A stretch of 55,008 nt of DNA from Planctomycetaceae bacterium (GCA_027487375.1 JAIYDQ010000048.1:1-55008), one strand, 5' to 3'; shown: positions 1-55,008, counted from the first letter of the stretch. Numbers and translations are program-made. The notes: a model not told the origin generated them from the letters alone.

Positions 1-828
1 AACTTCTTGGGTTTGATCATCTCGGATATCGAAAACCCGTTTTATCCCGGACTGATCAAATCGTTTGAAACTGCCGCCATTGAGTTTGGCTACGAGATGC
101 TTCTATGCACGACGAACTACCAGCAAGAGCGTACCGAGAGCGCCTTTCGTAAGATGATCGAAAACAAGGTACCGGGCGTTGCGGTGATGACTTCGCGTGT
201 TGCACCTTCAATGGCAGACTACTTGGCTGAACAAGGCATTGCATCGGTTTTCCTTGACTCCGTCGCAAGTGGTGCCATGAGAAGTAACATCCGTGTGGAT
301 TACATGAATGGAGTTGCAGGGGCTGTCAATCATTTGCACCACATGGGGCACAGGGACTTCGCATTGGTCGCGGGACCGCAAGACCGCGCATCCCATGTTG
401 CTTACAGAGAGGCATTCGAGCTTGCACTCCAACACTGGAAGCTTGTGCCCCGAGTTATTGAAGGCAACAACGATTCCGATAGCGGTGAGCAAGCAGTGAC
501 CGAGCTATTAACCGCCAAGCGACTACCAACCGCGATTCTCTGTAGCAACGACGTGACCGCCATGAGTGTCATTCGTGCGTTTGCAAGATGTGGAGTGCGC
601 GTCCCTGAGGACGTCTCGGTTGTCGGCGCGGATGACATTCCTGTTGCTTCACTCACGCAACCGCCACTAACAACTGTTCGTATGCCGCGAGAACGATTGG
701 GTGCGCTCGCTCTTCAAACACTTCACGAAATGCTGTCCACACGATCTCAAGGAGGCGTCGAACTGACCGTCGAGACCGAGCTTATCCTTCGAGAAACGAC
801 GCGTATTGCTTCTCAAGCAGTTGCGTAA
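1..828 (+). CDS. LacI-family transcriptional regulator, effector-binding (periplasmic-binding-protein-like) domain only. The 5' end and HTH domain lie outside the window
   Basis: The frame is open from base 1 (NF precedes tracked ORF 7..828) to the stop at 826-828. Strings LIISDIENPFYPGLIKSFE, AILCSNDVTAMSVIRAF and VSVVGADDIP are typical of LacI/PurR sugar-binding domains. Confidence 0.8.
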   Translation, partial: NFLGLIISDIENPFYPGLIKSFETAAIEFGYEMLLCTTNYQQERTESAFRKMIENKVPGVAVMTSRVAPSMADYLAEQGIASVFLDSVASGAMRSNIRVDYMNGVAGAVNHLHHMGHRDFALVAGPQDRASHVAYREAFELALQHWKLVPRVIEGNNDSDSGEQAVTELLTAKRLPTAILCSNDVTAMSVIRAFARCGVRVPEDVSVVGADDIPVASLTQPPLTTVRMPRERLGALALQTLHEMLSTRSQGGVELTVETELILRETTRIASQAVA

Positions 829-939
829 GATTCTCGTCCGGTGAGCCACACGAGAATTCGTTCCAAGCATGCGACCTTCTCTGATTGGTCATTCACTCTT
901 CATCAGCATTTGATTCTACCAGCTCTAAACTTGGCGTAC

Positions 940-959
940 CTGAATTCGTAAGAATTCAG
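940..959. repeat. GTAA-loop palindromic hairpin (family C), possibly a terminator for the LacI-family gene
   Basis: CTGAATTC-GTAA-GAATTCAG forms a perfect 8-bp stem. It has the same NNNNTC-GTAA-GANNNN design as 20573-20592 and 38600-38674. Coordinates were cross-checked against ORF 885..1154 (PEFVRIQ). Confidence 0.7.
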
Positions 960-1043
960 ACGTCGATGAGCGCCAAGGCAGAAGATGGTGTTTTTGGATG
1001 TCTTACTACATGTGCTACGAGTTCAAGCCTTGCGTTGAAAACA

Positions 1044-1478
1044 TCAGTTCGCCAAGACAGCCAATCCCGCTTGCGCTACCTGTCCGTCTTGCGCACTTGT
1101 TCCGCCCGATATGCCGATTCCGCCGGTGATCACACCGTCAACGATGATCGGTAACCCGCCATCGATCGGCACAGCGCCGCTCATGCCTAGCATGCGTATC
1201 CCTTCTCCGCCTGCGGCGACCATGTCATGAAACGCTTTGGTGGGCCTTCGGAAAGCCACGGCAGATCTTGCTTTATCTTGAGCGACTTGCACGCTACCAA
1301 ATTGTGCGTTATTCATCCGCTCTAGTAGTACCAAGTGGCCGCCAGCATCCATAATCGCAACAACCATACACCAGCCGTTACGCACGGCCTCTGCTTGTGC
1401 TGCAGCAGAGACAACTCGTGCTTTCTCGAGATTGATGGATAGTCCGTAGGATGGGAGTTGCGGAATTGGATTGCTCAC
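1044..1478 (-). CDS. glcG: GlcG/DUF336 (HbpS-like) protein
   Basis: 144 aa. GGLPIIVDGVITGGIGISGGTSAQDGQVA matches the GlcG/DUF336 signature. It lies directly downstream of malate synthase G on the same strand. Confidence 0.75.
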   Translation of the reverse strand: MSNPIPQLPSYGLSINLEKARVVSAAAQAEAVRNGWCMVVAIMDAGGHLVLLERMNNAQFGSVQVAQDKARSAVAFRRPTKAFHDMVAAGGEGIRMLGMSGAVPIDGGLPIIVDGVITGGIGISGGTSAQDGQVAQAGLAVLAN

Positions 1479-1642
1479 GAGTGCGTTTCCTTTTGGTGCG
1501 GGGCAAATTGAAGGTGTAATGGTGCTTTGAACAAGTTATTCGTGGAATTGTGGTTGGCAAGCTGCGTTGAACTTACCAGCGACTGCGTTTGGCAAGGCAG
1601 AGATCAGAAGTGCGATGGCGATGTTGCCTATATCGATTCGCG

Positions 1643-3823
1643 TTAATGAGTACTGCGGGCTTTCACTTCGCGTCGACGAGCATGCAAAACGAACTCGGTG
1701 TAGCCATTAGGTTGCTGGACACCTTTAAAGACGAGGTCGCATGCGGCTTGAAATGCAATGTTTTGATCGAAGTTCGGCGACATGGGGCGATAGCTTGAGT
1801 CGCCAGCATTTTGACGATCGACCACTGCAGCCATTCGTCGAAGCGTTTCGTTTACTTGCTCTGGCGAACAGACTCCGTGCCGCAACCAGTTGGCGATATG
1901 CTGGCTTGAGATGCGCAACGTAGCGCGGTCTTCCATCAGTCCGACGTCATGGATGTCTGGTACTTTTGAACACCCGACTCCGCTGTCGATCCATCGTACG
2001 ACATAACCGAGAATGCTTTGCACATTGTTATCAAGTTCTTGCTGGACTTCCTGAGCCGTTGGCCACATCGCTCCTTGCAGCGGCAAGGTTAGGATATCAT
2101 CCAGACTTGCACGAGATCGTTTAGCAATCTCTGTTTGACGCTGTGCAACATTGACATCGTGATAATGCAACGCATGAAGCGTGGCAGCAGTTGGAGAGGG
2201 CACCCAAGCAGTGTTCGCTCCAGCCATGGGATGCGCACGCTTGGTTGCAACCATTTGCGCCATAAGGTCAGGCATGGCATACATACCCTTTCCGATTTGA
2301 GCGCGACCACGCAATCCACAAGCTAGGCCATTGTCCACATTCCAATCCTCATACGCGAGAATCCAAGGCTGCGACTTCATGACGTTCTTTCGTACCACGG
2401 GACCGGCTTCCATGCTGGTATGAATCTCGTCACCCGTACGGTCGAGAAATCCCGTATTGATAAAGACAACGCGATCCTTAGCAACACGAATGCATTCCTT
2501 GAGGTTGATGGTTGTGCGACGCTCTTCATCCATGATTCCAACTTTGACTGAAAAGCGAGGCAGACTGAGTGCGTCTTCGAGGCGTCTGAAAAGTTCGCAG
2601 GTCAATGCAACTTCCTCGGGCCCATGCATCTTAGGCTTTACGATGTAAATGTTTCCCACCCGCGAGTTACGGAACTTGCCAAGCCCTTTCACGTCGAGTG
2701 ACGAAATCAAGCATGTAAAAAACGCATCGAGAAAACCTTCGGGAATCTCGTTGCCATCGCCGTCGAGCACAGCGTCGGTGAACATGTGATGGCCAACGTT
2801 TCTTGCAAAGAGCAAGCTTCGACCTGGCAGAGTTATCGTTCCTCCGTCCGGTTTCGTGTAGGACCGATCTGAATGAAGCGTACGCGTCAGCGATCGTCCA
2901 CCCTTCTCAAATGTTTCGGACAAATCACCCTGGATCAATCCAAGCCAGTTCGTGTAAGTAAGCGCCTTGTCTTCCGCATCCACAACCGATACAGAATCTT
3001 CCATGTCTTGAATGGTTGTGATCGCAGATTCAAGCACTACGTCTTTGATACCCGCAGCATCAGTCTTGCCAATAATGTGATCGCGATCAAACTGAATTTC
3101 GATGTGCAGACCGTTATTGACCAGCAAGATCGCAGATGGCGTCACAGGATCGCCAACATAGCCCTCAAATCTTGTTGCGTCAGCCAGAGTAGTCTGCTCA
3201 TGATCACGCAATGAAACAACCAGCTTTCCGCCTTGCACAGAATACGCAGTGACGTCTTTGTGACTGCCCGTCGCGAGCGGAACAGCTTTGTCTAGGAAAT
3301 CACGAGTGAAAGCGATAACCTTGGCTCCGCGTTTTGGGTTAAAGCCACCAGCTTTTTCACAACCGTCAGCCTCTGGAATCACATCTGTTCCGTAGAGCGC
3401 ATCATAGAGGCTGCCCCAGCGTGCGTTGGCAGCATTGAGCGCATAGCGTGCATTCGTGACTGGCACGACCAACTGCGGTCCGGCAATCTTTGCTACTTCA
3501 TCATCGACTTTCTCGGTAGTTGCCGAGAAATCTGGCCCCTCGGGGAGAAGGTAACCGATCTCAACCAAGAAACTCTTGTAAGCTGCAGCATCATGCGGCT
3601 TGCCTGCTTGCGAACGATGCCACTGATCAATCCGCGACTGCAGATCGTCTCGCTTGGCCAAAAGCTTGCGGACCTGAGGCGTTAGGTCCGCAACTATCCT
3701 TTCAAATGCGGCCCATACGCCTACTGGATCGAACCCTGTGCGTGGACAAATATGCTGAGTAAGAAGATCGTTCAGGACTGTAGCGACTTGCAGACCGCCT
3801 TGTAAGGTGCGTTGGGTCATCAT
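1643..3823 (-). CDS. glcB: Malate synthase G
   Basis: 726 aa, the typical G-type length. Conserved strings [12 protein letters not shown] and [19 protein letters not shown] are present. Confidence 0.95.
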
Positions 3824-3875
3824 GTTGATATGCTTTACTCTATGTGCTTAGTGATTCAGTTCTTGGTTAACTTGA

Positions 3876-5417
3876 TTAGTTCCGTGATTTTGCTGGAGCG
3901 TCGCTACGGAAAGGTGATGCTGGCAAGCCTTCCTGATTGTACAAGTTCACATCCGGCACTGCAGCCCATCCGTACCGAACAGCAACTGGTTTAGACACAC
4001 CGTCAGAGGTAACGACTACAGTTGAACCTTCAATGACAGCATGAGCCGGAACGAACTTCTCATCTTCCCCAGCGATTGTAAAGCCTTTCAGCGATTCCCC
4101 CTTTACCATCAGCCCCTCGCCCACATGGGTGAACGAAATCACCGCGCGATCGCCAACGATAGCGATGCTGTCGAAGATAGGCCCAGAGTATTCGCCTGAA
4201 GGTTGGTTAGGTTGATTGTAAGTCAACGCGAAAGCGGCCAAAGCCAACCGTTCTCCGACCGGTCGTTTGCGTATGGGGTGAATGTTAGTGGCATCGCCGA
4301 CGTCAGTGGTAACAACCATCGCAGTGCGCGGAGTGTTTTGCCAGATCCGCTCCTGCGCTTCACGAAAAGAGGGATGGATGCTCCGATGCGGTGCTAGTTG
4401 AACGAACAAAAAAGGGAGTTCTTCGCCCCACACCCGCCGCCAGTCTGCGATCAACGCAGGGAGCAATTTCTCATAAGCAGCAGCCTGACTGGAGTTGGAT
4501 TCGCCCTGATACCAAATCGCGCCGCGAATCGCAAATGGTTGTAGCGGTGCGATCATTCCATTATGAAGAGCACTCGGACAATCGTGGCAACGCAACTTAG
4601 GCATCTTTGGTGCGGGTGGCACCGGAGCACCTTGCGCTTTGGCCGACTTCACAGCCTGAGGATACACTCGATCACGCTGGTGTTGAAAATCCCGATAGAT
4701 GACGCCAATACTCTCAAACTCTTCGGGGGATATGCTGCTCCACTTTTCCACCAAAGGGCCCGCTTCGGGAATCGTTGCGAGCGTTTCAGAATTGGTCCAA
4801 CATTCAATTCTTGTGCCACCAATGGAACTCACGATCAATCCAATTGGAACTCCTGTTTTGTGCCGCAGACCTTGTGCAAAGTAATAAGCCACAGCAGAGC
4901 ACGCTCCAGTTGTCGTCGAATTGGCAGTACTCCATCGACCAGACACATTAGCCTTAGGGGATTGCGAGAACTGGTCATCCACCGTGAAAAATCTTAAGTC
5001 AGGATCGTTTGCTGCAGCGATCTCCTTCTCTGCATCCTCAACCTGTGCCATCCGGAAGTGCATGTTGGATTGCCCTGAACAAAGCCACACATCACCAACA
5101 ACAACCCCTTCAACTTTGGATACTCGATCCTCAAAACTGGAACGTACAACTAGCGTTCGCCCCTCCGATGAAGCAGGCATCGGATCAAGTCTAACGAACC
5201 ATTTGCCATCGGCATCGGCTGTTTGCGTTTTTGATTGCCCCGCAAACTCAACGGTGATAGCCTCACCCGGATCCGCCCACCCCCACACGGGCACTGACTT
5301 CTCACGCTGTAGCACCATTTGATCAGCGAATAAACCAGCTAGCTGAAGCTCCTTCGCTTGAGAAGTCGATATAAGGGCAACAAGAATTGCTACCACTAAA
5401 GTAATGCGTTGTTTCAT
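3876..5417 (-). CDS. Secreted sialate O-acetylesterase-like (SASA/DUF303, SGNH-type) carbohydrate esterase
   Basis: 513 aa with signal peptide MKQRITLVVAILVALISTSQA. It carries the GQSNM serine block (LCSGQSNMHF) and IWYQGESN. Confidence 0.75.
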   Translation of the reverse strand: MKQRITLVVAILVALISTSQAKELQLAGLFADQMVLQREKSVPVWGWADPGEAITVEFAGQSKTQTADADGKWFVRLDPMPASSEGRTLVVRSSFEDRVSKVEGVVVGDVWLCSGQSNMHFRMAQVEDAEKEIAAANDPDLRFFTVDDQFSQSPKANVSGRWSTANSTTTGACSAVAYYFAQGLRHKTGVPIGLIVSSIGGTRIECWTNSETLATIPEAGPLVEKWSSISPEEFESIGVIYRDFQHQRDRVYPQAVKSAKAQGAPVPPAPKMPKLRCHDCPSALHNGMIAPLQPFAIRGAIWYQGESNSSQAAAYEKLLPALIADWRRVWGEELPFLFVQLAPHRSIHPSFREAQERIWQNTPRTAMVVTTDVGDATNIHPIRKRPVGERLALAAFALTYNQPNQPSGEYSGPIFDSIAIVGDRAVISFTHVGEGLMVKGESLKGFTIAGEDEKFVPAHAVIEGSTVVVTSDGVSKPVAVRYGWAAVPDVNLYNQEGLPASPFRSDAPAKSRN

Positions 5418-5629
5418 GATTGCTCTTTTTCAGGAACCCAACGGGCTCGAATAGCTTGGACTTATTCCTAGATTATCGTACGGGCGGCCGTATCCAAAAC
5501 AAATTAGGTTCGAGAAGTTGCTCGCTATCACCTTGGACCACTGTAGGTAAAGTCAATCGCGGCGACGCAGTGGCGGAAAACGCCCATCGCGTGGTTTCAC
5601 CGAAACCAAACTCAATTGACGCCGGCTGA

Positions 5630-5644
5630 CGTCTTGGAGAGACG
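5630..5644. repeat. GAGAC hairpin (family A) copy
   Basis: CGTCTT-GGA-GAGACG followed by AGCTTACGCG. It lies in the intergenic region downstream of the ZIP transporter gene. The core is the same as at 15909, 15933, 31589 and 52243. Confidence 0.6.
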
Positions 5645-5668
5645 AGCTTACGCGATCCACTACAAAAT

Positions 5669-6613
5669 CTAATGCGAATGCGAGTGTTGCTCATGGCCGT
5701 CACCTTCGTGAAGGTGAGCCGGTTCAAGAAACCCGATTGCCCACGCGATTGCGATGCCGATGATCAGAACAACCGACAGTCTTACGCGATTGTGCGAATG
5801 AAACTCCATCTCTGGCAAAAGATCCGAAAGCGCAATACACAAAAAGACACCAGCCGAAAAAGCCAGCCCCCAACCTGCAATCGATTGAGCCATAGGTCCA
5901 CCCAAGCTTCCGAAAAGAAGTACGAGCATCGCGCCAACAGGCACCATCGATGAAAACAGAATATTGACCAGTGCGCATTTACCGCTCGATGCTCCCTGAG
6001 CTCGCATCAGTGATGTAATCGACATAGCGTCTAGTGGCTTATGAAGTAAGATCGCGAGGAAAACACCAAAGCCCAACAGATTTGAATGCCCGTGCGCGTG
6101 ATTCGCTTCCACCTGCATCGTCGAAACCAATGCGACACCGTCCAGAAGGGTATGAAAGCCGAGCCCAACCAATACACCAATCCAACTTAACCCCGATGCA
6201 TGCGAATGATCGTGGTGATGGGCGTGTGAACCGTGATCATGAGAATGATCGTGGTCACATTTTGCCGAGTGTTGATCTTTTCCGGTCCCGTCTGTTGAGT
6301 CGCTGAAATCTACTTCATCATGATTATGAAAATGAAAGAACCTCAACATAAAGAACATGATCACCATACCGGTCATCATTGCCCAAGAAACTTCACCCAA
6401 ACGTGCACTTCCGAGTTCGTGTACGGCATGCGGCAACAAATGAAATACCGCAATACCAAGCATCAACCCGCCAACCAAGCTGATCAAAGTCTGCATTCGT
6501 GTATGAGTAAAACGAATGAACTTTGGGAGCCAACCGCCGAGCAAGCTTGCCGCGACAATGATAAGGCTGTAGATCGCAAGCAGGCCCAAAAATGAGCTAT
6601 TCAGTGGTGGCAT
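5669..6613 (-). CDS. ZIP-family divalent metal (zinc) transporter
   Basis: 314 aa and multi-pass hydrophobic. It has a His-rich loop HDHSHDHGSHAHHHDHSH and ZIP-type motifs FHLLPHAVHE and ALSDLLPEMEFH. Confidence 0.85.
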   Translation of the reverse strand: MPPLNSSFLGLLAIYSLIIVAASLLGGWLPKFIRFTHTRMQTLISLVGGLMLGIAVFHLLPHAVHELGSARLGEVSWAMMTGMVIMFFMLRFFHFHNHDEVDFSDSTDGTGKDQHSAKCDHDHSHDHGSHAHHHDHSHASGLSWIGVLVGLGFHTLLDGVALVSTMQVEANHAHGHSNLLGFGVFLAILLHKPLDAMSITSLMRAQGASSGKCALVNILFSSMVPVGAMLVLLFGSLGGPMAQSIAGWGLAFSAGVFLCIALSDLLPEMEFHSHNRVRLSVVLIIGIAIAWAIGFLEPAHLHEGDGHEQHSHSH

Positions 6614-6824
6614 GTTCGCTGGTAAGACTTCCTGCTAGTTACACAGTACTTTTTAGTAAGCCCGACAGCATAACAATTACCAGTAAATTTGGCGAGGACC
6701 GATCTCAAGCTGGCCGGACTGAATTGAGCTCTCGCTGGATAAATCCTCCTCAACGAATAGAGCCGCAGTTGCGTGTCTTGACGCTCCGCAACGTACCATT
6801 CTCGATGCGTCGTTCGTTGAATTT

Positions 6825-6866
6825 TCGTACTCCTACTCGAATCCGGTTTTTCGAGCACGAGAACGA
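6825..6866. repeat. TACGAG-type hairpin (family D) copy
   Basis: TCGTACTCCTACTCGA, a 10-nt loop, then TCGAGCACGAGAACGA (13 of 16 pairs). It is related to 48157-48204. Coordinates were cross-checked against ORF 6592..6966. Confidence 0.55.
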
Positions 6867-7002
6867 CTTATTGATCCGATCTTCAGCAAGTCGCAGCTAC
6901 AAAACCACCGCCAGCGGCTCACGGAACGCCCTAGCCAGTGCACCGCGTCACTCATGGAAGCGGTAATTCGGGGCGTTTCATTTTGACTCGAGCTAACCAG
7001 AC

Positions 7003-8460
7003 TTAGCTATTTGTAGTCGCGGTTGCTAGCTCGCGAACCGCAATGGGAGCGATCTGGTAAGCTCGTGATCGGAAGAGGAAGTCAATCAAGTTGCCTTCGT
7101 GAGGCTGCAGCCAATTGAGCTTGCTGGTTGGAATCGGGCCGATGTTTAATCGGTCGATATGAACAGCATCTGTCAACTCCTCGATCCACGAGGAATCGTT
7201 CGTTAGAGCCGTTCCAACAAGCGTCGGGCCGATCGCTCCGATCATCTGCTTCTGAGGGCACTCGACGACCGAGACAAATGGGAACATGTACTCCTTCATC
7301 GCAACAGCTCTCATTGGGCCGTCAGCATGAACGACAACTGGTCGCAAATAAGCACATCGCTCGTGCTCCACCAAACGGGTTCCAAATCCAGCTGTCATGT
7401 CAGTAACGCCTGATTCAGCAAAGTCTTGCTGAACCATCGACCAGGTTCCTGTTGCCATCGCTGGGTTCGTGAAAGCAGCGAGTTGAGACGTTGGGTCCGA
7501 TGGTGGCTTGATCTCGATACCACCAATTCGTTCCGCGATAGCAGCAGCAATCTCTTTCGTATGTCGCGAGGCCCAGATACCAGAGCAGTTGATACAACTA
7601 CGACCGGAATTGCTTAAGACACTTTCAACCATCATGTCCAAGTAATCTTCCCATTGATCTACGCAATCATCACCGAGCAAAATCTTGGACCAACCTGGCC
7701 CGTGGGCTTGGACTCGGGGATTCCCCGCATACTGCTGAACAGTTTGTGCACTACCAAAAATCATAGCTCGCGGTGACTTACTCAGGATAGTCGAACCAAC
7801 ATCATGCGAACCCGGATACAGACAGAACGCTTCGGCTGGGATGCCCGCTTCGATGAAAGCGGCAATCATTCGATAGGGAGTCCAAGGTTCTTGCGAGCCC
7901 GGCTTGAGAACGAGTCCAACTTGCAATGCAACTGCCGGAAGCCACAGCGTGTGAACTCCCGGTGAGTTGTTCGGAAGAACGGCTCCAAGGATCGGTGACT
8001 GGCACTGAAAAGAGACCGTAACGCCGCGTCCCTCTTCCCCGTAACCTCGCGAGAATATTTCCAAGTCCAATCCGCGTGTTAAACAGTCGAGAATCTTCGG
8101 CATGTTGTGGAGCACGAAAGCGTTCTTCATCATGTTCCCGCGGCACATATGCTCGGGAAGCCCCGTGCTAGCCGATTGTTGATGAACAAAGTCATCTACC
8201 GACTGTTGACCATCGCCCACATTGAGCGTTGCCGTTTCAAAAAGCTGAGCCGCCTTGGCTACCTTCTCCATCAGTTCTGCAGAGCTGAGGCGTTTAAGAG
8301 CCGCACGTGCTTGCGGAGCTTTACGGATATCCATCTGCACCATGCCACCATTGACTTGGCCGATCTTCGCAATGGGAGCCCCGGTTTCAAAGTGGATTAC
8401 ATCCTGGAACTCGAGCGATTTGTAGGGCTTACCCCAACGAAGCGGACTTAGCGTTATCAC
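7003..8460 (-). CDS. Aldehyde-dehydrogenase-superfamily protein, probably a non-hydrolysing (LuxC/acyl-CoA-reductase-like) type
   Basis: 485 aa with a GTG start preceded by AGGAG. ALDH-fold blocks are VLPNNSPGVH...LVLKPGSQEPWT and IFGSAQT. Candidate catalytic Cys are C289/C292 in GRSCINCSG. The position of the ELGGK general-base motif reads AHGPGWSK, with no Glu. Confidence 0.6.
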   Translation of the reverse strand: MITLSPLRWGKPYKSLEFQDVIHFETGAPIAKIGQVNGGMVQMDIRKAPQARAALKRLSSAELMEKVAKAAQLFETATLNVGDGQQSVDDFVHQQSASTGLPEHMCRGNMMKNAFVLHNMPKILDCLTRGLDLEIFSRGYGEEGRGVTVSFQCQSPILGAVLPNNSPGVHTLWLPAVALQVGLVLKPGSQEPWTPYRMIAAFIEAGIPAEAFCLYPGSHDVGSTILSKSPRAMIFGSAQTVQQYAGNPRVQAHGPGWSKILLGDDCVDQWEDYLDMMVESVLSNSGRSCINCSGIWASRHTKEIAAAIAERIGGIEIKPPSDPTSQLAAFTNPAMATGTWSMVQQDFAESGVTDMTAGFGTRLVEHERCAYLRPVVVHADGPMRAVAMKEYMFPFVSVVECPQKQMIGAIGPTLVGTALTNDSSWIEELTDAVHIDRLNIGPIPTSKLNWLQPHEGNLIDFLFRSRAYQIAPIAVRELATATTNS

Positions 8461-8644
8461 TTGGAATTATCTCCTGCAAACTTGAATACTTGTAAATATT
8501 TTGCCGTGCAATCGTTGTTGCAAGTTTTAATTGCTACTCGCAGTAATAGCGTTCGATTGCGTGCTATCTGGTAAATTGTGGGAAAGTCGAAACCCGTGGC
8601 TAGCGCCATCGGCTCAGGCTTCATCAGCCCAGTGGTATCGTAAG

Positions 8645-9790
8645 TTAGTAAACTCCGACAGTGGTTCCACCAGGAATTCCGTGGAAGGGTCTGACACCGC
8701 TGATTCCATCCCAAGGGTACTTAGCGAAGGGTTGCTCACGCTCTCCCTCGTCTCGCTCAAGGAACCCCGGAACAAAGAACTCTTTGGTCATCGTATAAAG
8801 CTTGGCTCGACCAGTTTTCCCGAAGCCAACAACTTGATTGTGATCATCAAAGTCTACGACTTCAACAACCGCTCGAGGTTGCGGTGCGTAGTAAGCAATC
8901 GTGTAATCGTCATGTGCACCAATCGGGCGCGAACAAGCCAAGCCCATCAATGTGTTACCGTATGTTGGCGTCATGAAAACGCCACCTTCATCAGAGGGGC
9001 CTCCGAGCAACTCTTCTACACAGAACCGAGTCCACTGTGGAGTAAACTCTGTTCCGCCAGAAAATATGCCTGTGATACCGACTTCTTGGATACTTGTTCC
9101 GCGTTCTGCGAGACCATACGCCAGAGACTCTAGGAGTTTCGGGGTCGTGAACATGCACTTGATATCGTGACCAGCGGTGAGAATTGTGATGGCTTGATCG
9201 ATACAGTGCTTCTTGTACTCCTCAAGATGTTCCATCCAACCTTTCTTGATCAACTTAATAACCCAGCGCGGATCTAAGTCGATACAAAAACTAATGCCGC
9301 CGCGATATTGACAGAGATGTTCGACGGCCAGTCGCAAGCGACGCGGACCTGAAGGACCCAGCATCAACCAATTCGATCCTTTAGGAAAAAATTCGTCTGG
9401 AAGCGTGTGACTAAACAACTCGTAGTCGATTCGGAAGTCATCGATCACCACCCGGCTCTTAGGAATACCGGTTGTCCCTCCGGTCTCAAAGACGTACGTA
9501 GGCTTGCCTGCCATGCCAGCAGGTATCCAGCGATTCACCGGCCCGCCTCGCAACCAGTCGTCCTCGAACAGCGGAAACTTTTTGATATCTTCGAAGCACT
9601 TCACTTCGGTGAGCGGATCAAACTTCAACTCTTTCTTTTTCTGCAGCCAAAATGGTGATCCAGTCGACTCGTGAAAGTGCCACTGAACTGTTTCGTAAGC
9701 GTGGCTGTCGAGGACCGCTTTTGCATTGGCGACTTGAGCAGCCAGGTCAGAACTACTGGAAACATTCGAGGAGGATTCAACTGTGCTCAT
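8645..9790 (-). CDS. Short ANL-superfamily adenylate-forming enzyme (PaaK/LuxE-like acyl-AMP or acyl-protein synthetase)
   Basis: 381 aa. The P-loop-like motif YVFETGGTTGIPKSR corresponds to (S/T)SG(S/T)TGxPK. It is too short to contain the large C-terminal domain of classical acyl-CoA synthetases. Confidence 0.6.
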   Translation of the reverse strand: MSTVESSSNVSSSSDLAAQVANAKAVLDSHAYETVQWHFHESTGSPFWLQKKKELKFDPLTEVKCFEDIKKFPLFEDDWLRGGPVNRWIPAGMAGKPTYVFETGGTTGIPKSRVVIDDFRIDYELFSHTLPDEFFPKGSNWLMLGPSGPRRLRLAVEHLCQYRGGISFCIDLDPRWVIKLIKKGWMEHLEEYKKHCIDQAITILTAGHDIKCMFTTPKLLESLAYGLAERGTSIQEVGITGIFSGGTEFTPQWTRFCVEELLGGPSDEGGVFMTPTYGNTLMGLACSRPIGAHDDYTIAYYAPQPRAVVEVVDFDDHNQVVGFGKTGRAKLYTMTKEFFVPGFLERDEGEREQPFAKYPWDGISGVRPFHGIPGGTTVGVY

Positions 9791-9908
9791 GGGCAGAACC
9801 TGCGTAGGTAGAATAAGGTTTCAAGGTGGGGACGCGTCGGAAAATCACCGCAACGACTTAGGATCGAGCAAAACACTTGCTTTGCAGACTCCTAGTATAT
9901 CAAAGATG

Positions 9909-10883
9909 TCAAACCGTGGCTCGAGTCCATTCAATCACTGAATGGCACAATAAATCTCGGACCCCCGTGTAAGCGTGATCACCACCGGGAACGACTTGGA
10001 GGGACTGAGACCGGGCTCCGGAGGACTTCCACGTGTCCATTAGGACCTTGTCGGCGTCGCGAAAGCTGGACCTTGGCCCTCGAACTTCATGTTCTCCAAA
10101 AACCCAAAGTGTCGGGCAGGTATTTCGGTCATGGAGAGAATGGTAGTCGTAGCGACTCGCGGGTCCATATTTGTCGATGTAGGTCCCAGCACTCACGATC
10201 ATCGGTTGTGGATAACGAATGGTAAAGAGCGTTTCTGGCTTTCCCGCATCACAAAACTGCTGCGCCTCTGCCAGATTTGCTGCATAAGCCGACGCATACT
10301 TCGCATCATCTTTGAGCGTATTGGATTGCAACCGAGGCGGCGACAGCAAAACGAGTCGCGAAAGCTTGAGAGCAATCTTCTCGGAGTTGGATTCTAACTT
10401 GGATTCGGTATCGCACTGAGAAGCGTACAGCAACGACTTGACGGCTCCCAGGCTATGCCCCAGCAGATTGATTTTTTCGTACCCCTGCCGCTGGACCGCA
10501 TCAACCCAAGCTGCGATGTCGACTGCTCCATCGCAAATCATTTCATAGGCCGCACCGCATCGAGAGTGAGCCGACCCGACGGCGAAGTAGGCAATCGCAT
10601 CACGGCCACGCGTATTAATCCGAAGAACATCCGCACCGATGCTTAGCAGACTGGCCGAAATGGATGATAGGAGTGAGGAATTATAGAAATTACCTGCGAC
10701 CCCGTGGACAATTAACCAACACTCTCGACCGATAGCATGCGTGTCAGGCGAAACCTGTGACTCTTGAAAGAAACCGTGAAGACGTAACCCGTCGATGGTT
10801 TGAGTTTCAACGAGCTTTCCAAATGCACTGCCATCAAACGCCATAGAAAAAGGCTGGTCGACAGACCAGCCCTCCGAATGCAA
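9909..10883 (-). CDS. Alpha/beta-fold hydrolase (possible acyltransferase or thioesterase)
   Basis: 324 aa. It has the nucleophile elbow LLGHSLGAV and a C-terminal GGDHAY candidate catalytic His. The start is TTG at 10883, with an alternative ATG at 10844. Confidence 0.7.
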   Translation of the reverse strand: MHSEGWSVDQPFSMAFDGSAFGKLVETQTIDGLRLHGFFQESQVSPDTHAIGRECWLIVHGVAGNFYNSSLLSSISASLLSIGADVLRINTRGRDAIAYFAVGSAHSRCGAAYEMICDGAVDIAAWVDAVQRQGYEKINLLGHSLGAVKSLLYASQCDTESKLESNSEKIALKLSRLVLLSPPRLQSNTLKDDAKYASAYAANLAEAQQFCDAGKPETLFTIRYPQPMIVSAGTYIDKYGPASRYDYHSLHDRNTCPTLWVFGEHEVRGPRSSFRDADKVLMDTWKSSGARSQSLQVVPGGDHAYTGVRDLLCHSVIEWTRATV

Positions 10884-10904
10884 TAAATTTTCTAATCGAG
10901 CAAA

Positions 10905-12176
10905 CTAGTTGATCGGACTTACGATAACCGGTGGCTGGTTCACAATAAACCCACCATTGTTATTGTCATCGTTGTTGGCAATTGCAGCAGCAACACCTGC
11001 GAGGGCAGCAATCCCGAGAATTCCGCTACCACCCAAGCCTCCGCCAAGTCCGTGTGCTCCGCCACCTCCTCCTCCGAACCCACCCATTCCGCCACCACAA
11101 CCACAGGACTGGGCACACATCGCTTGTTCTTCAACAATAACTTCCGCACAGGCAGGCTCAACAATCGTTTCGCAGATTTCAACAATCGGAGTCTCAACAA
11201 CCGTTTCACAAACTTGTGCGACTTCACAAGTTACCACTTCACAACTGTCAACAACTTCGCAGTTCAGCTTTGGGCAACTCTTGTGGAACAGTCCGACAAG
11301 TTGCTTTCCATCGGCAGAAGTCTGACTGACTTTGGCATCCAAGACTTGGAACGAGGTCGCAACGAAACCGTTTGAACCAGCAGCGATAAATCCGTAGACT
11401 CCTTCACTGAGACCACTGATTCCAAAGTGACCGTTAACGTCGACTTCGCTACGAGCGACTTCAACTCCATCCTTTAACACATAGACCGACATGCCAGTCA
11501 AATTGCTATCGGCCCCTGACATCCCGGAACGAGCGAGTTGCCCCTGAAGCTTGCCTTCAGCATCCAAACGGACGACTGGCGAACTTGCAAATCGACGGTT
11601 CGAAGCAATCGGGTCCGCTGGGGCAGCGACCGAGGAATCGACTCGAGTTAGTGAAGTAGGAACGGTTTGCGAGCGGACAATTTCCTTAATCTTGTCTCCG
11701 GCTGACCGAATAATTCGGACGTCGATGCTACTTGGAAGATGTTCGGCTGATTTATAGTCCAAAATTTGGACCGCAAAAGCCGCTATTGACTGATTCGTTC
11801 GAGAAACAAGGGAGTAAAGCCCAGGCTCTACATCGTTGTAAGTAAAATTTCCGTCGACGTCGGATGTCGCAACGTAAGCGACTTTTCCATCTTTGATCAA
11901 TGCAACCGGCAGCCCCTCGATAGGAACCGACTTGGTGTCCGTTAGCTGTACCAATGTACCGCTTACACGCCCCGATGCATCGGATCGCACCCACTGACGC
12001 GAAAACAAATCATTCAGTGGGCTATCGACGGCTACAGAAGAGGCTGAATCGACAAGGCTGTAGTCAGTCTCGACGCCACGAACCGAATCGCACGGCATGA
12101 AACCAAAACTCGCGAAACCTAGGCTCAATGCGCCCAGGCCAGCGGTTGCGGATCGACCGCGAAACCTAATAAACAT
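10905..12176 (-). CDS. Secreted protein with two carboxypeptidase-regulatory-like beta-sandwich repeats and a Cys/acidic plus Gly-rich C-terminal module
   Basis: The best start is ATG at 12176 (MFIRFRGRSATAGLGALSLGFASFGF, signal-like); the tracked ORF extends to 12251. Two internal repeats of the G-x-V-D-x-N-G-x-F...L-x-x-G-x-Y type are present (DVDGNFTYNDVEPGLYSLV and VDVNGHFGISGLSEGVYGFI). The C-terminus reads CEVVDSCEVVTCEVAQVCETVVETPIVEICETIVEPAC...GCGGGMGGFGGGGGGAHGLGGGLGGSG followed by a hydrophobic segment. Confidence 0.6.
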   Translation of the reverse strand: MFIRFRGRSATAGLGALSLGFASFGFMPCDSVRGVETDYSLVDSASSVAVDSPLNDLFSRQWVRSDASGRVSGTLVQLTDTKSVPIEGLPVALIKDGKVAYVATSDVDGNFTYNDVEPGLYSLVSRTNQSIAAFAVQILDYKSAEHLPSSIDVRIIRSAGDKIKEIVRSQTVPTSLTRVDSSVAAPADPIASNRRFASSPVVRLDAEGKLQGQLARSGMSGADSNLTGMSVYVLKDGVEVARSEVDVNGHFGISGLSEGVYGFIAAGSNGFVATSFQVLDAKVSQTSADGKQLVGLFHKSCPKLNCEVVDSCEVVTCEVAQVCETVVETPIVEICETIVEPACAEVIVEEQAMCAQSCGCGGGMGGFGGGGGGAHGLGGGLGGSGILGIAALAGVAAAIANNDDNNNGGFIVNQPPVIVSPIN

Positions 12177-12535
12177 GATGTACCTCAAGTGATGCTTGGC
12201 TAGCAATAGAACCCTACTGCAGTTATTCATTACCCAAAGTACCCATACCACCCAGCCTGTTCAACCGCTTAATTCCTAATTATCAACAAATTCCTCAATT
12301 GTTCGCATTCGTAATGATGAGTTCTAGAAGCGATTGAACTTCGTCTTTTTTCAGGGATGAGCTTTAAAAACACTAGATTTTCGTCACAGATAGGGAAAGC
12401 AGCAAAAAGTTTCTAAGGCCATAACGACTCAAATGAGACATTTGCGTCGAACTTCCCTGCATCGTTTTGCCTTAGAATGATGGGGAACAACTCCTCTTGA
12501 ACGCCCTGAGTTAAGAGTCCGCCGGGTAAACCGCT

Positions 12536-13573
12536 GTGAAAAATCAATCTATTGTTTATGCAGGCCAAAGCGATTGTGGCCTTAAGCGAAGCTCTAATCA
12601 GGACAGCTTTATCGCTGCCGATTTGACGCGATCGCTCCGAGTCGAATCGACGAACCTGTCCATCCAAACACCATCGCGACTTTGCGGAGGAGCGTTCGGG
12701 CACTTGTTCATCGTTGCAGACGGAATGGGAGGGCACCAAGCAGGAAATCGGGCAAGCGAACTCGCAATCCATTACTTTATCACGAATCTCCTCAACAACT
12801 TGCGATGGACTCTGCGACCCGATCGCAATAGCGAACAATCCTTTCTAGCTGAGCTACAAGACGTTCTGGTCGAAACCCATCGAGCAATAATTTCTGAAAG
12901 TAAATCGACCCCCGAGTTCAAAGGCATGGGAACAACGCTGACGGCCGCGTATGTCGTTTGGCCTCGATTGTGGATCGTGCATGCAGGCGACACGCGATGC
13001 TACATTTCACGACGTGGCGAACTTCAACAACTGACCCGAGATCATACGATGGCAAGCCAGTTGCTTGAGCAAGGTGCTATTACGGCTGAAGAGGCTAGCA
13101 AATCACATTGGGCAAGCGTCCTATGGAATGCCATTGGTGCCGACGCAGACGAAGTTATCGCCGATACTTACCAATTGGAGCTTCAGCCCGGAGATCGACT
13201 CTTGCTCTGCTCCGACGGTTTGAATAAACATGTCGATGACTTGGCCATCAACAAATTACTTCAAAATACCCAAGACCCGACAACCGCGTGTCAAAAGCTG
13301 ATCGACCTAGCGAATTCGCTCGGTGGATCAGACAACATCACAGCCATCGTCGCCAACTTTAGTAAGTACAACGAACCCGAACTCGTTACATCGATAGTTC
13401 CGTCGATTGAACACGAGGCCATTTTGGAAGACCTCAGCCGATTCGCTTCGAACGCCGACACAACAGGCGCATTTCCAGAAATCAAAGGTCAAACGGCTCA
13501 GAAAACTGAAGGCACGAACCCAGAGACAGAATCCTCCAAGGACACTGGAGAGATCGAAACCTTGGACTACTAA
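12536..13573 (+). CDS. PP2C-family Ser/Thr protein phosphatase
   Basis: GTG start. Motifs SDCGLKRSSNQDS, VADGMGGHQAG, LLCSDGL and GGSDNITAIV are present. It has an acidic C-terminal tail. Confidence 0.9.
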   Translation: MKNQSIVYAGQSDCGLKRSSNQDSFIAADLTRSLRVESTNLSIQTPSRLCGGAFGHLFIVADGMGGHQAGNRASELAIHYFITNLLNNLRWTLRPDRNSEQSFLAELQDVLVETHRAIISESKSTPEFKGMGTTLTAAYVVWPRLWIVHAGDTRCYISRRGELQQLTRDHTMASQLLEQGAITAEEASKSHWASVLWNAIGADADEVIADTYQLELQPGDRLLLCSDGLNKHVDDLAINKLLQNTQDPTTACQKLIDLANSLGGSDNITAIVANFSKYNEPELVTSIVPSIEHEAILEDLSRFASNADTTGAFPEIKGQTAQKTEGTNPETESSKDTGEIETLDY

Positions 13574-13584
13574 GAAACCCTCAC

Positions 13585-14925
13585 ATGCGAACCACGCTTT
13601 TCTTTATACCCCACCAACTTGGCCCGTTTCCGCTTTGGGGGTGGGGCTGGGTTGCTTGTGCGATTTTGCTGGTTTATTCGATGGTGTTGCTATATCGATG
13701 GTTTCAAAAGCAACCACTTCAGTCTCTTTGCTCTGATATCGTTGGTTGGTTGATGGTCTTGGCGATCGTCGTTTTCGTAGCCCCCGCAATGGAGACTCGC
13801 TTTCCTGTTCCCTCCGGTGCGGCGGCCGAGTTAACTCCCCAGACGATGCCTGGGTTTGTAGCCGCGACGGACACATCGCCCGCAATGCGAATAGTGGGGC
13901 TGCCGATTCGCGGGTATGGCGTTTTCCTCATGCTTGGGGTGGTATCCGCAGTTTCAATTGTTGCCGTTCGAAGCAAGACCATAGGAGTCTCGATAGATCA
14001 AGTTCTCGCCCTCGCCATCTGGTCAGTAATCGGCGGAATGGTTGGTGCAAGAATGTTTTACGTGATCCAAAAATGGAGCGAAATCAAAGGCGACAGTCTG
14101 GTTGAGAAGCTTTTCGAGGCCTTCAAATTCACAGAAGGAGGCCTTGTTGTCTATGGAGGACTCTTCGGCGGATTGTTGGTTGCCATGATTTGGTGCTTTG
14201 TAAAGAAAGTGCCGATGCTCGCGATCGCTGATCTGGCAACGCCGGCATTCTTGATCGGGCTTGCCTTCGGAAGATTGGGCTGCTTGATGAATGGATGTTG
14301 CTACGGAGGAATTTGTGAGTCTGGACTTCCTGCGATTACTTTTCCAATGGGATCGCCACCCTATGTTGATCAGTTGGTATCAGGAAAACTGGTAGGCATT
14401 CAGTGGTCGGCAACGTCCCTCGGGCGTGATGGAGTACGGATCGAAAAAGTTGAACCCGATAGTTGGGCTCAGACCAATCAACTGCAACCAGGTGACCTGA
14501 TCGACCAACCGAGTCGTTTTCAAATCTCGCCCCCTCCAATCGGATTGGATCCAGCCAGTCCCAGCCAAGTAGAACTGCTTTGGGATCGTAACAGTCAACT
14601 TTGGTCTCCAAGTACCCCGTTGCCCCCGCGTAGCCTTCCGTCGCATCCTTCCCAGATATACGCTTCGATCAACGCCATCCTTTTATGTGGATTTTTGTTC
14701 TGGCTTTGGCCGAACACGCAGCGGTCGGGAACGGTCTTGGGACTTGGATTGATCGGGTACGGAATCAGCCGGATCTTTGAGGAGTTCATCCGTGTTGACG
14801 AATCAGGACAATTCGGAACGTCACTTAGCATCTCGCAATGGATAAGTCTCGTAGGCATCCTGGTCGGGATTGCGATACTCACGGTGCCGAGGGAAAAGGC
14901 TCCGCGGGTTGCGATACCGACTTGA
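13585..14925 (+). CDS. lgt: Prolipoprotein diacylglyceryl transferase, extended form
   Basis: 446 aa. Lgt blocks are GLPIRGYGVFLMLGVV, GGLVVYGGLFGG, GRLGCLMNGCCYGG and PSQIYASINAILL. It has about 100 extra N-terminal residues and an insertion of about 100 residues. Confidence 0.85.
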   Translation: MRTTLFFIPHQLGPFPLWGWGWVACAILLVYSMVLLYRWFQKQPLQSLCSDIVGWLMVLAIVVFVAPAMETRFPVPSGAAAELTPQTMPGFVAATDTSPAMRIVGLPIRGYGVFLMLGVVSAVSIVAVRSKTIGVSIDQVLALAIWSVIGGMVGARMFYVIQKWSEIKGDSLVEKLFEAFKFTEGGLVVYGGLFGGLLVAMIWCFVKKVPMLAIADLATPAFLIGLAFGRLGCLMNGCCYGGICESGLPAITFPMGSPPYVDQLVSGKLVGIQWSATSLGRDGVRIEKVEPDSWAQTNQLQPGDLIDQPSRFQISPPPIGLDPASPSQVELLWDRNSQLWSPSTPLPPRSLPSHPSQIYASINAILLCGFLFWLWPNTQRSGTVLGLGLIGYGISRIFEEFIRVDESGQFGTSLSISQWISLVGILVGIAILTVPREKAPRVAIPT

Positions 14926-15002
14926 TCGATCACCGGTTATGATGGTCCCCAAACGGTCCGCTTTCGAAGCCAAACTAAGTCGTCAGGTTGCAAAGGAAAT
15001 CC

Positions 15003-15860
15003 ATGAGTCTTCAGATTTACATCAACGGTCAGTTCTTCAGCAAGGAAGATGCAAAGATCAGCGTCTATGACCACGGACTGCTCTATGGTGATGGTGTTTT
15101 CGAAGGCTTGCGAGCATACTCGGGCAAGGTCTTCCGTCTTCAACAGCACATCGATCGACTTTACGAATCGGCACGTGCGATCATGCTTGAAATTCCGATG
15201 ACGATGGACGCTCTTTCCGCCGCCGTCAATGAGACCGTAGCGAAGAACTCGCTCCAAGATGCATACATTCGACTAGTGGTCACCCGTGGCTCAGGCGCGC
15301 TAGGGCTCGATCCTAACAAGACGAGCAATCCACAAATCATCATCATCGCTGATTCGATTACGCTCTACCCAGCCGAGTTCTATGAGAAGGGAATGGCGAT
15401 CATAACTGCTAGCACCATTCGAAATCACCCAGCAGCACTCAGCCCTCGTATCAAGTCACTCAACTACCTCAACAATATTTTGGCCAAAATCGAAGGCTTG
15501 CAAGCGGGTTGCGTTGAAGCCCTCATGCTCAACCACAAAGGCGAAGTCGCAGAATGCACCGGGGATAACATCTTTATCGTTAAAGATGGTGTCCTGAAAA
15601 CTCCTCCGACGGACGCGGGTATCCTTGAAGGCATTACGCGCAACGCGGTCATCGATCTTGCTAGAGAACACGGAATACCGTGTATCGAAACAGCCATGAC
15701 TCGTCACGATGTGATTGTCGCCGACGAATGCTTCTTGACCGGCAGTGCCGCAGAAGTCATACCCGTTGTGAAAGTCGATTCACGATCCATCGGTGACGGA
15801 CAAGTCGGCCCAATATCTAAAAAGCTACAATCGGCTTTCAAAAAAATGGTCCGGATGTAA
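15003..15860 (+). CDS. ilvE: Branched-chain-amino-acid aminotransferase (class IV PLP enzyme)
   Basis: ATG at 15003 is preceded by AAGGAAA; the tracked ORF starts at TTG 14988. Strings IYINGQFFSKEDAKISVYDHGLLYGDGVFEGLRAY and AECTGDNIFIV are present. Confidence 0.8.
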   Translation: MSLQIYINGQFFSKEDAKISVYDHGLLYGDGVFEGLRAYSGKVFRLQQHIDRLYESARAIMLEIPMTMDALSAAVNETVAKNSLQDAYIRLVVTRGSGALGLDPNKTSNPQIIIIADSITLYPAEFYEKGMAIITASTIRNHPAALSPRIKSLNYLNNILAKIEGLQAGCVEALMLNHKGEVAECTGDNIFIVKDGVLKTPPTDAGILEGITRNAVIDLAREHGIPCIETAMTRHDVIVADECFLTGSAAEVIPVVKVDSRSIGDGQVGPISKKLQSAFKKMVRM

Positions 15861-15902
15861 CTTCGAGTGGAACCCCCTGCATAAGGCTCCGTTTCTAAAC
15901 AC

Positions 15903-15957
15903 GTAGCGGCGTCTCTCCGAGACGCGAGATTGCAGCGTCTCGGAGAGACGCTGCGAC
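15903..15957. repeat. Double GAGAC hairpin (family A)
   Basis: GCGTCTC-TCC-GAGACGC (15909-15925) and CAGCGTCTC-GGA-GAGACGCTG (15933-15953) are reverse complements of one another. The region can fold as two small hairpins or as one hairpin of about 23 bp. Confidence 0.7.
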
Positions 15958-16000
15958 GTGGAAACGAGTATAGAAACAGAAGCTAACCTTCACTACATCG

Positions 16001-16134
16001 ATTCTTAGGTTGATGTAGCTATCGATTAAGCATGATGACCAGTCGTATGATAGGCTTGCAGCCTGTCCATAGCGAAACCGACAGGCTGCAAGCCTTTCCT
16101 ACCGGAATCTGGCTAGCTACCGTTACCTGAGAAT
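16001..16134. repeat. Foldback (MITE/REP-like) element, family B copy 1
   Basis: Terminal inverted repeats ATTCTTAGGT and ACCTGAGAAT. The central stem is a perfect 16 bp, AGGCTTGCAGCCTGTC (16052-16067) with GACAGGCTGCAAGCCT (16080-16095). The arms align with 52079-52197. Confidence 0.7.
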
Positions 16135-16230
16135 TGCTCTAATGTGTCATGAACACTTACGGGGGTACGAGGATTCTGTTCGTGGCCAATCCGAACGGGC
16201 TGGAGTTCGTGAAACACGTCCCACGTGCGG

Positions 16231-16722
16231 CTATCGAAACTTCGCGGCTGCTTCTACCGCCATCACGTCGCAGCGCTCATTTTCGGGATGTCCGGCATGG
16301 CCTTTGACATGATGAAATGAAATGTCGTGAGTTTGTTTGAGCGAGTCGAGTATCTTCCAAAGATCGGCGTTTTTCAACTCTTCAAAGCGGGAGCCTGACT
16401 TCCTACGCCATCCATTCTTTTTCCAGCCGGCCATCCAAGAATTCAAGCCCTGCAAAACGTATTGACTGTCCGAATAGAGCTGCACATTACACGGTCGCGA
16501 CAAGGCCTTTAGCCCCTCGATCACGGCCATTAACTCCATTCGATTGTTGGTCGTCATTGGCTCGCCCCCTGATTCTGCTCGTTCCTTCTTAGTCGGACCG
16601 TCACGCAGAATATAAGCCCAACCTCCAGGCCCCGGATTACCGCTACATGCGCCATCGGTAAAAAGTGAAATCAGCCGCCGACCAACCGGCGCATCGCCAC
16701 CATCAATGCGATCGTCTGTCAT
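16231..16722 (-). CDS. rnhA: Ribonuclease HI
   Basis: ATG at 16722; the tracked TTG start is at 16731. Motifs FTDGACSGNPGPGGWAYIL, TNNRMELMAVIEGL, LYSDSQYV and VKGHAGHPENERCD are present. Confidence 0.9.
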   Translation of the reverse strand: MTDDRIDGGDAPVGRRLISLFTDGACSGNPGPGGWAYILRDGPTKKERAESGGEPMTTNNRMELMAVIEGLKALSRPCNVQLYSDSQYVLQGLNSWMAGWKKNGWRRKSGSRFEELKNADLWKILDSLKQTHDISFHHVKGHAGHPENERCDVMAVEAAAKFR

Positions 16723-17156
16723 GAAAAGCAAAATGTCTACGAGTATAGTTTTAGAACGCCCCAGGCTCTAAAGCCCGACAAGACCCGCAGTATATCCCAA
16801 ATCTTTTATTTTGACTTCGGCAGGTCGCCAAATCCCCGAAGCCCGACGCGACGAGTTCACCTGCCCCGTTAGGATTTTCTTTTGTGTTAAACCGAATCAC
16901 CTTTAGAAACCCTAATAGATCTGCATGACTGGGACCTGTGGACATACTTCGACCATATTGACAACAACATGTACCCCTTAAGTTTCCCCCCCATTTGCAC
17001 CAGATACTTTGAAATTTTGCACATAGCAATTTCAGCTTTACAACATTCGTGACGAATGCGATTGGCGGCTACCGCTACGCGCAGGGCCGAATCGCGCTCA
17101 AGAGCCCCTAATCCATTCTGCCTTTTCCCCAATCAGATCAGTGTTCTTGAGTAGGT

Positions 17157-17189
17157 CTCATGGTTCCGCGCAGATACTGCAACCATGAG
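17157..17189 (-). terminator. Stem-loop 10 nt downstream of the CrtI-family gene stop (putative terminator, no U-tract)
   Basis: CTCATGGTT pairs with AACCATGAG (9 bp), with an inner GCAG-ATA-CTGC stem. Confidence 0.35.
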
Positions 17190-17198
17190 CTTTGCTCA

Positions 17199-18686
17199 TT
17201 AGCCGGGAACTAAGTTGAGAAGTTGTTTGCAGGTGATTCGCGAGGATTCATAGATGACCGGAAGACCGCTTCCTGGATGGGTTCCACCACCGACAAGGTA
17301 AACGCGGTCAAGTTCTTCAAACCGATTGTGGGGGCGCAGGTGGAGCATCTGTCCAAGGTTATGGGCGAGATTGAACGTCGCTCCTTTATGTACAAAGTAA
17401 TCATCGCGCCAATTGGCAGGCGTGACAACTTTTTCGTATCGAATGCGCGATCGAATATCAGTGAGACCGACTTCCTCTAGCCTTTGAAGAGTAACCTCTC
17501 GATAGAGTGCTGTTTGCTTCGCATCCCATGGAGTGTTCGATGACAAATGGGGAACAGGTACAAGCACATAAATTGTGCTTTTACCTGGCGGCGCCATCGA
17601 AGGATCTACGATGCAGGGATTGTGTATGTAAATGGAAGGCTCCATAGGAAGCACTTTTTCGTCTTCGATTTGCCTTAGGTTGCCTTCGTAGTCTTTCGCA
17701 ATATGAATCGTGTGATGCGGCAAGTCTTCATAACGACCATCGATGCCAAGGTACATCATAAAAGTGCTACATGAAAACTTTTTCTGAGCGATCTTCTCGT
17801 TCGACCATCGCTTGCGAAAATGATTAGGAACCAGATGCTGCATTGCATGAGCAAAGTCTGCGTTGACGACGGTCGCGTCTGCCTCGTAGCGACCTTGGTC
17901 GGTCTTCACTGCAACAACTCGTTTGCCTTTAAATTCAAGTTCGGTAACGGGTTCGCTAAGTCGAAACTTCACTCCCATCTCTTTCGCAATCTCCGCCATC
18001 CGCTCGTTGACTCGGCAGCATCCTCCGTATGGATGAAAAACGCCGTACTCGTATTCCAAGAACGAAAGTATCGAAAAGAGGCTTGGGCACTTGAAGGGCG
18101 ACATGCCTAAGTATTTCGATTGAAACGAAAATGCAAGTACGAGCCGAGGGTCTTTGAAAAACGATTCCAACTCTTGCCCGAGCGACTTCCAGGGTTTGAC
18201 ATGGGAGGCCGCGCTGATCAATGAAGGTCGCAAGAGATCCTTCATGCTATTGAAGGGAGACTCTAAAATAGGCCGAAACTTGGCAAGCTTGACTCGATTG
18301 ACGTCCATGTATCGCTTGAGAGCCCCAGCATCTTGCGGCGAGAGAGCGACGACTTGCTTTTCCATTCGCTCCAAGTCCGGAGTGCAGTCCAGTTGCCCAC
18401 CGTTGCCGAAACTTATTCGGTACTGAGGGTCCAGCCGATGCATGGGAACCTCTTTGAAGAGATCCCGTCCGACAGACTGGAAAATCTCTTGGAGGACTCG
18501 CGGATAGAGGAAAAATGTCGGACCGGTATCGAAGCGAAAACCGTCTGATTCGATTGCCGAGGAGCGTCCGCCGACACGATCCAGCGACTCAATAACCGTA
18601 ACATCGACCCCTGAACCGGCAAGTTGAAGGGCGGTCGTCAATCCGCCAGGCCCGGCTCCAATAACGATGACTTTGCGAGTCGACAT
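17199..18686 (-). CDS. Phytoene-desaturase (CrtI) family FAD-dependent oxidoreductase
   Basis: 495 aa. The N-terminal dinucleotide fold is KVIVIGAGPGGLTTALQLAGSGVDVTVIESLDRVGGR. FDTGPTFF and the C-terminal VYLVGGGTHPGSGLPV are also present. Confidence 0.8.
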   Translation of the reverse strand: MSTRKVIVIGAGPGGLTTALQLAGSGVDVTVIESLDRVGGRSSAIESDGFRFDTGPTFFLYPRVLQEIFQSVGRDLFKEVPMHRLDPQYRISFGNGGQLDCTPDLERMEKQVVALSPQDAGALKRYMDVNRVKLAKFRPILESPFNSMKDLLRPSLISAASHVKPWKSLGQELESFFKDPRLVLAFSFQSKYLGMSPFKCPSLFSILSFLEYEYGVFHPYGGCCRVNERMAEIAKEMGVKFRLSEPVTELEFKGKRVVAVKTDQGRYEADATVVNADFAHAMQHLVPNHFRKRWSNEKIAQKKFSCSTFMMYLGIDGRYEDLPHHTIHIAKDYEGNLRQIEDEKVLPMEPSIYIHNPCIVDPSMAPPGKSTIYVLVPVPHLSSNTPWDAKQTALYREVTLQRLEEVGLTDIRSRIRYEKVVTPANWRDDYFVHKGATFNLAHNLGQMLHLRPHNRFEELDRVYLVGGGTHPGSGLPVIYESSRITCKQLLNLVPG

Positions 18687-18914
18687 GTAAAAAATAAGGA
18701 ATAGCTGAGGGATGTTTTGCCAACCGACTGCAAGATCTGCAGCCCCAATGCCGTGTTATAGTAGCCGGTCAAGGCATTTTGGGCTAACGGACTTGGTGGA
18801 TTCCGAATAGCCTATTCCATAAGGTTTTAGGTTTTCCTCGAACCGTGAGTGCTCCCAGTTGATCAACCACTCGATTTTTCGTTTCCGGGTCCATTTGTCT
18901 AGCAGCCGCTTCTC

Positions 18915-20558
18915 ATGCCTATTCCACGTGTTGCCATCGTCGGCCGACCCAATGTCGGTAAAAGCAGTATCTTCAATTGGCTAGACGGCCGGCGACTCGC
19001 CATCGTCGACGACATGGCTGGAGTGACGCGAGACCGGCTCATGACTCTGATGGAGTACCGGAACACTCACTTTGAACTCATCGATACGGGCGGAATGGGA
19101 ATCCAGGACGCCGATAACTTGACTAAAGAAGTCGAACAGCAAATCGAGGCTGGCATTGAAGAAGCGGATGTCTTGCTTTTCGTGGTCGACAATCGTTCCG
19201 GAATAACTGGGCTCGACGAATCGGTTGCTCAGCGGCTTCGTAAGATTGACAAACCGATCATTCTTGTCGTCAACAAGTGCGACCATCCGACACAAGATTT
19301 AAATGCTGAAGAGTTCAGCAAGCTGGGACGAGGCTTTTTGCTTCGTGTTAGCACACTTCAAAATCGTGGCCGTGATGAACTGCTGGAACTGATTCATGAG
19401 CGTCTCCCAATCATGGACACGACTCGCGAAGAAGTGGCTATGCCGGTTATGAAGTTAGCGATCGTTGGACGTCGAAACGTCGGCAAGAGCACCTTCGTCA
19501 ACACACTAGCCCAGGCGCAGCGGGTAATCGTAAGCGAAGTTCCAGGAACGACTCGAGATGCGGTCGACGTCCACTTCGAATTGGACGGACAAAAGTTCAA
19601 TGCAATCGACACTCCTGGCTTACGTCGCAACAAATCCGTGAAGACCGATATCGATTGGTACGGGCTTCATCGCGCTCAACGAAGTGTCCGCCGCGCGGAT
19701 GTCGTCCTGCTCTTCTTTGACTGCACCGAACGAATGAGCAAGGTCGATAAGCAGCTCGCACAATACATCGCCGAGCAATACAAGCCGTGTATCTTCGTCG
19801 TTAATAAGTGGGATAAATTGGTTGGCCAACTACCAACCGAGAGATGGGTAACTTATCTGAGGGAAAACTTTCCCACGATGGCATACTGCCCAATTGCGTT
19901 TATCACAGGCGAAACAGGGAAGAACGTCAAAACACTTCTCAATCACGCTCAAATGCTTTTCAAACAAGCCAATGAGAAAGTTGGGACTCCTGCGTTAAAC
20001 AAAATGATCAAGGCGGCAGTTGAAATGCAAGAGCCCGCAATGGTACAGCAAAAGCGTCCCAAGATTTACTACGCGACCCAAATCGCGACGGCTCCACCGA
20101 CACTTTTGGCAATTTGCAACTTCCCGTCCGGCTTCACCGGCCCCTACCAGCGCTATCTATTAGGCTTTCTTCGCGATCACTTGCCGTTCGGTGAAGTACC
20201 AATCAAGTTCTACCTGCAGGCACGAAAGCGTGATGATGATCGAGACGACATCAAAGCTGGTGAACGTAAGGCTGCAGCGGATGCCAAGGCAAATGCACAC
20301 AACCGCGCAATGAACGAAAGCGAGCTAGAGGAAGTCGCCTTCGACGATGATGATGAATTCGTTGATAACGAATATGAAGAAGATGAATTCGAAGAAGATG
20401 AATCAGAAGATAGCGAACTAGAAGATGGCGATTTTGCCGAAGATGATCTCATCGAAGTCGAGTTTGATGACTCGGAAGCTGTCGACGCAGAAGATATTGA
20501 AGTAGAAGAGATCAACCCAGTCGCGTCCGACAAGCCAAAAAGCAACGAAAACGCTTAG
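18915..20558 (+). CDS. der: Ribosome-biogenesis GTPase Der (EngA) with a long acidic C-terminal extension
   Basis: Two G domains are present (GRPNVGKSS...DTGG...NKCD and GRRNVGKST...DTPG...NKWD). They are followed by a tail of about 110 aa rich in D/E. Confidence 0.95.
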   Translation: MPIPRVAIVGRPNVGKSSIFNWLDGRRLAIVDDMAGVTRDRLMTLMEYRNTHFELIDTGGMGIQDADNLTKEVEQQIEAGIEEADVLLFVVDNRSGITGLDESVAQRLRKIDKPIILVVNKCDHPTQDLNAEEFSKLGRGFLLRVSTLQNRGRDELLELIHERLPIMDTTREEVAMPVMKLAIVGRRNVGKSTFVNTLAQAQRVIVSEVPGTTRDAVDVHFELDGQKFNAIDTPGLRRNKSVKTDIDWYGLHRAQRSVRRADVVLLFFDCTERMSKVDKQLAQYIAEQYKPCIFVVNKWDKLVGQLPTERWVTYLRENFPTMAYCPIAFITGETGKNVKTLLNHAQMLFKQANEKVGTPALNKMIKAAVEMQEPAMVQQKRPKIYYATQIATAPPTLLAICNFPSGFTGPYQRYLLGFLRDHLPFGEVPIKFYLQARKRDDDRDDIKAGERKAAADAKANAHNRAMNESELEEVAFDDDDEFVDNEYEEDEFEEDESEDSELEDGDFAEDDLIEVEFDDSEAVDAEDIEVEEINPVASDKPKSNENA

Positions 20559-20572
20559 GGTTAAGCTCGTAG

Positions 20573-20646
20573 CAGATGTCGTAAGACATCTGAACGCTTT
20601 AGTGTTTACAAGGTGGTTCTATCGACGTCCGCATTCTTGCGAATCC
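20573..20646. repeat. Composite GTAA-loop element (family C), copy immediately 3' of der
   Basis: CAGATGTC-GTAA-GACATCTG (20573-20592) plus GCATTCTTGCGAATCC (20631-20646). The reverse complement of 38600-38674 aligns to it over both modules. Confidence 0.7.
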
Positions 20647-20677
20647 GGCCACCAAGAGACTAGGCAAGAAAATTCGC

Positions 20678-22165
20678 CTAGCTATACAGCTGGATGGCTT
20701 TCACGATTGCGTCGAGCTCGTTCGGAACCGCGATGGCGCGATTCGCAAACGAAGCACGCGAAACCCCGCGGCTGCCTAGAACTTCTTCAAACTTACTCTG
20801 GTCTGTCGTGTGATATGCGACCGTTGCAGTTGGGTCCTTGAGTTGATGGCCGGTCAAGATACAAGCAACGCGGTCGGTCTCGGAAATGATTCCTTCTTGG
20901 CGTAACTTGCGTGCTCCAGCAACACTCGCTGCACTTGCTGGCTCGCAGCCGATACCACCAGCCCCAATTTGTGCTTTGGCATCTAAGATCTCTTGATCGG
21001 TAACTTGACGAACAACACCATCACAAAGGTCGAGCGCTCGTAAACACTTTTTGAGGTTCACAGGCTTATTGATCTCGATGGCACTGGCGATGGTGTCCGC
21101 CTTTACATGTGCCTTGTCCAATTCGTCGTAGTAATAACAAGCCTTTTCCATCGCTGGGCGACCATCGTTCCAACGCAAGTCGCGCTGGTTGTAAAGAATG
21201 TCGAGCGTGTCTGCGCCAGAGGCGTTGATAACAGCCAATCGAGGAACACGATCAATCAGCCCAAGTTCTTTTAGCTCCATAAATGCTTTTCCGAACGCGC
21301 TGCTGTTTCCCAGATTGCCTCCCGGCACAACAACCCAGTCAGGCGACTCCCAATTGAGAGCTTCCAAAACGCGATACATGACCGTTTTCTGACCTTCTAA
21401 TCGGAACGGATTCACGCTGTTAACCAAGTAGATCCCCAATTCACGCGAGATCTCCTGAACGCGAGCCATTGCATCATCAAAGTCCCCTGCAATTTGGACA
21501 GTGAGTGCGCCGTATTCAAGGGCTTGTGAAAGCTTGCCGTAAGATATTTTTCCGGAGCCAATGAAGATAACAGCCTTCATCAACTGCGTGACAGCACAGT
21601 ACATTGCCAGTGATGCGCTGGTGTTACCAGTCGAAGCACAAGCGGCACGTTTTGCTCCGACCATGACTGCGTGCGTAAATGCAGCACACATCCCGTTGTC
21701 TTTAAAGGAGCCGGAAGGATTCATCCCTTCATATTGCAAGTAAAGCTTGCCTGGCTTTAGTCCAACATAGCGACCAACTGCATCGGCCTGCTGGAGTAAT
21801 GTTTGACCTTCACCTACGGTCACAACTTTTTCTTGCGGTGCGAACGCCAACAATTCGTGGAATCGCCAAACGCCAGAAAACCGAAGTGGTTCGTTACGGC
21901 GAGACCACATTTGCTGGAAATCAGAAAGTTTTTTGGGCAGCCCTACACGGTCCCACTCGTACGTAACATCGAGTAAGTCGCCACATTTCGGGCATCGCGT
22001 CAGCGTTTCCCCAACGTCATAAGTCGCTAAACAATCCAGATTCATGCACCGCTGAAACGCAGCACTTTCTCGCGAGCCGCTTGTCCGAGTGGTAGTGGCT
22101 GAACCCCACGGACTTTGGCCGGCAGATGGATATTTGAAGGTGTTTTGCGTGGTCTTGGTTTCCAT
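20678..22165 (-). CDS. thrC: Threonine synthase (long form with N-terminal zinc-ribbon)
   Basis: PLP-lysine block GSFKDNGM is present. The N-terminal CxxxxC...CPKC ribbon reads [26 protein letters not shown] at 22165, with an alternative in-frame TTG at 22174. Confidence 0.9.
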
Positions 22166-22516
22166 GATTCCCAAAAAGACGGGGGATTTTGTATTTTTCT
22201 CGGCTGCGAAATCGCAAATTCAACGTACCAAAATCGTCCATTGACGGACCGATAAAGCCCTGAAATCAGCACAATCGTCACAGATTTTAACCGAACTCCT
22301 CCTAGTTTAGCAGCACAAATCAATCCGAGTTGGCACCAAATCTCGTTTCTTCAAACGATTTATCGGGCGTGGACGGGTTGAAGTGGCCTGAATAAGATTA
22401 ATTAGTCGGTGCCACGCACTGCAGCGAAATATTCGTCGCATCGTGCATGTCGCCATCAAGAATTTTCACAACCTTCCGTAACTCAAGATTACGGTCCCCC
22501 GCCTGGAGTCTATTTG

Positions 22517-23365
22517 ATGCCTCTTCTTGTTTCAGTACGTCGCGCGCTGTCAGCCCACCTTTCCGTCGGCCTGTTTGCAACCGGAATGTTTTTTAATGCC
22601 GTTGCTTCACAACCCTCAGCAATCGGAGCTGAATGGGCAGACCTCCAAATGACGTTTGTGTTTGACGAAACCGAGCTACCAAAGGTTGAACCGGTCGCGA
22701 TGGACAAGGACCCCGCTTGCGTGGCTCTCTGGAAGGGTGCCAAGCCTATGGCAGAGGACCTAATCGTCGATCCTACAACCAAGGGAATTAAGAACATTGT
22801 CGTTTATCCGGACCCAAAGAAATCCGGAATCGAAGCGACCGACGCACACCCAGACTTGCTAGCAGCCCCCGAAAAGTCCGTCGTGCTCGATAACGTGAAG
22901 TGCGTGTTTGAACCTCACATCTTTAGTGTCCGACCAGGGCAAACTGTGAATGTCAAAAACTCCGACACGATGGGACATAACGCCCTCTTCAACGTCTTCG
23001 CTAATGCAGGCGTCAATCCTCTGATCCCAGCCGGCGGCTCAAAGGACGTCACCTTCGCAAAAGCTGAACGAGCTCCTATCCCTGTGCAGTGCAACATCCA
23101 CCCCTGGATGATCGCTTACATGCTCATCTTCGATCAACCCTATGCAGGGATCAGCGATGCCAATGGCGTTCTCAAGATCGAGAAACTACCTGCTGGAAAG
23201 CCAATCACCTTCAAGGTGTGGCATGAGAAAATGGATAAATCCATCGACAGCGTTACGCTCGACGGCAAACCTGTCGAATGGAAGAAGGGCCTCGTCGAAT
23301 TTACACTCAAGCCGGGCATGAATAACCTTGGCGTTGTGAAGATTAAGAAGACCGAGTTTAAATAA
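22517..23365 (+). CDS. Secreted cupredoxin-like (type-1 copper motif) protein with a C-terminal Ig/CarboxypepD_reg-like domain
   Basis: ATG at 22517 gives the signal peptide MPLLVSVRRALSAHLSVGLFATGMFFNAVASQ; the tracked GTG start is at 22409. Candidate copper ligands are MGHNALF and CNIHPWM (C-x2-H-x2-M spacing, as in amicyanin). Confidence 0.6.
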   Translation: MPLLVSVRRALSAHLSVGLFATGMFFNAVASQPSAIGAEWADLQMTFVFDETELPKVEPVAMDKDPACVALWKGAKPMAEDLIVDPTTKGIKNIVVYPDPKKSGIEATDAHPDLLAAPEKSVVLDNVKCVFEPHIFSVRPGQTVNVKNSDTMGHNALFNVFANAGVNPLIPAGGSKDVTFAKAERAPIPVQCNIHPWMIAYMLIFDQPYAGISDANGVLKIEKLPAGKPITFKVWHEKMDKSIDSVTLDGKPVEWKKGLVEFTLKPGMNNLGVVKIKKTEFK

Positions 23366-23457
23366 CGAGGAACTCCATCATCAACGATCCTGAATCGTCC
23401 GCTTCGACCTCACGTCCAGATATTTCGGTAAGCGATTTCCAGCAACTAATTCGAAAG

Positions 23458-23724
23458 ATGTATTTCGAAAAGGACGCTGCTCGTGGAGTCGAAGCGACAT
23501 TCCTTTGGTTGATGGAAGAGATTGGCGAGCTGGCAACAGCCCTCCGCATGAAGAATGACATGGCAAATCTCCATGAAGAGTTTGCCGACGTCATCGCTTG
23601 GATAACCACCATCGCAAATGTCGCAGGAGTCGATCTAGCAAAGGCTCTCAGCGACAAATACGGCACCGGCTGTCCCGGTTGCCATCGCTTTGAATGCGAT
23701 TGCCCGATGAGTGAAAAGCCCTAG
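23458..23724 (+). CDS. MazG-like nucleotide pyrophosphohydrolase-domain protein (N-terminal boundary uncertain)
   Basis: LMEEIGELATAL and EEFADVIAWI are the EExxE / ExxAD helices of the all-alpha NTP-PPase fold. The frame is open upstream to 23362 and encodes ISVSDFQQLIRK, which looks like part of helix 1. Confidence 0.7.
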   Translation: MYFEKDAARGVEATFLWLMEEIGELATALRMKNDMANLHEEFADVIAWITTIANVAGVDLAKALSDKYGTGCPGCHRFECDCPMSEKP

Positions 23725-24061
23725 GGGCATGTTTTCAAGGACGTAAGTCTCTTTGGATTGCGGCGACTAGTCGCGTCGTCGTATCCTATTCTGGAACCCG
23801 GTTCTACCGCCGTAGTGCGACCTGCGGGATCGGTTAAACTTTCTTAGATGGTATCGCGTTTTGGCGTTGCGGCGGAAGGCTCTTTTGCCCAAAGTTTGCA
23901 AAACCAGGGTAACCAAGCTTCGTAATACAACGACCAAGAGCGGATGGACATTCATCTACGGAATGCTGCGCAACACATCCGAAACTACATTACATTCAAC
24001 AGTCAAAGAGATAGTTGAAGAATACAATTGCAATCCGTTTTTTCGTTCCACTTAAACATCC

Positions 24062-25861
24062 ATGACTTCTTTACCGAAATCCGCTAGCCCAACCCCTTAT
24101 TCTAAGAAAACTACTTCAATGGTCGGAGACGTTACCGATAGCAATCGAGACCCATCCTCCTTGCGATCAGCCCGTTGGTTTGCGCCAGATGACTTAAGAA
24201 GCTTCGGTCATCGATCGCGTTTGAAAGGAATGGGATTCGATGATGCGGACTATCGCGATCGGCCTGTAATCGGATTGCTGAATACATGGAGCGATCTAAA
24301 CACATGTCATTCGCACTTTCCACAACGAGTCGAAGAGGTTAAGCGAGGTATCTTACAAGCGGGAGGGTTCCCCGTCGAAGTACCAGTAATGAGTCTCGGC
24401 GAAATGCTGATGAAGCCAACAACGATGCTCTACCGTAATCTCCTGGCGATGGAGACAGAAGAAGTTTTGCGATGCCATCCAATCGACGCGGCAGTCCTGA
24501 TGGGCGGTTGTGACAAAACCGTCCCGGCCTTGATTATGGGAGCGATCTCTGCAGACATCCCCTCGATTTTCCTTCCGGCCGGGCCAATGCTCAAAGGAAG
24601 ATGGAAGGATCAAACCCTAGGAAGTGGATCGGACGCGTGGAAGTATTGGGCGGAAAAGTGCGCGGGGAACTTGTGCGATAGCGATTGGACGGGCATCGAA
24701 AATTGCATCGCTCGTTCGGCTGGAACTTGCATGACAATGGGAACCGCATCGACGATGGCCTGCATTGCCGAAGCGATGGGAATGACACTTCCCTTTGCAA
24801 GCAGTATACCGGCCGTTGTTGCCGAGCACAGCCGTTTGGCCGTTGCGACTGGACGACGAGCTGTAGAAATCGCGTGGGAGAAGCTTACGCCAAGCAAGAT
24901 TTTAAATGCCGAGTCTTTTCAAAATGCGATTATTACTCAACTCACAATCGGAGGCTCAACCAACGCTATTGTCCACATCATCGCGATGGCTGGACGCGCA
25001 GGAGTAAAAATCACGCTCGATGATTTCGATGCATGGTCACGAAAGATTCCGATGCTAGGTGACTTGCGACCTGCTGGAAGATTCTTGATGGAAGACTTCC
25101 ACCACGCAGGTGGACTCTCCGGGCTGTTGAATCGGCTTCGTGATCTCCTAGCCACCGAAACGATGACCGTCAGCGGAATCACTCTGGATAAGCAAATTGG
25201 CGACGCCGCAGTCATCGACGACAACATTATTCGGACACGATCAAACCCCGTGTCGGCTACAGGTGGCACGTGTGTTTTGCGAGGTAATCTCGCGCCCGAT
25301 GGTTGCGTGATAAAAACGGTTGCGGCAGACCCCAAGCTGCTTCAGCATCGCGGTCCTTCGATTGTTTTTGATGACTACCCTGCGATGAAAGCTCGCATCA
25401 ATGATCCTAATCTAGATGTCACCGCCGATTCGGTTCTCATATTACGAAGCGCCGGCCCGTTGGGCGCACCTGGTTTTCCGGAGTGGGGACAGCTACCAAT
25501 TCCAGAGAAGTTGTTGCGCGCCGGAGTTCGCGACATGGTTCGAATTTCGGATGCGCGGATGAGCGGCACTAGCTACGGAGCGTGTGTCCTTCACGTCTCG
25601 CCCGAATCGTACTTGGGTGGCCCGTTAGCTTTGGTAGAAGATGGCGATATGATTGAACTGGATATCGCCAATCGAAGACTCACGCTTTGCGTCTCGGAAG
25701 AAGAACTTGCAAAACGCAAGTCACTTTGGAAAGCCCCCGAGCCAGCATGGGAACGCGGCTATCAAAAGCTATTTGCCAAGCATATCACACAAGCTCACGA
25801 AGGTTGTGACTTCGACTTTCTTGTCGGAAGCAGCCCCAACCGCGAACCGAGTATCTTTTAG
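24062..25861 (+). CDS. IlvD/Edd-family dehydratase, sugar-acid (arabinonate/xylonate-like) clade
   Basis: 599 aa. Strings LRSARWFAPDDLRSFGHRSRLKGMGF, VIGLLNTWSDLNTCH, GGCDKTVPA and SDARMSGTSYG are present. Confidence 0.85.
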   Translation: MTSLPKSASPTPYSKKTTSMVGDVTDSNRDPSSLRSARWFAPDDLRSFGHRSRLKGMGFDDADYRDRPVIGLLNTWSDLNTCHSHFPQRVEEVKRGILQAGGFPVEVPVMSLGEMLMKPTTMLYRNLLAMETEEVLRCHPIDAAVLMGGCDKTVPALIMGAISADIPSIFLPAGPMLKGRWKDQTLGSGSDAWKYWAEKCAGNLCDSDWTGIENCIARSAGTCMTMGTASTMACIAEAMGMTLPFASSIPAVVAEHSRLAVATGRRAVEIAWEKLTPSKILNAESFQNAIITQLTIGGSTNAIVHIIAMAGRAGVKITLDDFDAWSRKIPMLGDLRPAGRFLMEDFHHAGGLSGLLNRLRDLLATETMTVSGITLDKQIGDAAVIDDNIIRTRSNPVSATGGTCVLRGNLAPDGCVIKTVAADPKLLQHRGPSIVFDDYPAMKARINDPNLDVTADSVLILRSAGPLGAPGFPEWGQLPIPEKLLRAGVRDMVRISDARMSGTSYGACVLHVSPESYLGGPLALVEDGDMIELDIANRRLTLCVSEEELAKRKSLWKAPEPAWERGYQKLFAKHITQAHEGCDFDFLVGSSPNREPSIF

Positions 25862-25980
25862 TCTTTCGCATGTTAGCTCGACTACAGCCGTTAGTGCTCC
25901 ATAACATATTTAGCTCTCGCGTTAGCAGCATTAGCGCGAATTCCAACGTTGATGTAAGAGATTCAACGTTGATCGTTCGT

Positions 25981-26217
25981 CTATCGAAAGGTCCCACGCG
26001 ATTTAATATCACCATCAATGAAGGTAGCAAACGGACCAAACAATAGGGAAGCAATCACCAAAGAAAGCCGCTCCGGTTTTTTGCTTTGAGCGAGACCTGC
26101 GTTAATTAAGGATACCATACCCCAACCAACAAAAACGGAGCTTGATCGTTCATGGATTCGACTCCGAAAAGGAAAATGCAACGAACCCCATAGTCCAACT
26201 AAGAGGAATGCGTTCAT
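25981..26217 (-). CDS. Hypothetical small membrane protein (weak call)
   Basis: 78 aa from ATG at 26217, with three hydrophobic stretches. It lies co-directionally about 135 nt downstream of the vWA gene. No recognisable motif and no SD. Confidence 0.2.
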   Translation of the reverse strand: MNAFLLVGLWGSLHFPFRSRIHERSSSVFVGWGMVSLINAGLAQSKKPERLSLVIASLLFGPFATFIDGDIKSRGTFR

Positions 26218-26352
26218 AACGACACAGACGCAACTATTGAGACTCTTTACCAACGGAAGTCACGCTAGCCTCGCAAGGTCAAGCGTGAGCATCAAACAAC
26301 TCGAGCCAAATCTATTGAGGTGATATCTCTCGGGCATCAAATGACAAGCCAG

Positions 26353-26985
26353 TTACTGCATTTCCTCACGCTCTTGGGCAGTAAATTGGTTGGCGACAGG
26401 CACGCAATCGAAACTTTGCTTTCGCATTCGAGACACTTTAGCACTCGTAGCACGATATGCTTCGGCCACTTTGTGCTTGGCGAAACTCGCTGCACTGGAG
26501 TCTGCCATTCCCATTTCTCTCGCTTCGGCAAACGCGTCCTGGTCGGCACCTAAGAAGGTAAAATGCCATCCGTACTTTTCTTGCTGGAGCTGGATCATTT
26601 TTTTAATGTCCGCTTTCGAAAACTCCTTGCTTGAGTTCTCTTCGCCATCGGTCATCACCACAAAGATCACCAGGCCAGGTCGATCCTGCTCGGCCATCGA
26701 AGCAAGCCGTTGCCCCGTTTCGTTCATTGCGCGTCCCACGGCATCGAGCAATGCCGTACTGCCTCTCGGAACCAGCTTGTAACCGAAAGCCTGCGAGACT
26801 GGGACACCTTTATGGAGAAACTCATACTCGGTATCGAACTGCACTAAAGTCAAAAGTGCTTCTCCCGGCTCTTTGGCTTGGCCTTCAATAAACGCATTGA
26901 CACCGCCCTCTGCATCATCGCGGATCGACTGCATCGAACCACTACGGTCCACAACCAACGTAATGTCTGTTAAATCAGTTCTCAT
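26353..26985 (-). CDS. Cytoplasmic von Willebrand factor type A (vWA) domain protein
   Basis: The MIDAS motif is VVDRSGSM, plus GSTALLDA and VMTDGEENSS. ATG at 26985 is preceded by AGAGGG; the tracked ORF extends to TTG at 27081. Confidence 0.8.
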   Translation of the reverse strand: MRTDLTDITLVVDRSGSMQSIRDDAEGGVNAFIEGQAKEPGEALLTLVQFDTEYEFLHKGVPVSQAFGYKLVPRGSTALLDAVGRAMNETGQRLASMAEQDRPGLVIFVVMTDGEENSSKEFSKADIKKMIQLQQEKYGWHFTFLGADQDAFAEAREMGMADSSAASFAKHKVAEAYRATSAKVSRMRKQSFDCVPVANQFTAQEREEMQ

Positions 26986-27225
26986 GGTAAACCCTCTCTC
27001 AATACTGTGACCATCGGAGCTAAACGACATGCATCCATTGTCTAGCCCTTCGTGACACGTTTGGTCACAGGGATCACACAATTCCGGAAAAGATGCTTTC
27101 CATGCTCGGCGTTTCCATGAAAACTCTGATCACCATGATCTCTTCGTTAATACCGAGAATTTTACGCTGAATGCGTTCCTGCAAATCTAGACTACTGGGA
27201 GTCGAGATTTCACTTAACATTTTCA

Positions 27226-28656
27226 CTAGTTTTTGATTTCTACCGGTGGAGTAAGTGCGGGCGTGTCGTTTTTATCCTGAGTCGTTGACGGCTTACCGTT
27301 TAACTCAACCAGTTCTTTCCAACGCGCAAGGACCGCGTCTCGTTTGGAATTGTCGGCCACAGGAAGAGCAAGGCTGGTAGCTGCAAAGCCACGGTAAGGA
27401 TGCCATTGAGCTCTTGGATAGTACTTCGTCACATCTTCGCTCAATGCCTTCAGTCCAGCCGCTAAAGCCAAGTCCCGATACTGAGCTTGAACATCTTCGA
27501 TCTTTGGAGTGATCGGGGACTCAGGGTCGATTGCTTCAATACGAGGCACTCCAAAAGGTGCAGGAACCTGTCTCATGGAAATGTTCGTCGATGCCTGAAA
27601 CACGGGCGTGAGTCCGCGATCGTCGGATGTCCAGGGTTCAATCGTCGGGAGGTCTTCCGGTTCCGCAAATCGCATCATGCAAGCCATCGATATCTCGTAC
27701 AAGTCGGAACCAAGATTTTTATCCGCTAGATACTTTCTCGCTAAGTCTTTACCGTCCTCAATTCCGAGCTCCATGCATGTGATCATGATCATCTGCGGTT
27801 CCGAGGTCGCCGTTTTCATCCACTCCCGAAAAAGTGCTTTGAGCGGCGTTCCAAGAGCAGTACCCTGAACTTCTTGCGGAAACGGGGTCCGTCGAGTCAG
27901 AGTCGAGGTTGTGAGTTCGATATCTCGAGGCACATTCACGTTACGCTTATGGAGTTGGACACTCGCGAACATCAGCGTCACGACATCACCGAGTCTCGTT
28001 TCTTCGCCTGTTCGAAGCGACGTAAGAACATCGCGCCCAAGTTTTTCAGTTTGCGTAAGGAGTACATCGCTCCCCGTGAGAACGTTTCGTCCAATTTTCT
28101 GTGCCTCATCAAGAAGCATTTCGCTATCGGCAAAATCATTTTCAGCGAAGCTTGGATGCGCTTCGATCATCTCTTTGAACAGTCGTTTGGAGAGCCTGCC
28201 AGGTCCTACGATCTCAGAAAAACTGGGCCAGTTATCAAGGCCGTACGTTTTATTGGGGTCAGATTCTCGAAGAAACTGATCAACGCGTTTACCAAGGTCG
28301 TCATTTTCGATCGCAATCGCTAGGCTCGCACAACGTGCCCTAACCTCGGGCTCGTCCGACTCGATAGCTGATCGCTTAACAAAAGGCAGTGCCAGGCTCC
28401 CAGATCTGTACAAACGATCCGCGGCAGTCTCACGCAAGTCAGTTGACGAGGAACCAAGGTCGCGTATCCAGCCTTGAATGACCGCGGGATCGGGATCGCG
28501 AGAAACCAACTCGCCGGTGAGTTGGCTCTCTTGCGCGATCGCCGGACGCTGTTGAACGAGTTCGCCTCCAAGCACGATAACGGAGCAATACGCGGCAGCG
28601 ATTGCCAACTGCTTCGAAATTGGATGAGTTAAGGTACTAAGCATAAGCCTGCTCAT
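27226..28656 (-). CDS. Hypothetical exported protein with an N-terminal HEAT-like repeat
   Basis: 476 aa with an ATG start and an N-terminal hydrophobic segment LAIAAAYCSVIVLGG. The stretch IQGWIRDLGSSSTDLRETAADRLYRSGSLALPFV...EPEVRARCASL is HEAT-like. There are no catalytic motifs. Confidence 0.5.
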   Translation of the reverse strand: MSRLMLSTLTHPISKQLAIAAAYCSVIVLGGELVQQRPAIAQESQLTGELVSRDPDPAVIQGWIRDLGSSSTDLRETAADRLYRSGSLALPFVKRSAIESDEPEVRARCASLAIAIENDDLGKRVDQFLRESDPNKTYGLDNWPSFSEIVGPGRLSKRLFKEMIEAHPSFAENDFADSEMLLDEAQKIGRNVLTGSDVLLTQTEKLGRDVLTSLRTGEETRLGDVVTLMFASVQLHKRNVNVPRDIELTTSTLTRRTPFPQEVQGTALGTPLKALFREWMKTATSEPQMIMITCMELGIEDGKDLARKYLADKNLGSDLYEISMACMMRFAEPEDLPTIEPWTSDDRGLTPVFQASTNISMRQVPAPFGVPRIEAIDPESPITPKIEDVQAQYRDLALAAGLKALSEDVTKYYPRAQWHPYRGFAATSLALPVADNSKRDAVLARWKELVELNGKPSTTQDKNDTPALTPPVEIKN

Positions 28657-28848
28657 GAGTAACTGATTTGTAGTCGGTTGCGAGAAAAGCCCGCAAAACC
28701 ACCCTCAATCAACCGGAAAAACAAGCGGTGAAGCCTGAACAAAAACGACCAGTCTGGCATTCGGAAGATCGACGGTCCGAGTGCAGCGACTTAAAACTCC
28801 CAGCCAAGCCCCCCCACCGGCAAATAGTACAAACGCATTTACGCATCA

Positions 28849-28876
28849 CCAGTTGAATCTTGCCAGTTGAATCTTG
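28849..28876. repeat. Perfect 2 x 14-bp tandem direct repeat
   Basis: CCAGTTGAATCTTG is repeated twice and followed by CCA. It sits in the divergent intergenic region between 27226..28656 (-) and the Cys/Met operon (+). Coordinates were cross-checked against ORF 28839..29045. Confidence 0.85.
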
Positions 28877-29061
28877 CCAAGGCGTGGGGTACACTCCCAG
28901 TATACGGGATTTGCGGCCGCTTGCAGCCAAACACTGCTAAAGAGCCATCGGACTTTGCCAAAATCTTGCATCTTGATTCCAAGATGACGGTAATAGGCAA
29001 TGGATGAGTGAGAAAGATCGATTCACTTCGACCCTTTGAATACAACCGATAGCTTTGCGAA

Positions 29062-29116
29062 ACCGCATTCTCGAATCCGCCAGATTTTCCGGCGGGACCA
29101 AGAGTGCGGTTTTTTT
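29062..29116 (+). promoter_or_regulatory. Leader hairpin plus T7 run (intrinsic-terminator-like attenuator or riboswitch expression platform) upstream of the Cys/Met PLP operon
   Basis: The outer stem pairs ACCGCATTCT with AGAGTGCGGT, and the inner stem pairs CCGCC with GGCGG. TTTTTTT follows at 29110-29116, 47 nt before ATG 29164. No plus-strand gene lies upstream that it could terminate. Confidence 0.55.
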
Positions 29117-29163
29117 ATTGATGTTTCTTGAAGCAAAGTCTTGATTGTAAAGTTCTAAACACG

Positions 29164-30387
29164 ATGCAGACTCAAAAGGTTGAACCAACTATCGACGACA
29201 AACCAATTCCACTTCGGGTCGCCGGCCCAAGCACACAATGCGTCCACGCAGGTGAAGCTCGTCAAAAAATGGCCGATGCGATAACGGACGCGATTTGCTG
29301 CAGTAGTACTTACACCTTTCAATCAACAAAGAGTGTCATTGATTTTATTGAACAGAAGCAACCCCGCGAAGAGTACGGAAGATACGGCAGCCCAAACGAA
29401 AAAGTCGTGGAGCGGAAGCTCGCAGCCCTCGACAACGGCGAAGACGCTATCGTTTTCGCAAGCGGAATGGCTGCAGCGGTTGGGCTCTACATGGCCAAGC
29501 TCAACGCTGGAGACGAAATTGTCTTCTTCGACCAGTGTTACCACCGGAGTCGCGAGTTCTGCTCAAAGCATCTCGCTCGCTTCGGAGTGGTGACTCGCCA
29601 AGTTCCCACCGGTGACTTTAGCGCCATGGAAGCGGCAATCAACTCCAAGACGAAAATGCTAGTGAGTGAATCCCCAACGAACCCACACTTAACCGTGATC
29701 GACCTTGAGCAATTCGCCGCACTTGGGAAAGAGCACAACGTCGAAACGATGATCGATGCAACTTTGGCAAGTCCTTACAACATTCGACCACTCGACTATG
29801 GAGTCGACTACGTCTGGCATTCATGCACAAAGTATCTTGGCGGGCACAATGACTTGCTTGCTGGTTCGATTGTTGGCTCCAAGGAAAAGCTGGAATCGGT
29901 TCGCAATCTTCGAGGAATCATGGGTGGTATCAATTCGGCACACAACCTTTACCTCCTCGAACGTGGTTTGAAAACTTTTGCACTACGAATGGAACGTCAC
30001 AACCAGAACGGACAAGCGATCGCAGACTTCCTGGCTAAGCATCCTCGTATCGAGCACGTCTACTATCCCGGACTCTCGTCGCATCCTACTCACGATGTGG
30101 CCAAGCGAACCATGCGTGGTTTCGGTGGCTTAATCACCTTCTTGATCAAGGATGCTGACTGGAGAAAGACGGCAGATGTAGTCGATGCTTGTCGAATCTC
30201 GCGAATCGGTCCAAGTCTGGGCGGCGTCGAATCGCTGATTGAGCAACCGCTCGTAATGAGCTACTTCAACTACCCACCAGAGCAACGAGCTCAGTTCGGA
30301 ATTCCGGACAACATGATTCGCATGGCTTGCGGTATCGAAGACACACAAGATTTAATTGACGACCTTGCACAAGCATTAGATTCATGA
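29164..30387 (+). CDS. Cys/Met-metabolism PLP-dependent enzyme (cystathionine gamma-synthase/beta-lyase family), paralog 1
   Basis: The PLP-lysine block is HSCTKYLGGHNDLLAG, plus ESPTNP. ATG at 29164; the tracked TTG start is at 29128. Confidence 0.85.
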   Translation: MQTQKVEPTIDDKPIPLRVAGPSTQCVHAGEARQKMADAITDAICCSSTYTFQSTKSVIDFIEQKQPREEYGRYGSPNEKVVERKLAALDNGEDAIVFASGMAAAVGLYMAKLNAGDEIVFFDQCYHRSREFCSKHLARFGVVTRQVPTGDFSAMEAAINSKTKMLVSESPTNPHLTVIDLEQFAALGKEHNVETMIDATLASPYNIRPLDYGVDYVWHSCTKYLGGHNDLLAGSIVGSKEKLESVRNLRGIMGGINSAHNLYLLERGLKTFALRMERHNQNGQAIADFLAKHPRIEHVYYPGLSSHPTHDVAKRTMRGFGGLITFLIKDADWRKTADVVDACRISRIGPSLGGVESLIEQPLVMSYFNYPPEQRAQFGIPDNMIRMACGIEDTQDLIDDLAQALDS

Positions 30388-31535
30388 AATTTCGAACGCG
30401 TTCTATTCATGTTGGCGCTAAACCGGACCCGGCAACAGGCGCGGTTGTACCACCAATCCACACGGCGACAACATTCATCCAACCTGGAGCAGGCGAATGG
30501 GGCAAGTTCGATTACTCCCGATCAGGCTCACCAACTCGAAATCAAGTTGAAAAAACACTCGCATCGTTGGAAGGTGGTTTCGGAGCTCTGCTTTACGCAT
30601 CAGGCATGGCAGCAACCCACGGCGCGATGATGTTGCTGAAGGCTGGCGACCACGTTGTTGCTGGTAGCGACATCTACGGCGGAACGTATCGATTACTCCA
30701 CAAGATTTTGAATCGGTCCGGCATCGACGTAACGCTCGCTCCTGCCCACGACACGCAAGCATTTCAAGCCGCCTTTCAGGCGAACACCAAGATGGCTTGG
30801 ATTGAAACGATTGGTAATCCGTTGATGACCATTCCGGACATTCGTGCGATTGCTGATTATTCACATAGCCGGAACGCACTCCTGGGCATCGACAACACGT
30901 TCGCAACCCCATCGCTTGTCAGACCGCTCGAGTTGGGAGCTGACATCGTGATGCACTCCGCGACAAAGTACCTCGGAGGCCACAGCGATTGCCTTTCAGG
31001 CGCGCTAGTCGTTGGCGATGAGCAACTATTCAAAGATCTTTACTTCACACAAAACGCAACCGGTGCTGTGCTCGGTCCGTTCGAATCGTTTTTGCTAGGT
31101 CGAGGAATCAAGACGCTCGATTTGCGAGTTCGCGAACAAAGTCGATCTGCGATGCTGATTGCCCGATGGCTTGAGCAGCATCCCAAAATCAAACGAGTGC
31201 TATACCCTGGATTGGAAGGCCATCCTGGGCATGAACTCGCTAAGAAACAAATGGCTGGCGTCTACGGAGCGATGATTACGTTTGAAGTAGACGGTGACTT
31301 GGAAGCAACCAAACGAGTCTGCCAATCGACCAAGATATTCGGTTTGGCAGTCAGCCTTGGTGCCGTTGAGTCGCTCATCGAGCAACCAGCAACCATGTCT
31401 CACGCAAGCTACGCCGCATCGGATAAAGTCCGATTTGGCATCACCGACGGACTGATTCGAATCTCGGTCGGCTTGGAAGATCCAGAAGACCTTCAAGCAG
31501 ACTTAACGCAAGCGATCCACGCGGGGATAGCATAA
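30384..31535 (+). CDS. Cys/Met-metabolism PLP-dependent enzyme (cystathionine gamma-lyase/synthase family), paralog 2
   Basis: 383 aa. Strings TRSIHVGAKPDPATGAVVPPIHTATTF and HSATKYLGGHSDCLSG are present. The start overlaps the upstream stop (ATGA at 30384-30387). Confidence 0.85.
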   Translation: MKFRTRSIHVGAKPDPATGAVVPPIHTATTFIQPGAGEWGKFDYSRSGSPTRNQVEKTLASLEGGFGALLYASGMAATHGAMMLLKAGDHVVAGSDIYGGTYRLLHKILNRSGIDVTLAPAHDTQAFQAAFQANTKMAWIETIGNPLMTIPDIRAIADYSHSRNALLGIDNTFATPSLVRPLELGADIVMHSATKYLGGHSDCLSGALVVGDEQLFKDLYFTQNATGAVLGPFESFLLGRGIKTLDLRVREQSRSAMLIARWLEQHPKIKRVLYPGLEGHPGHELAKKQMAGVYGAMITFEVDGDLEATKRVCQSTKIFGLAVSLGAVESLIEQPATMSHASYAASDKVRFGITDGLIRISVGLEDPEDLQADLTQAIHAGIA

Positions 31536-31588
31536 CCTCGATCAACATCGCCCCTCCGCAACAGACAACGTTTTGAAGTTTTAAGTTT

Positions 31589-31610
31589 CCAAGTCTTCGG
31601 AGAGACTTGG
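31589..31610. repeat. GAGAC hairpin (family A) copy between convergent genes, probably a bidirectional terminator
   Basis: CCAAGTCTTCGGAGAGACTTGG followed by CTACGG. Confidence 0.6.
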
Positions 31611-31638
31611 CTACGGGAATTGCCTACGTGACTCGTGT

Positions 31639-33762
31639 TTAGAACTCAGGGTTCTTGCGGTTTAGGAAAGGGTAGCTCAGCACGATTGCCCGAACAAATG
31701 CAGAGAACTTATAGTCGTTTGCTTTGGCTTCCTCTACTGCGTCTTCGATAACACATTTATCACTCGCGAATGGCCCTCGACCAAGCGCATAAATCATCAT
31801 TTGCGTCGCAAGCGTCTTAGCGAATTCGTCCTTGCGATCTAAAAGGATGTCTTTGAGTTCGACCGGCCCGGAGAACGTCGTACCATTGGGGAGCTTTCCG
31901 GATGAATCAATCGCCTTACCAACTTCGGATTCACGCCAAGCTCCTATCGCATCGTAGTTCTCGAAACCAAATCCAAGCGGATCCATTTTCGCATGGCAAG
32001 ACGCACATTGAGCATTGGTGCTGTGGGCGGCGAGCCTTTCGCGAAGCGTCATCGGTTTATCGTTAGGATCAGGCTCTTGAAGTTCGGGGACATCAGGTGG
32101 AGGTGGTGGTGCAGGCGAACCGAGAACTGCTCCTGCAATAAAGTTTCCTCGCCGCGGGACATTCGTCCGTGACGGGTCGGATTGAGCCATCAGCAATGCA
32201 GCCGAAGTCAATAGTCCGCCACGTCGACGATCCGTCAATTCGACTCGCGTCATGGTGTCTCCAGCGACACCTTCGATGCCATAATGTTGCGCCAAGACTT
32301 CATTCAGATAGGTGTAGTTTGCGTCCAGAAGATCAGTAACTGGTCGGTCCTTTCTAATGATCTCCTGGAGGAGCATTCGAGGTTCTTGAATGATCGCCTT
32401 ATGCAGTCGGTCATCATAAGATGCAAAGACTTTCTTATCAGGCGAACGACTCTCCAAGTTATTGAACTGAAGCCAAGCTGCAAAGAAATTAGAGATCAAC
32501 GCATCACTTTGTGGATCCTTTAGCATCCGACTGACTTGCTGCTCGATCACCTCTTCCTTAAGAATCTCTCCATTCATGGCGAGTTTAAACAACGCCTCGT
32601 CGGGGGGACCTGACCACAAGAAGAAGCTCAATCTCGAAGCGAGGTCAAAGGCGTCAACGGGATACGCTTCTTCGATATCCACACGGTCTTGTTCAATGCG
32701 AACTAGAAATCGAGGCGATATCAAAACGGAGACAATCATGTTCCCAATGGACGCGTCATGATCCAACTGCTCTTCACGGGACCGATGATATATAGCCATC
32801 ACGCGATCAATCCATTCCTTATCGACAAGTCTCCGAAAGGCGCGATTGGCAAATCGTGTTATCACCTCGCGAGCAATCTCTTCCTCGGAATCGCCCGGGC
32901 GAACCGTTCGAAAGTAGACTTTTCGGTATCCAATAGGCTTGTCCGATTTATCAACTCGCGATTTGTCTTGCACGAGAGCCGCGACAACTTTCTGGGCTGC
33001 TTGATAATATTGTTCAACCTGCAGCGGCGTTAAAGTTAGTGACGCGGCGATGTTATCAAACCCATAGCTTGACGCATCGGCTGGAAACGAATCAGCGAGA
33101 TTCAAATCAAGGCCCGTAAGAAAGCGAATGCTGTTGTCATATTCAACGCGGTTCAAACGTCGAGCTCCAGGCTTTCCTGGGTCGTTTTGTGTTTCGCAAT
33201 TGAGCTGCCCAAGGGTCTTTTTCAGGAACGCCACAATCAATTCACGGTCTTTATCCGATGGCTGCTGCTTCGACTCCTCGGGTGGCATCTCGTGCGCTTC
33301 TACCCGACTGAGCGCTGACTCCCACACGATCGCGTTTTCCAAAATCAATCGTGGGTTCGAGTCCTTTGCAAGGTTCACATCACCGTTTGCTTTGTCACCG
33401 TTATGACACTTGTAGCAGTAACGTCCAAGCAAACCGTTAATGTTACGATCAAACGAAAGAGGATCTTCTTCCGCTTGTTTTGCTTTCGCTTTCGCAATGG
33501 CTATTTCCTTGTCGCGTTCTTTCTTCTTTTCTAGTTCGCGGGCTTTTTTCTCTTCCTTCTTCTTTCGCTCCTCGGCATCTTTCGCTGTCTCCTTAGGTGA
33601 GTCTTCTGAATCTTTAGCGACTTCTACAGACTCAACTTTTGGAGCCTTTTCGTTGTCGACAGATTGCTGTGCGGAGACAGTTGTCGCGGAGACCAACACC
33701 AAAAGCGAGATAGCTTTAATGCGAACGAAAAAACTTGCGAGTTTGATAAAGATAGGGCTCAT
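31639..33762 (-). CDS. DUF1592/DUF1585/DUF1587/DUF1588/DUF1595-type protein with planctomycete cytochrome-c (CxxCH) motifs
   Basis: ATG at 33762 gives the signal-like MSPIFIKLASFFVRIKAISLLVLVSATTVSAQ. Two CxxCH motifs are present (RYCYKCHNG and QCASCHAKMDPLGFGFENYD). There is a Lys/Glu-rich N-terminal low-complexity region. Confidence 0.8.
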   Translation of the reverse strand: MSPIFIKLASFFVRIKAISLLVLVSATTVSAQQSVDNEKAPKVESVEVAKDSEDSPKETAKDAEERKKKEEKKARELEKKKERDKEIAIAKAKAKQAEEDPLSFDRNINGLLGRYCYKCHNGDKANGDVNLAKDSNPRLILENAIVWESALSRVEAHEMPPEESKQQPSDKDRELIVAFLKKTLGQLNCETQNDPGKPGARRLNRVEYDNSIRFLTGLDLNLADSFPADASSYGFDNIAASLTLTPLQVEQYYQAAQKVVAALVQDKSRVDKSDKPIGYRKVYFRTVRPGDSEEEIAREVITRFANRAFRRLVDKEWIDRVMAIYHRSREEQLDHDASIGNMIVSVLISPRFLVRIEQDRVDIEEAYPVDAFDLASRLSFFLWSGPPDEALFKLAMNGEILKEEVIEQQVSRMLKDPQSDALISNFFAAWLQFNNLESRSPDKKVFASYDDRLHKAIIQEPRMLLQEIIRKDRPVTDLLDANYTYLNEVLAQHYGIEGVAGDTMTRVELTDRRRGGLLTSAALLMAQSDPSRTNVPRRGNFIAGAVLGSPAPPPPPDVPELQEPDPNDKPMTLRERLAAHSTNAQCASCHAKMDPLGFGFENYDAIGAWRESEVGKAIDSSGKLPNGTTFSGPVELKDILLDRKDEFAKTLATQMMIYALGRGPFASDKCVIEDAVEEAKANDYKFSAFVRAIVLSYPFLNRKNPEF

Positions 33763-33908
33763 TGTTCTGCTTCGATTCGTGTTGCGAGAACGGCAGGCTG
33801 AAAAATGCCACATGTAGTTTGGGGCTAGTGCTCCATACAAGTACTACAGTTGGCAACTGGACGGGACGATGGTCCCATCCTACGGTGTCTTTACTTCTGC
33901 CGCGTGTG

Positions 33909-35327
33909 TTAGCTGAGCCCAACCAATCTCCCAGTACTATCGCCAAAAGAGCTCTTATCGATCCCGGCTCGTTGAAGCATGTCAACGTACAAGTTACAGA
34001 TCGGAGTCTTCTCCTTGAATAAAAGATGTCGGCCTCCTGTCAACGTGCCGCCTGCACCACCCGCGACAAGAATTGGTAGGTCATCATGATTATGTTTATT
34101 GCCGTCGCTAATTCCCGAACCATAACAAATCATCACGTTATCCAAAAGGGTTCGTTCACCTTCGCGGATCTGGGACATGCGGGTAAGCATCCTCGCGAAG
34201 AGATCGATGTGATGTGTGTTGATACGTGTTAGCTGAACTAGGTTCTCTTCCTTTTTGCCGTGATGAGAAGTCGAATGGTGCGAACCGCTCGCATCAATTT
34301 CGGGATAAGCTCGTCCCGATTTTTCGTAAGAGAATAAGAAACTTGCTAAACGAGTTGTGTCTGTTTGAAATGCCAAAACGAGCATGTCTAGCATGAGATT
34401 AACGTGATCAGCATAAACTTTCGGAATACCTTTTCCATCGGGAATGATGATTTCGCCTAGTCGGCTATCACTATCTTCATCGTGCCCGCTTACTGGAGGA
34501 GCGTCACGAAACGCCTCTCGGTGGTGGGATTCCGAATCTTTACTTGCAAGGGCGATCTGTCGCTCGATGTTACGTATGCCATCGAGATACTCTTCTAGCT
34601 TGCGTTGGTCGCTATATCCTAGGCGACGCTGAAGCGACTTGGTGTCATCGCGTGCGAGGTCGAGAATACTTTTTTCGATGCTCGATTCGCTTAGCGTTGC
34701 TTCTACTTCTTCGGATGACTTTGTCCAATCAGGTTGCTTTGGCTGCTTGCCACGAAAGAGTCGGTTGTAGAGCTCACGCGGATTCATTTCCAGGGCAGCC
34801 GGAGTGGTCTTGCTACGCCACGAGATGTGCGACATGTAAGTCCCGCTGTAACCGTGGTCGCCACGATGTCCTGGATCGATACCCAGCGCAAGCGAATCGA
34901 TCGGTGTTCTTAACCCGATTTCGCGTGCAGCAACTTGGTCGATCGATACACCACCCACTTCTGGTTCTTCCGAGTGTTTGCACTTGGCGCCAACCAAGAA
35001 GCCTCCACCTGCTGGCTCATGCGATGCGACGTTGCCATCGCAATGGTCGGCAGCAAGTCCGCTGATAACGGTGACTTTATCTTTGATTGGCTGGAGTGCC
35101 TTGAGCGTAGGTGGAAGTTCATCGAGCGAGCTATCGCTAGAAGGTCTCCACGTATCCATGTTCACTCCGTTAGGAACATAGAAGAACGCTAATCTGACGG
35201 GCGGGCCAGACGTTACAGGATTCGCTCGGGTGGGACTGGTTGCCATGGCATCTAACCAAGGCAAAGCAATCGAAGCTCCAGCACCGCGAAGAATGGTTCT
35301 ACGAGAAAGTTGCCAAGGTTTTTGCAT
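33909..35327 (-). CDS. DUF1552-family protein with a twin-arginine signal
   Basis: The Tat signal is QLSRRTILRGAGASIALPWLDAMA. His-rich blocks are GSHHSTSHHGKKE and NKHNHDDLPILVAGG. It is the usual genomic partner of DUF1592-type genes. Confidence 0.8.
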   Translation of the reverse strand: MQKPWQLSRRTILRGAGASIALPWLDAMATSPTRANPVTSGPPVRLAFFYVPNGVNMDTWRPSSDSSLDELPPTLKALQPIKDKVTVISGLAADHCDGNVASHEPAGGGFLVGAKCKHSEEPEVGGVSIDQVAAREIGLRTPIDSLALGIDPGHRGDHGYSGTYMSHISWRSKTTPAALEMNPRELYNRLFRGKQPKQPDWTKSSEEVEATLSESSIEKSILDLARDDTKSLQRRLGYSDQRKLEEYLDGIRNIERQIALASKDSESHHREAFRDAPPVSGHDEDSDSRLGEIIIPDGKGIPKVYADHVNLMLDMLVLAFQTDTTRLASFLFSYEKSGRAYPEIDASGSHHSTSHHGKKEENLVQLTRINTHHIDLFARMLTRMSQIREGERTLLDNVMICYGSGISDGNKHNHDDLPILVAGGAGGTLTGGRHLLFKEKTPICNLYVDMLQRAGIDKSSFGDSTGRLVGLS

Positions 35328-35527
35328 AGGGAACCTCTATTATCACGGAAGGCTTAAGTGCTTAGGCGAGCAGAATTCTTGCGGGGGCCGATGATTGCTG
35401 TGAAGCGATCTATCGGCGACAAGACAGTAGTGGGGCGGGACCTAACAAATATAACCGACCGATCGATCGAAATCAGCTAGCTCGTTGCATTTTATTCTGC
35501 TGGTTGATTCTTCCGGACAGTTCTTTA

Positions 35528-35556
35528 CTGGATCGGCAAAACGAGAGCCGATCCAG
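35528..35556 (-). terminator. 10-bp stem-loop about 105 nt downstream of the sulfite reductase gene (putative terminator, no U-tract)
   Basis: CTGGATCGGC, a 9-nt loop, then GCCGATCCAG. Confidence 0.35.
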
Positions 35557-35661
35557 CAGGTAAGAATATCCTTCAGTGCGGATGTATCAACAGCCAGGGA
35601 GAAAGTTGCCTGTTTTACTGACGGAAAGATCCAGGCAAATTCTGAATGTTCGCCCCGCTAA

Positions 35662-37359
35662 CTAGGCGAATGCTTGAAGTCTTGTGTTTCCCATGCGGTT
35701 GCAGAAGTCGCCAAAACTTTCTTCTGGCTGCCGAAGGTCTCGGAATGCCGTGAAAATTGGTTTGAGTGTTGGGACGATCTGTTCCATCGGGACCAAGTCC
35801 TTATGAACAAAGGCCAATCGCGTGCCGATTCGAGTTCCACCAAGGAAAAGGGTGTATTTTCCCTTGGCTTTACCAACCAAACCGATGTCAGCGTTATAAG
35901 GTCTCGCACAACCATTGGGGCAACCGGTCATTCGAACGGTAAACTTTTCTTTCTCGAGGCCAAGTTTTTGGAGTTCAACTTCCATCTCGTCGATGACGCT
36001 TGGCAAGACGCGTTCGCTCTCGGTAATTGCAAGGCTGCAAGTTGGCAAGGCGACACACGCAATCGACCACCGTCGAACAGTCGAAATCTCTTCACTCAAA
36101 GGAAGCCCATAGCCCTTGATGAGCCTCTCAAGCTTTTGCTTGTCTTTTTCTTCGATGTTGCAAAACAGAATACTTTGGTGCGCGGTTAGCCGAATCTCTG
36201 GCTTGAGAATCGTGCAAATGTCACGAAGAGCCTTCTTCCACTGGCGATTCTCGTTGTCATACAAGCGACCGTTTTCGACATTGAAGCCGTAGAACCACTT
36301 GCCATCACCCTGTTGATCCCATCCGATATGATCGTTGTGCTCAGTAACATCATCGGAAGTACAATCCGCGAGCTTCTCACCCAAGTACTCTTCTACTTTG
36401 GAGCGGAACCACTCAATACCTCGTGATGCAACCAAATACTTTAAGCGACCAACTTTACGATCACCTCGATTACCAAAGTCACGCTGAACTTTCACAACGG
36501 CTTCACCGACGGCGACCGCTTGTTCGGGAGTACAAAACGCCATGCGGCGTGCAAGCATCGGAGCCGTCTTTTTAATCGCAGGAGTCGTACCCAACCCGCC
36601 GCCAACGGTGACGTTGTACCCGATGAGTTCGCCGTTACGAATCACAGCGATATATCCCAAGCAGTTTGTATAAACGTCAACGCAATTGTCATTAGGCAGA
36701 GCGATGGCCGTCTTGAATTTTCTTGGAAGATAAACCTTGCCATAGATTGGCTCAAAGAACTCGTCGCTACCACCAGCAAGAGTCTTCTCGCCCGTCTCGT
36801 CATCAGTCAGCCACAGTTCGTGATAAGCCTTCGATTTGGGTGCCAGGTGCATCGCCAAATCATATGCCAACTTTTGTACTTGAGGCCGAATTCCATCGTG
36901 ATACGGAGCTGGGCAAGCCATCACGTTTCGATTCACGTCACCGCATGCGGAGAGGGTGCTCTGCCCAACATCGTTGATGCGCCGAATACATTTCTTGAGG
37001 TCGGATTTAATAATCCCGTGAAGCTGGATCGCCTGTCGCGTTGTTACTTTGACGGTGCTGTTACCAATCTCATCGCAAAGATCCAGGTAAGCAAGAAGAT
37101 GATCGCTGGTCATGATTCCAGCTGGAATGCGGCAGCGGACCATGAACGAAAAGGACTTTTCGCTTTTTCCACCTTCGCTGCTTGTAACTCGCGTTTCACG
37201 GTCATCTTGCTGGTAGGTACCGTGGAACTTCAGCAACTGGATATCGGGTTTGCTAAAGTGGGTTGTGTCAGCTCGCAGTTCCGAGCCGATGGTACCTCGA
37301 AGGTAATTGCTGGCTTCTTTGATGATCTCGACTGGGCTTAGCTTCTCTTCGTCCGACAT
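35662..37359 (-). CDS. cysI: Assimilatory sulfite reductase hemoprotein (siroheme/4Fe-4S, CysI/Sir family)
   Basis: 565 aa. The N-terminus IKEASNYLRGTI...LLKFHGTYQQDDRE is CysI-like. Cluster cysteines are ACVALPTCSLA and MTGCPNGCARP. No cysJ is adjacent. Confidence 0.85.
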   Translation of the reverse strand: MSDEEKLSPVEIIKEASNYLRGTIGSELRADTTHFSKPDIQLLKFHGTYQQDDRETRVTSSEGGKSEKSFSFMVRCRIPAGIMTSDHLLAYLDLCDEIGNSTVKVTTRQAIQLHGIIKSDLKKCIRRINDVGQSTLSACGDVNRNVMACPAPYHDGIRPQVQKLAYDLAMHLAPKSKAYHELWLTDDETGEKTLAGGSDEFFEPIYGKVYLPRKFKTAIALPNDNCVDVYTNCLGYIAVIRNGELIGYNVTVGGGLGTTPAIKKTAPMLARRMAFCTPEQAVAVGEAVVKVQRDFGNRGDRKVGRLKYLVASRGIEWFRSKVEEYLGEKLADCTSDDVTEHNDHIGWDQQGDGKWFYGFNVENGRLYDNENRQWKKALRDICTILKPEIRLTAHQSILFCNIEEKDKQKLERLIKGYGLPLSEEISTVRRWSIACVALPTCSLAITESERVLPSVIDEMEVELQKLGLEKEKFTVRMTGCPNGCARPYNADIGLVGKAKGKYTLFLGGTRIGTRLAFVHKDLVPMEQIVPTLKPIFTAFRDLRQPEESFGDFCNRMGNTRLQAFA

Positions 37360-37701
37360 GTCTTTTTTCTTACAAGCGAGAGTGTTGAATGGAGTCTGGT
37401 GCGGAACGAACTTCGCAAATGCAGGAAAAGTGCTGGGCTGCGAAGATGAACCGACTACGTGTAATATAACGGCTTCCCGATTTTTGGACTATGTCACTAA
37501 CTGGGTTCGCAGACAATCGGTAACCGGGACCGACTGAAGGCGTTACAAGGCAAGCCGTACCGTAAGTCCTTGGGCAATATTAGCTTGGCGACATCGCGAA
37601 ACTGGGTACCGTGCGTTTCGCGGTGCATCATTTCACTAGTCCAGCGAGTCCCAAAATACGCTGATTTCCTTTATCCGAACGAAAGAACTTGAAAACCGAA
37701 C

Positions 37702-38589
37702 ATGACAGCTCGCATTCTGGATGGTAAATCGATCGCTATGACTATTCGCGGCGAAATTCAGCAAGCCGTGACTGCTTTTATTGCTGAATCGGGTGTCCAG
37801 CCTTGCTTAGCGGCGATCTTGGTCGGCGACGATCCAGGCAGCCAAGTTTACGTCCGCAACAAAGAAATCGCGTGCGAAAAAGCTGGCATGAAAAGTCGTT
37901 TGACGCGGCTCCCTGGCTCGACTTCTCAGTCTGATCTACTCGCGTTGATTGCCGAGTTAAACAAGGACCCTTCGGTGCACGGCATTCTTGTCCAGCTTCC
38001 ACTGCCGGATCAAATCGATACCCGAGTCATCTTGGATGCAGTTTCACCTTCCAAGGATGTCGATGCATTCGCTCCAGAAAATGTCGGATTGATTTCTCAA
38101 GGTCGACCTCGATTCCTTCCCTGCACTCCTCACGGTGTGATGCAAATTTTAGGTCGGTCAGGAATTGATGTTATTGGCAAGCACTGTGTCGTCGTCGGGC
38201 GAAGCGATATCGTGGGAAAGCCTATGGCGATGATGCTTGCTCAAAAATCAGGCCCGCTTGGCAAGTCGAACGCTAACGCGACGGTTACCTTGGTTCACTC
38301 GAATACTCCAGACATTGCCACGTGGACTCGCCAAGCGGACATTCTGATCGTCGCAATTGGTAAGCCGCGTTTCATAACGGCCGATATGGTCAGTCCGGGA
38401 ACGGTTGTTATCGACGTGGGAATCAATCGCGACGGTGACAAGATCGTTGGAGATGTTGACTATGAAGGTCTTCAAGAAGTAGCCTCAGCGATTACTCCGG
38501 TCCCAGGCGGTGTCGGTCCGTTGACAATCGCCATGCTCCTGGCGAACACGCTCGCAGCGGCAAAGCAATCCAAATCGACGTCACACTAA
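37702..38589 (+). CDS. folD: Bifunctional methylene-THF dehydrogenase / methenyl-THF cyclohydrolase
   Basis: Strings ILDGKSIA, LAAILVGDDPGSQVYVRNK, HGILVQLPLP, VVVGRSDIVGKPMA and PVPGGVGPLT are present. Confidence 0.95.
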   Translation: MTARILDGKSIAMTIRGEIQQAVTAFIAESGVQPCLAAILVGDDPGSQVYVRNKEIACEKAGMKSRLTRLPGSTSQSDLLALIAELNKDPSVHGILVQLPLPDQIDTRVILDAVSPSKDVDAFAPENVGLISQGRPRFLPCTPHGVMQILGRSGIDVIGKHCVVVGRSDIVGKPMAMMLAQKSGPLGKSNANATVTLVHSNTPDIATWTRQADILIVAIGKPRFITADMVSPGTVVIDVGINRDGDKIVGDVDYEGLQEVASAITPVPGGVGPLTIAMLLANTLAAAKQSKSTSH

Positions 38590-38599
38590 ATTTGGGTAG

Positions 38600-38674
38600 C
38601 TGAATTCGTAAGAATGCAGAAATCGAAGTAAACGACTTGGAAAGCAACGGTCTTCATATGTCTTACGACATCTG
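38600..38674. repeat. Composite GTAA-loop element (family C), inverted copy immediately 3' of folD
   Basis: CTGAATTC-GTAA-GAATGCAG (38600-38619) and CATATGTC-TTAC-GACATCTG (38655-38674). The reverse complement aligns with 20573-20646. Confidence 0.7.
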
Positions 38675-38824
38675 CGACGAGTTTGCATACGAAGCCCAGC
38701 AAAATCGGCTTGAACTGCTTAGCACGGCCGCGCGGACTCGTTAGACTCGAGTCCGATCAATCGAAGTCCGTCGATTCAAAACGACACCAGACGAATCCTC
38801 CCCACCCGCTTTCCGGAGCCACCC

Positions 38825-40348
38825 ATGCGAAGCTTCCTCTCCATTTTATGCCTGCTGTCTGTTGGCTGGTGCTCATCCACTCTGACCCAATGTGCTTGTG
38901 CAGCTGAGAGGCAGCCGAACGTTCTTTTCTTGATAGCTGATGACCTCAACAACATGCTCGGCTGTTACGGTGATCCCAAAGCAAAGACTCCGAACCTTGA
39001 TCGCTTGGCTGCTCGTGGAGTCCGCTTTGACAGATCGTACTGCGCGTTCCCGCTATGTGGGCCAAGCCGCAATTCGATTCTTACAGGGCTCTATCCAAAC
39101 AGCACGGGTATCAAGGCCAACTCACAGATTTTTCGGCAAACGATTCCAGATCAACTAAGCCTTCCGCAAGCATTTCGACTGTCAGGTTACTTTGCCGGGC
39201 GGATTGGTAAGCTCTATCACTACAACGTCCCAAATTCAATCGGCACCAACGGCCACGATGATCCAGGCTCGTGGGAGCTCGAATTGAACCCTGCTGGAGT
39301 GGATCGCATGGAGCACCATCCGGATATCTTTTCACTCACACCAAATCAGTTCGGTGGAACGCTCAGTTGGTTCGCATCACCCAAGAGTGATCAGTACCAC
39401 ACCGATGGACTTATGGCTTCCGATGCGCAGTGGGTACTTGAAAGATGCGCTAAGCAAAAGGAGCGTCCGTTCTTTCTCGCCGTTGGATTTTTTCGCCCAC
39501 ATACACCGTACGTTGCTCCGAAAGATCCATACTTTGGTTGGTATCCGGAAAGCGAAATGCGTGTCGTTCCCAACGTTGCCGAAGACCAAGCGGACATCCC
39601 TCCGGCTGGCCTTGGAAGCTATAAAAAAGAACAAGATAAACTAACCGATGATCTTCGTCGTCAGAGTCTTCAGGCGTACTACGCAAGCATCAGCTTCATG
39701 GATGCCCAAGTTGGTCGCATCATCGACAAACTTGACGAGTTGGGCCTCTCTGAAAACACGATCATCGTCTTCACAAGCGATCACGGTTACCACACTGGCG
39801 AACATGGTCTGTGGCAGAAGATGAGTCTCTTCGAAGAGAGCTCTCGCGTGCCAATGTTGATCGTCGCACCAGGAGTTGCATCAAAGGGGAGCGTTGCTAA
39901 ATCGCCGGTTTCTCAAGTCGACCTTTTCCCTACACTTGCAGAGCTATGCGGAGTCAAGGCTCCTACCAACCTTCAAGGTCAAAGCTTGGTACCAATCCTG
40001 AAAGACCCGAGCGTGGCAGGACGAGGATGGGCAATCACTCAAGTGACTCGCGGTAATGCAAATCCCCAAAAGCCGAATTCAAAAGCCAAGAGTTTCTTCG
40101 GTTACAGCCTACGCACTCCACGATGGCGATACACCGAATGGGACGAAGGCAAAGAAGGCCGCGAGCTCTATGATCACGACTCTGATCCATTGGAGCAAAC
40201 AAACCTCGCATCAAAACCCGAGCACGCCAAGACCGTTGCTGAGCTGTCAACGCAACTGCAAATCGCAGCCAAATCGACCTATCCAGCCTCAGGCAAATCC
40301 CCCGAGCTCAGTCAAAACCTATGGGCTCCGATCCTGAGCCAGCCTTAG
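38825..40348 (+). CDS. Secreted formylglycine-dependent sulfatase (iduronate-2-sulfatase-like)
   Basis: It has a signal peptide. Strings LFLIADDLN, the CxPSR motif PLCGPSRNSILTG, and FTSDHGYHTGEHG are present. Confidence 0.9.
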   Translation: MRSFLSILCLLSVGWCSSTLTQCACAAERQPNVLFLIADDLNNMLGCYGDPKAKTPNLDRLAARGVRFDRSYCAFPLCGPSRNSILTGLYPNSTGIKANSQIFRQTIPDQLSLPQAFRLSGYFAGRIGKLYHYNVPNSIGTNGHDDPGSWELELNPAGVDRMEHHPDIFSLTPNQFGGTLSWFASPKSDQYHTDGLMASDAQWVLERCAKQKERPFFLAVGFFRPHTPYVAPKDPYFGWYPESEMRVVPNVAEDQADIPPAGLGSYKKEQDKLTDDLRRQSLQAYYASISFMDAQVGRIIDKLDELGLSENTIIVFTSDHGYHTGEHGLWQKMSLFEESSRVPMLIVAPGVASKGSVAKSPVSQVDLFPTLAELCGVKAPTNLQGQSLVPILKDPSVAGRGWAITQVTRGNANPQKPNSKAKSFFGYSLRTPRWRYTEWDEGKEGRELYDHDSDPLEQTNLASKPEHAKTVAELSTQLQIAAKSTYPASGKSPELSQNLWAPILSQP

Positions 40349-40502
40349 ATCAAGAGCGGGCCGCACCTAGCCAATACTCGATCTTTTGACTTCGCGGCCT
40401 CGCTTGATTTCTTTTGACGTTTCAATCAAACTGCACCTCCGGCTTGGCTGTTCAGCAGGGGGTGTTTGGTTTTGTTTTGACCGGCGTTGAGGGGGGAAGA
40501 GA

Positions 40503-41081
40503 GTGCGTGACGGTTGGCTTGAGTCACTACGAGAAGAAAGCGACGAAGAATCTTTGCATCGCCTTTGGCAGGAGATTCGTCAGTATTTGCATTTTCTTGC
40601 GTCGAGAAGTTTAGATCGAAGTTTGGCCAGTAAAGTCGACGCGTCCGATATTGCGCAACATTCACTTCTCGAGATGCAGAACGACTTTCATCGCTTTAAA
40701 GGAACAACGAAAGAAGAACTCAAAGCTTGGCTAGAACGACTTGTTCTTCACAACGTTCGTGACAGCTCGCGAAAATACATCCAGTCGGAGAAGCGAAATG
40801 TCCGACGCGAAAAAGTTTTCAGTGACAGCGATCGTGACCCCCTTCCCACGAAATCGCCTTCCGCTAGTGAAGTGTATATCAAGCAGGAGTCGGATATAAA
40901 TCTGGCGATTGCATTGAACCGACTTCCGACTAGCATTCGACAATTAGTTGAACTGCGATTTCGACGTGGGCTTTCTGTATCACAAATTGCACTCTTGATG
41001 AACATTTCCGAGTACAAAGTCCGCAGCCAAGTTGATCAAGCCATCACGCTGTTACGACGAGAGTTAACCGATCTTGAGTGA
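40503..41081 (+). CDS. ECF-type RNA polymerase sigma factor (kinase-associated, ECF43-like)
   Basis: GTG start after a GGGGGGAAG purine run. Region 2 reads DASDIAQHSLLEMQNDFHRFKG...WLERLVLHNVRD. The region 4.2 HTH reads LPTSIRQLVELRFRRGLSVSQIALLMNISEYKVRSQ. No anti-sigma gene is adjacent. Confidence 0.85.
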   Translation: MRDGWLESLREESDEESLHRLWQEIRQYLHFLASRSLDRSLASKVDASDIAQHSLLEMQNDFHRFKGTTKEELKAWLERLVLHNVRDSSRKYIQSEKRNVRREKVFSDSDRDPLPTKSPSASEVYIKQESDINLAIALNRLPTSIRQLVELRFRRGLSVSQIALLMNISEYKVRSQVDQAITLLRRELTDLE

Positions 41082-42585
41082 AGATGAACGCAATGAAGAA
41101 ATTTCTACTTCCGAAGTTTCGTTTGATGATTCGAGCGGCTTGAGCGACTCCTCGATCCAACGCCAACTCCATCAGTTTTGGGGACGATCCAGCGATGCAT
41201 CTGACGAGGACAACAAGGCAAGCGATCGTTTCGGTCGCTATCAGCTTTACGAGGTGCTGGGATATGGTTCGTTTGGCGTTGTCTATCGCGGGATTGATGT
41301 CGAAACCAACGCAATCGTTGCGGTGAAACTGGCTCGGCCTGAAGTCTTGCTCGACACCGGGAAACGCGATCGCTTCGTTTCCGAGGCTACAGCGGCAGAG
41401 CGTTTGAGTCACCCATATATCGTCAGAGTAATCGACGCGGAACTTGAAGGGCCTATTCCTTACATCGTTTCCGAATATTGCGAGGGGCCTGACCTTGCGG
41501 CATGGATAAGCACTCGTGATGTCACTTCATTTTCGGTTGCGGTTACTCTTGATTTCATCAAAAAAATTGTTGAAGCAATCGGCTATGCGCATTCGGTAGG
41601 AATTGTTCACAGAGACATTAAGCCAAGTAATATCTTGGTTGCAAAACTGCCCACACAAGAGATTGTCGAGCAACCTTCTTTTGAAAACCTCATTCCAAGA
41701 CTTACCGACTTTGGTTTGGCAAAAGTTTACGACGGTCCGCTGCTCGATTCGCGGAGCAGCGTGGTGCTAGGCACACCGATGTATATGGCCCCTGAGCAGA
41801 TGCTCTCAAAGTGGGGCCCGGTGAGCCAACGAACCGACATCTTCGCAATCGGGATGTTGATTTTCGAGTTGCTCGAAGGTCGCCCCTTGAGGCAAAACAT
41901 TTCCTACGCAGACATTCTAGGTAGCTTGATCGGTGGCGGTGAACTTCGAATCCAATTCAATCGCACCGACATTTCTGCTGTGCTTAAAAGAGTCGTCGCA
42001 AAATGCTTAGCGATTGACCCAATCGATCGATATGCGTCGGCGTCAGAACTTCACAAAGCTCTGTCAGCTTGCATGGAAGGCAATACTTCTGAGGGGAAAT
42101 ACTCTAAGCTGATACGACAAGCAATCACTTGGGCTCGCAATCCTGATCGGCCAATCCAGATTTGCTACTATATTATTCCAATTAATATCGTGCTCTCTGT
42201 TTGGATGCTCGTTTGCTGCGTACTTGGGTATGTGATGCCACCAGGATTCAAAGTTTCAGATGTGATTCAATGCTTGGGGATCAGTTTTGGGCTCTCGGGT
42301 ACAATGATTTTCCTAAGTTACTTGAGAATCTGCGGGCATGTTTGGGCGACAATTGCTTTACTAGCCCTAACCATTGCCGGTATGGTTGTTGTGCCGATTT
42401 TGGCGATCTTGGATGTGATTCCTTCCTTCGAAACCGCGTACAAAGAGAACCGATACTTTGACTACGTAAACCATGGTCAAGTTCTACTACTTGGTATCAT
42501 GCAATGTGGTCTTTTGGGGGTTTCCTTAATTTGCGACGCCAGCCGGAAACGTCGAAACGTAGAGGCAGATTTACAGCGGTGGTAG
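41074..42585 (+). CDS. Membrane-anchored Hanks-type Ser/Thr protein kinase
   Basis: The TTG start overlaps the sigma gene by 8 nt, and there is no in-frame ATG before the kinase domain. Motifs GYGSFGVVYRG, VAVKLARP, HRDIKPSNILV, DFGLAK and GTPMYMAPE are present. About four C-terminal TM segments follow. Confidence 0.9.
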   Translation: MSEDERNEEISTSEVSFDDSSGLSDSSIQRQLHQFWGRSSDASDEDNKASDRFGRYQLYEVLGYGSFGVVYRGIDVETNAIVAVKLARPEVLLDTGKRDRFVSEATAAERLSHPYIVRVIDAELEGPIPYIVSEYCEGPDLAAWISTRDVTSFSVAVTLDFIKKIVEAIGYAHSVGIVHRDIKPSNILVAKLPTQEIVEQPSFENLIPRLTDFGLAKVYDGPLLDSRSSVVLGTPMYMAPEQMLSKWGPVSQRTDIFAIGMLIFELLEGRPLRQNISYADILGSLIGGGELRIQFNRTDISAVLKRVVAKCLAIDPIDRYASASELHKALSACMEGNTSEGKYSKLIRQAITWARNPDRPIQICYYIIPINIVLSVWMLVCCVLGYVMPPGFKVSDVIQCLGISFGLSGTMIFLSYLRICGHVWATIALLALTIAGMVVVPILAILDVIPSFETAYKENRYFDYVNHGQVLLLGIMQCGLLGVSLICDASRKRRNVEADLQRW

Positions 42586-42756
42586 TCACATTCACCACTT
42601 CTCTTGTCGAATCGCCAAGCTTCATAAAAAAACTGAAAATGAGGCTGCATACTAGATTTGTTAAGATATCCGACACACCCGCGTGATGAATCAAGCCTGC
42701 CAAAAGTGGATAGGAATCGCCAAGAAGATAGTTAATTGGCGATTTCAAAGATTTTT

Positions 42757-42777
42757 GAAGAATCTTGCAAGATTTTC
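42757..42777. other. Loop-less palindrome between convergent genes (possible bidirectional terminator or protein-binding site)
   Basis: AATCTTGCAAGATT is a perfect 14-bp palindrome (42761-42774). It is flanked by the similar units GATTTTTGAAGAATC and GATTTTCTCGAAGAATC. Confidence 0.3.
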
Positions 42778-42880
42778 TCGAAGAATCAGGACATCACTAC
42801 GCCTATTGGGGCAGTTCGATTAATCGCTTCTGCTGCCTGGACCGTTCGAAATTTCGCACGGCAAGTGTTTTCTCTATCAC

Positions 42881-44641
42881 CTACGCAGGAAGCGACCGTG
42901 GGCTTGTACCGAGGAATTTCTGTTTCGGCCATAGCCATAATGTCCAGCAAATGATTGCGATAACCCACCAAATCCAATCGCCGCATTGCTGCCACAGGCC
43001 ACCCCGGGAATCACGATAGGGTGTCGCTATAATCGAATCGGCCGTCAATCTTTTGGAGACGGCAATCTGACGTCCGGAACCATCTATCCAAGCGGACAGT
43101 CCCGTGTTCGCTGCAATCAACATCGGTCGACGATTTTCGACGCATGCGAAAGTCGCGCACGCAAGATGGTGATCTAAGATCGATGACCCGCGAAACCATC
43201 CGTCGTTGGTCAAGTTGATCATGATGCTCGGATCGTTCCCTTGAGCTATAGACTCAACGATCGAACGGCGATTCAAATGAGGCAACACATTTTCAAAGCA
43301 AATGGTTGGAGCTAATTGAACTCCGTCTCCCAGGTCAAACGTTTGGCACGACTCACCCGACGATGCAGGAGCCATCCCGATAATCGAATAGAAGATCGGA
43401 AACCAATCCCCCAGCGGGATGTACTCGCCAAACATCACCAAGTGGCGTTTCGCATAGTAGCCAGCTCGCTTTCCATCGCGGTCAATCCAAACAGCCGCGT
43501 TCAAGCGAGCCATCTGATCGCCTCGAACTCGAAGTAAATCGTTTCCAACAATGAGATGCGGCAGCTTCGAAACCTTTTGATCTGACTGATGCCCTTGCCC
43601 GAAACTTTTGTCGCTGTTGGCTGGTCGCTTGGGTGCAACTCCGCGTTGCGCTATTTCTACTTTCATGTTGAACTGTTCGAGTAAATCACGAGAAAGCGCC
43701 GCAAGCTGTTCCTTGTTCATACCGTTGGAAGCCCCTTGCCTAGCCCAAACCTCGGGTACTTCAAATCCGGGTTCCAAATCTAAAAGCGGATTATCAGCGG
43801 TGAATACCGACTCTGGCCAGATCACAAGATCGACGTTTGGATTGGCGAGCAAGGTCTTTGTGGTCAGTTCAAGATAGCTTTGCCAAGACCGCGCGTTTCG
43901 TTCCGGATTGGCTTCGAAGAGAGTCGGTGAGTTTTCTTGTATCAAAGCAACCGTCAGAAGCGGCTTTGCAGATGAATCTTGCTCATGTGGCGCGCGGACG
44001 CTTGAGATTCCATACGTGATCCAGGCTGCGACGCAGACGACAGGAAAAACGAATTCGTATAAGTTCGGTCGTGAAGCTTTCCCCCGAAATGCCGAAATGG
44101 CTTGAATTACTTGGTAGAGCAAGCCTCCTGCAATCACAATCATCGCGCTCACGCCATAGCCGCCAAGGTGTGCTGCTATCTGCATGAGTACCGGCTGGTG
44201 CACGACAGTATGCCCGAGCAGGCATGCCGAGAATCCAGTGATGAAGTATCCGCGAAACAATTCCCAAGCAACCCAAGCGCACGGAGCTGCAATTTGCCAA
44301 GGTATCTTCCAGCAATGAACCAGCTTTCGGCAAGTCCCAACCCAAAGAGGTACGTAAACTCCACAGTACAACCCCAGTGCGAGCCAGCCACCATAGAGCG
44401 GCCAGTACGCAAGTCGAATGCCTTGGAGAAGTGCTAACCAAAGCAATGAACTGCAGTACCAGAGCCATCGGTATTCTTTGGCGGACAGTTTTTCTTCTCG
44501 CAAGATTGTCGGCAGGAACAACGCGATGGACACAAATGCGAATGGCCAAATCGAAAGAGGCGGAAACGCGAACCAGAGAAGCAAACAAGCGAGCGCGATC
44601 TGGGCTCGGAAAGGCAAGGTGGCAATCAATGAAGTATTCAT
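42881..44641 (-). CDS. lnt: Apolipoprotein N-acyltransferase
   Basis: 586 aa with an N-terminal polytopic membrane domain. The nitrilase-type E-K-C triad context is LVIWPES, YAKRHLVMFGEYIP and PTICFEN. It has an extra acidic/basic insert of about 70 aa. Confidence 0.85.
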   Translation of the reverse strand: MNTSLIATLPFRAQIALACLLLWFAFPPLSIWPFAFVSIALFLPTILREEKLSAKEYRWLWYCSSLLWLALLQGIRLAYWPLYGGWLALGLYCGVYVPLWVGTCRKLVHCWKIPWQIAAPCAWVAWELFRGYFITGFSACLLGHTVVHQPVLMQIAAHLGGYGVSAMIVIAGGLLYQVIQAISAFRGKASRPNLYEFVFPVVCVAAWITYGISSVRAPHEQDSSAKPLLTVALIQENSPTLFEANPERNARSWQSYLELTTKTLLANPNVDLVIWPESVFTADNPLLDLEPGFEVPEVWARQGASNGMNKEQLAALSRDLLEQFNMKVEIAQRGVAPKRPANSDKSFGQGHQSDQKVSKLPHLIVGNDLLRVRGDQMARLNAAVWIDRDGKRAGYYAKRHLVMFGEYIPLGDWFPIFYSIIGMAPASSGESCQTFDLGDGVQLAPTICFENVLPHLNRRSIVESIAQGNDPSIMINLTNDGWFRGSSILDHHLACATFACVENRRPMLIAANTGLSAWIDGSGRQIAVSKRLTADSIIATPYRDSRGGLWQQCGDWIWWVIAIICWTLWLWPKQKFLGTSPRSLPA

Positions 44642-44662
44642 CCGTGAAACAGTTTCAAAAAA

Positions 44663-46108
44663 CTATCCTGAGGTTTGAAGATCGGGTGCATAGCGTACGA
44701 GGCTTACAGTAAAGCAACTCCCTTGCCCGACTTGACTCTCGATTGTACCCGTTCCGCCGATAGCAACGACCAGGTTCTTCACGATCGCCAGTCCAAGCCC
44801 CGTTCCCCCGGTGTCGGAACTGCGAGCTTTTTCAACTCGATAGAAACGTTCAAAGATTCGCTCGTGGTCTTCTGCAGGAATCCCAATTCCATTGTCTTCA
44901 ACAGCGATTATCAGATGGTCCGGACGAGGATCGACTCGTATGTGAACATGCCCACCGCGTTGTGTGTAACGAATCGCATTACCAATCAAGTTGTTAAATA
45001 TAGTCAACAATGCTTCTTCATCCCCCATCACGAACCAATTGTCAGTCGGCTGCGCGAAAGTCGGCTTAGGAAAATCAATTGAAATTTCCTTGGAGAGACC
45101 AATCGCTTTGTGCTGTGAGATGCTCTGCTCAATAATCGGGATGATCGCGGTTGGCGTTGTGGAAATTCCGTCTGGCTCTGATTGCAATCTAGCAAGCCGA
45201 AGAAGATCGTGGATAAGTTCGTCAAGCCGTTCGGCCTGATCGGAAATGTTTTGGACAAAGCGACGATTCGCGTCCGGGTCTGCTAATGCTCCCATCAACA
45301 GGGTTTCTGCATAAGCGCGAATAGCTGCCAAAGGCGTCTTCAACTCATGAGAGACGTTGGCTGTAAAATCTCGGCGCATCGCCTCCAGACGCCGGAGACG
45401 GGTTTCATCGCTTATTAAAATGAGAACTCCTGGTGCAGCGCCGTCTGCGGTGAGTGGAGAAGCTCGTAATCGCAAAATCTGATTGGCAGATTGCCGCTGC
45501 ATTGGCGAGCGGACAGCGTTTGCATCGACCTCCAGTTCGCTTAAACGACCGCTATCGCGAACCTCTTGAACGAGCGCAATAATCCTTGGATTCCGAATGA
45601 ATTCCACCAGCGGTCGCCCCGGAGTCGGCCGTCCAGTGATGTCTAGCATTTCTTTCGCTGCATGATTGACGAGCAGAAGTTGTTGCGACTCATCCAAGGC
45701 CAAGATTCCGACCATCGTGGAGCGCAAAACTGTCGCGACTCGAGCTTCTTCCCCTTGCAATCGACTTAATCGACGATCGATTTTCACGAGCGAACTACTG
45801 AGTCGCTGAACAACTTCTTCAAGATAGTCGAGGTATCCGCTCGATTGCAAAGCAGGAAGCCTTTTGTCTTCGCTCTGTGATTCAAAAGTCTCATTCCAAG
45901 TATCCAGCGTCTCTGCAAAATCATCTAGCCGAAGGATAAACGAGGATCGCGCCCACCAAAGCATGTAAGCCCCAAGCAACCACAGAAAGCTGATTGCCCA
46001 GATCGGGCCTGCCAAAAAGAACAAACCGATGGACAGAAGTCCGCCAGCGAGTACCCAAACTCCGAAAAGCTTTAGGAACGAAGGTTGCAGATCACTCCAT
46101 CGATTCAT
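44663..46108 (-). CDS. Sensor histidine kinase (2 TM, PAS-like, HisKA, HATPase_c; PhoR-like)
   Basis: The H-box is FTANVSHELKTPLAAI, the N-box is NLIGNAIRY, and the G-boxes are EDNGIGI and GGTGLGLAIV. No response regulator is adjacent. Confidence 0.9.
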   Translation of the reverse strand: MNRWSDLQPSFLKLFGVWVLAGGLLSIGLFFLAGPIWAISFLWLLGAYMLWWARSSFILRLDDFAETLDTWNETFESQSEDKRLPALQSSGYLDYLEEVVQRLSSSLVKIDRRLSRLQGEEARVATVLRSTMVGILALDESQQLLLVNHAAKEMLDITGRPTPGRPLVEFIRNPRIIALVQEVRDSGRLSELEVDANAVRSPMQRQSANQILRLRASPLTADGAAPGVLILISDETRLRRLEAMRRDFTANVSHELKTPLAAIRAYAETLLMGALADPDANRRFVQNISDQAERLDELIHDLLRLARLQSEPDGISTTPTAIIPIIEQSISQHKAIGLSKEISIDFPKPTFAQPTDNWFVMGDEEALLTIFNNLIGNAIRYTQRGGHVHIRVDPRPDHLIIAVEDNGIGIPAEDHERIFERFYRVEKARSSDTGGTGLGLAIVKNLVVAIGGTGTIESQVGQGSCFTVSLVRYAPDLQTSG

Positions 46109-46158
46109 GTATGCCCATTTACCTAGTTTTCGTTTTCACAAATGTCTCAAGGCGATCT

Positions 46159-47373
46159 TTAATCAAAAAGGCGACTCCCAAACCCTCGCATCGCCTCGCG
46201 AATCGATCGCGATTGGAGGGCTGCTTCGGCACTGCTTTCCGCCAAGCAGGTTAAGTGCCCCATCTTTCTTCCCATTCTGGCATCATCCTTGCCATACAAA
46301 TGTAGAAAAGTATTCGGAGCCGCAAAAGCGGATTCGTATTTAGGATGCCCAACCGCCCAGACATCACCGAGCAAGTTAGCCATCGCCGCGGGCTGAATAA
46401 GTCGAGTGTCTCCAAGAGGAAGATTGCACACCGCGCGAACTTGTTGTTCGAACTGTCCTGTACGGCAGGCTTCCATCGTAAGGTGTCCCGAATTATGAGG
46501 GCGCGGAGCCAACTCGTTAATCATTAATTGGTTGGACTTTGAAATAAAGAATTCAATGCAAAGCAATCCAACGCAATCAATTGACTCGATTACTCCACGT
46601 GCGATGGACTCGGCTTCTACCGCGATCGCCGCGAACTGCTCCGGAACTGGGCACATGGAAACATCGAGAATGTGGTTCGAGTGCTCATTGTAAAACATGG
46701 GATAAACAGCGATTTCGCCTCGTGGTGAACGTGCAACCAAGATCGAAACTTCCGCTTGAAAGTCGATCATCTTCTCGGCAATAACAGCACTCGGGCCGAG
46801 CAACTCGAAGGCCGCGATCGCTTCTTTCATGGAGTTAACTTTCCGCTGCCCCTTGCCGTCATATCCCCAAAGAGCGGTCTTCAAAACCATCGGAAATCCG
46901 AGCTGCTCACTTGCGCTTTGCAACTGATCCACCGACTCGACGGCAACAAAGGGTGTCACCGCGAATCCAAAGTTCTGAAGCGTTGTTTTTTCGCGAATGC
47001 GATGTTGAGCAACCTCCAAGACGTGGAACCCCGGACGAACTGGAGTCACTTCCGCAGCTCGCGCGACAGCATCCAGCGGAATGTTCTCGAATTCCAGTGA
47101 AACAACATCAACCGACTCGGCGAATTTTCGTACGGCCTTCGGATCTTCGTAGTCTGCGAGGATCGTTTCGTTGGCAACCTGACTTGCGGGACTTCCTTGA
47201 TCAGGCGTAAAGACAACGACGGAGTATCCGAGTCGTTGAGCCGCGTGGGCGAACATGCGGCCAAGCTGACCACCACCAAAAATCCCAAGCCGGGCTCCAG
47301 GCAAGATCATTTCTTGATCAAGATTTCCCGAAACAGGTTTTGTACGTGTTATGTCTTTTTCAATGCTCGTCAT
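46159..47373 (-). CDS. purK: N5-carboxyaminoimidazole ribonucleotide synthase
   Basis: 404 aa of ATP-grasp type. Strings RLGIFGGGQLGRM and NELAPRPHNSGH are present. It lies directly downstream of purE. Confidence 0.9.
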   Translation of the reverse strand: MTSIEKDITRTKPVSGNLDQEMILPGARLGIFGGGQLGRMFAHAAQRLGYSVVVFTPDQGSPASQVANETILADYEDPKAVRKFAESVDVVSLEFENIPLDAVARAAEVTPVRPGFHVLEVAQHRIREKTTLQNFGFAVTPFVAVESVDQLQSASEQLGFPMVLKTALWGYDGKGQRKVNSMKEAIAAFELLGPSAVIAEKMIDFQAEVSILVARSPRGEIAVYPMFYNEHSNHILDVSMCPVPEQFAAIAVEAESIARGVIESIDCVGLLCIEFFISKSNQLMINELAPRPHNSGHLTMEACRTGQFEQQVRAVCNLPLGDTRLIQPAAMANLLGDVWAVGHPKYESAFAAPNTFLHLYGKDDARMGRKMGHLTCLAESSAEAALQSRSIREAMRGFGSRLFD

Positions 47374-47422
47374 GTTACTTGATGTAATTCGCAGTATCTC
47401 GGAGTCTTACTAACGCCATCCC

Positions 47423-47941
47423 TTAGAGCGACACATTCATGACTTGGTCAGCACGATCGGAGGCATATTGATTCAGCTGTTGCGTTAACTTTTCACATTC
47501 TATCGCTAGTATCCGAACAGTCATCAGTCCGGCATTGGTGGCTCCAGCTGTTCCAATTGCCATGGTTGCAACAGGGACACCACCGGGCATTTGAACGATG
47601 CTTAGGAGCGAGTCCAAGCCTTGAAGCGCACGGCTTTGCACAGGGACGCCAACTACGGGAAGCGATGTCATCGATGCCACCATACCAGGCAAATGAGCAG
47701 CACCACCGGCTCCGGCGATAATAACCTTCAAACCTCGATCTCGCGCGGTCGACGCATATTCAACCATCCACTGTGGCGTGCGATGAGCGGAGACAACTCG
47801 CTTTTCATAAGCGACTCCGAAATGGTCCAAAACATCGCATGCATGTTTCATGGTTTCCCAGTCGGACTGAGACCCCATGATCACCCCCACGCAAAAGTCC
47901 TTCGTTAACGAATCACCCGCATTGATAACTTCAGACTTCAT
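47423..47941 (-). CDS. purE: N5-CAIR mutase
   Basis: 172 aa. Strings [21 protein letters not shown] and [10 protein letters not shown] are present. Confidence 0.95.
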
Positions 47942-48156
47942 TCCAAACAGTTCTACTTATAAACAAGGTGGAGACATTCGATACGGGGAAAATGATCACG
48001 CTAACTTCGATATCTTTTGAGCCGCGAGGCGTTAACCCAATGCAACCTACTTTCGCAACATCAACCGCTTAGCGTCAGCCTGCGGTCAAGCAAAACGCAA
48101 TTAAAACCGCACGATTACGAGACTTTTCAGCTTCGAAAGCGAGCATTTCTGTATTT

Positions 48157-48204
48157 TCGTACTCGTACTCGATCGGCTTGCAGTCGATTCGATTACGAGT
48201 ACGA
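48157..48204. repeat. TACGAG-type hairpin (family D) copy
   Basis: TCGTACTCGTACTCGA, a 16-nt loop, then TCGATTACGAGTACGA (15 of 16 pairs). Further TACGA units follow up to about 48235. Coordinates were cross-checked against ORF 48017..48253. Confidence 0.65.
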
Positions 48205-48440
48205 GCACCATTTCATTGAGTACGATTACGAACTAAAGGAATTGCTCAGCTAGACCGTATTGGAAGGCCGATCGACCAAGGACGAAGATGACATTGAAGT
48301 ACACCCCCAGATTATACCACGATCATGCGGAATGCGTTAAGATGAGGATGGAAGTTTGAGTGATTATCAATCGACAAAGTGCCGGTTCGATCACTGGCCT
48401 GTTTTTAGGCCTTGAAAGTTTTTGTACGGAGCAATCGGAA

Positions 48441-49679
48441 ATGGCCACAACACATGCAGTACGTTCGATGAATTTTGCTGTTGGTGACGAGCTTCTCTCG
48501 CTGCAAATCCCCCACCACACAACCGAAGTTGCAGACTGGAATTTGGAGGACTCGATAGACCTGCGTCAGGCTGTTTTCAATGCTTTCGATCAACCCGTCG
48601 AGTTCCCCGAGTTGGCACTGGCAATCGTCGATGGTGACTCGGTCGCTATTCCCCTTGAACCTGGTGTCCCTCAAGCGGAACAATTGCTCGAGTTTGTCGT
48701 CGAGTACTTGGTTCAGCATGGCGTACCCGCGAGCCGCATAACAGTCCTCGTTTCCCACGACCACGAAAAAATTGTCGATTCCTTGGCCGCTCGGCTTAGC
48801 CAATCCGCTAAAGGTAACGTTTCGGTCCGATATCACCGTGGCGATGATGCAGAAACGATGGGCTACCTCGCCGCTGCGGCTAGCGGCGCGGAGGCGATCT
48901 ATGTGGATCGAGCACTTCTGGAAGCGGACGTCGTGTTACCAATTACTGTCGCACGCGACACCGATGCGTGGGCTCATGCAGGCCTCTACGGAATTGTTCC
49001 TTGGTTCACAGACTCTAAGACGCAGAGCCGTTGGAAGCATGACTGTTCCACTGATTTCCACGCAAAGAAAGAAAAGCGACTTCGCGCTGCCACAGAAGTA
49101 GCTTGGCTTCTCGGGATCCAACCTGTGCTTGCAGTTCTTCCCGGCCCCCAAGGAAACATCGATAGCCTATTTTTTGGCAAGGTCGATTCTGTTGAGCAGT
49201 CGATTGCCGATGCGGTCTCTCCCCGATCACTTCCACCCATCAAGGAGCGTTATGACTTGGTCGTCGTCAGCATCGATGGTGACCAAGATCAACAAAGCTG
49301 GGAGAATGTCGCTCGCGTTTTGTTCATGGCGGAAAACTATGTATCCGAAGACGGCAAGATTGCAGTCGCAACAAACTTAGAAACAAAGCCGGGCCCGCCA
49401 TTTCGCTGGCTTGCTGGAATCGAAGAAAACGATTCAATCGAGCAGCATCTGCTGAAAAGCCATCATCCGCAATCTTTAGCGGCTATCGAGATCCTCAGAT
49501 CACGATCCAAGCACGTTGTCTATCTGCTTTCGAAACTCCCACGCGAAGTTGTCGAAGAACTCGGGATCAGCGCGATGGGTGAAACAGAAGAACTTGAACA
49601 CGTGATTGCTTCAAGTGAATCATGTTTGGTCATCAGCGGCGCGCAGCACCGATGGTTGCCAAAGGTTGCAGCAAAGTAA
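48441..49679 (+). CDS. LarA-N/DUF2088-like protein (degenerate lactate-racemase-like fold), function unknown
   Basis: ATG at 48441; the tracked GTG start is at 48360. The overall pattern ...PVEFPELALAIVDGDSVAIPLEPGVP...GVPASRITVLVSH...VRYHRGDD...EADVVLPI resembles the LarA N-terminal domain layout. I cannot find the DxTR-type cofactor-binding residues. Confidence 0.45.
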   Translation: MATTHAVRSMNFAVGDELLSLQIPHHTTEVADWNLEDSIDLRQAVFNAFDQPVEFPELALAIVDGDSVAIPLEPGVPQAEQLLEFVVEYLVQHGVPASRITVLVSHDHEKIVDSLAARLSQSAKGNVSVRYHRGDDAETMGYLAAAASGAEAIYVDRALLEADVVLPITVARDTDAWAHAGLYGIVPWFTDSKTQSRWKHDCSTDFHAKKEKRLRAATEVAWLLGIQPVLAVLPGPQGNIDSLFFGKVDSVEQSIADAVSPRSLPPIKERYDLVVVSIDGDQDQQSWENVARVLFMAENYVSEDGKIAVATNLETKPGPPFRWLAGIEENDSIEQHLLKSHHPQSLAAIEILRSRSKHVVYLLSKLPREVVEELGISAMGETEELEHVIASSESCLVISGAQHRWLPKVAAK

Positions 49680-49705
49680 CTCCTTCCAAAAACTAACAAA
49701 ACAAA

Positions 49706-50812
49706 ATGATGAACCCAAGTTTGCTTGTGCTTGCCCTGTTCGGTGTTTTCGGCTTTCCTGTGATGGCCCTTACCGCCGAGGCCTGGACGATTTCCTCCTA
49801 TGCAGGAACCGGTATTCAAGGATTCGCTGGCGACGGCGGACCTGCTACTCTCGCAAAGCTGGATAATCCATTCGGCGTTATTCGAGGCCCCGATGGAGCC
49901 ATCTGGTTTTGCGAATACACAGGACAACGCATCCGACGCATCGCAGCAGATGGGACCATTTCGACGGTCGCAGGGAACGGAAAGAAAGGTTACAGCGGAG
50001 ATGGCGGGCCTGCCTTGGAAGCTACGTTTAACCTGCCCCATGAGATTCGTTTCGATGCAGCAGGCGATCTCTTTGCGGTCGACATGTCGAATAACGTCGT
50101 ACGCAAGATCGACATGAAAACCAAAGTCATCTCGACCATCGCAGGGACAGGGAAACCCGGTTATAGCGGCGACGGTGGTCTGGCTGTCAACGCCCAGTTC
50201 AAGCAACCGCACAGTATTCAGTTCGATCGTCAAGGGAACCTCTTTGTTTGCGATATCGGTAACCACGTTATCCGAAAAATCGATATGAAAACGGGCAAGA
50301 TATCGACCTTCGCCGGGACTGGGAAAGCAGGCCCCACTCCGGATGGATCACCAATCGAGGGAACACCACTCAATGGACCTCGCTCACTTGACTTCGATGC
50401 CGAAGGAAACCTATGGCTTGCCACTCGCGAAGGAAACCAAGTTTTTGAGTTTGATTTCAAGACTCAGAAAATCTCGCATCGAGCCGGCTCAGGAAAGAAA
50501 GGATTCACTGGCCAATCGGGGCCGGCCAAGCAAGCGTTGCTCAACGGGCCAAAGGGAATTGCAATGGATGCCCAAGGGAATGCATGGTTAGTCGACTCGG
50601 AAAGCAGCACAATCTGGCGATTCAATCGAGATTCGGAAACGATTGAGTTAATGGTCGGTACCGGTCAAAAAGGAGACGGCCCTGATGGAGATCCAAAGCT
50701 GTGCAAGCTAGCTCGGCCTCACGGCATCTTCGTTGACGCAGATGGATCGGTCTTTATCGGTGATAGCGAATCGCATCGCGTTCGAGTCCTCAAGCCCGCA
50801 ACGTCGAAGTAG
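49706..50812 (+). CDS. Secreted NHL-repeat beta-propeller protein
   Basis: It has a signal peptide. Six repeats of the GxGxxGxxGDGGPA...LxxPxGI...G.L.V.D..N..IR type are present. Confidence 0.8.
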   Translation: MMNPSLLVLALFGVFGFPVMALTAEAWTISSYAGTGIQGFAGDGGPATLAKLDNPFGVIRGPDGAIWFCEYTGQRIRRIAADGTISTVAGNGKKGYSGDGGPALEATFNLPHEIRFDAAGDLFAVDMSNNVVRKIDMKTKVISTIAGTGKPGYSGDGGLAVNAQFKQPHSIQFDRQGNLFVCDIGNHVIRKIDMKTGKISTFAGTGKAGPTPDGSPIEGTPLNGPRSLDFDAEGNLWLATREGNQVFEFDFKTQKISHRAGSGKKGFTGQSGPAKQALLNGPKGIAMDAQGNAWLVDSESSTIWRFNRDSETIELMVGTGQKGDGPDGDPKLCKLARPHGIFVDADGSVFIGDSESHRVRVLKPATSK

Positions 50813-51959
50813 CACCCCTTCGCGATTCCTTGCGAAAATCACCAGGAGTAACGTCGAACGCTTTTCGGAAGCTATGGGCCAAGTAGTGTTTATGTGCGAA
50901 AGCGGTTCGTGAAGCAATCTCGTCTAAGGTGAAATCGGTCATAGCAAGAAGTTCGCGAACACGCTGTAACTTCACTCGATGAATCTCCATGTTGGGTGAT
51001 CTGCCCAGCACATCGCGAAAGCCTCGTTCGAGCGAACTCCGCGAAAGAGGAACCTCGCGTAACAAATCGTCGACTCGCAAACCTTCACAAGCTCGATCAC
51101 GAACAAGTTTTAAAGCTTGTCCAAGCAGCGGATCGGCTACGGCGACAATATCGGTAGAGCGCCGCGTTTCAACCCCAATGGGAGGCAGCAACGTTTTCTT
51201 CTTCGGAGCTCGTCCCCCATCCATCCACCGATCCAACAATGCCGCCGCCTCGTAACCAACGCGTTCACCGCCAAGCCTCGCGCTGGATAATGGTGGATTG
51301 CTCATGCTGCACAGCGTCTCATCGTTCTCAACACCCAGCACTGCAACTTGCTCGGGTACCGCGATCTCTGCACGAGCACACGCATCGAGTAGCCAAAATC
51401 CGAGCTGATCGGTACAGGCGAGAATTCCGATAGGTTTGGGAAGTTGCTTCAACCAATCGACTAATAGCCTTTGCTGCTTTTCCCAGACCATCGGTTTCTC
51501 GCGATTGGACGACTGTTGAAAAGTATGACACACGAAGCCTGACTTCTTGATGTTGCTCGCAAAACTGCGACTTCGCTCAATGAAGAACTGCTCGGTGGTC
51601 AACTCATAAACACCAAAATGATGAAAGCCTCGCTCAAGCAGATACGCGGCGCACATCTTACCGAGCTCTTTATTGTTGATTCCAACAAAAGGAAATTGAT
51701 GAAGAAGCTTTGTTGACCGCAGTTCAATCGTCGGAACACCAACCGCTTTGACTGCATCAATCATGGCTTGTGAAACGGTTCGCGTTAGGATCCCGTCACC
51801 ATCCCACTCTCGCAGCCAGGCCGGTGGCTTTGAATCCAAATCACGAATCTCGGCAAAGATCGACCAAGGCCCATGCTCAGTGACATAACGACGTACACCA
51901 TGCAATAACTCTCGGCCATAGGATCGAGATGTTTCGATGAGAAGAGCTACACGTTTCAT
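50790..51959 (-). CDS. XylR-type regulator (periplasmic-binding-protein-like sensor domain plus C-terminal AraC HTH)
   Basis: ATG at 51959 (MKRVALLIETSRSYGRELLHGV); the tracked TTG start is at 52028. The C-terminal AraC-type HTH reads LDEIASRTAFAHKHYLAHSFRKAFDVTPGDFR. The 3' end overlaps the NHL gene by 23 nt (convergent). Confidence 0.8.
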   Translation of the reverse strand: MKRVALLIETSRSYGRELLHGVRRYVTEHGPWSIFAEIRDLDSKPPAWLREWDGDGILTRTVSQAMIDAVKAVGVPTIELRSTKLLHQFPFVGINNKELGKMCAAYLLERGFHHFGVYELTTEQFFIERSRSFASNIKKSGFVCHTFQQSSNREKPMVWEKQQRLLVDWLKQLPKPIGILACTDQLGFWLLDACARAEIAVPEQVAVLGVENDETLCSMSNPPLSSARLGGERVGYEAAALLDRWMDGGRAPKKKTLLPPIGVETRRSTDIVAVADPLLGQALKLVRDRACEGLRVDDLLREVPLSRSSLERGFRDVLGRSPNMEIHRVKLQRVRELLAMTDFTLDEIASRTAFAHKHYLAHSFRKAFDVTPGDFRKESRRGATSTLRA

Positions 51960-52078
51960 GGGATCAAGCCAGAGTAACGGAATTCGTCTTGAATCAAGTT
52001 GACAAAATAATACAACACTATTACGCAATATTGTAATGACAGGTAAGGCAGATTGCGACTAGCATTTGACCTAGAGCC

Positions 52079-52197
52079 ATACTTAGGTAGCTGCCGTAGG
52101 ATAGGCTTCCAGCCTGTCGGTTTCAAAATCGACAGGCTGGAAGCCTATCCTACGATTGGTCATCGCGTTCAATCCTTAGCTACACCAACCTAAGAAT
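52079..52197. repeat. Foldback (MITE/REP-like) element, family B copy 2
   Basis: Terminal inverted repeats ATACTTAGGT and ACCTAAGAAT. The central stem is a perfect 25 bp, CGTAGGATAGGCTTCCAGCCTGTCG (52095-52119) with its complement at 52130-52154. Confidence 0.75.
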
Positions 52198-52220
52198 TGC
52201 TCCAGCACTTCAAGTAGTCA

Positions 52221-52263
52221 CGTATCTCCAGACATGAAAATTCTGCGTCTCGGAGATACGCAG
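52221..52263. repeat. GAGAC hairpin (family A) copy next to the foldback element
   Basis: CTGCGTCTC-GGA-GATACGCAG (52243-52263). An alternative pairing is CGTATCTCC (52221-52229) with GGAGATACG (52252-52260). Confidence 0.6.
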
Positions 52264-52324
52264 CTACTTGCGTGCCTGGATCCTTACTGATGCCTTACGA
52301 ATCCACCGTTAGGAAATCCCCTCC

Positions 52325-53635
52325 ATGAACTCGCCTACTCTCCCTCGTCGTTCATTGCTTCAATCTGCATTGGCTCTTCCGCTTATCCCATATGTTTTTG
52401 AATCCGTAAGTTCCGCAGATTCAACTTCGATGAAGCCGCGTTCAAAAGTAGAACGACTCGGTATTGGGTCGATTGGGCTCCGCTATCAGGGTAGCGTCGT
52501 CGCACACAAAGCTCAAATGTATGGTGACATTGTCGCGGTTTGTGATGTGGATCGTAATGTTCGCGATCAGGCGAAAGCAGCTTTCGGAAGTACTCCCAAA
52601 AGCTTTGAAGACTACCGCGATCTGATTGCACGGAAAGAGGTCGATGTCGTGACGATCGGTACGCCGGACCACTGGCATACCAAAATGGTGATCGATGCTT
52701 GTCGTGCGGGTAAAGATGTTTACTGTGAAAAACCACTTACCCTTACCATCGATGAAGGGAAACAGCTTTCGAAAGTAGTTGCTGAAACGGGACGCGTTGT
52801 TCAAGTCGGATCGTGGCAAAGAAGTGACGAACGCTTTCGATTAGCTGTCGAGCTTGTCCGCGCAGGTCGATTGGGGAAGCTTCAGAAAGTCGAGATCGTG
52901 CTTGGTAAGAACGGAACCAGCGGCACCTTCATTCCACGCGTTTCACCAGCTCATTTGAATTGGAACTTGTGGCAAGGTCAAACTCCGGACGTCCCCTACA
53001 TCGAAGAAAGATCCCACTACACATTTCGTTGGTGGAGCGAATATTCTGGAGGACAAATGACCGATTGGGGCGCTCATCATGTGGATATCGCACAGTGGGC
53101 GATCAACTCATATCCGGTTGAGGTTGAAGGAATTGGTAAGTTTCCAACTATCGAAAACGGTTACAACGTCCCGACCGATTTCGAGGTGACGTACAAGTAC
53201 GCCAATGACGTTATCGTCACCGTGAAAGATCATGGAGAAAACGGAATTCTTTTCACGGGGGACGCCGGTCGAATCTTCGTTAATCGCGGCAAGATTACTG
53301 GTGCACCAGTTGAGGCGTTAGCAACGAATCCTCTCCCACGAGAAAGTTGGAACGTTTACGATTTTGATAATCTCCAGCGGCCTGCTCGCTCTGGTAAGCT
53401 TGATGCTATTGTGAATCACATGGGAAATTTCTTTGACTGTATCCAAACCAAGCGGAGCCCGATTTCCAATATTGAAAGCCAACATCGAAGCATTTCGACT
53501 TGCCATCTGGGAAACATCTCGCTCAAACTCGGACGCAAACTACGCTGGAATCCGGAAACCGAGTTTTTTATCGACGACGCTCAGGCCGACTCGCTGTTAA
53601 AGCGTGAGCAACGGAAAGGCTTTGAAACAGTTTAA
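52325..53635 (+). CDS. Tat-exported Gfo/Idh/MocA-family NAD(P)-dependent oxidoreductase
   Basis: The Tat motif is LPRRSLLQSALAL. The Rossmann start is RLGIGSIGLRYQG. The family EKPL motif is present as VYCEKPLTLT. Confidence 0.85.
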   Translation: MNSPTLPRRSLLQSALALPLIPYVFESVSSADSTSMKPRSKVERLGIGSIGLRYQGSVVAHKAQMYGDIVAVCDVDRNVRDQAKAAFGSTPKSFEDYRDLIARKEVDVVTIGTPDHWHTKMVIDACRAGKDVYCEKPLTLTIDEGKQLSKVVAETGRVVQVGSWQRSDERFRLAVELVRAGRLGKLQKVEIVLGKNGTSGTFIPRVSPAHLNWNLWQGQTPDVPYIEERSHYTFRWWSEYSGGQMTDWGAHHVDIAQWAINSYPVEVEGIGKFPTIENGYNVPTDFEVTYKYANDVIVTVKDHGENGILFTGDAGRIFVNRGKITGAPVEALATNPLPRESWNVYDFDNLQRPARSGKLDAIVNHMGNFFDCIQTKRSPISNIESQHRSISTCHLGNISLKLGRKLRWNPETEFFIDDAQADSLLKREQRKGFETV

Positions 53636-54619
53636 ATGGAAAACTCAACTACTCTTCAACCGGAGCCAAAGATCATGACACTTCGTCGACGTGAGTTTAT
53701 TCAGTCAGTCTCGCTTGCATCGGCTTCGCTCGTATCGGTCTCGCTTCCACAAAGCCAGTCGTTCCTTCAAGCCGCCAGTGCCAGCGACTTTCGATTCAAG
53801 TATCTCCTTGCTTCGTGTATGTACGGATATACGGACTTGAATGAGATTCTCCCGGAAGTAGCCAAAGTGGGAGCGTCGGCGATAGATATTTGGCCGATGG
53901 TGCACGGCAATCAACGAGAGCAACTTGACAAAATCGGCGAAGAGAAATTTGCATCGATCTTAAAGCAGAATCAAATTGGCTTGGGCTGTATTACGCAATA
54001 CAAACTGGGGCCATTTGGGCTGCAGGACGAAATGCGACTGGCTCAACGCTTTGGCTGCAAGACAATCGTCACCGGAGCGAAAGGCCCGATTAACTTGAAA
54101 GGTGCTGAATTAAAGCAGGCCGTTGCAAAGTTCATCGAAGAGCTGAAGCCTCACTTAGCGGTCGCGGAAGAGACTGGAGTTACCATTGCGATCGAGAATC
54201 ATGCCAAGAACCTGATCGATTCGCCCGACTCACTGCGTTATCTTGCCGAGCTAAGTCCTTCAAAACACCTCAGGATTGCTTTCGCTCCTTACCATTTGCC
54301 GCAAGACGAGAAGGCGCTCGCGGGATTGCTTCGCGATGTTATCGAATCGCTCCATGTTTTCTACGGATGGGAACATGGCAATGGATGCATGACGAAACTC
54401 CCTAAAGAAGAGGAAATTTTGCAAATGCCGGGACGAGGGAAATTAGACTTTACCCCGATGGTGTCGGTACTTAAAGAGCATAACTATCAGGGTTGGACCG
54501 AGATCTTTATGCACCCTTTTCCTCGCGGCATCCCAATTCTCGAAACGACCAGTGCGGTGACGACCGAAATCAATCGCTCGCGAGCCTATCTGGACAAATG
54601 CCTTATGAACGTCTCATAA
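53636..54619 (+). CDS. Tat-signal sugar-phosphate isomerase/epimerase (xylose-isomerase-like TIM barrel) protein
   Basis: ATG directly abuts the upstream TAA. The Tat motif is TLRRREFIQSVSLASASL. VTIAIENHAKN is a typical metal-site strand of this fold. Confidence 0.7.
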   Translation: MENSTTLQPEPKIMTLRRREFIQSVSLASASLVSVSLPQSQSFLQAASASDFRFKYLLASCMYGYTDLNEILPEVAKVGASAIDIWPMVHGNQREQLDKIGEEKFASILKQNQIGLGCITQYKLGPFGLQDEMRLAQRFGCKTIVTGAKGPINLKGAELKQAVAKFIEELKPHLAVAEETGVTIAIENHAKNLIDSPDSLRYLAELSPSKHLRIAFAPYHLPQDEKALAGLLRDVIESLHVFYGWEHGNGCMTKLPKEEEILQMPGRGKLDFTPMVSVLKEHNYQGWTEIFMHPFPRGIPILETTSAVTTEINRSRAYLDKCLMNVS

Positions 54620-54652
54620 TCCTTATTCCTCTATTTTGAAACGAGTGTGACT

Positions 54653-55008
54653 ATGCCTCTCGACAGACGAAGTTTCATCGCGGGAACGGCCAGCGGATCG
54701 GTTGCCGCTTTGGCCGCCAACGCACACGCCCAATCCTCCTCCTCTAACAACCAGTCCTCCAAGGAAAACAAGATGTCGCAACCCAAAGTTCTAATCATCG
54801 TCGGCGACGCTACCGAAACAGTCGACACGCTCTATCCGTACTACAGGCTGATTGAAGGTGGTTACCAACCCGTAGTCGCAGCTCCTGAGAAGCGGCTCTA
54901 TCAAATGGTGCTACACGAAGTAAAACCTGGTTGGACCATCACCAAGGAATGGGAAGGCTATACGATCCAAGCCGATATCGCATTCAAAGACATCAAGCCC
55001 GAAGAGTA
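54653..55008 (+). CDS. Tat-signal DJ-1/PfpI-family protein, 3' end outside the window
   Basis: It is absent from the ORF track because it has no stop codon. My own translation is MPLDRRSFIAGTASGSVAALAANAHAQ...KVLIIVGDATETVDTLYPYYRLIEGGYQPVVAAP, which resembles the PfpI/DJ-1 N-terminus. Confidence 0.7.
   Translation, partial: MPLDRRSFIAGTASGSVAALAANAHAQSSSSNNQSSKENKMSQPKVLIIVGDATETVDTLYPYYRLIEGGYQPVVAAPEKRLYQMVLHEVKPGWTITKEWEGYTIQADIAFKDIKPEE

Follow-up and report, generated by a model that had tools for sequence, protein, structure and literature searches.

A probable two-protein carboxylate reductase of the EhpF/EhpG type encoded by a conserved core gene pair of the Pirellulales

CARs (A-T-R) and the fungal NRPS-like reductases use ATP and NADPH to reduce free carboxylates to aldehydes via an acyl-adenylate; each CAR is a single polypeptide that includes a phosphopantetheine carrier domain and a thioester reductase domain of the SDR type. 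EhpF and EhpG, encoded in the D-alanylgriseoluteic acid (phenazine) cluster of Pantoea agglomerans, are proposed to act on phenazine-1,6-dicarboxylate, its reduction being a proposal that Bera et al. are said to have made in 2010 from structure and genetics. [quoted passage not shown] The name used for this type in NCBI annotation is 'arylcarboxylate reductase'. Luminous bacteria have a fatty acid reductase complex made up of LuxC, LuxE and LuxD. LuxE, which lacks the C-terminal domain of ANL enzymes, carries an acylated conserved Cys in a short C-terminal motif, and LuxC has an ALDH fold (PMC9157457).

The locus described here lies in a stretch of 55,008 nucleotides from a Planctomycetaceae bacterium (JAIYDQ010000048.1; the whole stretch is referred to as the window), which represents ordinary core chromosome. 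As reported in a preliminary description of this DNA, it contains three co-directional open reading frames on the minus strand (Table 1), separated by gaps of 118 nt (hydrolase/ANL) and 184 nt (ANL/ALDH-like), and all of the motifs quoted there (GHSLGA, ETGGTTGIPKSR, LVLKPGSQEPWT, GRSCINCSG and AHGPGWSK) are present in the reading frames. The ANL and ALDH-like genes are real, and each of these two core proteins has homologues numbering in the thousands. The GTG start of the ALDH-like gene is preceded, at a distance of 8 nt, by AGGAG. Neither gap contains an intrinsic-terminator-like site, and the spacer between the ANL and ALDH-like genes displays no promoter-like consensus site either; since its length ranges from about 20 to 560 nt across related loci, no conserved element is implied. 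The window ORFs that were scanned include no paa genes, phz and other biosynthetic genes are absent from the vicinity of the pair, and neither an Fe-dependent alcohol dehydrogenase (Fe-ADH) nor a transporter gene adjoins the pair in the window.

Table 1. Features of the locus, with the basis of each assignment.
Feature	Coordinates	Strand	Basis
Predicted ALDH-fold reductase subunit, EhpG type, 485 aa	7003-8460	-	Homology to EhpG, Pfam Aldedh
Intergenic spacer, ANL gene/ALDH-like gene	8461-8644	-	Consensus-site scan, related loci
Predicted short ANL-superfamily adenylating subunit, EhpF type, 381 aa	8645-9790	-	PDB phmmer, AF2 fold match
Predicted alpha/beta-hydrolase, Ser-Asp-His, esterase-like, cytoplasmic, 324 aa	9909-10883	-	Pfam, orthologue alignment
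CarboxypepD_reg-domain protein, putatively membrane-anchored or secreted, C-terminal region Cys-rich and Gly-rich	10905-12251	-	Pfam

A phmmer search of PDB sequences matched residues 31–373 of the ANL protein to EhpF (3hgu, 3l2k) with an E-value of 4e-35. The AF2 model of the protein (pLDDT 89) likewise retrieved EhpF from the PDB with Foldseek (TM 0.75–0.83, E = 4e-30), followed by PaaK (PaaK1) at E = 2e-15. A Pfam scan at E-values up to 10 returned AMP-binding alone, below the cut-off (E = 0.01), and NCBIfam gave no match at E up to 0.01. The P-loop reads ETGGTTGIPK, the family motifs WHF..TGSPFWL, DLDPRWV, YGNTLMG, ERDE and C-terminal GVY are all recognizable, and the protein was assigned to the 'GPRRLRL' subfamily. 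The large C-terminal (CoA/thioesterification) domain is absent, only about 35 residues extending from the hinge-like ERDE motif to the terminus (...TTVGVY, of which GVY is invariant in the family); the protein has 381 aa, EhpF 369 aa, and PaaK and 4-chlorobenzoate ligases 420–500 aa. Alignments A1 and A7 of the family contain no Cys that is invariant or nearly so. Streptomyces proteins annotated as 'arylcarboxylate reductase' are also members, at about 31% identity. On the strength of full-length sequence and modelled fold similarity, clearly better than to PaaK, the ANL protein is classified as an EhpF-type short adenylating enzyme. Its identification as a canonical PaaK phenylacetate-CoA ligase was rejected: the fold E-value is 15 orders of magnitude worse than that for EhpF, the C-terminal domain is missing, and the scanned ORFs include no paa genes.

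The ALDH-like protein aligned over 91% of its length with authentic EhpG from the Pantoea ehp cluster (BLASTP, E = 2e-32), so that the relationship to EhpF/EhpG, which the preliminary description had put forward as a secondary idea, proved correct by direct homology for both proteins. A Pfam scan (E up to 0.01) identified Aldedh only (E = 1e-20), and the NCBIfam ALDH models gave 15–46 bits each against cut-offs of 440–850. The top 50 Foldseek matches to the AF2 model are classical ALDHs, with TM values of 0.67–0.76 and sequence identities of 13–20%; model confidence is low exactly at the active-site loops (166–169, 253–256 and 287–289). At the sequence level, the active site was aligned with AldA, BetB and ProA. 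Cys289, one of the candidate nucleophiles named earlier, aligned with the catalytic Cys of E. coli AldA and BetB, and QAHGPGW aligned with LELGGK of the same two enzymes, which places His253 at the site of the general-base Glu; the suspected loss of this residue thus stood up to a proper alignment. His253 occupies the position throughout the window clade, EhpG has Gln and the haloarchaeal protein Tyr. Cys289 and the nicotinamide-ribose Glu390 are invariant and Asn165 is nearly so, and the Rossmann blocks are conserved. The protein was rejected as a hydrolysing NAD(P)+-dependent ALDH (Glu268 equivalent, ELGGK), given His253 at that site and NCBIfam scores far below the cut-offs. With its homology to EhpG, ALDH fold, retained Cys and missing general base, it is by sequence and model of the EhpG type.

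Taken together, the two proteins are probably the subunits of a carboxylic acid reductase that belongs to the same type as EhpF/EhpG (GriC/GriD) and depends on ATP and NAD(P)H. The ANL protein most likely adenylates a carboxylate (ATP to AMP and PPi) without forming a CoA thioester, a half-reaction that we infer from homology because the C-terminal domain for CoA thioesterification is absent. Cys289 of the ALDH-fold partner would then attack the acyl-adenylate to give an enzyme thioester, presumably with no LuxE-style Cys relay, as no Cys is conserved across the ANL family. The most likely final step is reduction of the enzyme-bound acyl group by NAD(P)H to release a free aldehyde; efficient hydrolysis of the thioester should be impossible, since His253 replaces the general-base Glu. 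A Ser at the position-195 equivalent weakly suggests NADPH as the cofactor. The sequence of acid, acyl-AMP, enzyme thioester and aldehyde envisaged in the preliminary description is the reading with the best support.

The surroundings of the pair in related genomes point to its place in a pathway. An Fe-ADH gene lies directly downstream of the pair in loci L073, L079–L082 and L084 and also follows it in L088, L089 and L091. It adjoins the pair in Pirellulaceae that branch more deeply, and likewise in a sister branch whose members are Verrucomicrobia and Planctomycetes where a name exists. In the sister-branch operon, which comprises two beta-propeller genes, the gene of a carboxylate importer, the pair and the Fe-ADH gene, this set recurs in many metagenomic loci in the order PropA-PropB-small-SSF-ANL-ALDH-FeADH, with an aromatic-acid/sialate:H+ type MFS standing in for SSF in some of them. 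The monocarboxylate permease MctP has the architecture DUF3311 plus SSF (PMC9100948). The sister-branch arrangement, with importer and dehydrogenase in one operon with the pair, implies conversion of acid to aldehyde to alcohol. The candidate substrate class is a small carboxylate, which in the sister branch would be imported by the MctP-type SSF or the aromatic-acid/sialate-type MFS symporter and which, in the window lineage, the upstream esterase may set free; the aldehyde would probably be reduced to the alcohol by an Fe-dependent alcohol dehydrogenase, the gene for which is not in the window.

Gene content alone (an ADH, an ALDH and an acid-activating enzyme) is also compatible with the opposite direction, being the classic content of an alcohol-catabolic operon. 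In such an oxidative module the Fe-ADH would oxidize an alcohol, the ALDH-fold protein would oxidize the aldehyde and the ANL protein would activate the acid; a more exotic variant would have the thioester on the enzyme react with AMP and then PPi to yield free acid and ATP. Thioester chemistry on the ALDH fold is reversible in principle, as in CoA-acylating ALDHs. We nevertheless consider this direction unlikely: the ALDH-like protein lacks the general-base Glu needed for release of the free acid, the ANL protein lacks the domain for CoA thioesterification, the linked MctP and aromatic-acid/sialate-type importers point to acid as the input, and GriC/GriD, the characterized and presumably homologous pair, works reductively (PMC10179220).

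The third reading frame bears on the proposal, made in the preliminary description, of a LuxD/LuxE/LuxC-type trio. Fourteen orthologues of the hydrolase share the HG oxyanion motif, H143-S144-L-G-A, D278 and H303 without exception, and these conserved residues indicate that the enzyme is catalytically intact. Its own Pfam matches (Abhydrolase_1, Abhydrolase_6) are weak; among the 14 orthologues Abhydrolase_1, Abhydrolase_6 and Hydrolase_4 recur, a few other generic alpha/beta-hydrolase families match single members, and no LuxD-type family was matched. The nearest solved relatives are not LuxD but cinnamoyl and chlorogenic-acid esterases (profile against PDB, E = 1e-5 to 4e-4). No hydrophobic N-terminus was found. 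The reading frame exists as first described, but orthologues begin about 13 codons downstream of the called start, and the true start is therefore probably the ATG at 10844. Of 72 loci, 33 (46%) have the hydrolase gene directly before the ANL gene, at a median identity of 37%; the hydrolase gene is thus a facultative upstream neighbour rather than a conserved third component. The next gene encodes a protein with a CarboxypepD_reg domain (E = 3e-8), 10 Cys at residues 326–385 and, after them, a run of Gly and a hydrophobic stretch around 405–426. Half of 62 loci (31) have a homologue of this protein encoded upstream of the ANL gene (median identity 40%), some with the hydrolase in between and 13 without it; this upstream neighbour is common but evolves fast, and any link between it and the pair is putative.

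Were the three proteins a Lux-type fatty acid reductase, acyl-ACP or acyl-CoA would be the source from which the hydrolase frees a fatty acid, the ANL protein would acylate itself, and the fatty aldehyde made by the ALDH-like protein would feed the synthesis of lipids, alcohols or hydrocarbons. Protein sizes and overall logic do resemble LuxD, LuxE and LuxC, the truncated ANL and the ALDH fold have their counterparts in LuxE and LuxC (PMC9157457), the hydrolase adjoins in nearly half of the loci, and a 4HBT thioesterase gene lies downstream in one distant locus (L088). Yet there are no Pfam matches to LuxE, LuxC or LuxD, LuxE and LuxC are both outside the top 50 fold matches, and the ANL family ends in the invariant GVY instead of the Cys-bearing tail of LuxE. 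Moreover, aryl carboxylates are the substrates of the characterized homologues of the pair, the linked transporters belong to types for small polar carboxylates, and the hydrolase, related to cinnamoyl esterases, is missing from over half of the loci. Membership in the Lux families thus fails on sequence and structure alike, and a fatty acid reductase trio appears very unlikely.

By contrast with the hydrolase, the ANL and ALDH-like genes are adjacent, in this order, in 71 of 73 Pirellulales genome loci, with median identities of 82% and 76%, respectively; across 82 Pirellulales loci the ANL protein shows 76% identity or more, and a close relative is encoded in at least 565 species-level genomes. 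Loci from Verrucomicrobia, Acidobacteriota, Gammaproteobacteria and haloarchaea have the same order too, among them the authentic Pantoea ehp cluster and a haloarchaeal plasmid. Synteny, proposed as a test for all three genes, held only for the pair, and the pair, not the trio, is the conserved functional unit. Other window neighbours tested across 82 loci (ZIP, SASA, PP2C and Lgt) are jointly adjacent only in the 97%-identical locus L008; planctomycete genomes otherwise retain little gene order. That the two genes are functionally unrelated neighbours, one for a CoA ligase of the usual PaaK-like kind and one for a common hydrolysing ALDH, as the annotations 'phenylacetate-CoA ligase PaaK-like' and 'aldehyde dehydrogenase family protein' in some sources would have it, is strongly disfavoured by this adjacency amid poorly kept gene order, its recurrence in the other lineages named, the much closer fold match to EhpF than to PaaK, and the absent catalytic Glu. 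The pair is a vertically inherited, strongly constrained core pair of the Pirellulales that lies outside secondary-metabolite clusters.

EhpF/EhpG is among the closest of the described systems: both window proteins are direct homologues, the order of the genes is the same, both ANL proteins lack the C-terminal domain, and EhpG shares with the window protein the catalytic Cys and GPGxSK in place of ELGGK. However, identities are only 30% and 24%, EhpG has Gln where the window protein has His, and in a region which we take to be the A4 motif the window ANL protein has GPRRLRL and EhpF has GPH. EhpF/EhpG are encoded in a plasmid-borne phenazine biosynthetic cluster, whereas the window pair is chromosomal core and about 80% identical across an order. 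GriC/GriD resembles the pair in the description given in PMC10179220 (AMP-binding and ALDH-like proteins, ATP and NAD(P)H, acid to aldehyde), albeit, as described there, within a secondary-metabolite cluster. In LuxE/LuxC, as proposed for the pair, a truncated ANL enzyme activates the acid and a Cys of the ALDH fold forms the thioester that NADPH reduces (PMC9157457); LuxE, however, relays the acyl group via its C-terminal tail Cys, a fatty acid substrate is unlikely in the window, which has no luciferase, and fold and catalytic Cys are common to LuxC and the ALDH-like protein at the superfamily level only. Compared with CARs, the pair has no carrier protein, and its predicted reductase has an ALDH fold and a catalytic Cys. 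The two-protein type is known from antibiotic pathways; the pair described here most likely represents a new member of it, alongside EhpF/EhpG and GriC/GriD, that is highly conserved as a core pair across a whole planctomycete order.

All three co-directional minus-strand open reading frames, the lengths of both gaps between them and every motif quoted in the preliminary description were found in the sequence (see table). The identity proposed for them did not hold: the genes had been read as a LuxD/LuxE/LuxC-like trio, with EhpF/EhpG as a secondary idea, but, as judged from their sequences, the short adenylating (ANL) enzyme and its ALDH-like partner are homologous to EhpF and EhpG and belong to these protein families, outside the Lux families. 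Searches with the ANL protein gave no above-threshold Pfam family (AMP-binding, E=0.01; no LuxE match), and no NCBIfam model was matched. Among solved structures, EhpF matched residues 31–373 with E=4e-35; it is the atypical short ANL enzyme encoded in the D-alanylgriseoluteic acid (phenazine) cluster of Pantoea. The runners-up were 4-chlorobenzoate ligases (E ~0.3), aligned over the P-loop only. The AlphaFold2 model of the ANL protein (pLDDT 89, pTM 0.86) matched the EhpF structures with TM 0.75–0.83 (E=4e-30 to 5e-27), followed by PaaK-type ligases at E=2e-15 or worse. The large ANL C-terminal domain is absent.

The partner is a weak but significant Aldedh member (Pfam, E=1e-20), which scored at most 46 bits with the NCBIfam ALDH equivalogs, against cut-offs of 440–850; no qualifying match to PaaK or to a specific ALDH subfamily emerged from Pfam or NCBIfam. 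Its AlphaFold2 model (pLDDT 78) resembles classical ALDH folds (TM 0.67–0.76) at 13–20% identity. The EhpG reference sequence was taken from the authentic ehp cluster of a Pantoea agglomerans plasmid, where AMP-binding (EhpF) and then ALDH (EhpG) genes come after phzA/B-, D-, E-, F- and G-like ones, and the ALDH-like protein aligned to it over 91% of its length (E=2e-32). Catalytic residues were placed by multiple alignment with Escherichia coli AldA, BetB and ProA and by two independent pairwise alignments to solved ALDHs. The catalytic Cys, the oxyanion Asn and the ribose Glu are kept, and the hydrolytic Glu is, as had been suspected, missing, with His253 in its place. Since the same position holds Gln in EhpG and Tyr in a haloarchaeal homologue, absence of the Glu is a family trait. 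Speculatively, the base for Cys289 may be His253. At the equivalent of position 195 the protein has Ser (KPGSQEP, versus KPSE in AldA and BetB). Glu195 usually serves in ALDHs to exclude NADP, and the Ser is thus compatible, as a weak indication, with use of NADPH.

Features of the window and of the loci compared with it
Feature	Sequence	Position	Strand	Size	Remark
ZIP-family metal transporter gene	window	5669-6613	-		directly downstream of the ALDH-like gene
ALDH-like gene	window	7003-8460	-	485 aa	
Asn165	ALDH-like protein	165			oxyanion Asn (alignment)
His253	ALDH-like protein	253			at the general-base Glu of LELGGK (alignment)
Cys289	ALDH-like protein	289			catalytic Cys (alignment)
Glu390	ALDH-like protein	390			nicotinamide-ribose Glu (alignment)
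ANL/ALDH-like spacer	window	8461-8644		184 nt	
ANL gene	window	8645-9790	-	381 aa	
Hydrolase/ANL spacer	window	9791-9908		118 nt	
Alpha/beta-hydrolase gene	window	9909-10883	-	324 aa	
CarboxypepD_reg-domain protein gene	window	10905-12251	-		unusual C-terminus
Lgt (prolipoprotein diacylglyceryl transferase) homologue gene	window	13585-14925	+	446 aa	
ORF	window	22409-23365	+	318 aa	no Pfam match at E up to 1e-5
ORF	window	27226-28656	-	476 aa	no Pfam match at E up to 1e-5
Small ORF	L001, a Pirellulaceae genome	9254-9358		34 codons	called inside an unusually long, 560-nt ANL/ALDH-like spacer
Family member annotated 'arylcarboxylate reductase', directly followed by type I polyketide synthase	L006, Streptomyces sp. 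NBC_00316 plasmid	6938-15020			
SSF symporter, short ANL and ALDH-like genes	L007, Halalkalicoccus jeotgali plasmid 2	4520-8578			megaplasmid
Esterase-like protein gene	L079, Pirellulaceae	7472-9799		775 aa	directly upstream of ANL
Fe-ADH, BamB-like propeller, HemN/HutW-like radical SAM, GcvH-like, 4Fe-4S dicluster	L079, Pirellulaceae	12574-18015			same order in L073, L080-L082
Two large BamB-like (PQQ-repeat) propeller genes	L089	2064-6021			upstream of SSF

The ANL family is small: when 1.84 billion representatives were searched exhaustively with HMMER, 1,328 clusters reached E≤1e-3 and 237 reached E≤1e-30. Full-length relatives outside the close Pirellulales group (at least 76% identity) share 57% (P0241), 42–44% (P0264 and P0267) or 29–39% (the rest) of their residues with the window protein. 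The alignment defined a subfamily by the motifs GP[ST]GPRRLRLA[VI]EHL, YYAPQPRA and PTYGNTLMGLA. To it belong all Pirellulales proteins, an Acidobacteriota protein (67% identical) and proteins of a sister branch, named as Verrucomicrobia or Planctomycetes where named (48–50% identical). The GPRRLRL site, presumably the A4 region of ANL enzymes, reads GP[ST]GPH in EhpF, in Streptomyces proteins annotated as 'phenazine biosynthesis' or 'arylcarboxylate reductase' and in the remaining members sampled; the haloarchaeal protein has neither form (PPGGANNAG). Given the short ANL and ALDH-like genes on the Halalkalicoccus megaplasmid, the two-protein reductase architecture also occurs in Archaea. At the Streptomyces plasmid locus, for which the gene table is incomplete, a polyketide synthase gene takes the place of the ALDH-like gene directly after the ANL gene, and in some clusters a short ANL enzyme may pass the acyl-adenylate on to a different partner.

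In relatives of the pair, the two genes are associated with carboxylate importers and an alcohol dehydrogenase. Three of the four loci from the non-Pirellulales branch carry an SSF symporter, ANL, ALDH and Fe-ADH tightly packed on one strand; in the fourth, from Acidobacteriota, the pair stands by itself. A metagenome scan for the sister branch returned 80 loci, the long ones being mapped by tblastn, and revealed a recurrent operon (for example in L108, L126, L129, L143, L152 and L156) of two β-propeller proteins, PropA (~770 aa) and PropB (~530 aa), a small DUF3311-like protein, SSF, ANL, ALDH and Fe-ADH. The propeller genes lie upstream of, and co-directional with, the transporter, ANL, ALDH and Fe-ADH genes in 28 of the 32 sister-branch loci with enough flank; they are also present in L089. 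Both proteins are BamB-like only, no PQQ-dehydrogenase model coming near its cut-off. At five loci an MFS transporter stands in for SSF and scores best with models of aromatic-acid:H+ and sialate:H+ symporters. The monocarboxylate permease MctP has the architecture DUF3311 plus SSF (PMC9100948), and the SSF protein itself is equidistant from PutP, PanF and MctP. The Fe-ADH, a generic group-III enzyme, is no closer to one of the ErcA, GbsB, FucO and SarD models than to another and scores at no more than half the cut-off.

Within Pirellulaceae, Fe-ADH directly follows the pair in 6 of 82 loci (L073, L079–L082 and L084), some of them from marine MAGs, and these carry the ALDH most diverged from that of the window (63–67% identity). 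Next come a β-propeller and a HemN/HutW-like radical SAM protein, an order shared with the distant L088, and then, in L073 and L079–L082, a GcvH-like and a 4Fe-4S protein. The deeper-branching Pirellulaceae with this block are partly marine, and its first three genes follow the pair likewise in L088. The most economical reading is that the pair had an alcohol dehydrogenase as its ancestral partner, joined in some lineages by an acid importer, and therefore that the pathway runs from carboxylate through aldehyde to alcohol; in the lineage of the window the pair would have become separated from Fe-ADH. No homologue of the Fe-ADH, SSF, radical-SAM or propeller genes is present within the 55-kb window.

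In the mechanism that we propose, the ANL protein would adenylate an acid, the adenylate would transfer its acyl group straight to Cys289, bypassing any Cys relay, CoA or carrier, and the thioester would be reduced to the aldehyde by NAD(P)H. For EhpF/EhpG, the proposal is reportedly that of Bera et al. 2010, a paper that PMC3175449 cites. The same division of labour is experimentally known in GriC/GriD, according to the passage of PMC10179220 that cites Suzuki et al. 2007. The oxidative direction, in which alcohol would be converted to aldehyde, acid and activated acid, or an ATP-yielding reversal take place, is compatible with the gene content but disfavoured by the missing general base of the ALDH-like protein, the missing CoA-ligation domain of the ANL protein, the acid-type nature of the linked importers and the GriC/GriD precedent. 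Going further with the reductive direction, we regard it as conceivable, if rather doubtful, that the pair is no secondary-metabolite enzyme and forms the catalytic core of a previously unrecognised primary pathway, widespread in Pirellulales and in Verrucomicrobia-type and Acidobacteriota-type genomes. A common small carboxylate, imported by MctP-type or aromatic-acid/sialate-type symporters or freed by an esterase, would be converted to aldehyde and then alcohol, and two dedicated BamB-like β-propellers would accompany the pathway. In a still more exotic variant, the module could run in reverse, energy being conserved as ATP made from AMP and PPi while the aldehyde is oxidised. Among specific substrates, glycine betaine (to choline), sulfoacetate, lactate, succinate, aspartate/glutamate semialdehyde routes and hydroxycinnamates were considered; as nothing discriminates among them, no single substrate is named.

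A Lux-type fatty acid reductase fails, all family-specific tests run having come out against it. Pfam and NCBIfam searches gave no qualifying Lux match, and LuxE and LuxC were absent from the top 50 structural matches of the ANL and ALDH-like models, respectively. In LuxE, the acyl group passes via a conserved Cys of the short C-terminal tail (PMC9157457), whereas in our alignments the ANL family has no conserved Cys anywhere and ends in an invariant GVY.

That the two genes are functionally unrelated neighbours is excluded by the synteny of the pair across phyla. With ~80% identity and a close relative in at least 565 species-level genomes (one genome per species scanned), the pair ranks among the most conserved gene pairs of the whole order, and it is kept together in genomes with otherwise little conserved gene order. 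Throughout the best 120 clusters, whose sources, where given, are Pirellulaceae, Pirellula, Aureliella, Crateriforma and Novipirellula, the ANL protein is at least 80% and the ALDH-like protein at least 73% identical. The 80 genomes listed among the matches all have planctomycete names where named (Pirellula, Pirellulaceae, Aureliella and broader planctomycete labels); the nearest match listed is a Lake Pavin MAG (97% identity).

Neighbouring genes were mapped by tblastn of the window proteins onto 82 loci, counting only loci with enough flank. The ANL protein has a median identity of 82% to that of the window over all loci, and the ALDH-like gene lies directly downstream on the same strand in 71/73 loci (median 76%). 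The hydrolase gene is found directly upstream of ANL in 33/72 loci (median 37%) and the CarboxypepD_reg gene upstream in 31/62 (median 40%), 13 of which have no hydrolase; neither is present upstream in 20/62. Since the ALDH-like gene adjoins ANL so much more regularly than these two, the ANL and ALDH genes are the selected unit; of the synteny expected for the trio, the ANL–ALDH part was borne out and the hydrolase part was not. Both exceptions to adjacency, L041 and L072, are truly split pairs; a 483-aa downstream ORF of L072, considered as a diverged ALDH, is not one. The spacer within the pair varies from ~20 to 560 nt across loci. Some metagenomic loci have FKBP, Zeta-toxin-like, Kelch or decarboxylase genes interposed between ANL and ALDH; these are unrelated and were rejected as a clue to the substrate. 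Synteny of the remaining window neighbours (ZIP, SASA esterase, PP2C, Lgt) is confined to the 97% relative.

The hydrolase has only generic, weak Abhydrolase matches in Pfam, none of them to a LuxD-type family. The HG oxyanion motif, the H-S144-L-G-A elbow, Asp278 and His303 are invariant in 14 orthologues, and the enzyme is therefore probably active. A profile of these orthologues retrieved cinnamoyl and chlorogenic-acid esterases from the PDB (E=1e-5 to 4e-4). The protein has no hydrophobic N-terminus, and because the orthologues begin ~13 codons further in, the true start is probably the ATG at 10844. In the CarboxypepD_reg-domain protein, ten Cys within ~60 residues form short, roughly periodic acidic repeats (e.g. 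C-EVVDS-C-EVVT-C-EVAQV-C-ETVV...), followed by a poly-Gly run, one hydrophobic segment and an Asn/Asp-rich tail. The two genes are fast-evolving, lineage-restricted neighbours, found mainly in Pirellula-like freshwater genomes. The esterase-like protein of L079 has a serine hydrolase domain of the Peptidase_S9/AXE1/DLH type, differs from the hydrolase of the window and has no homologue in the other loci compared. Esterases that are not homologous yet share this position might point to a recurrent feeding step (ester to acid), or be a coincidence.

The window is ordinary core chromosome and no island. Its G+C content is ~50% and its composition even; it carries housekeeping genes (malate synthase G, Lgt, class IV aminotransferase, Der GTPase, IlvD-type dehydratase, Cys/Met PLP enzymes), and no tRNA genes or Rfam matches were found in it. 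A scan of the two gaps of the trio detected no consensus terminator or promoter, sites being no more frequent than expected from shuffled sequence; AGGAG lies 8 nt 5' of the GTG start of the ALDH-like gene. The ZIP transporter is very rich in His in a cytoplasmic loop (HDHDHSHDHGSHAHHHDHSH) and His-rich at the C-terminus as well; since its synteny extends only to the 97%-identical MAG, it is probably unrelated to the pair. In the Lgt homologue, the Pfam LGT match stretches over residues 100–433, which implies large insertions relative to the 240-position model.

Literature searches (EhpF/EhpG, GriC/GriD, arylcarboxylate reductase, two-component CAR plus Planctomycetes) found no published characterisation of this subfamily. 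New are an order-wide, strongly constrained subfamily with motifs of its own (Arg-Arg for the A4 His, His for the ALDH Glu), its core-chromosomal setting, as opposed to a biosynthetic cluster, and the extended transporter, propeller and Fe-ADH operon of relatives; the chemistry is already known, and no long-standing question is settled. Clear relatives exist in Verrucomicrobia-type and Acidobacteriota-type genomes, there with an operon for transporter, reductase and alcohol dehydrogenase. Conservation and operon context therefore point to a physiologically important, unrecognised conversion of acid to aldehyde (and alcohol) in abundant environmental bacteria. Two 'hypothetical / PaaK-like / ALDH family' annotations thereby receive a testable function, and carrier-free two-component carboxylate reductases are of interest as biocatalysts. 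To our knowledge, two-protein carboxylate reductases composed of a short ANL enzyme and an ALDH-fold protein are known only from bioluminescence, phenazine tailoring and grixazone. By analogy, the pair would work like GriC/GriD and, more loosely, like LuxE/LuxC.
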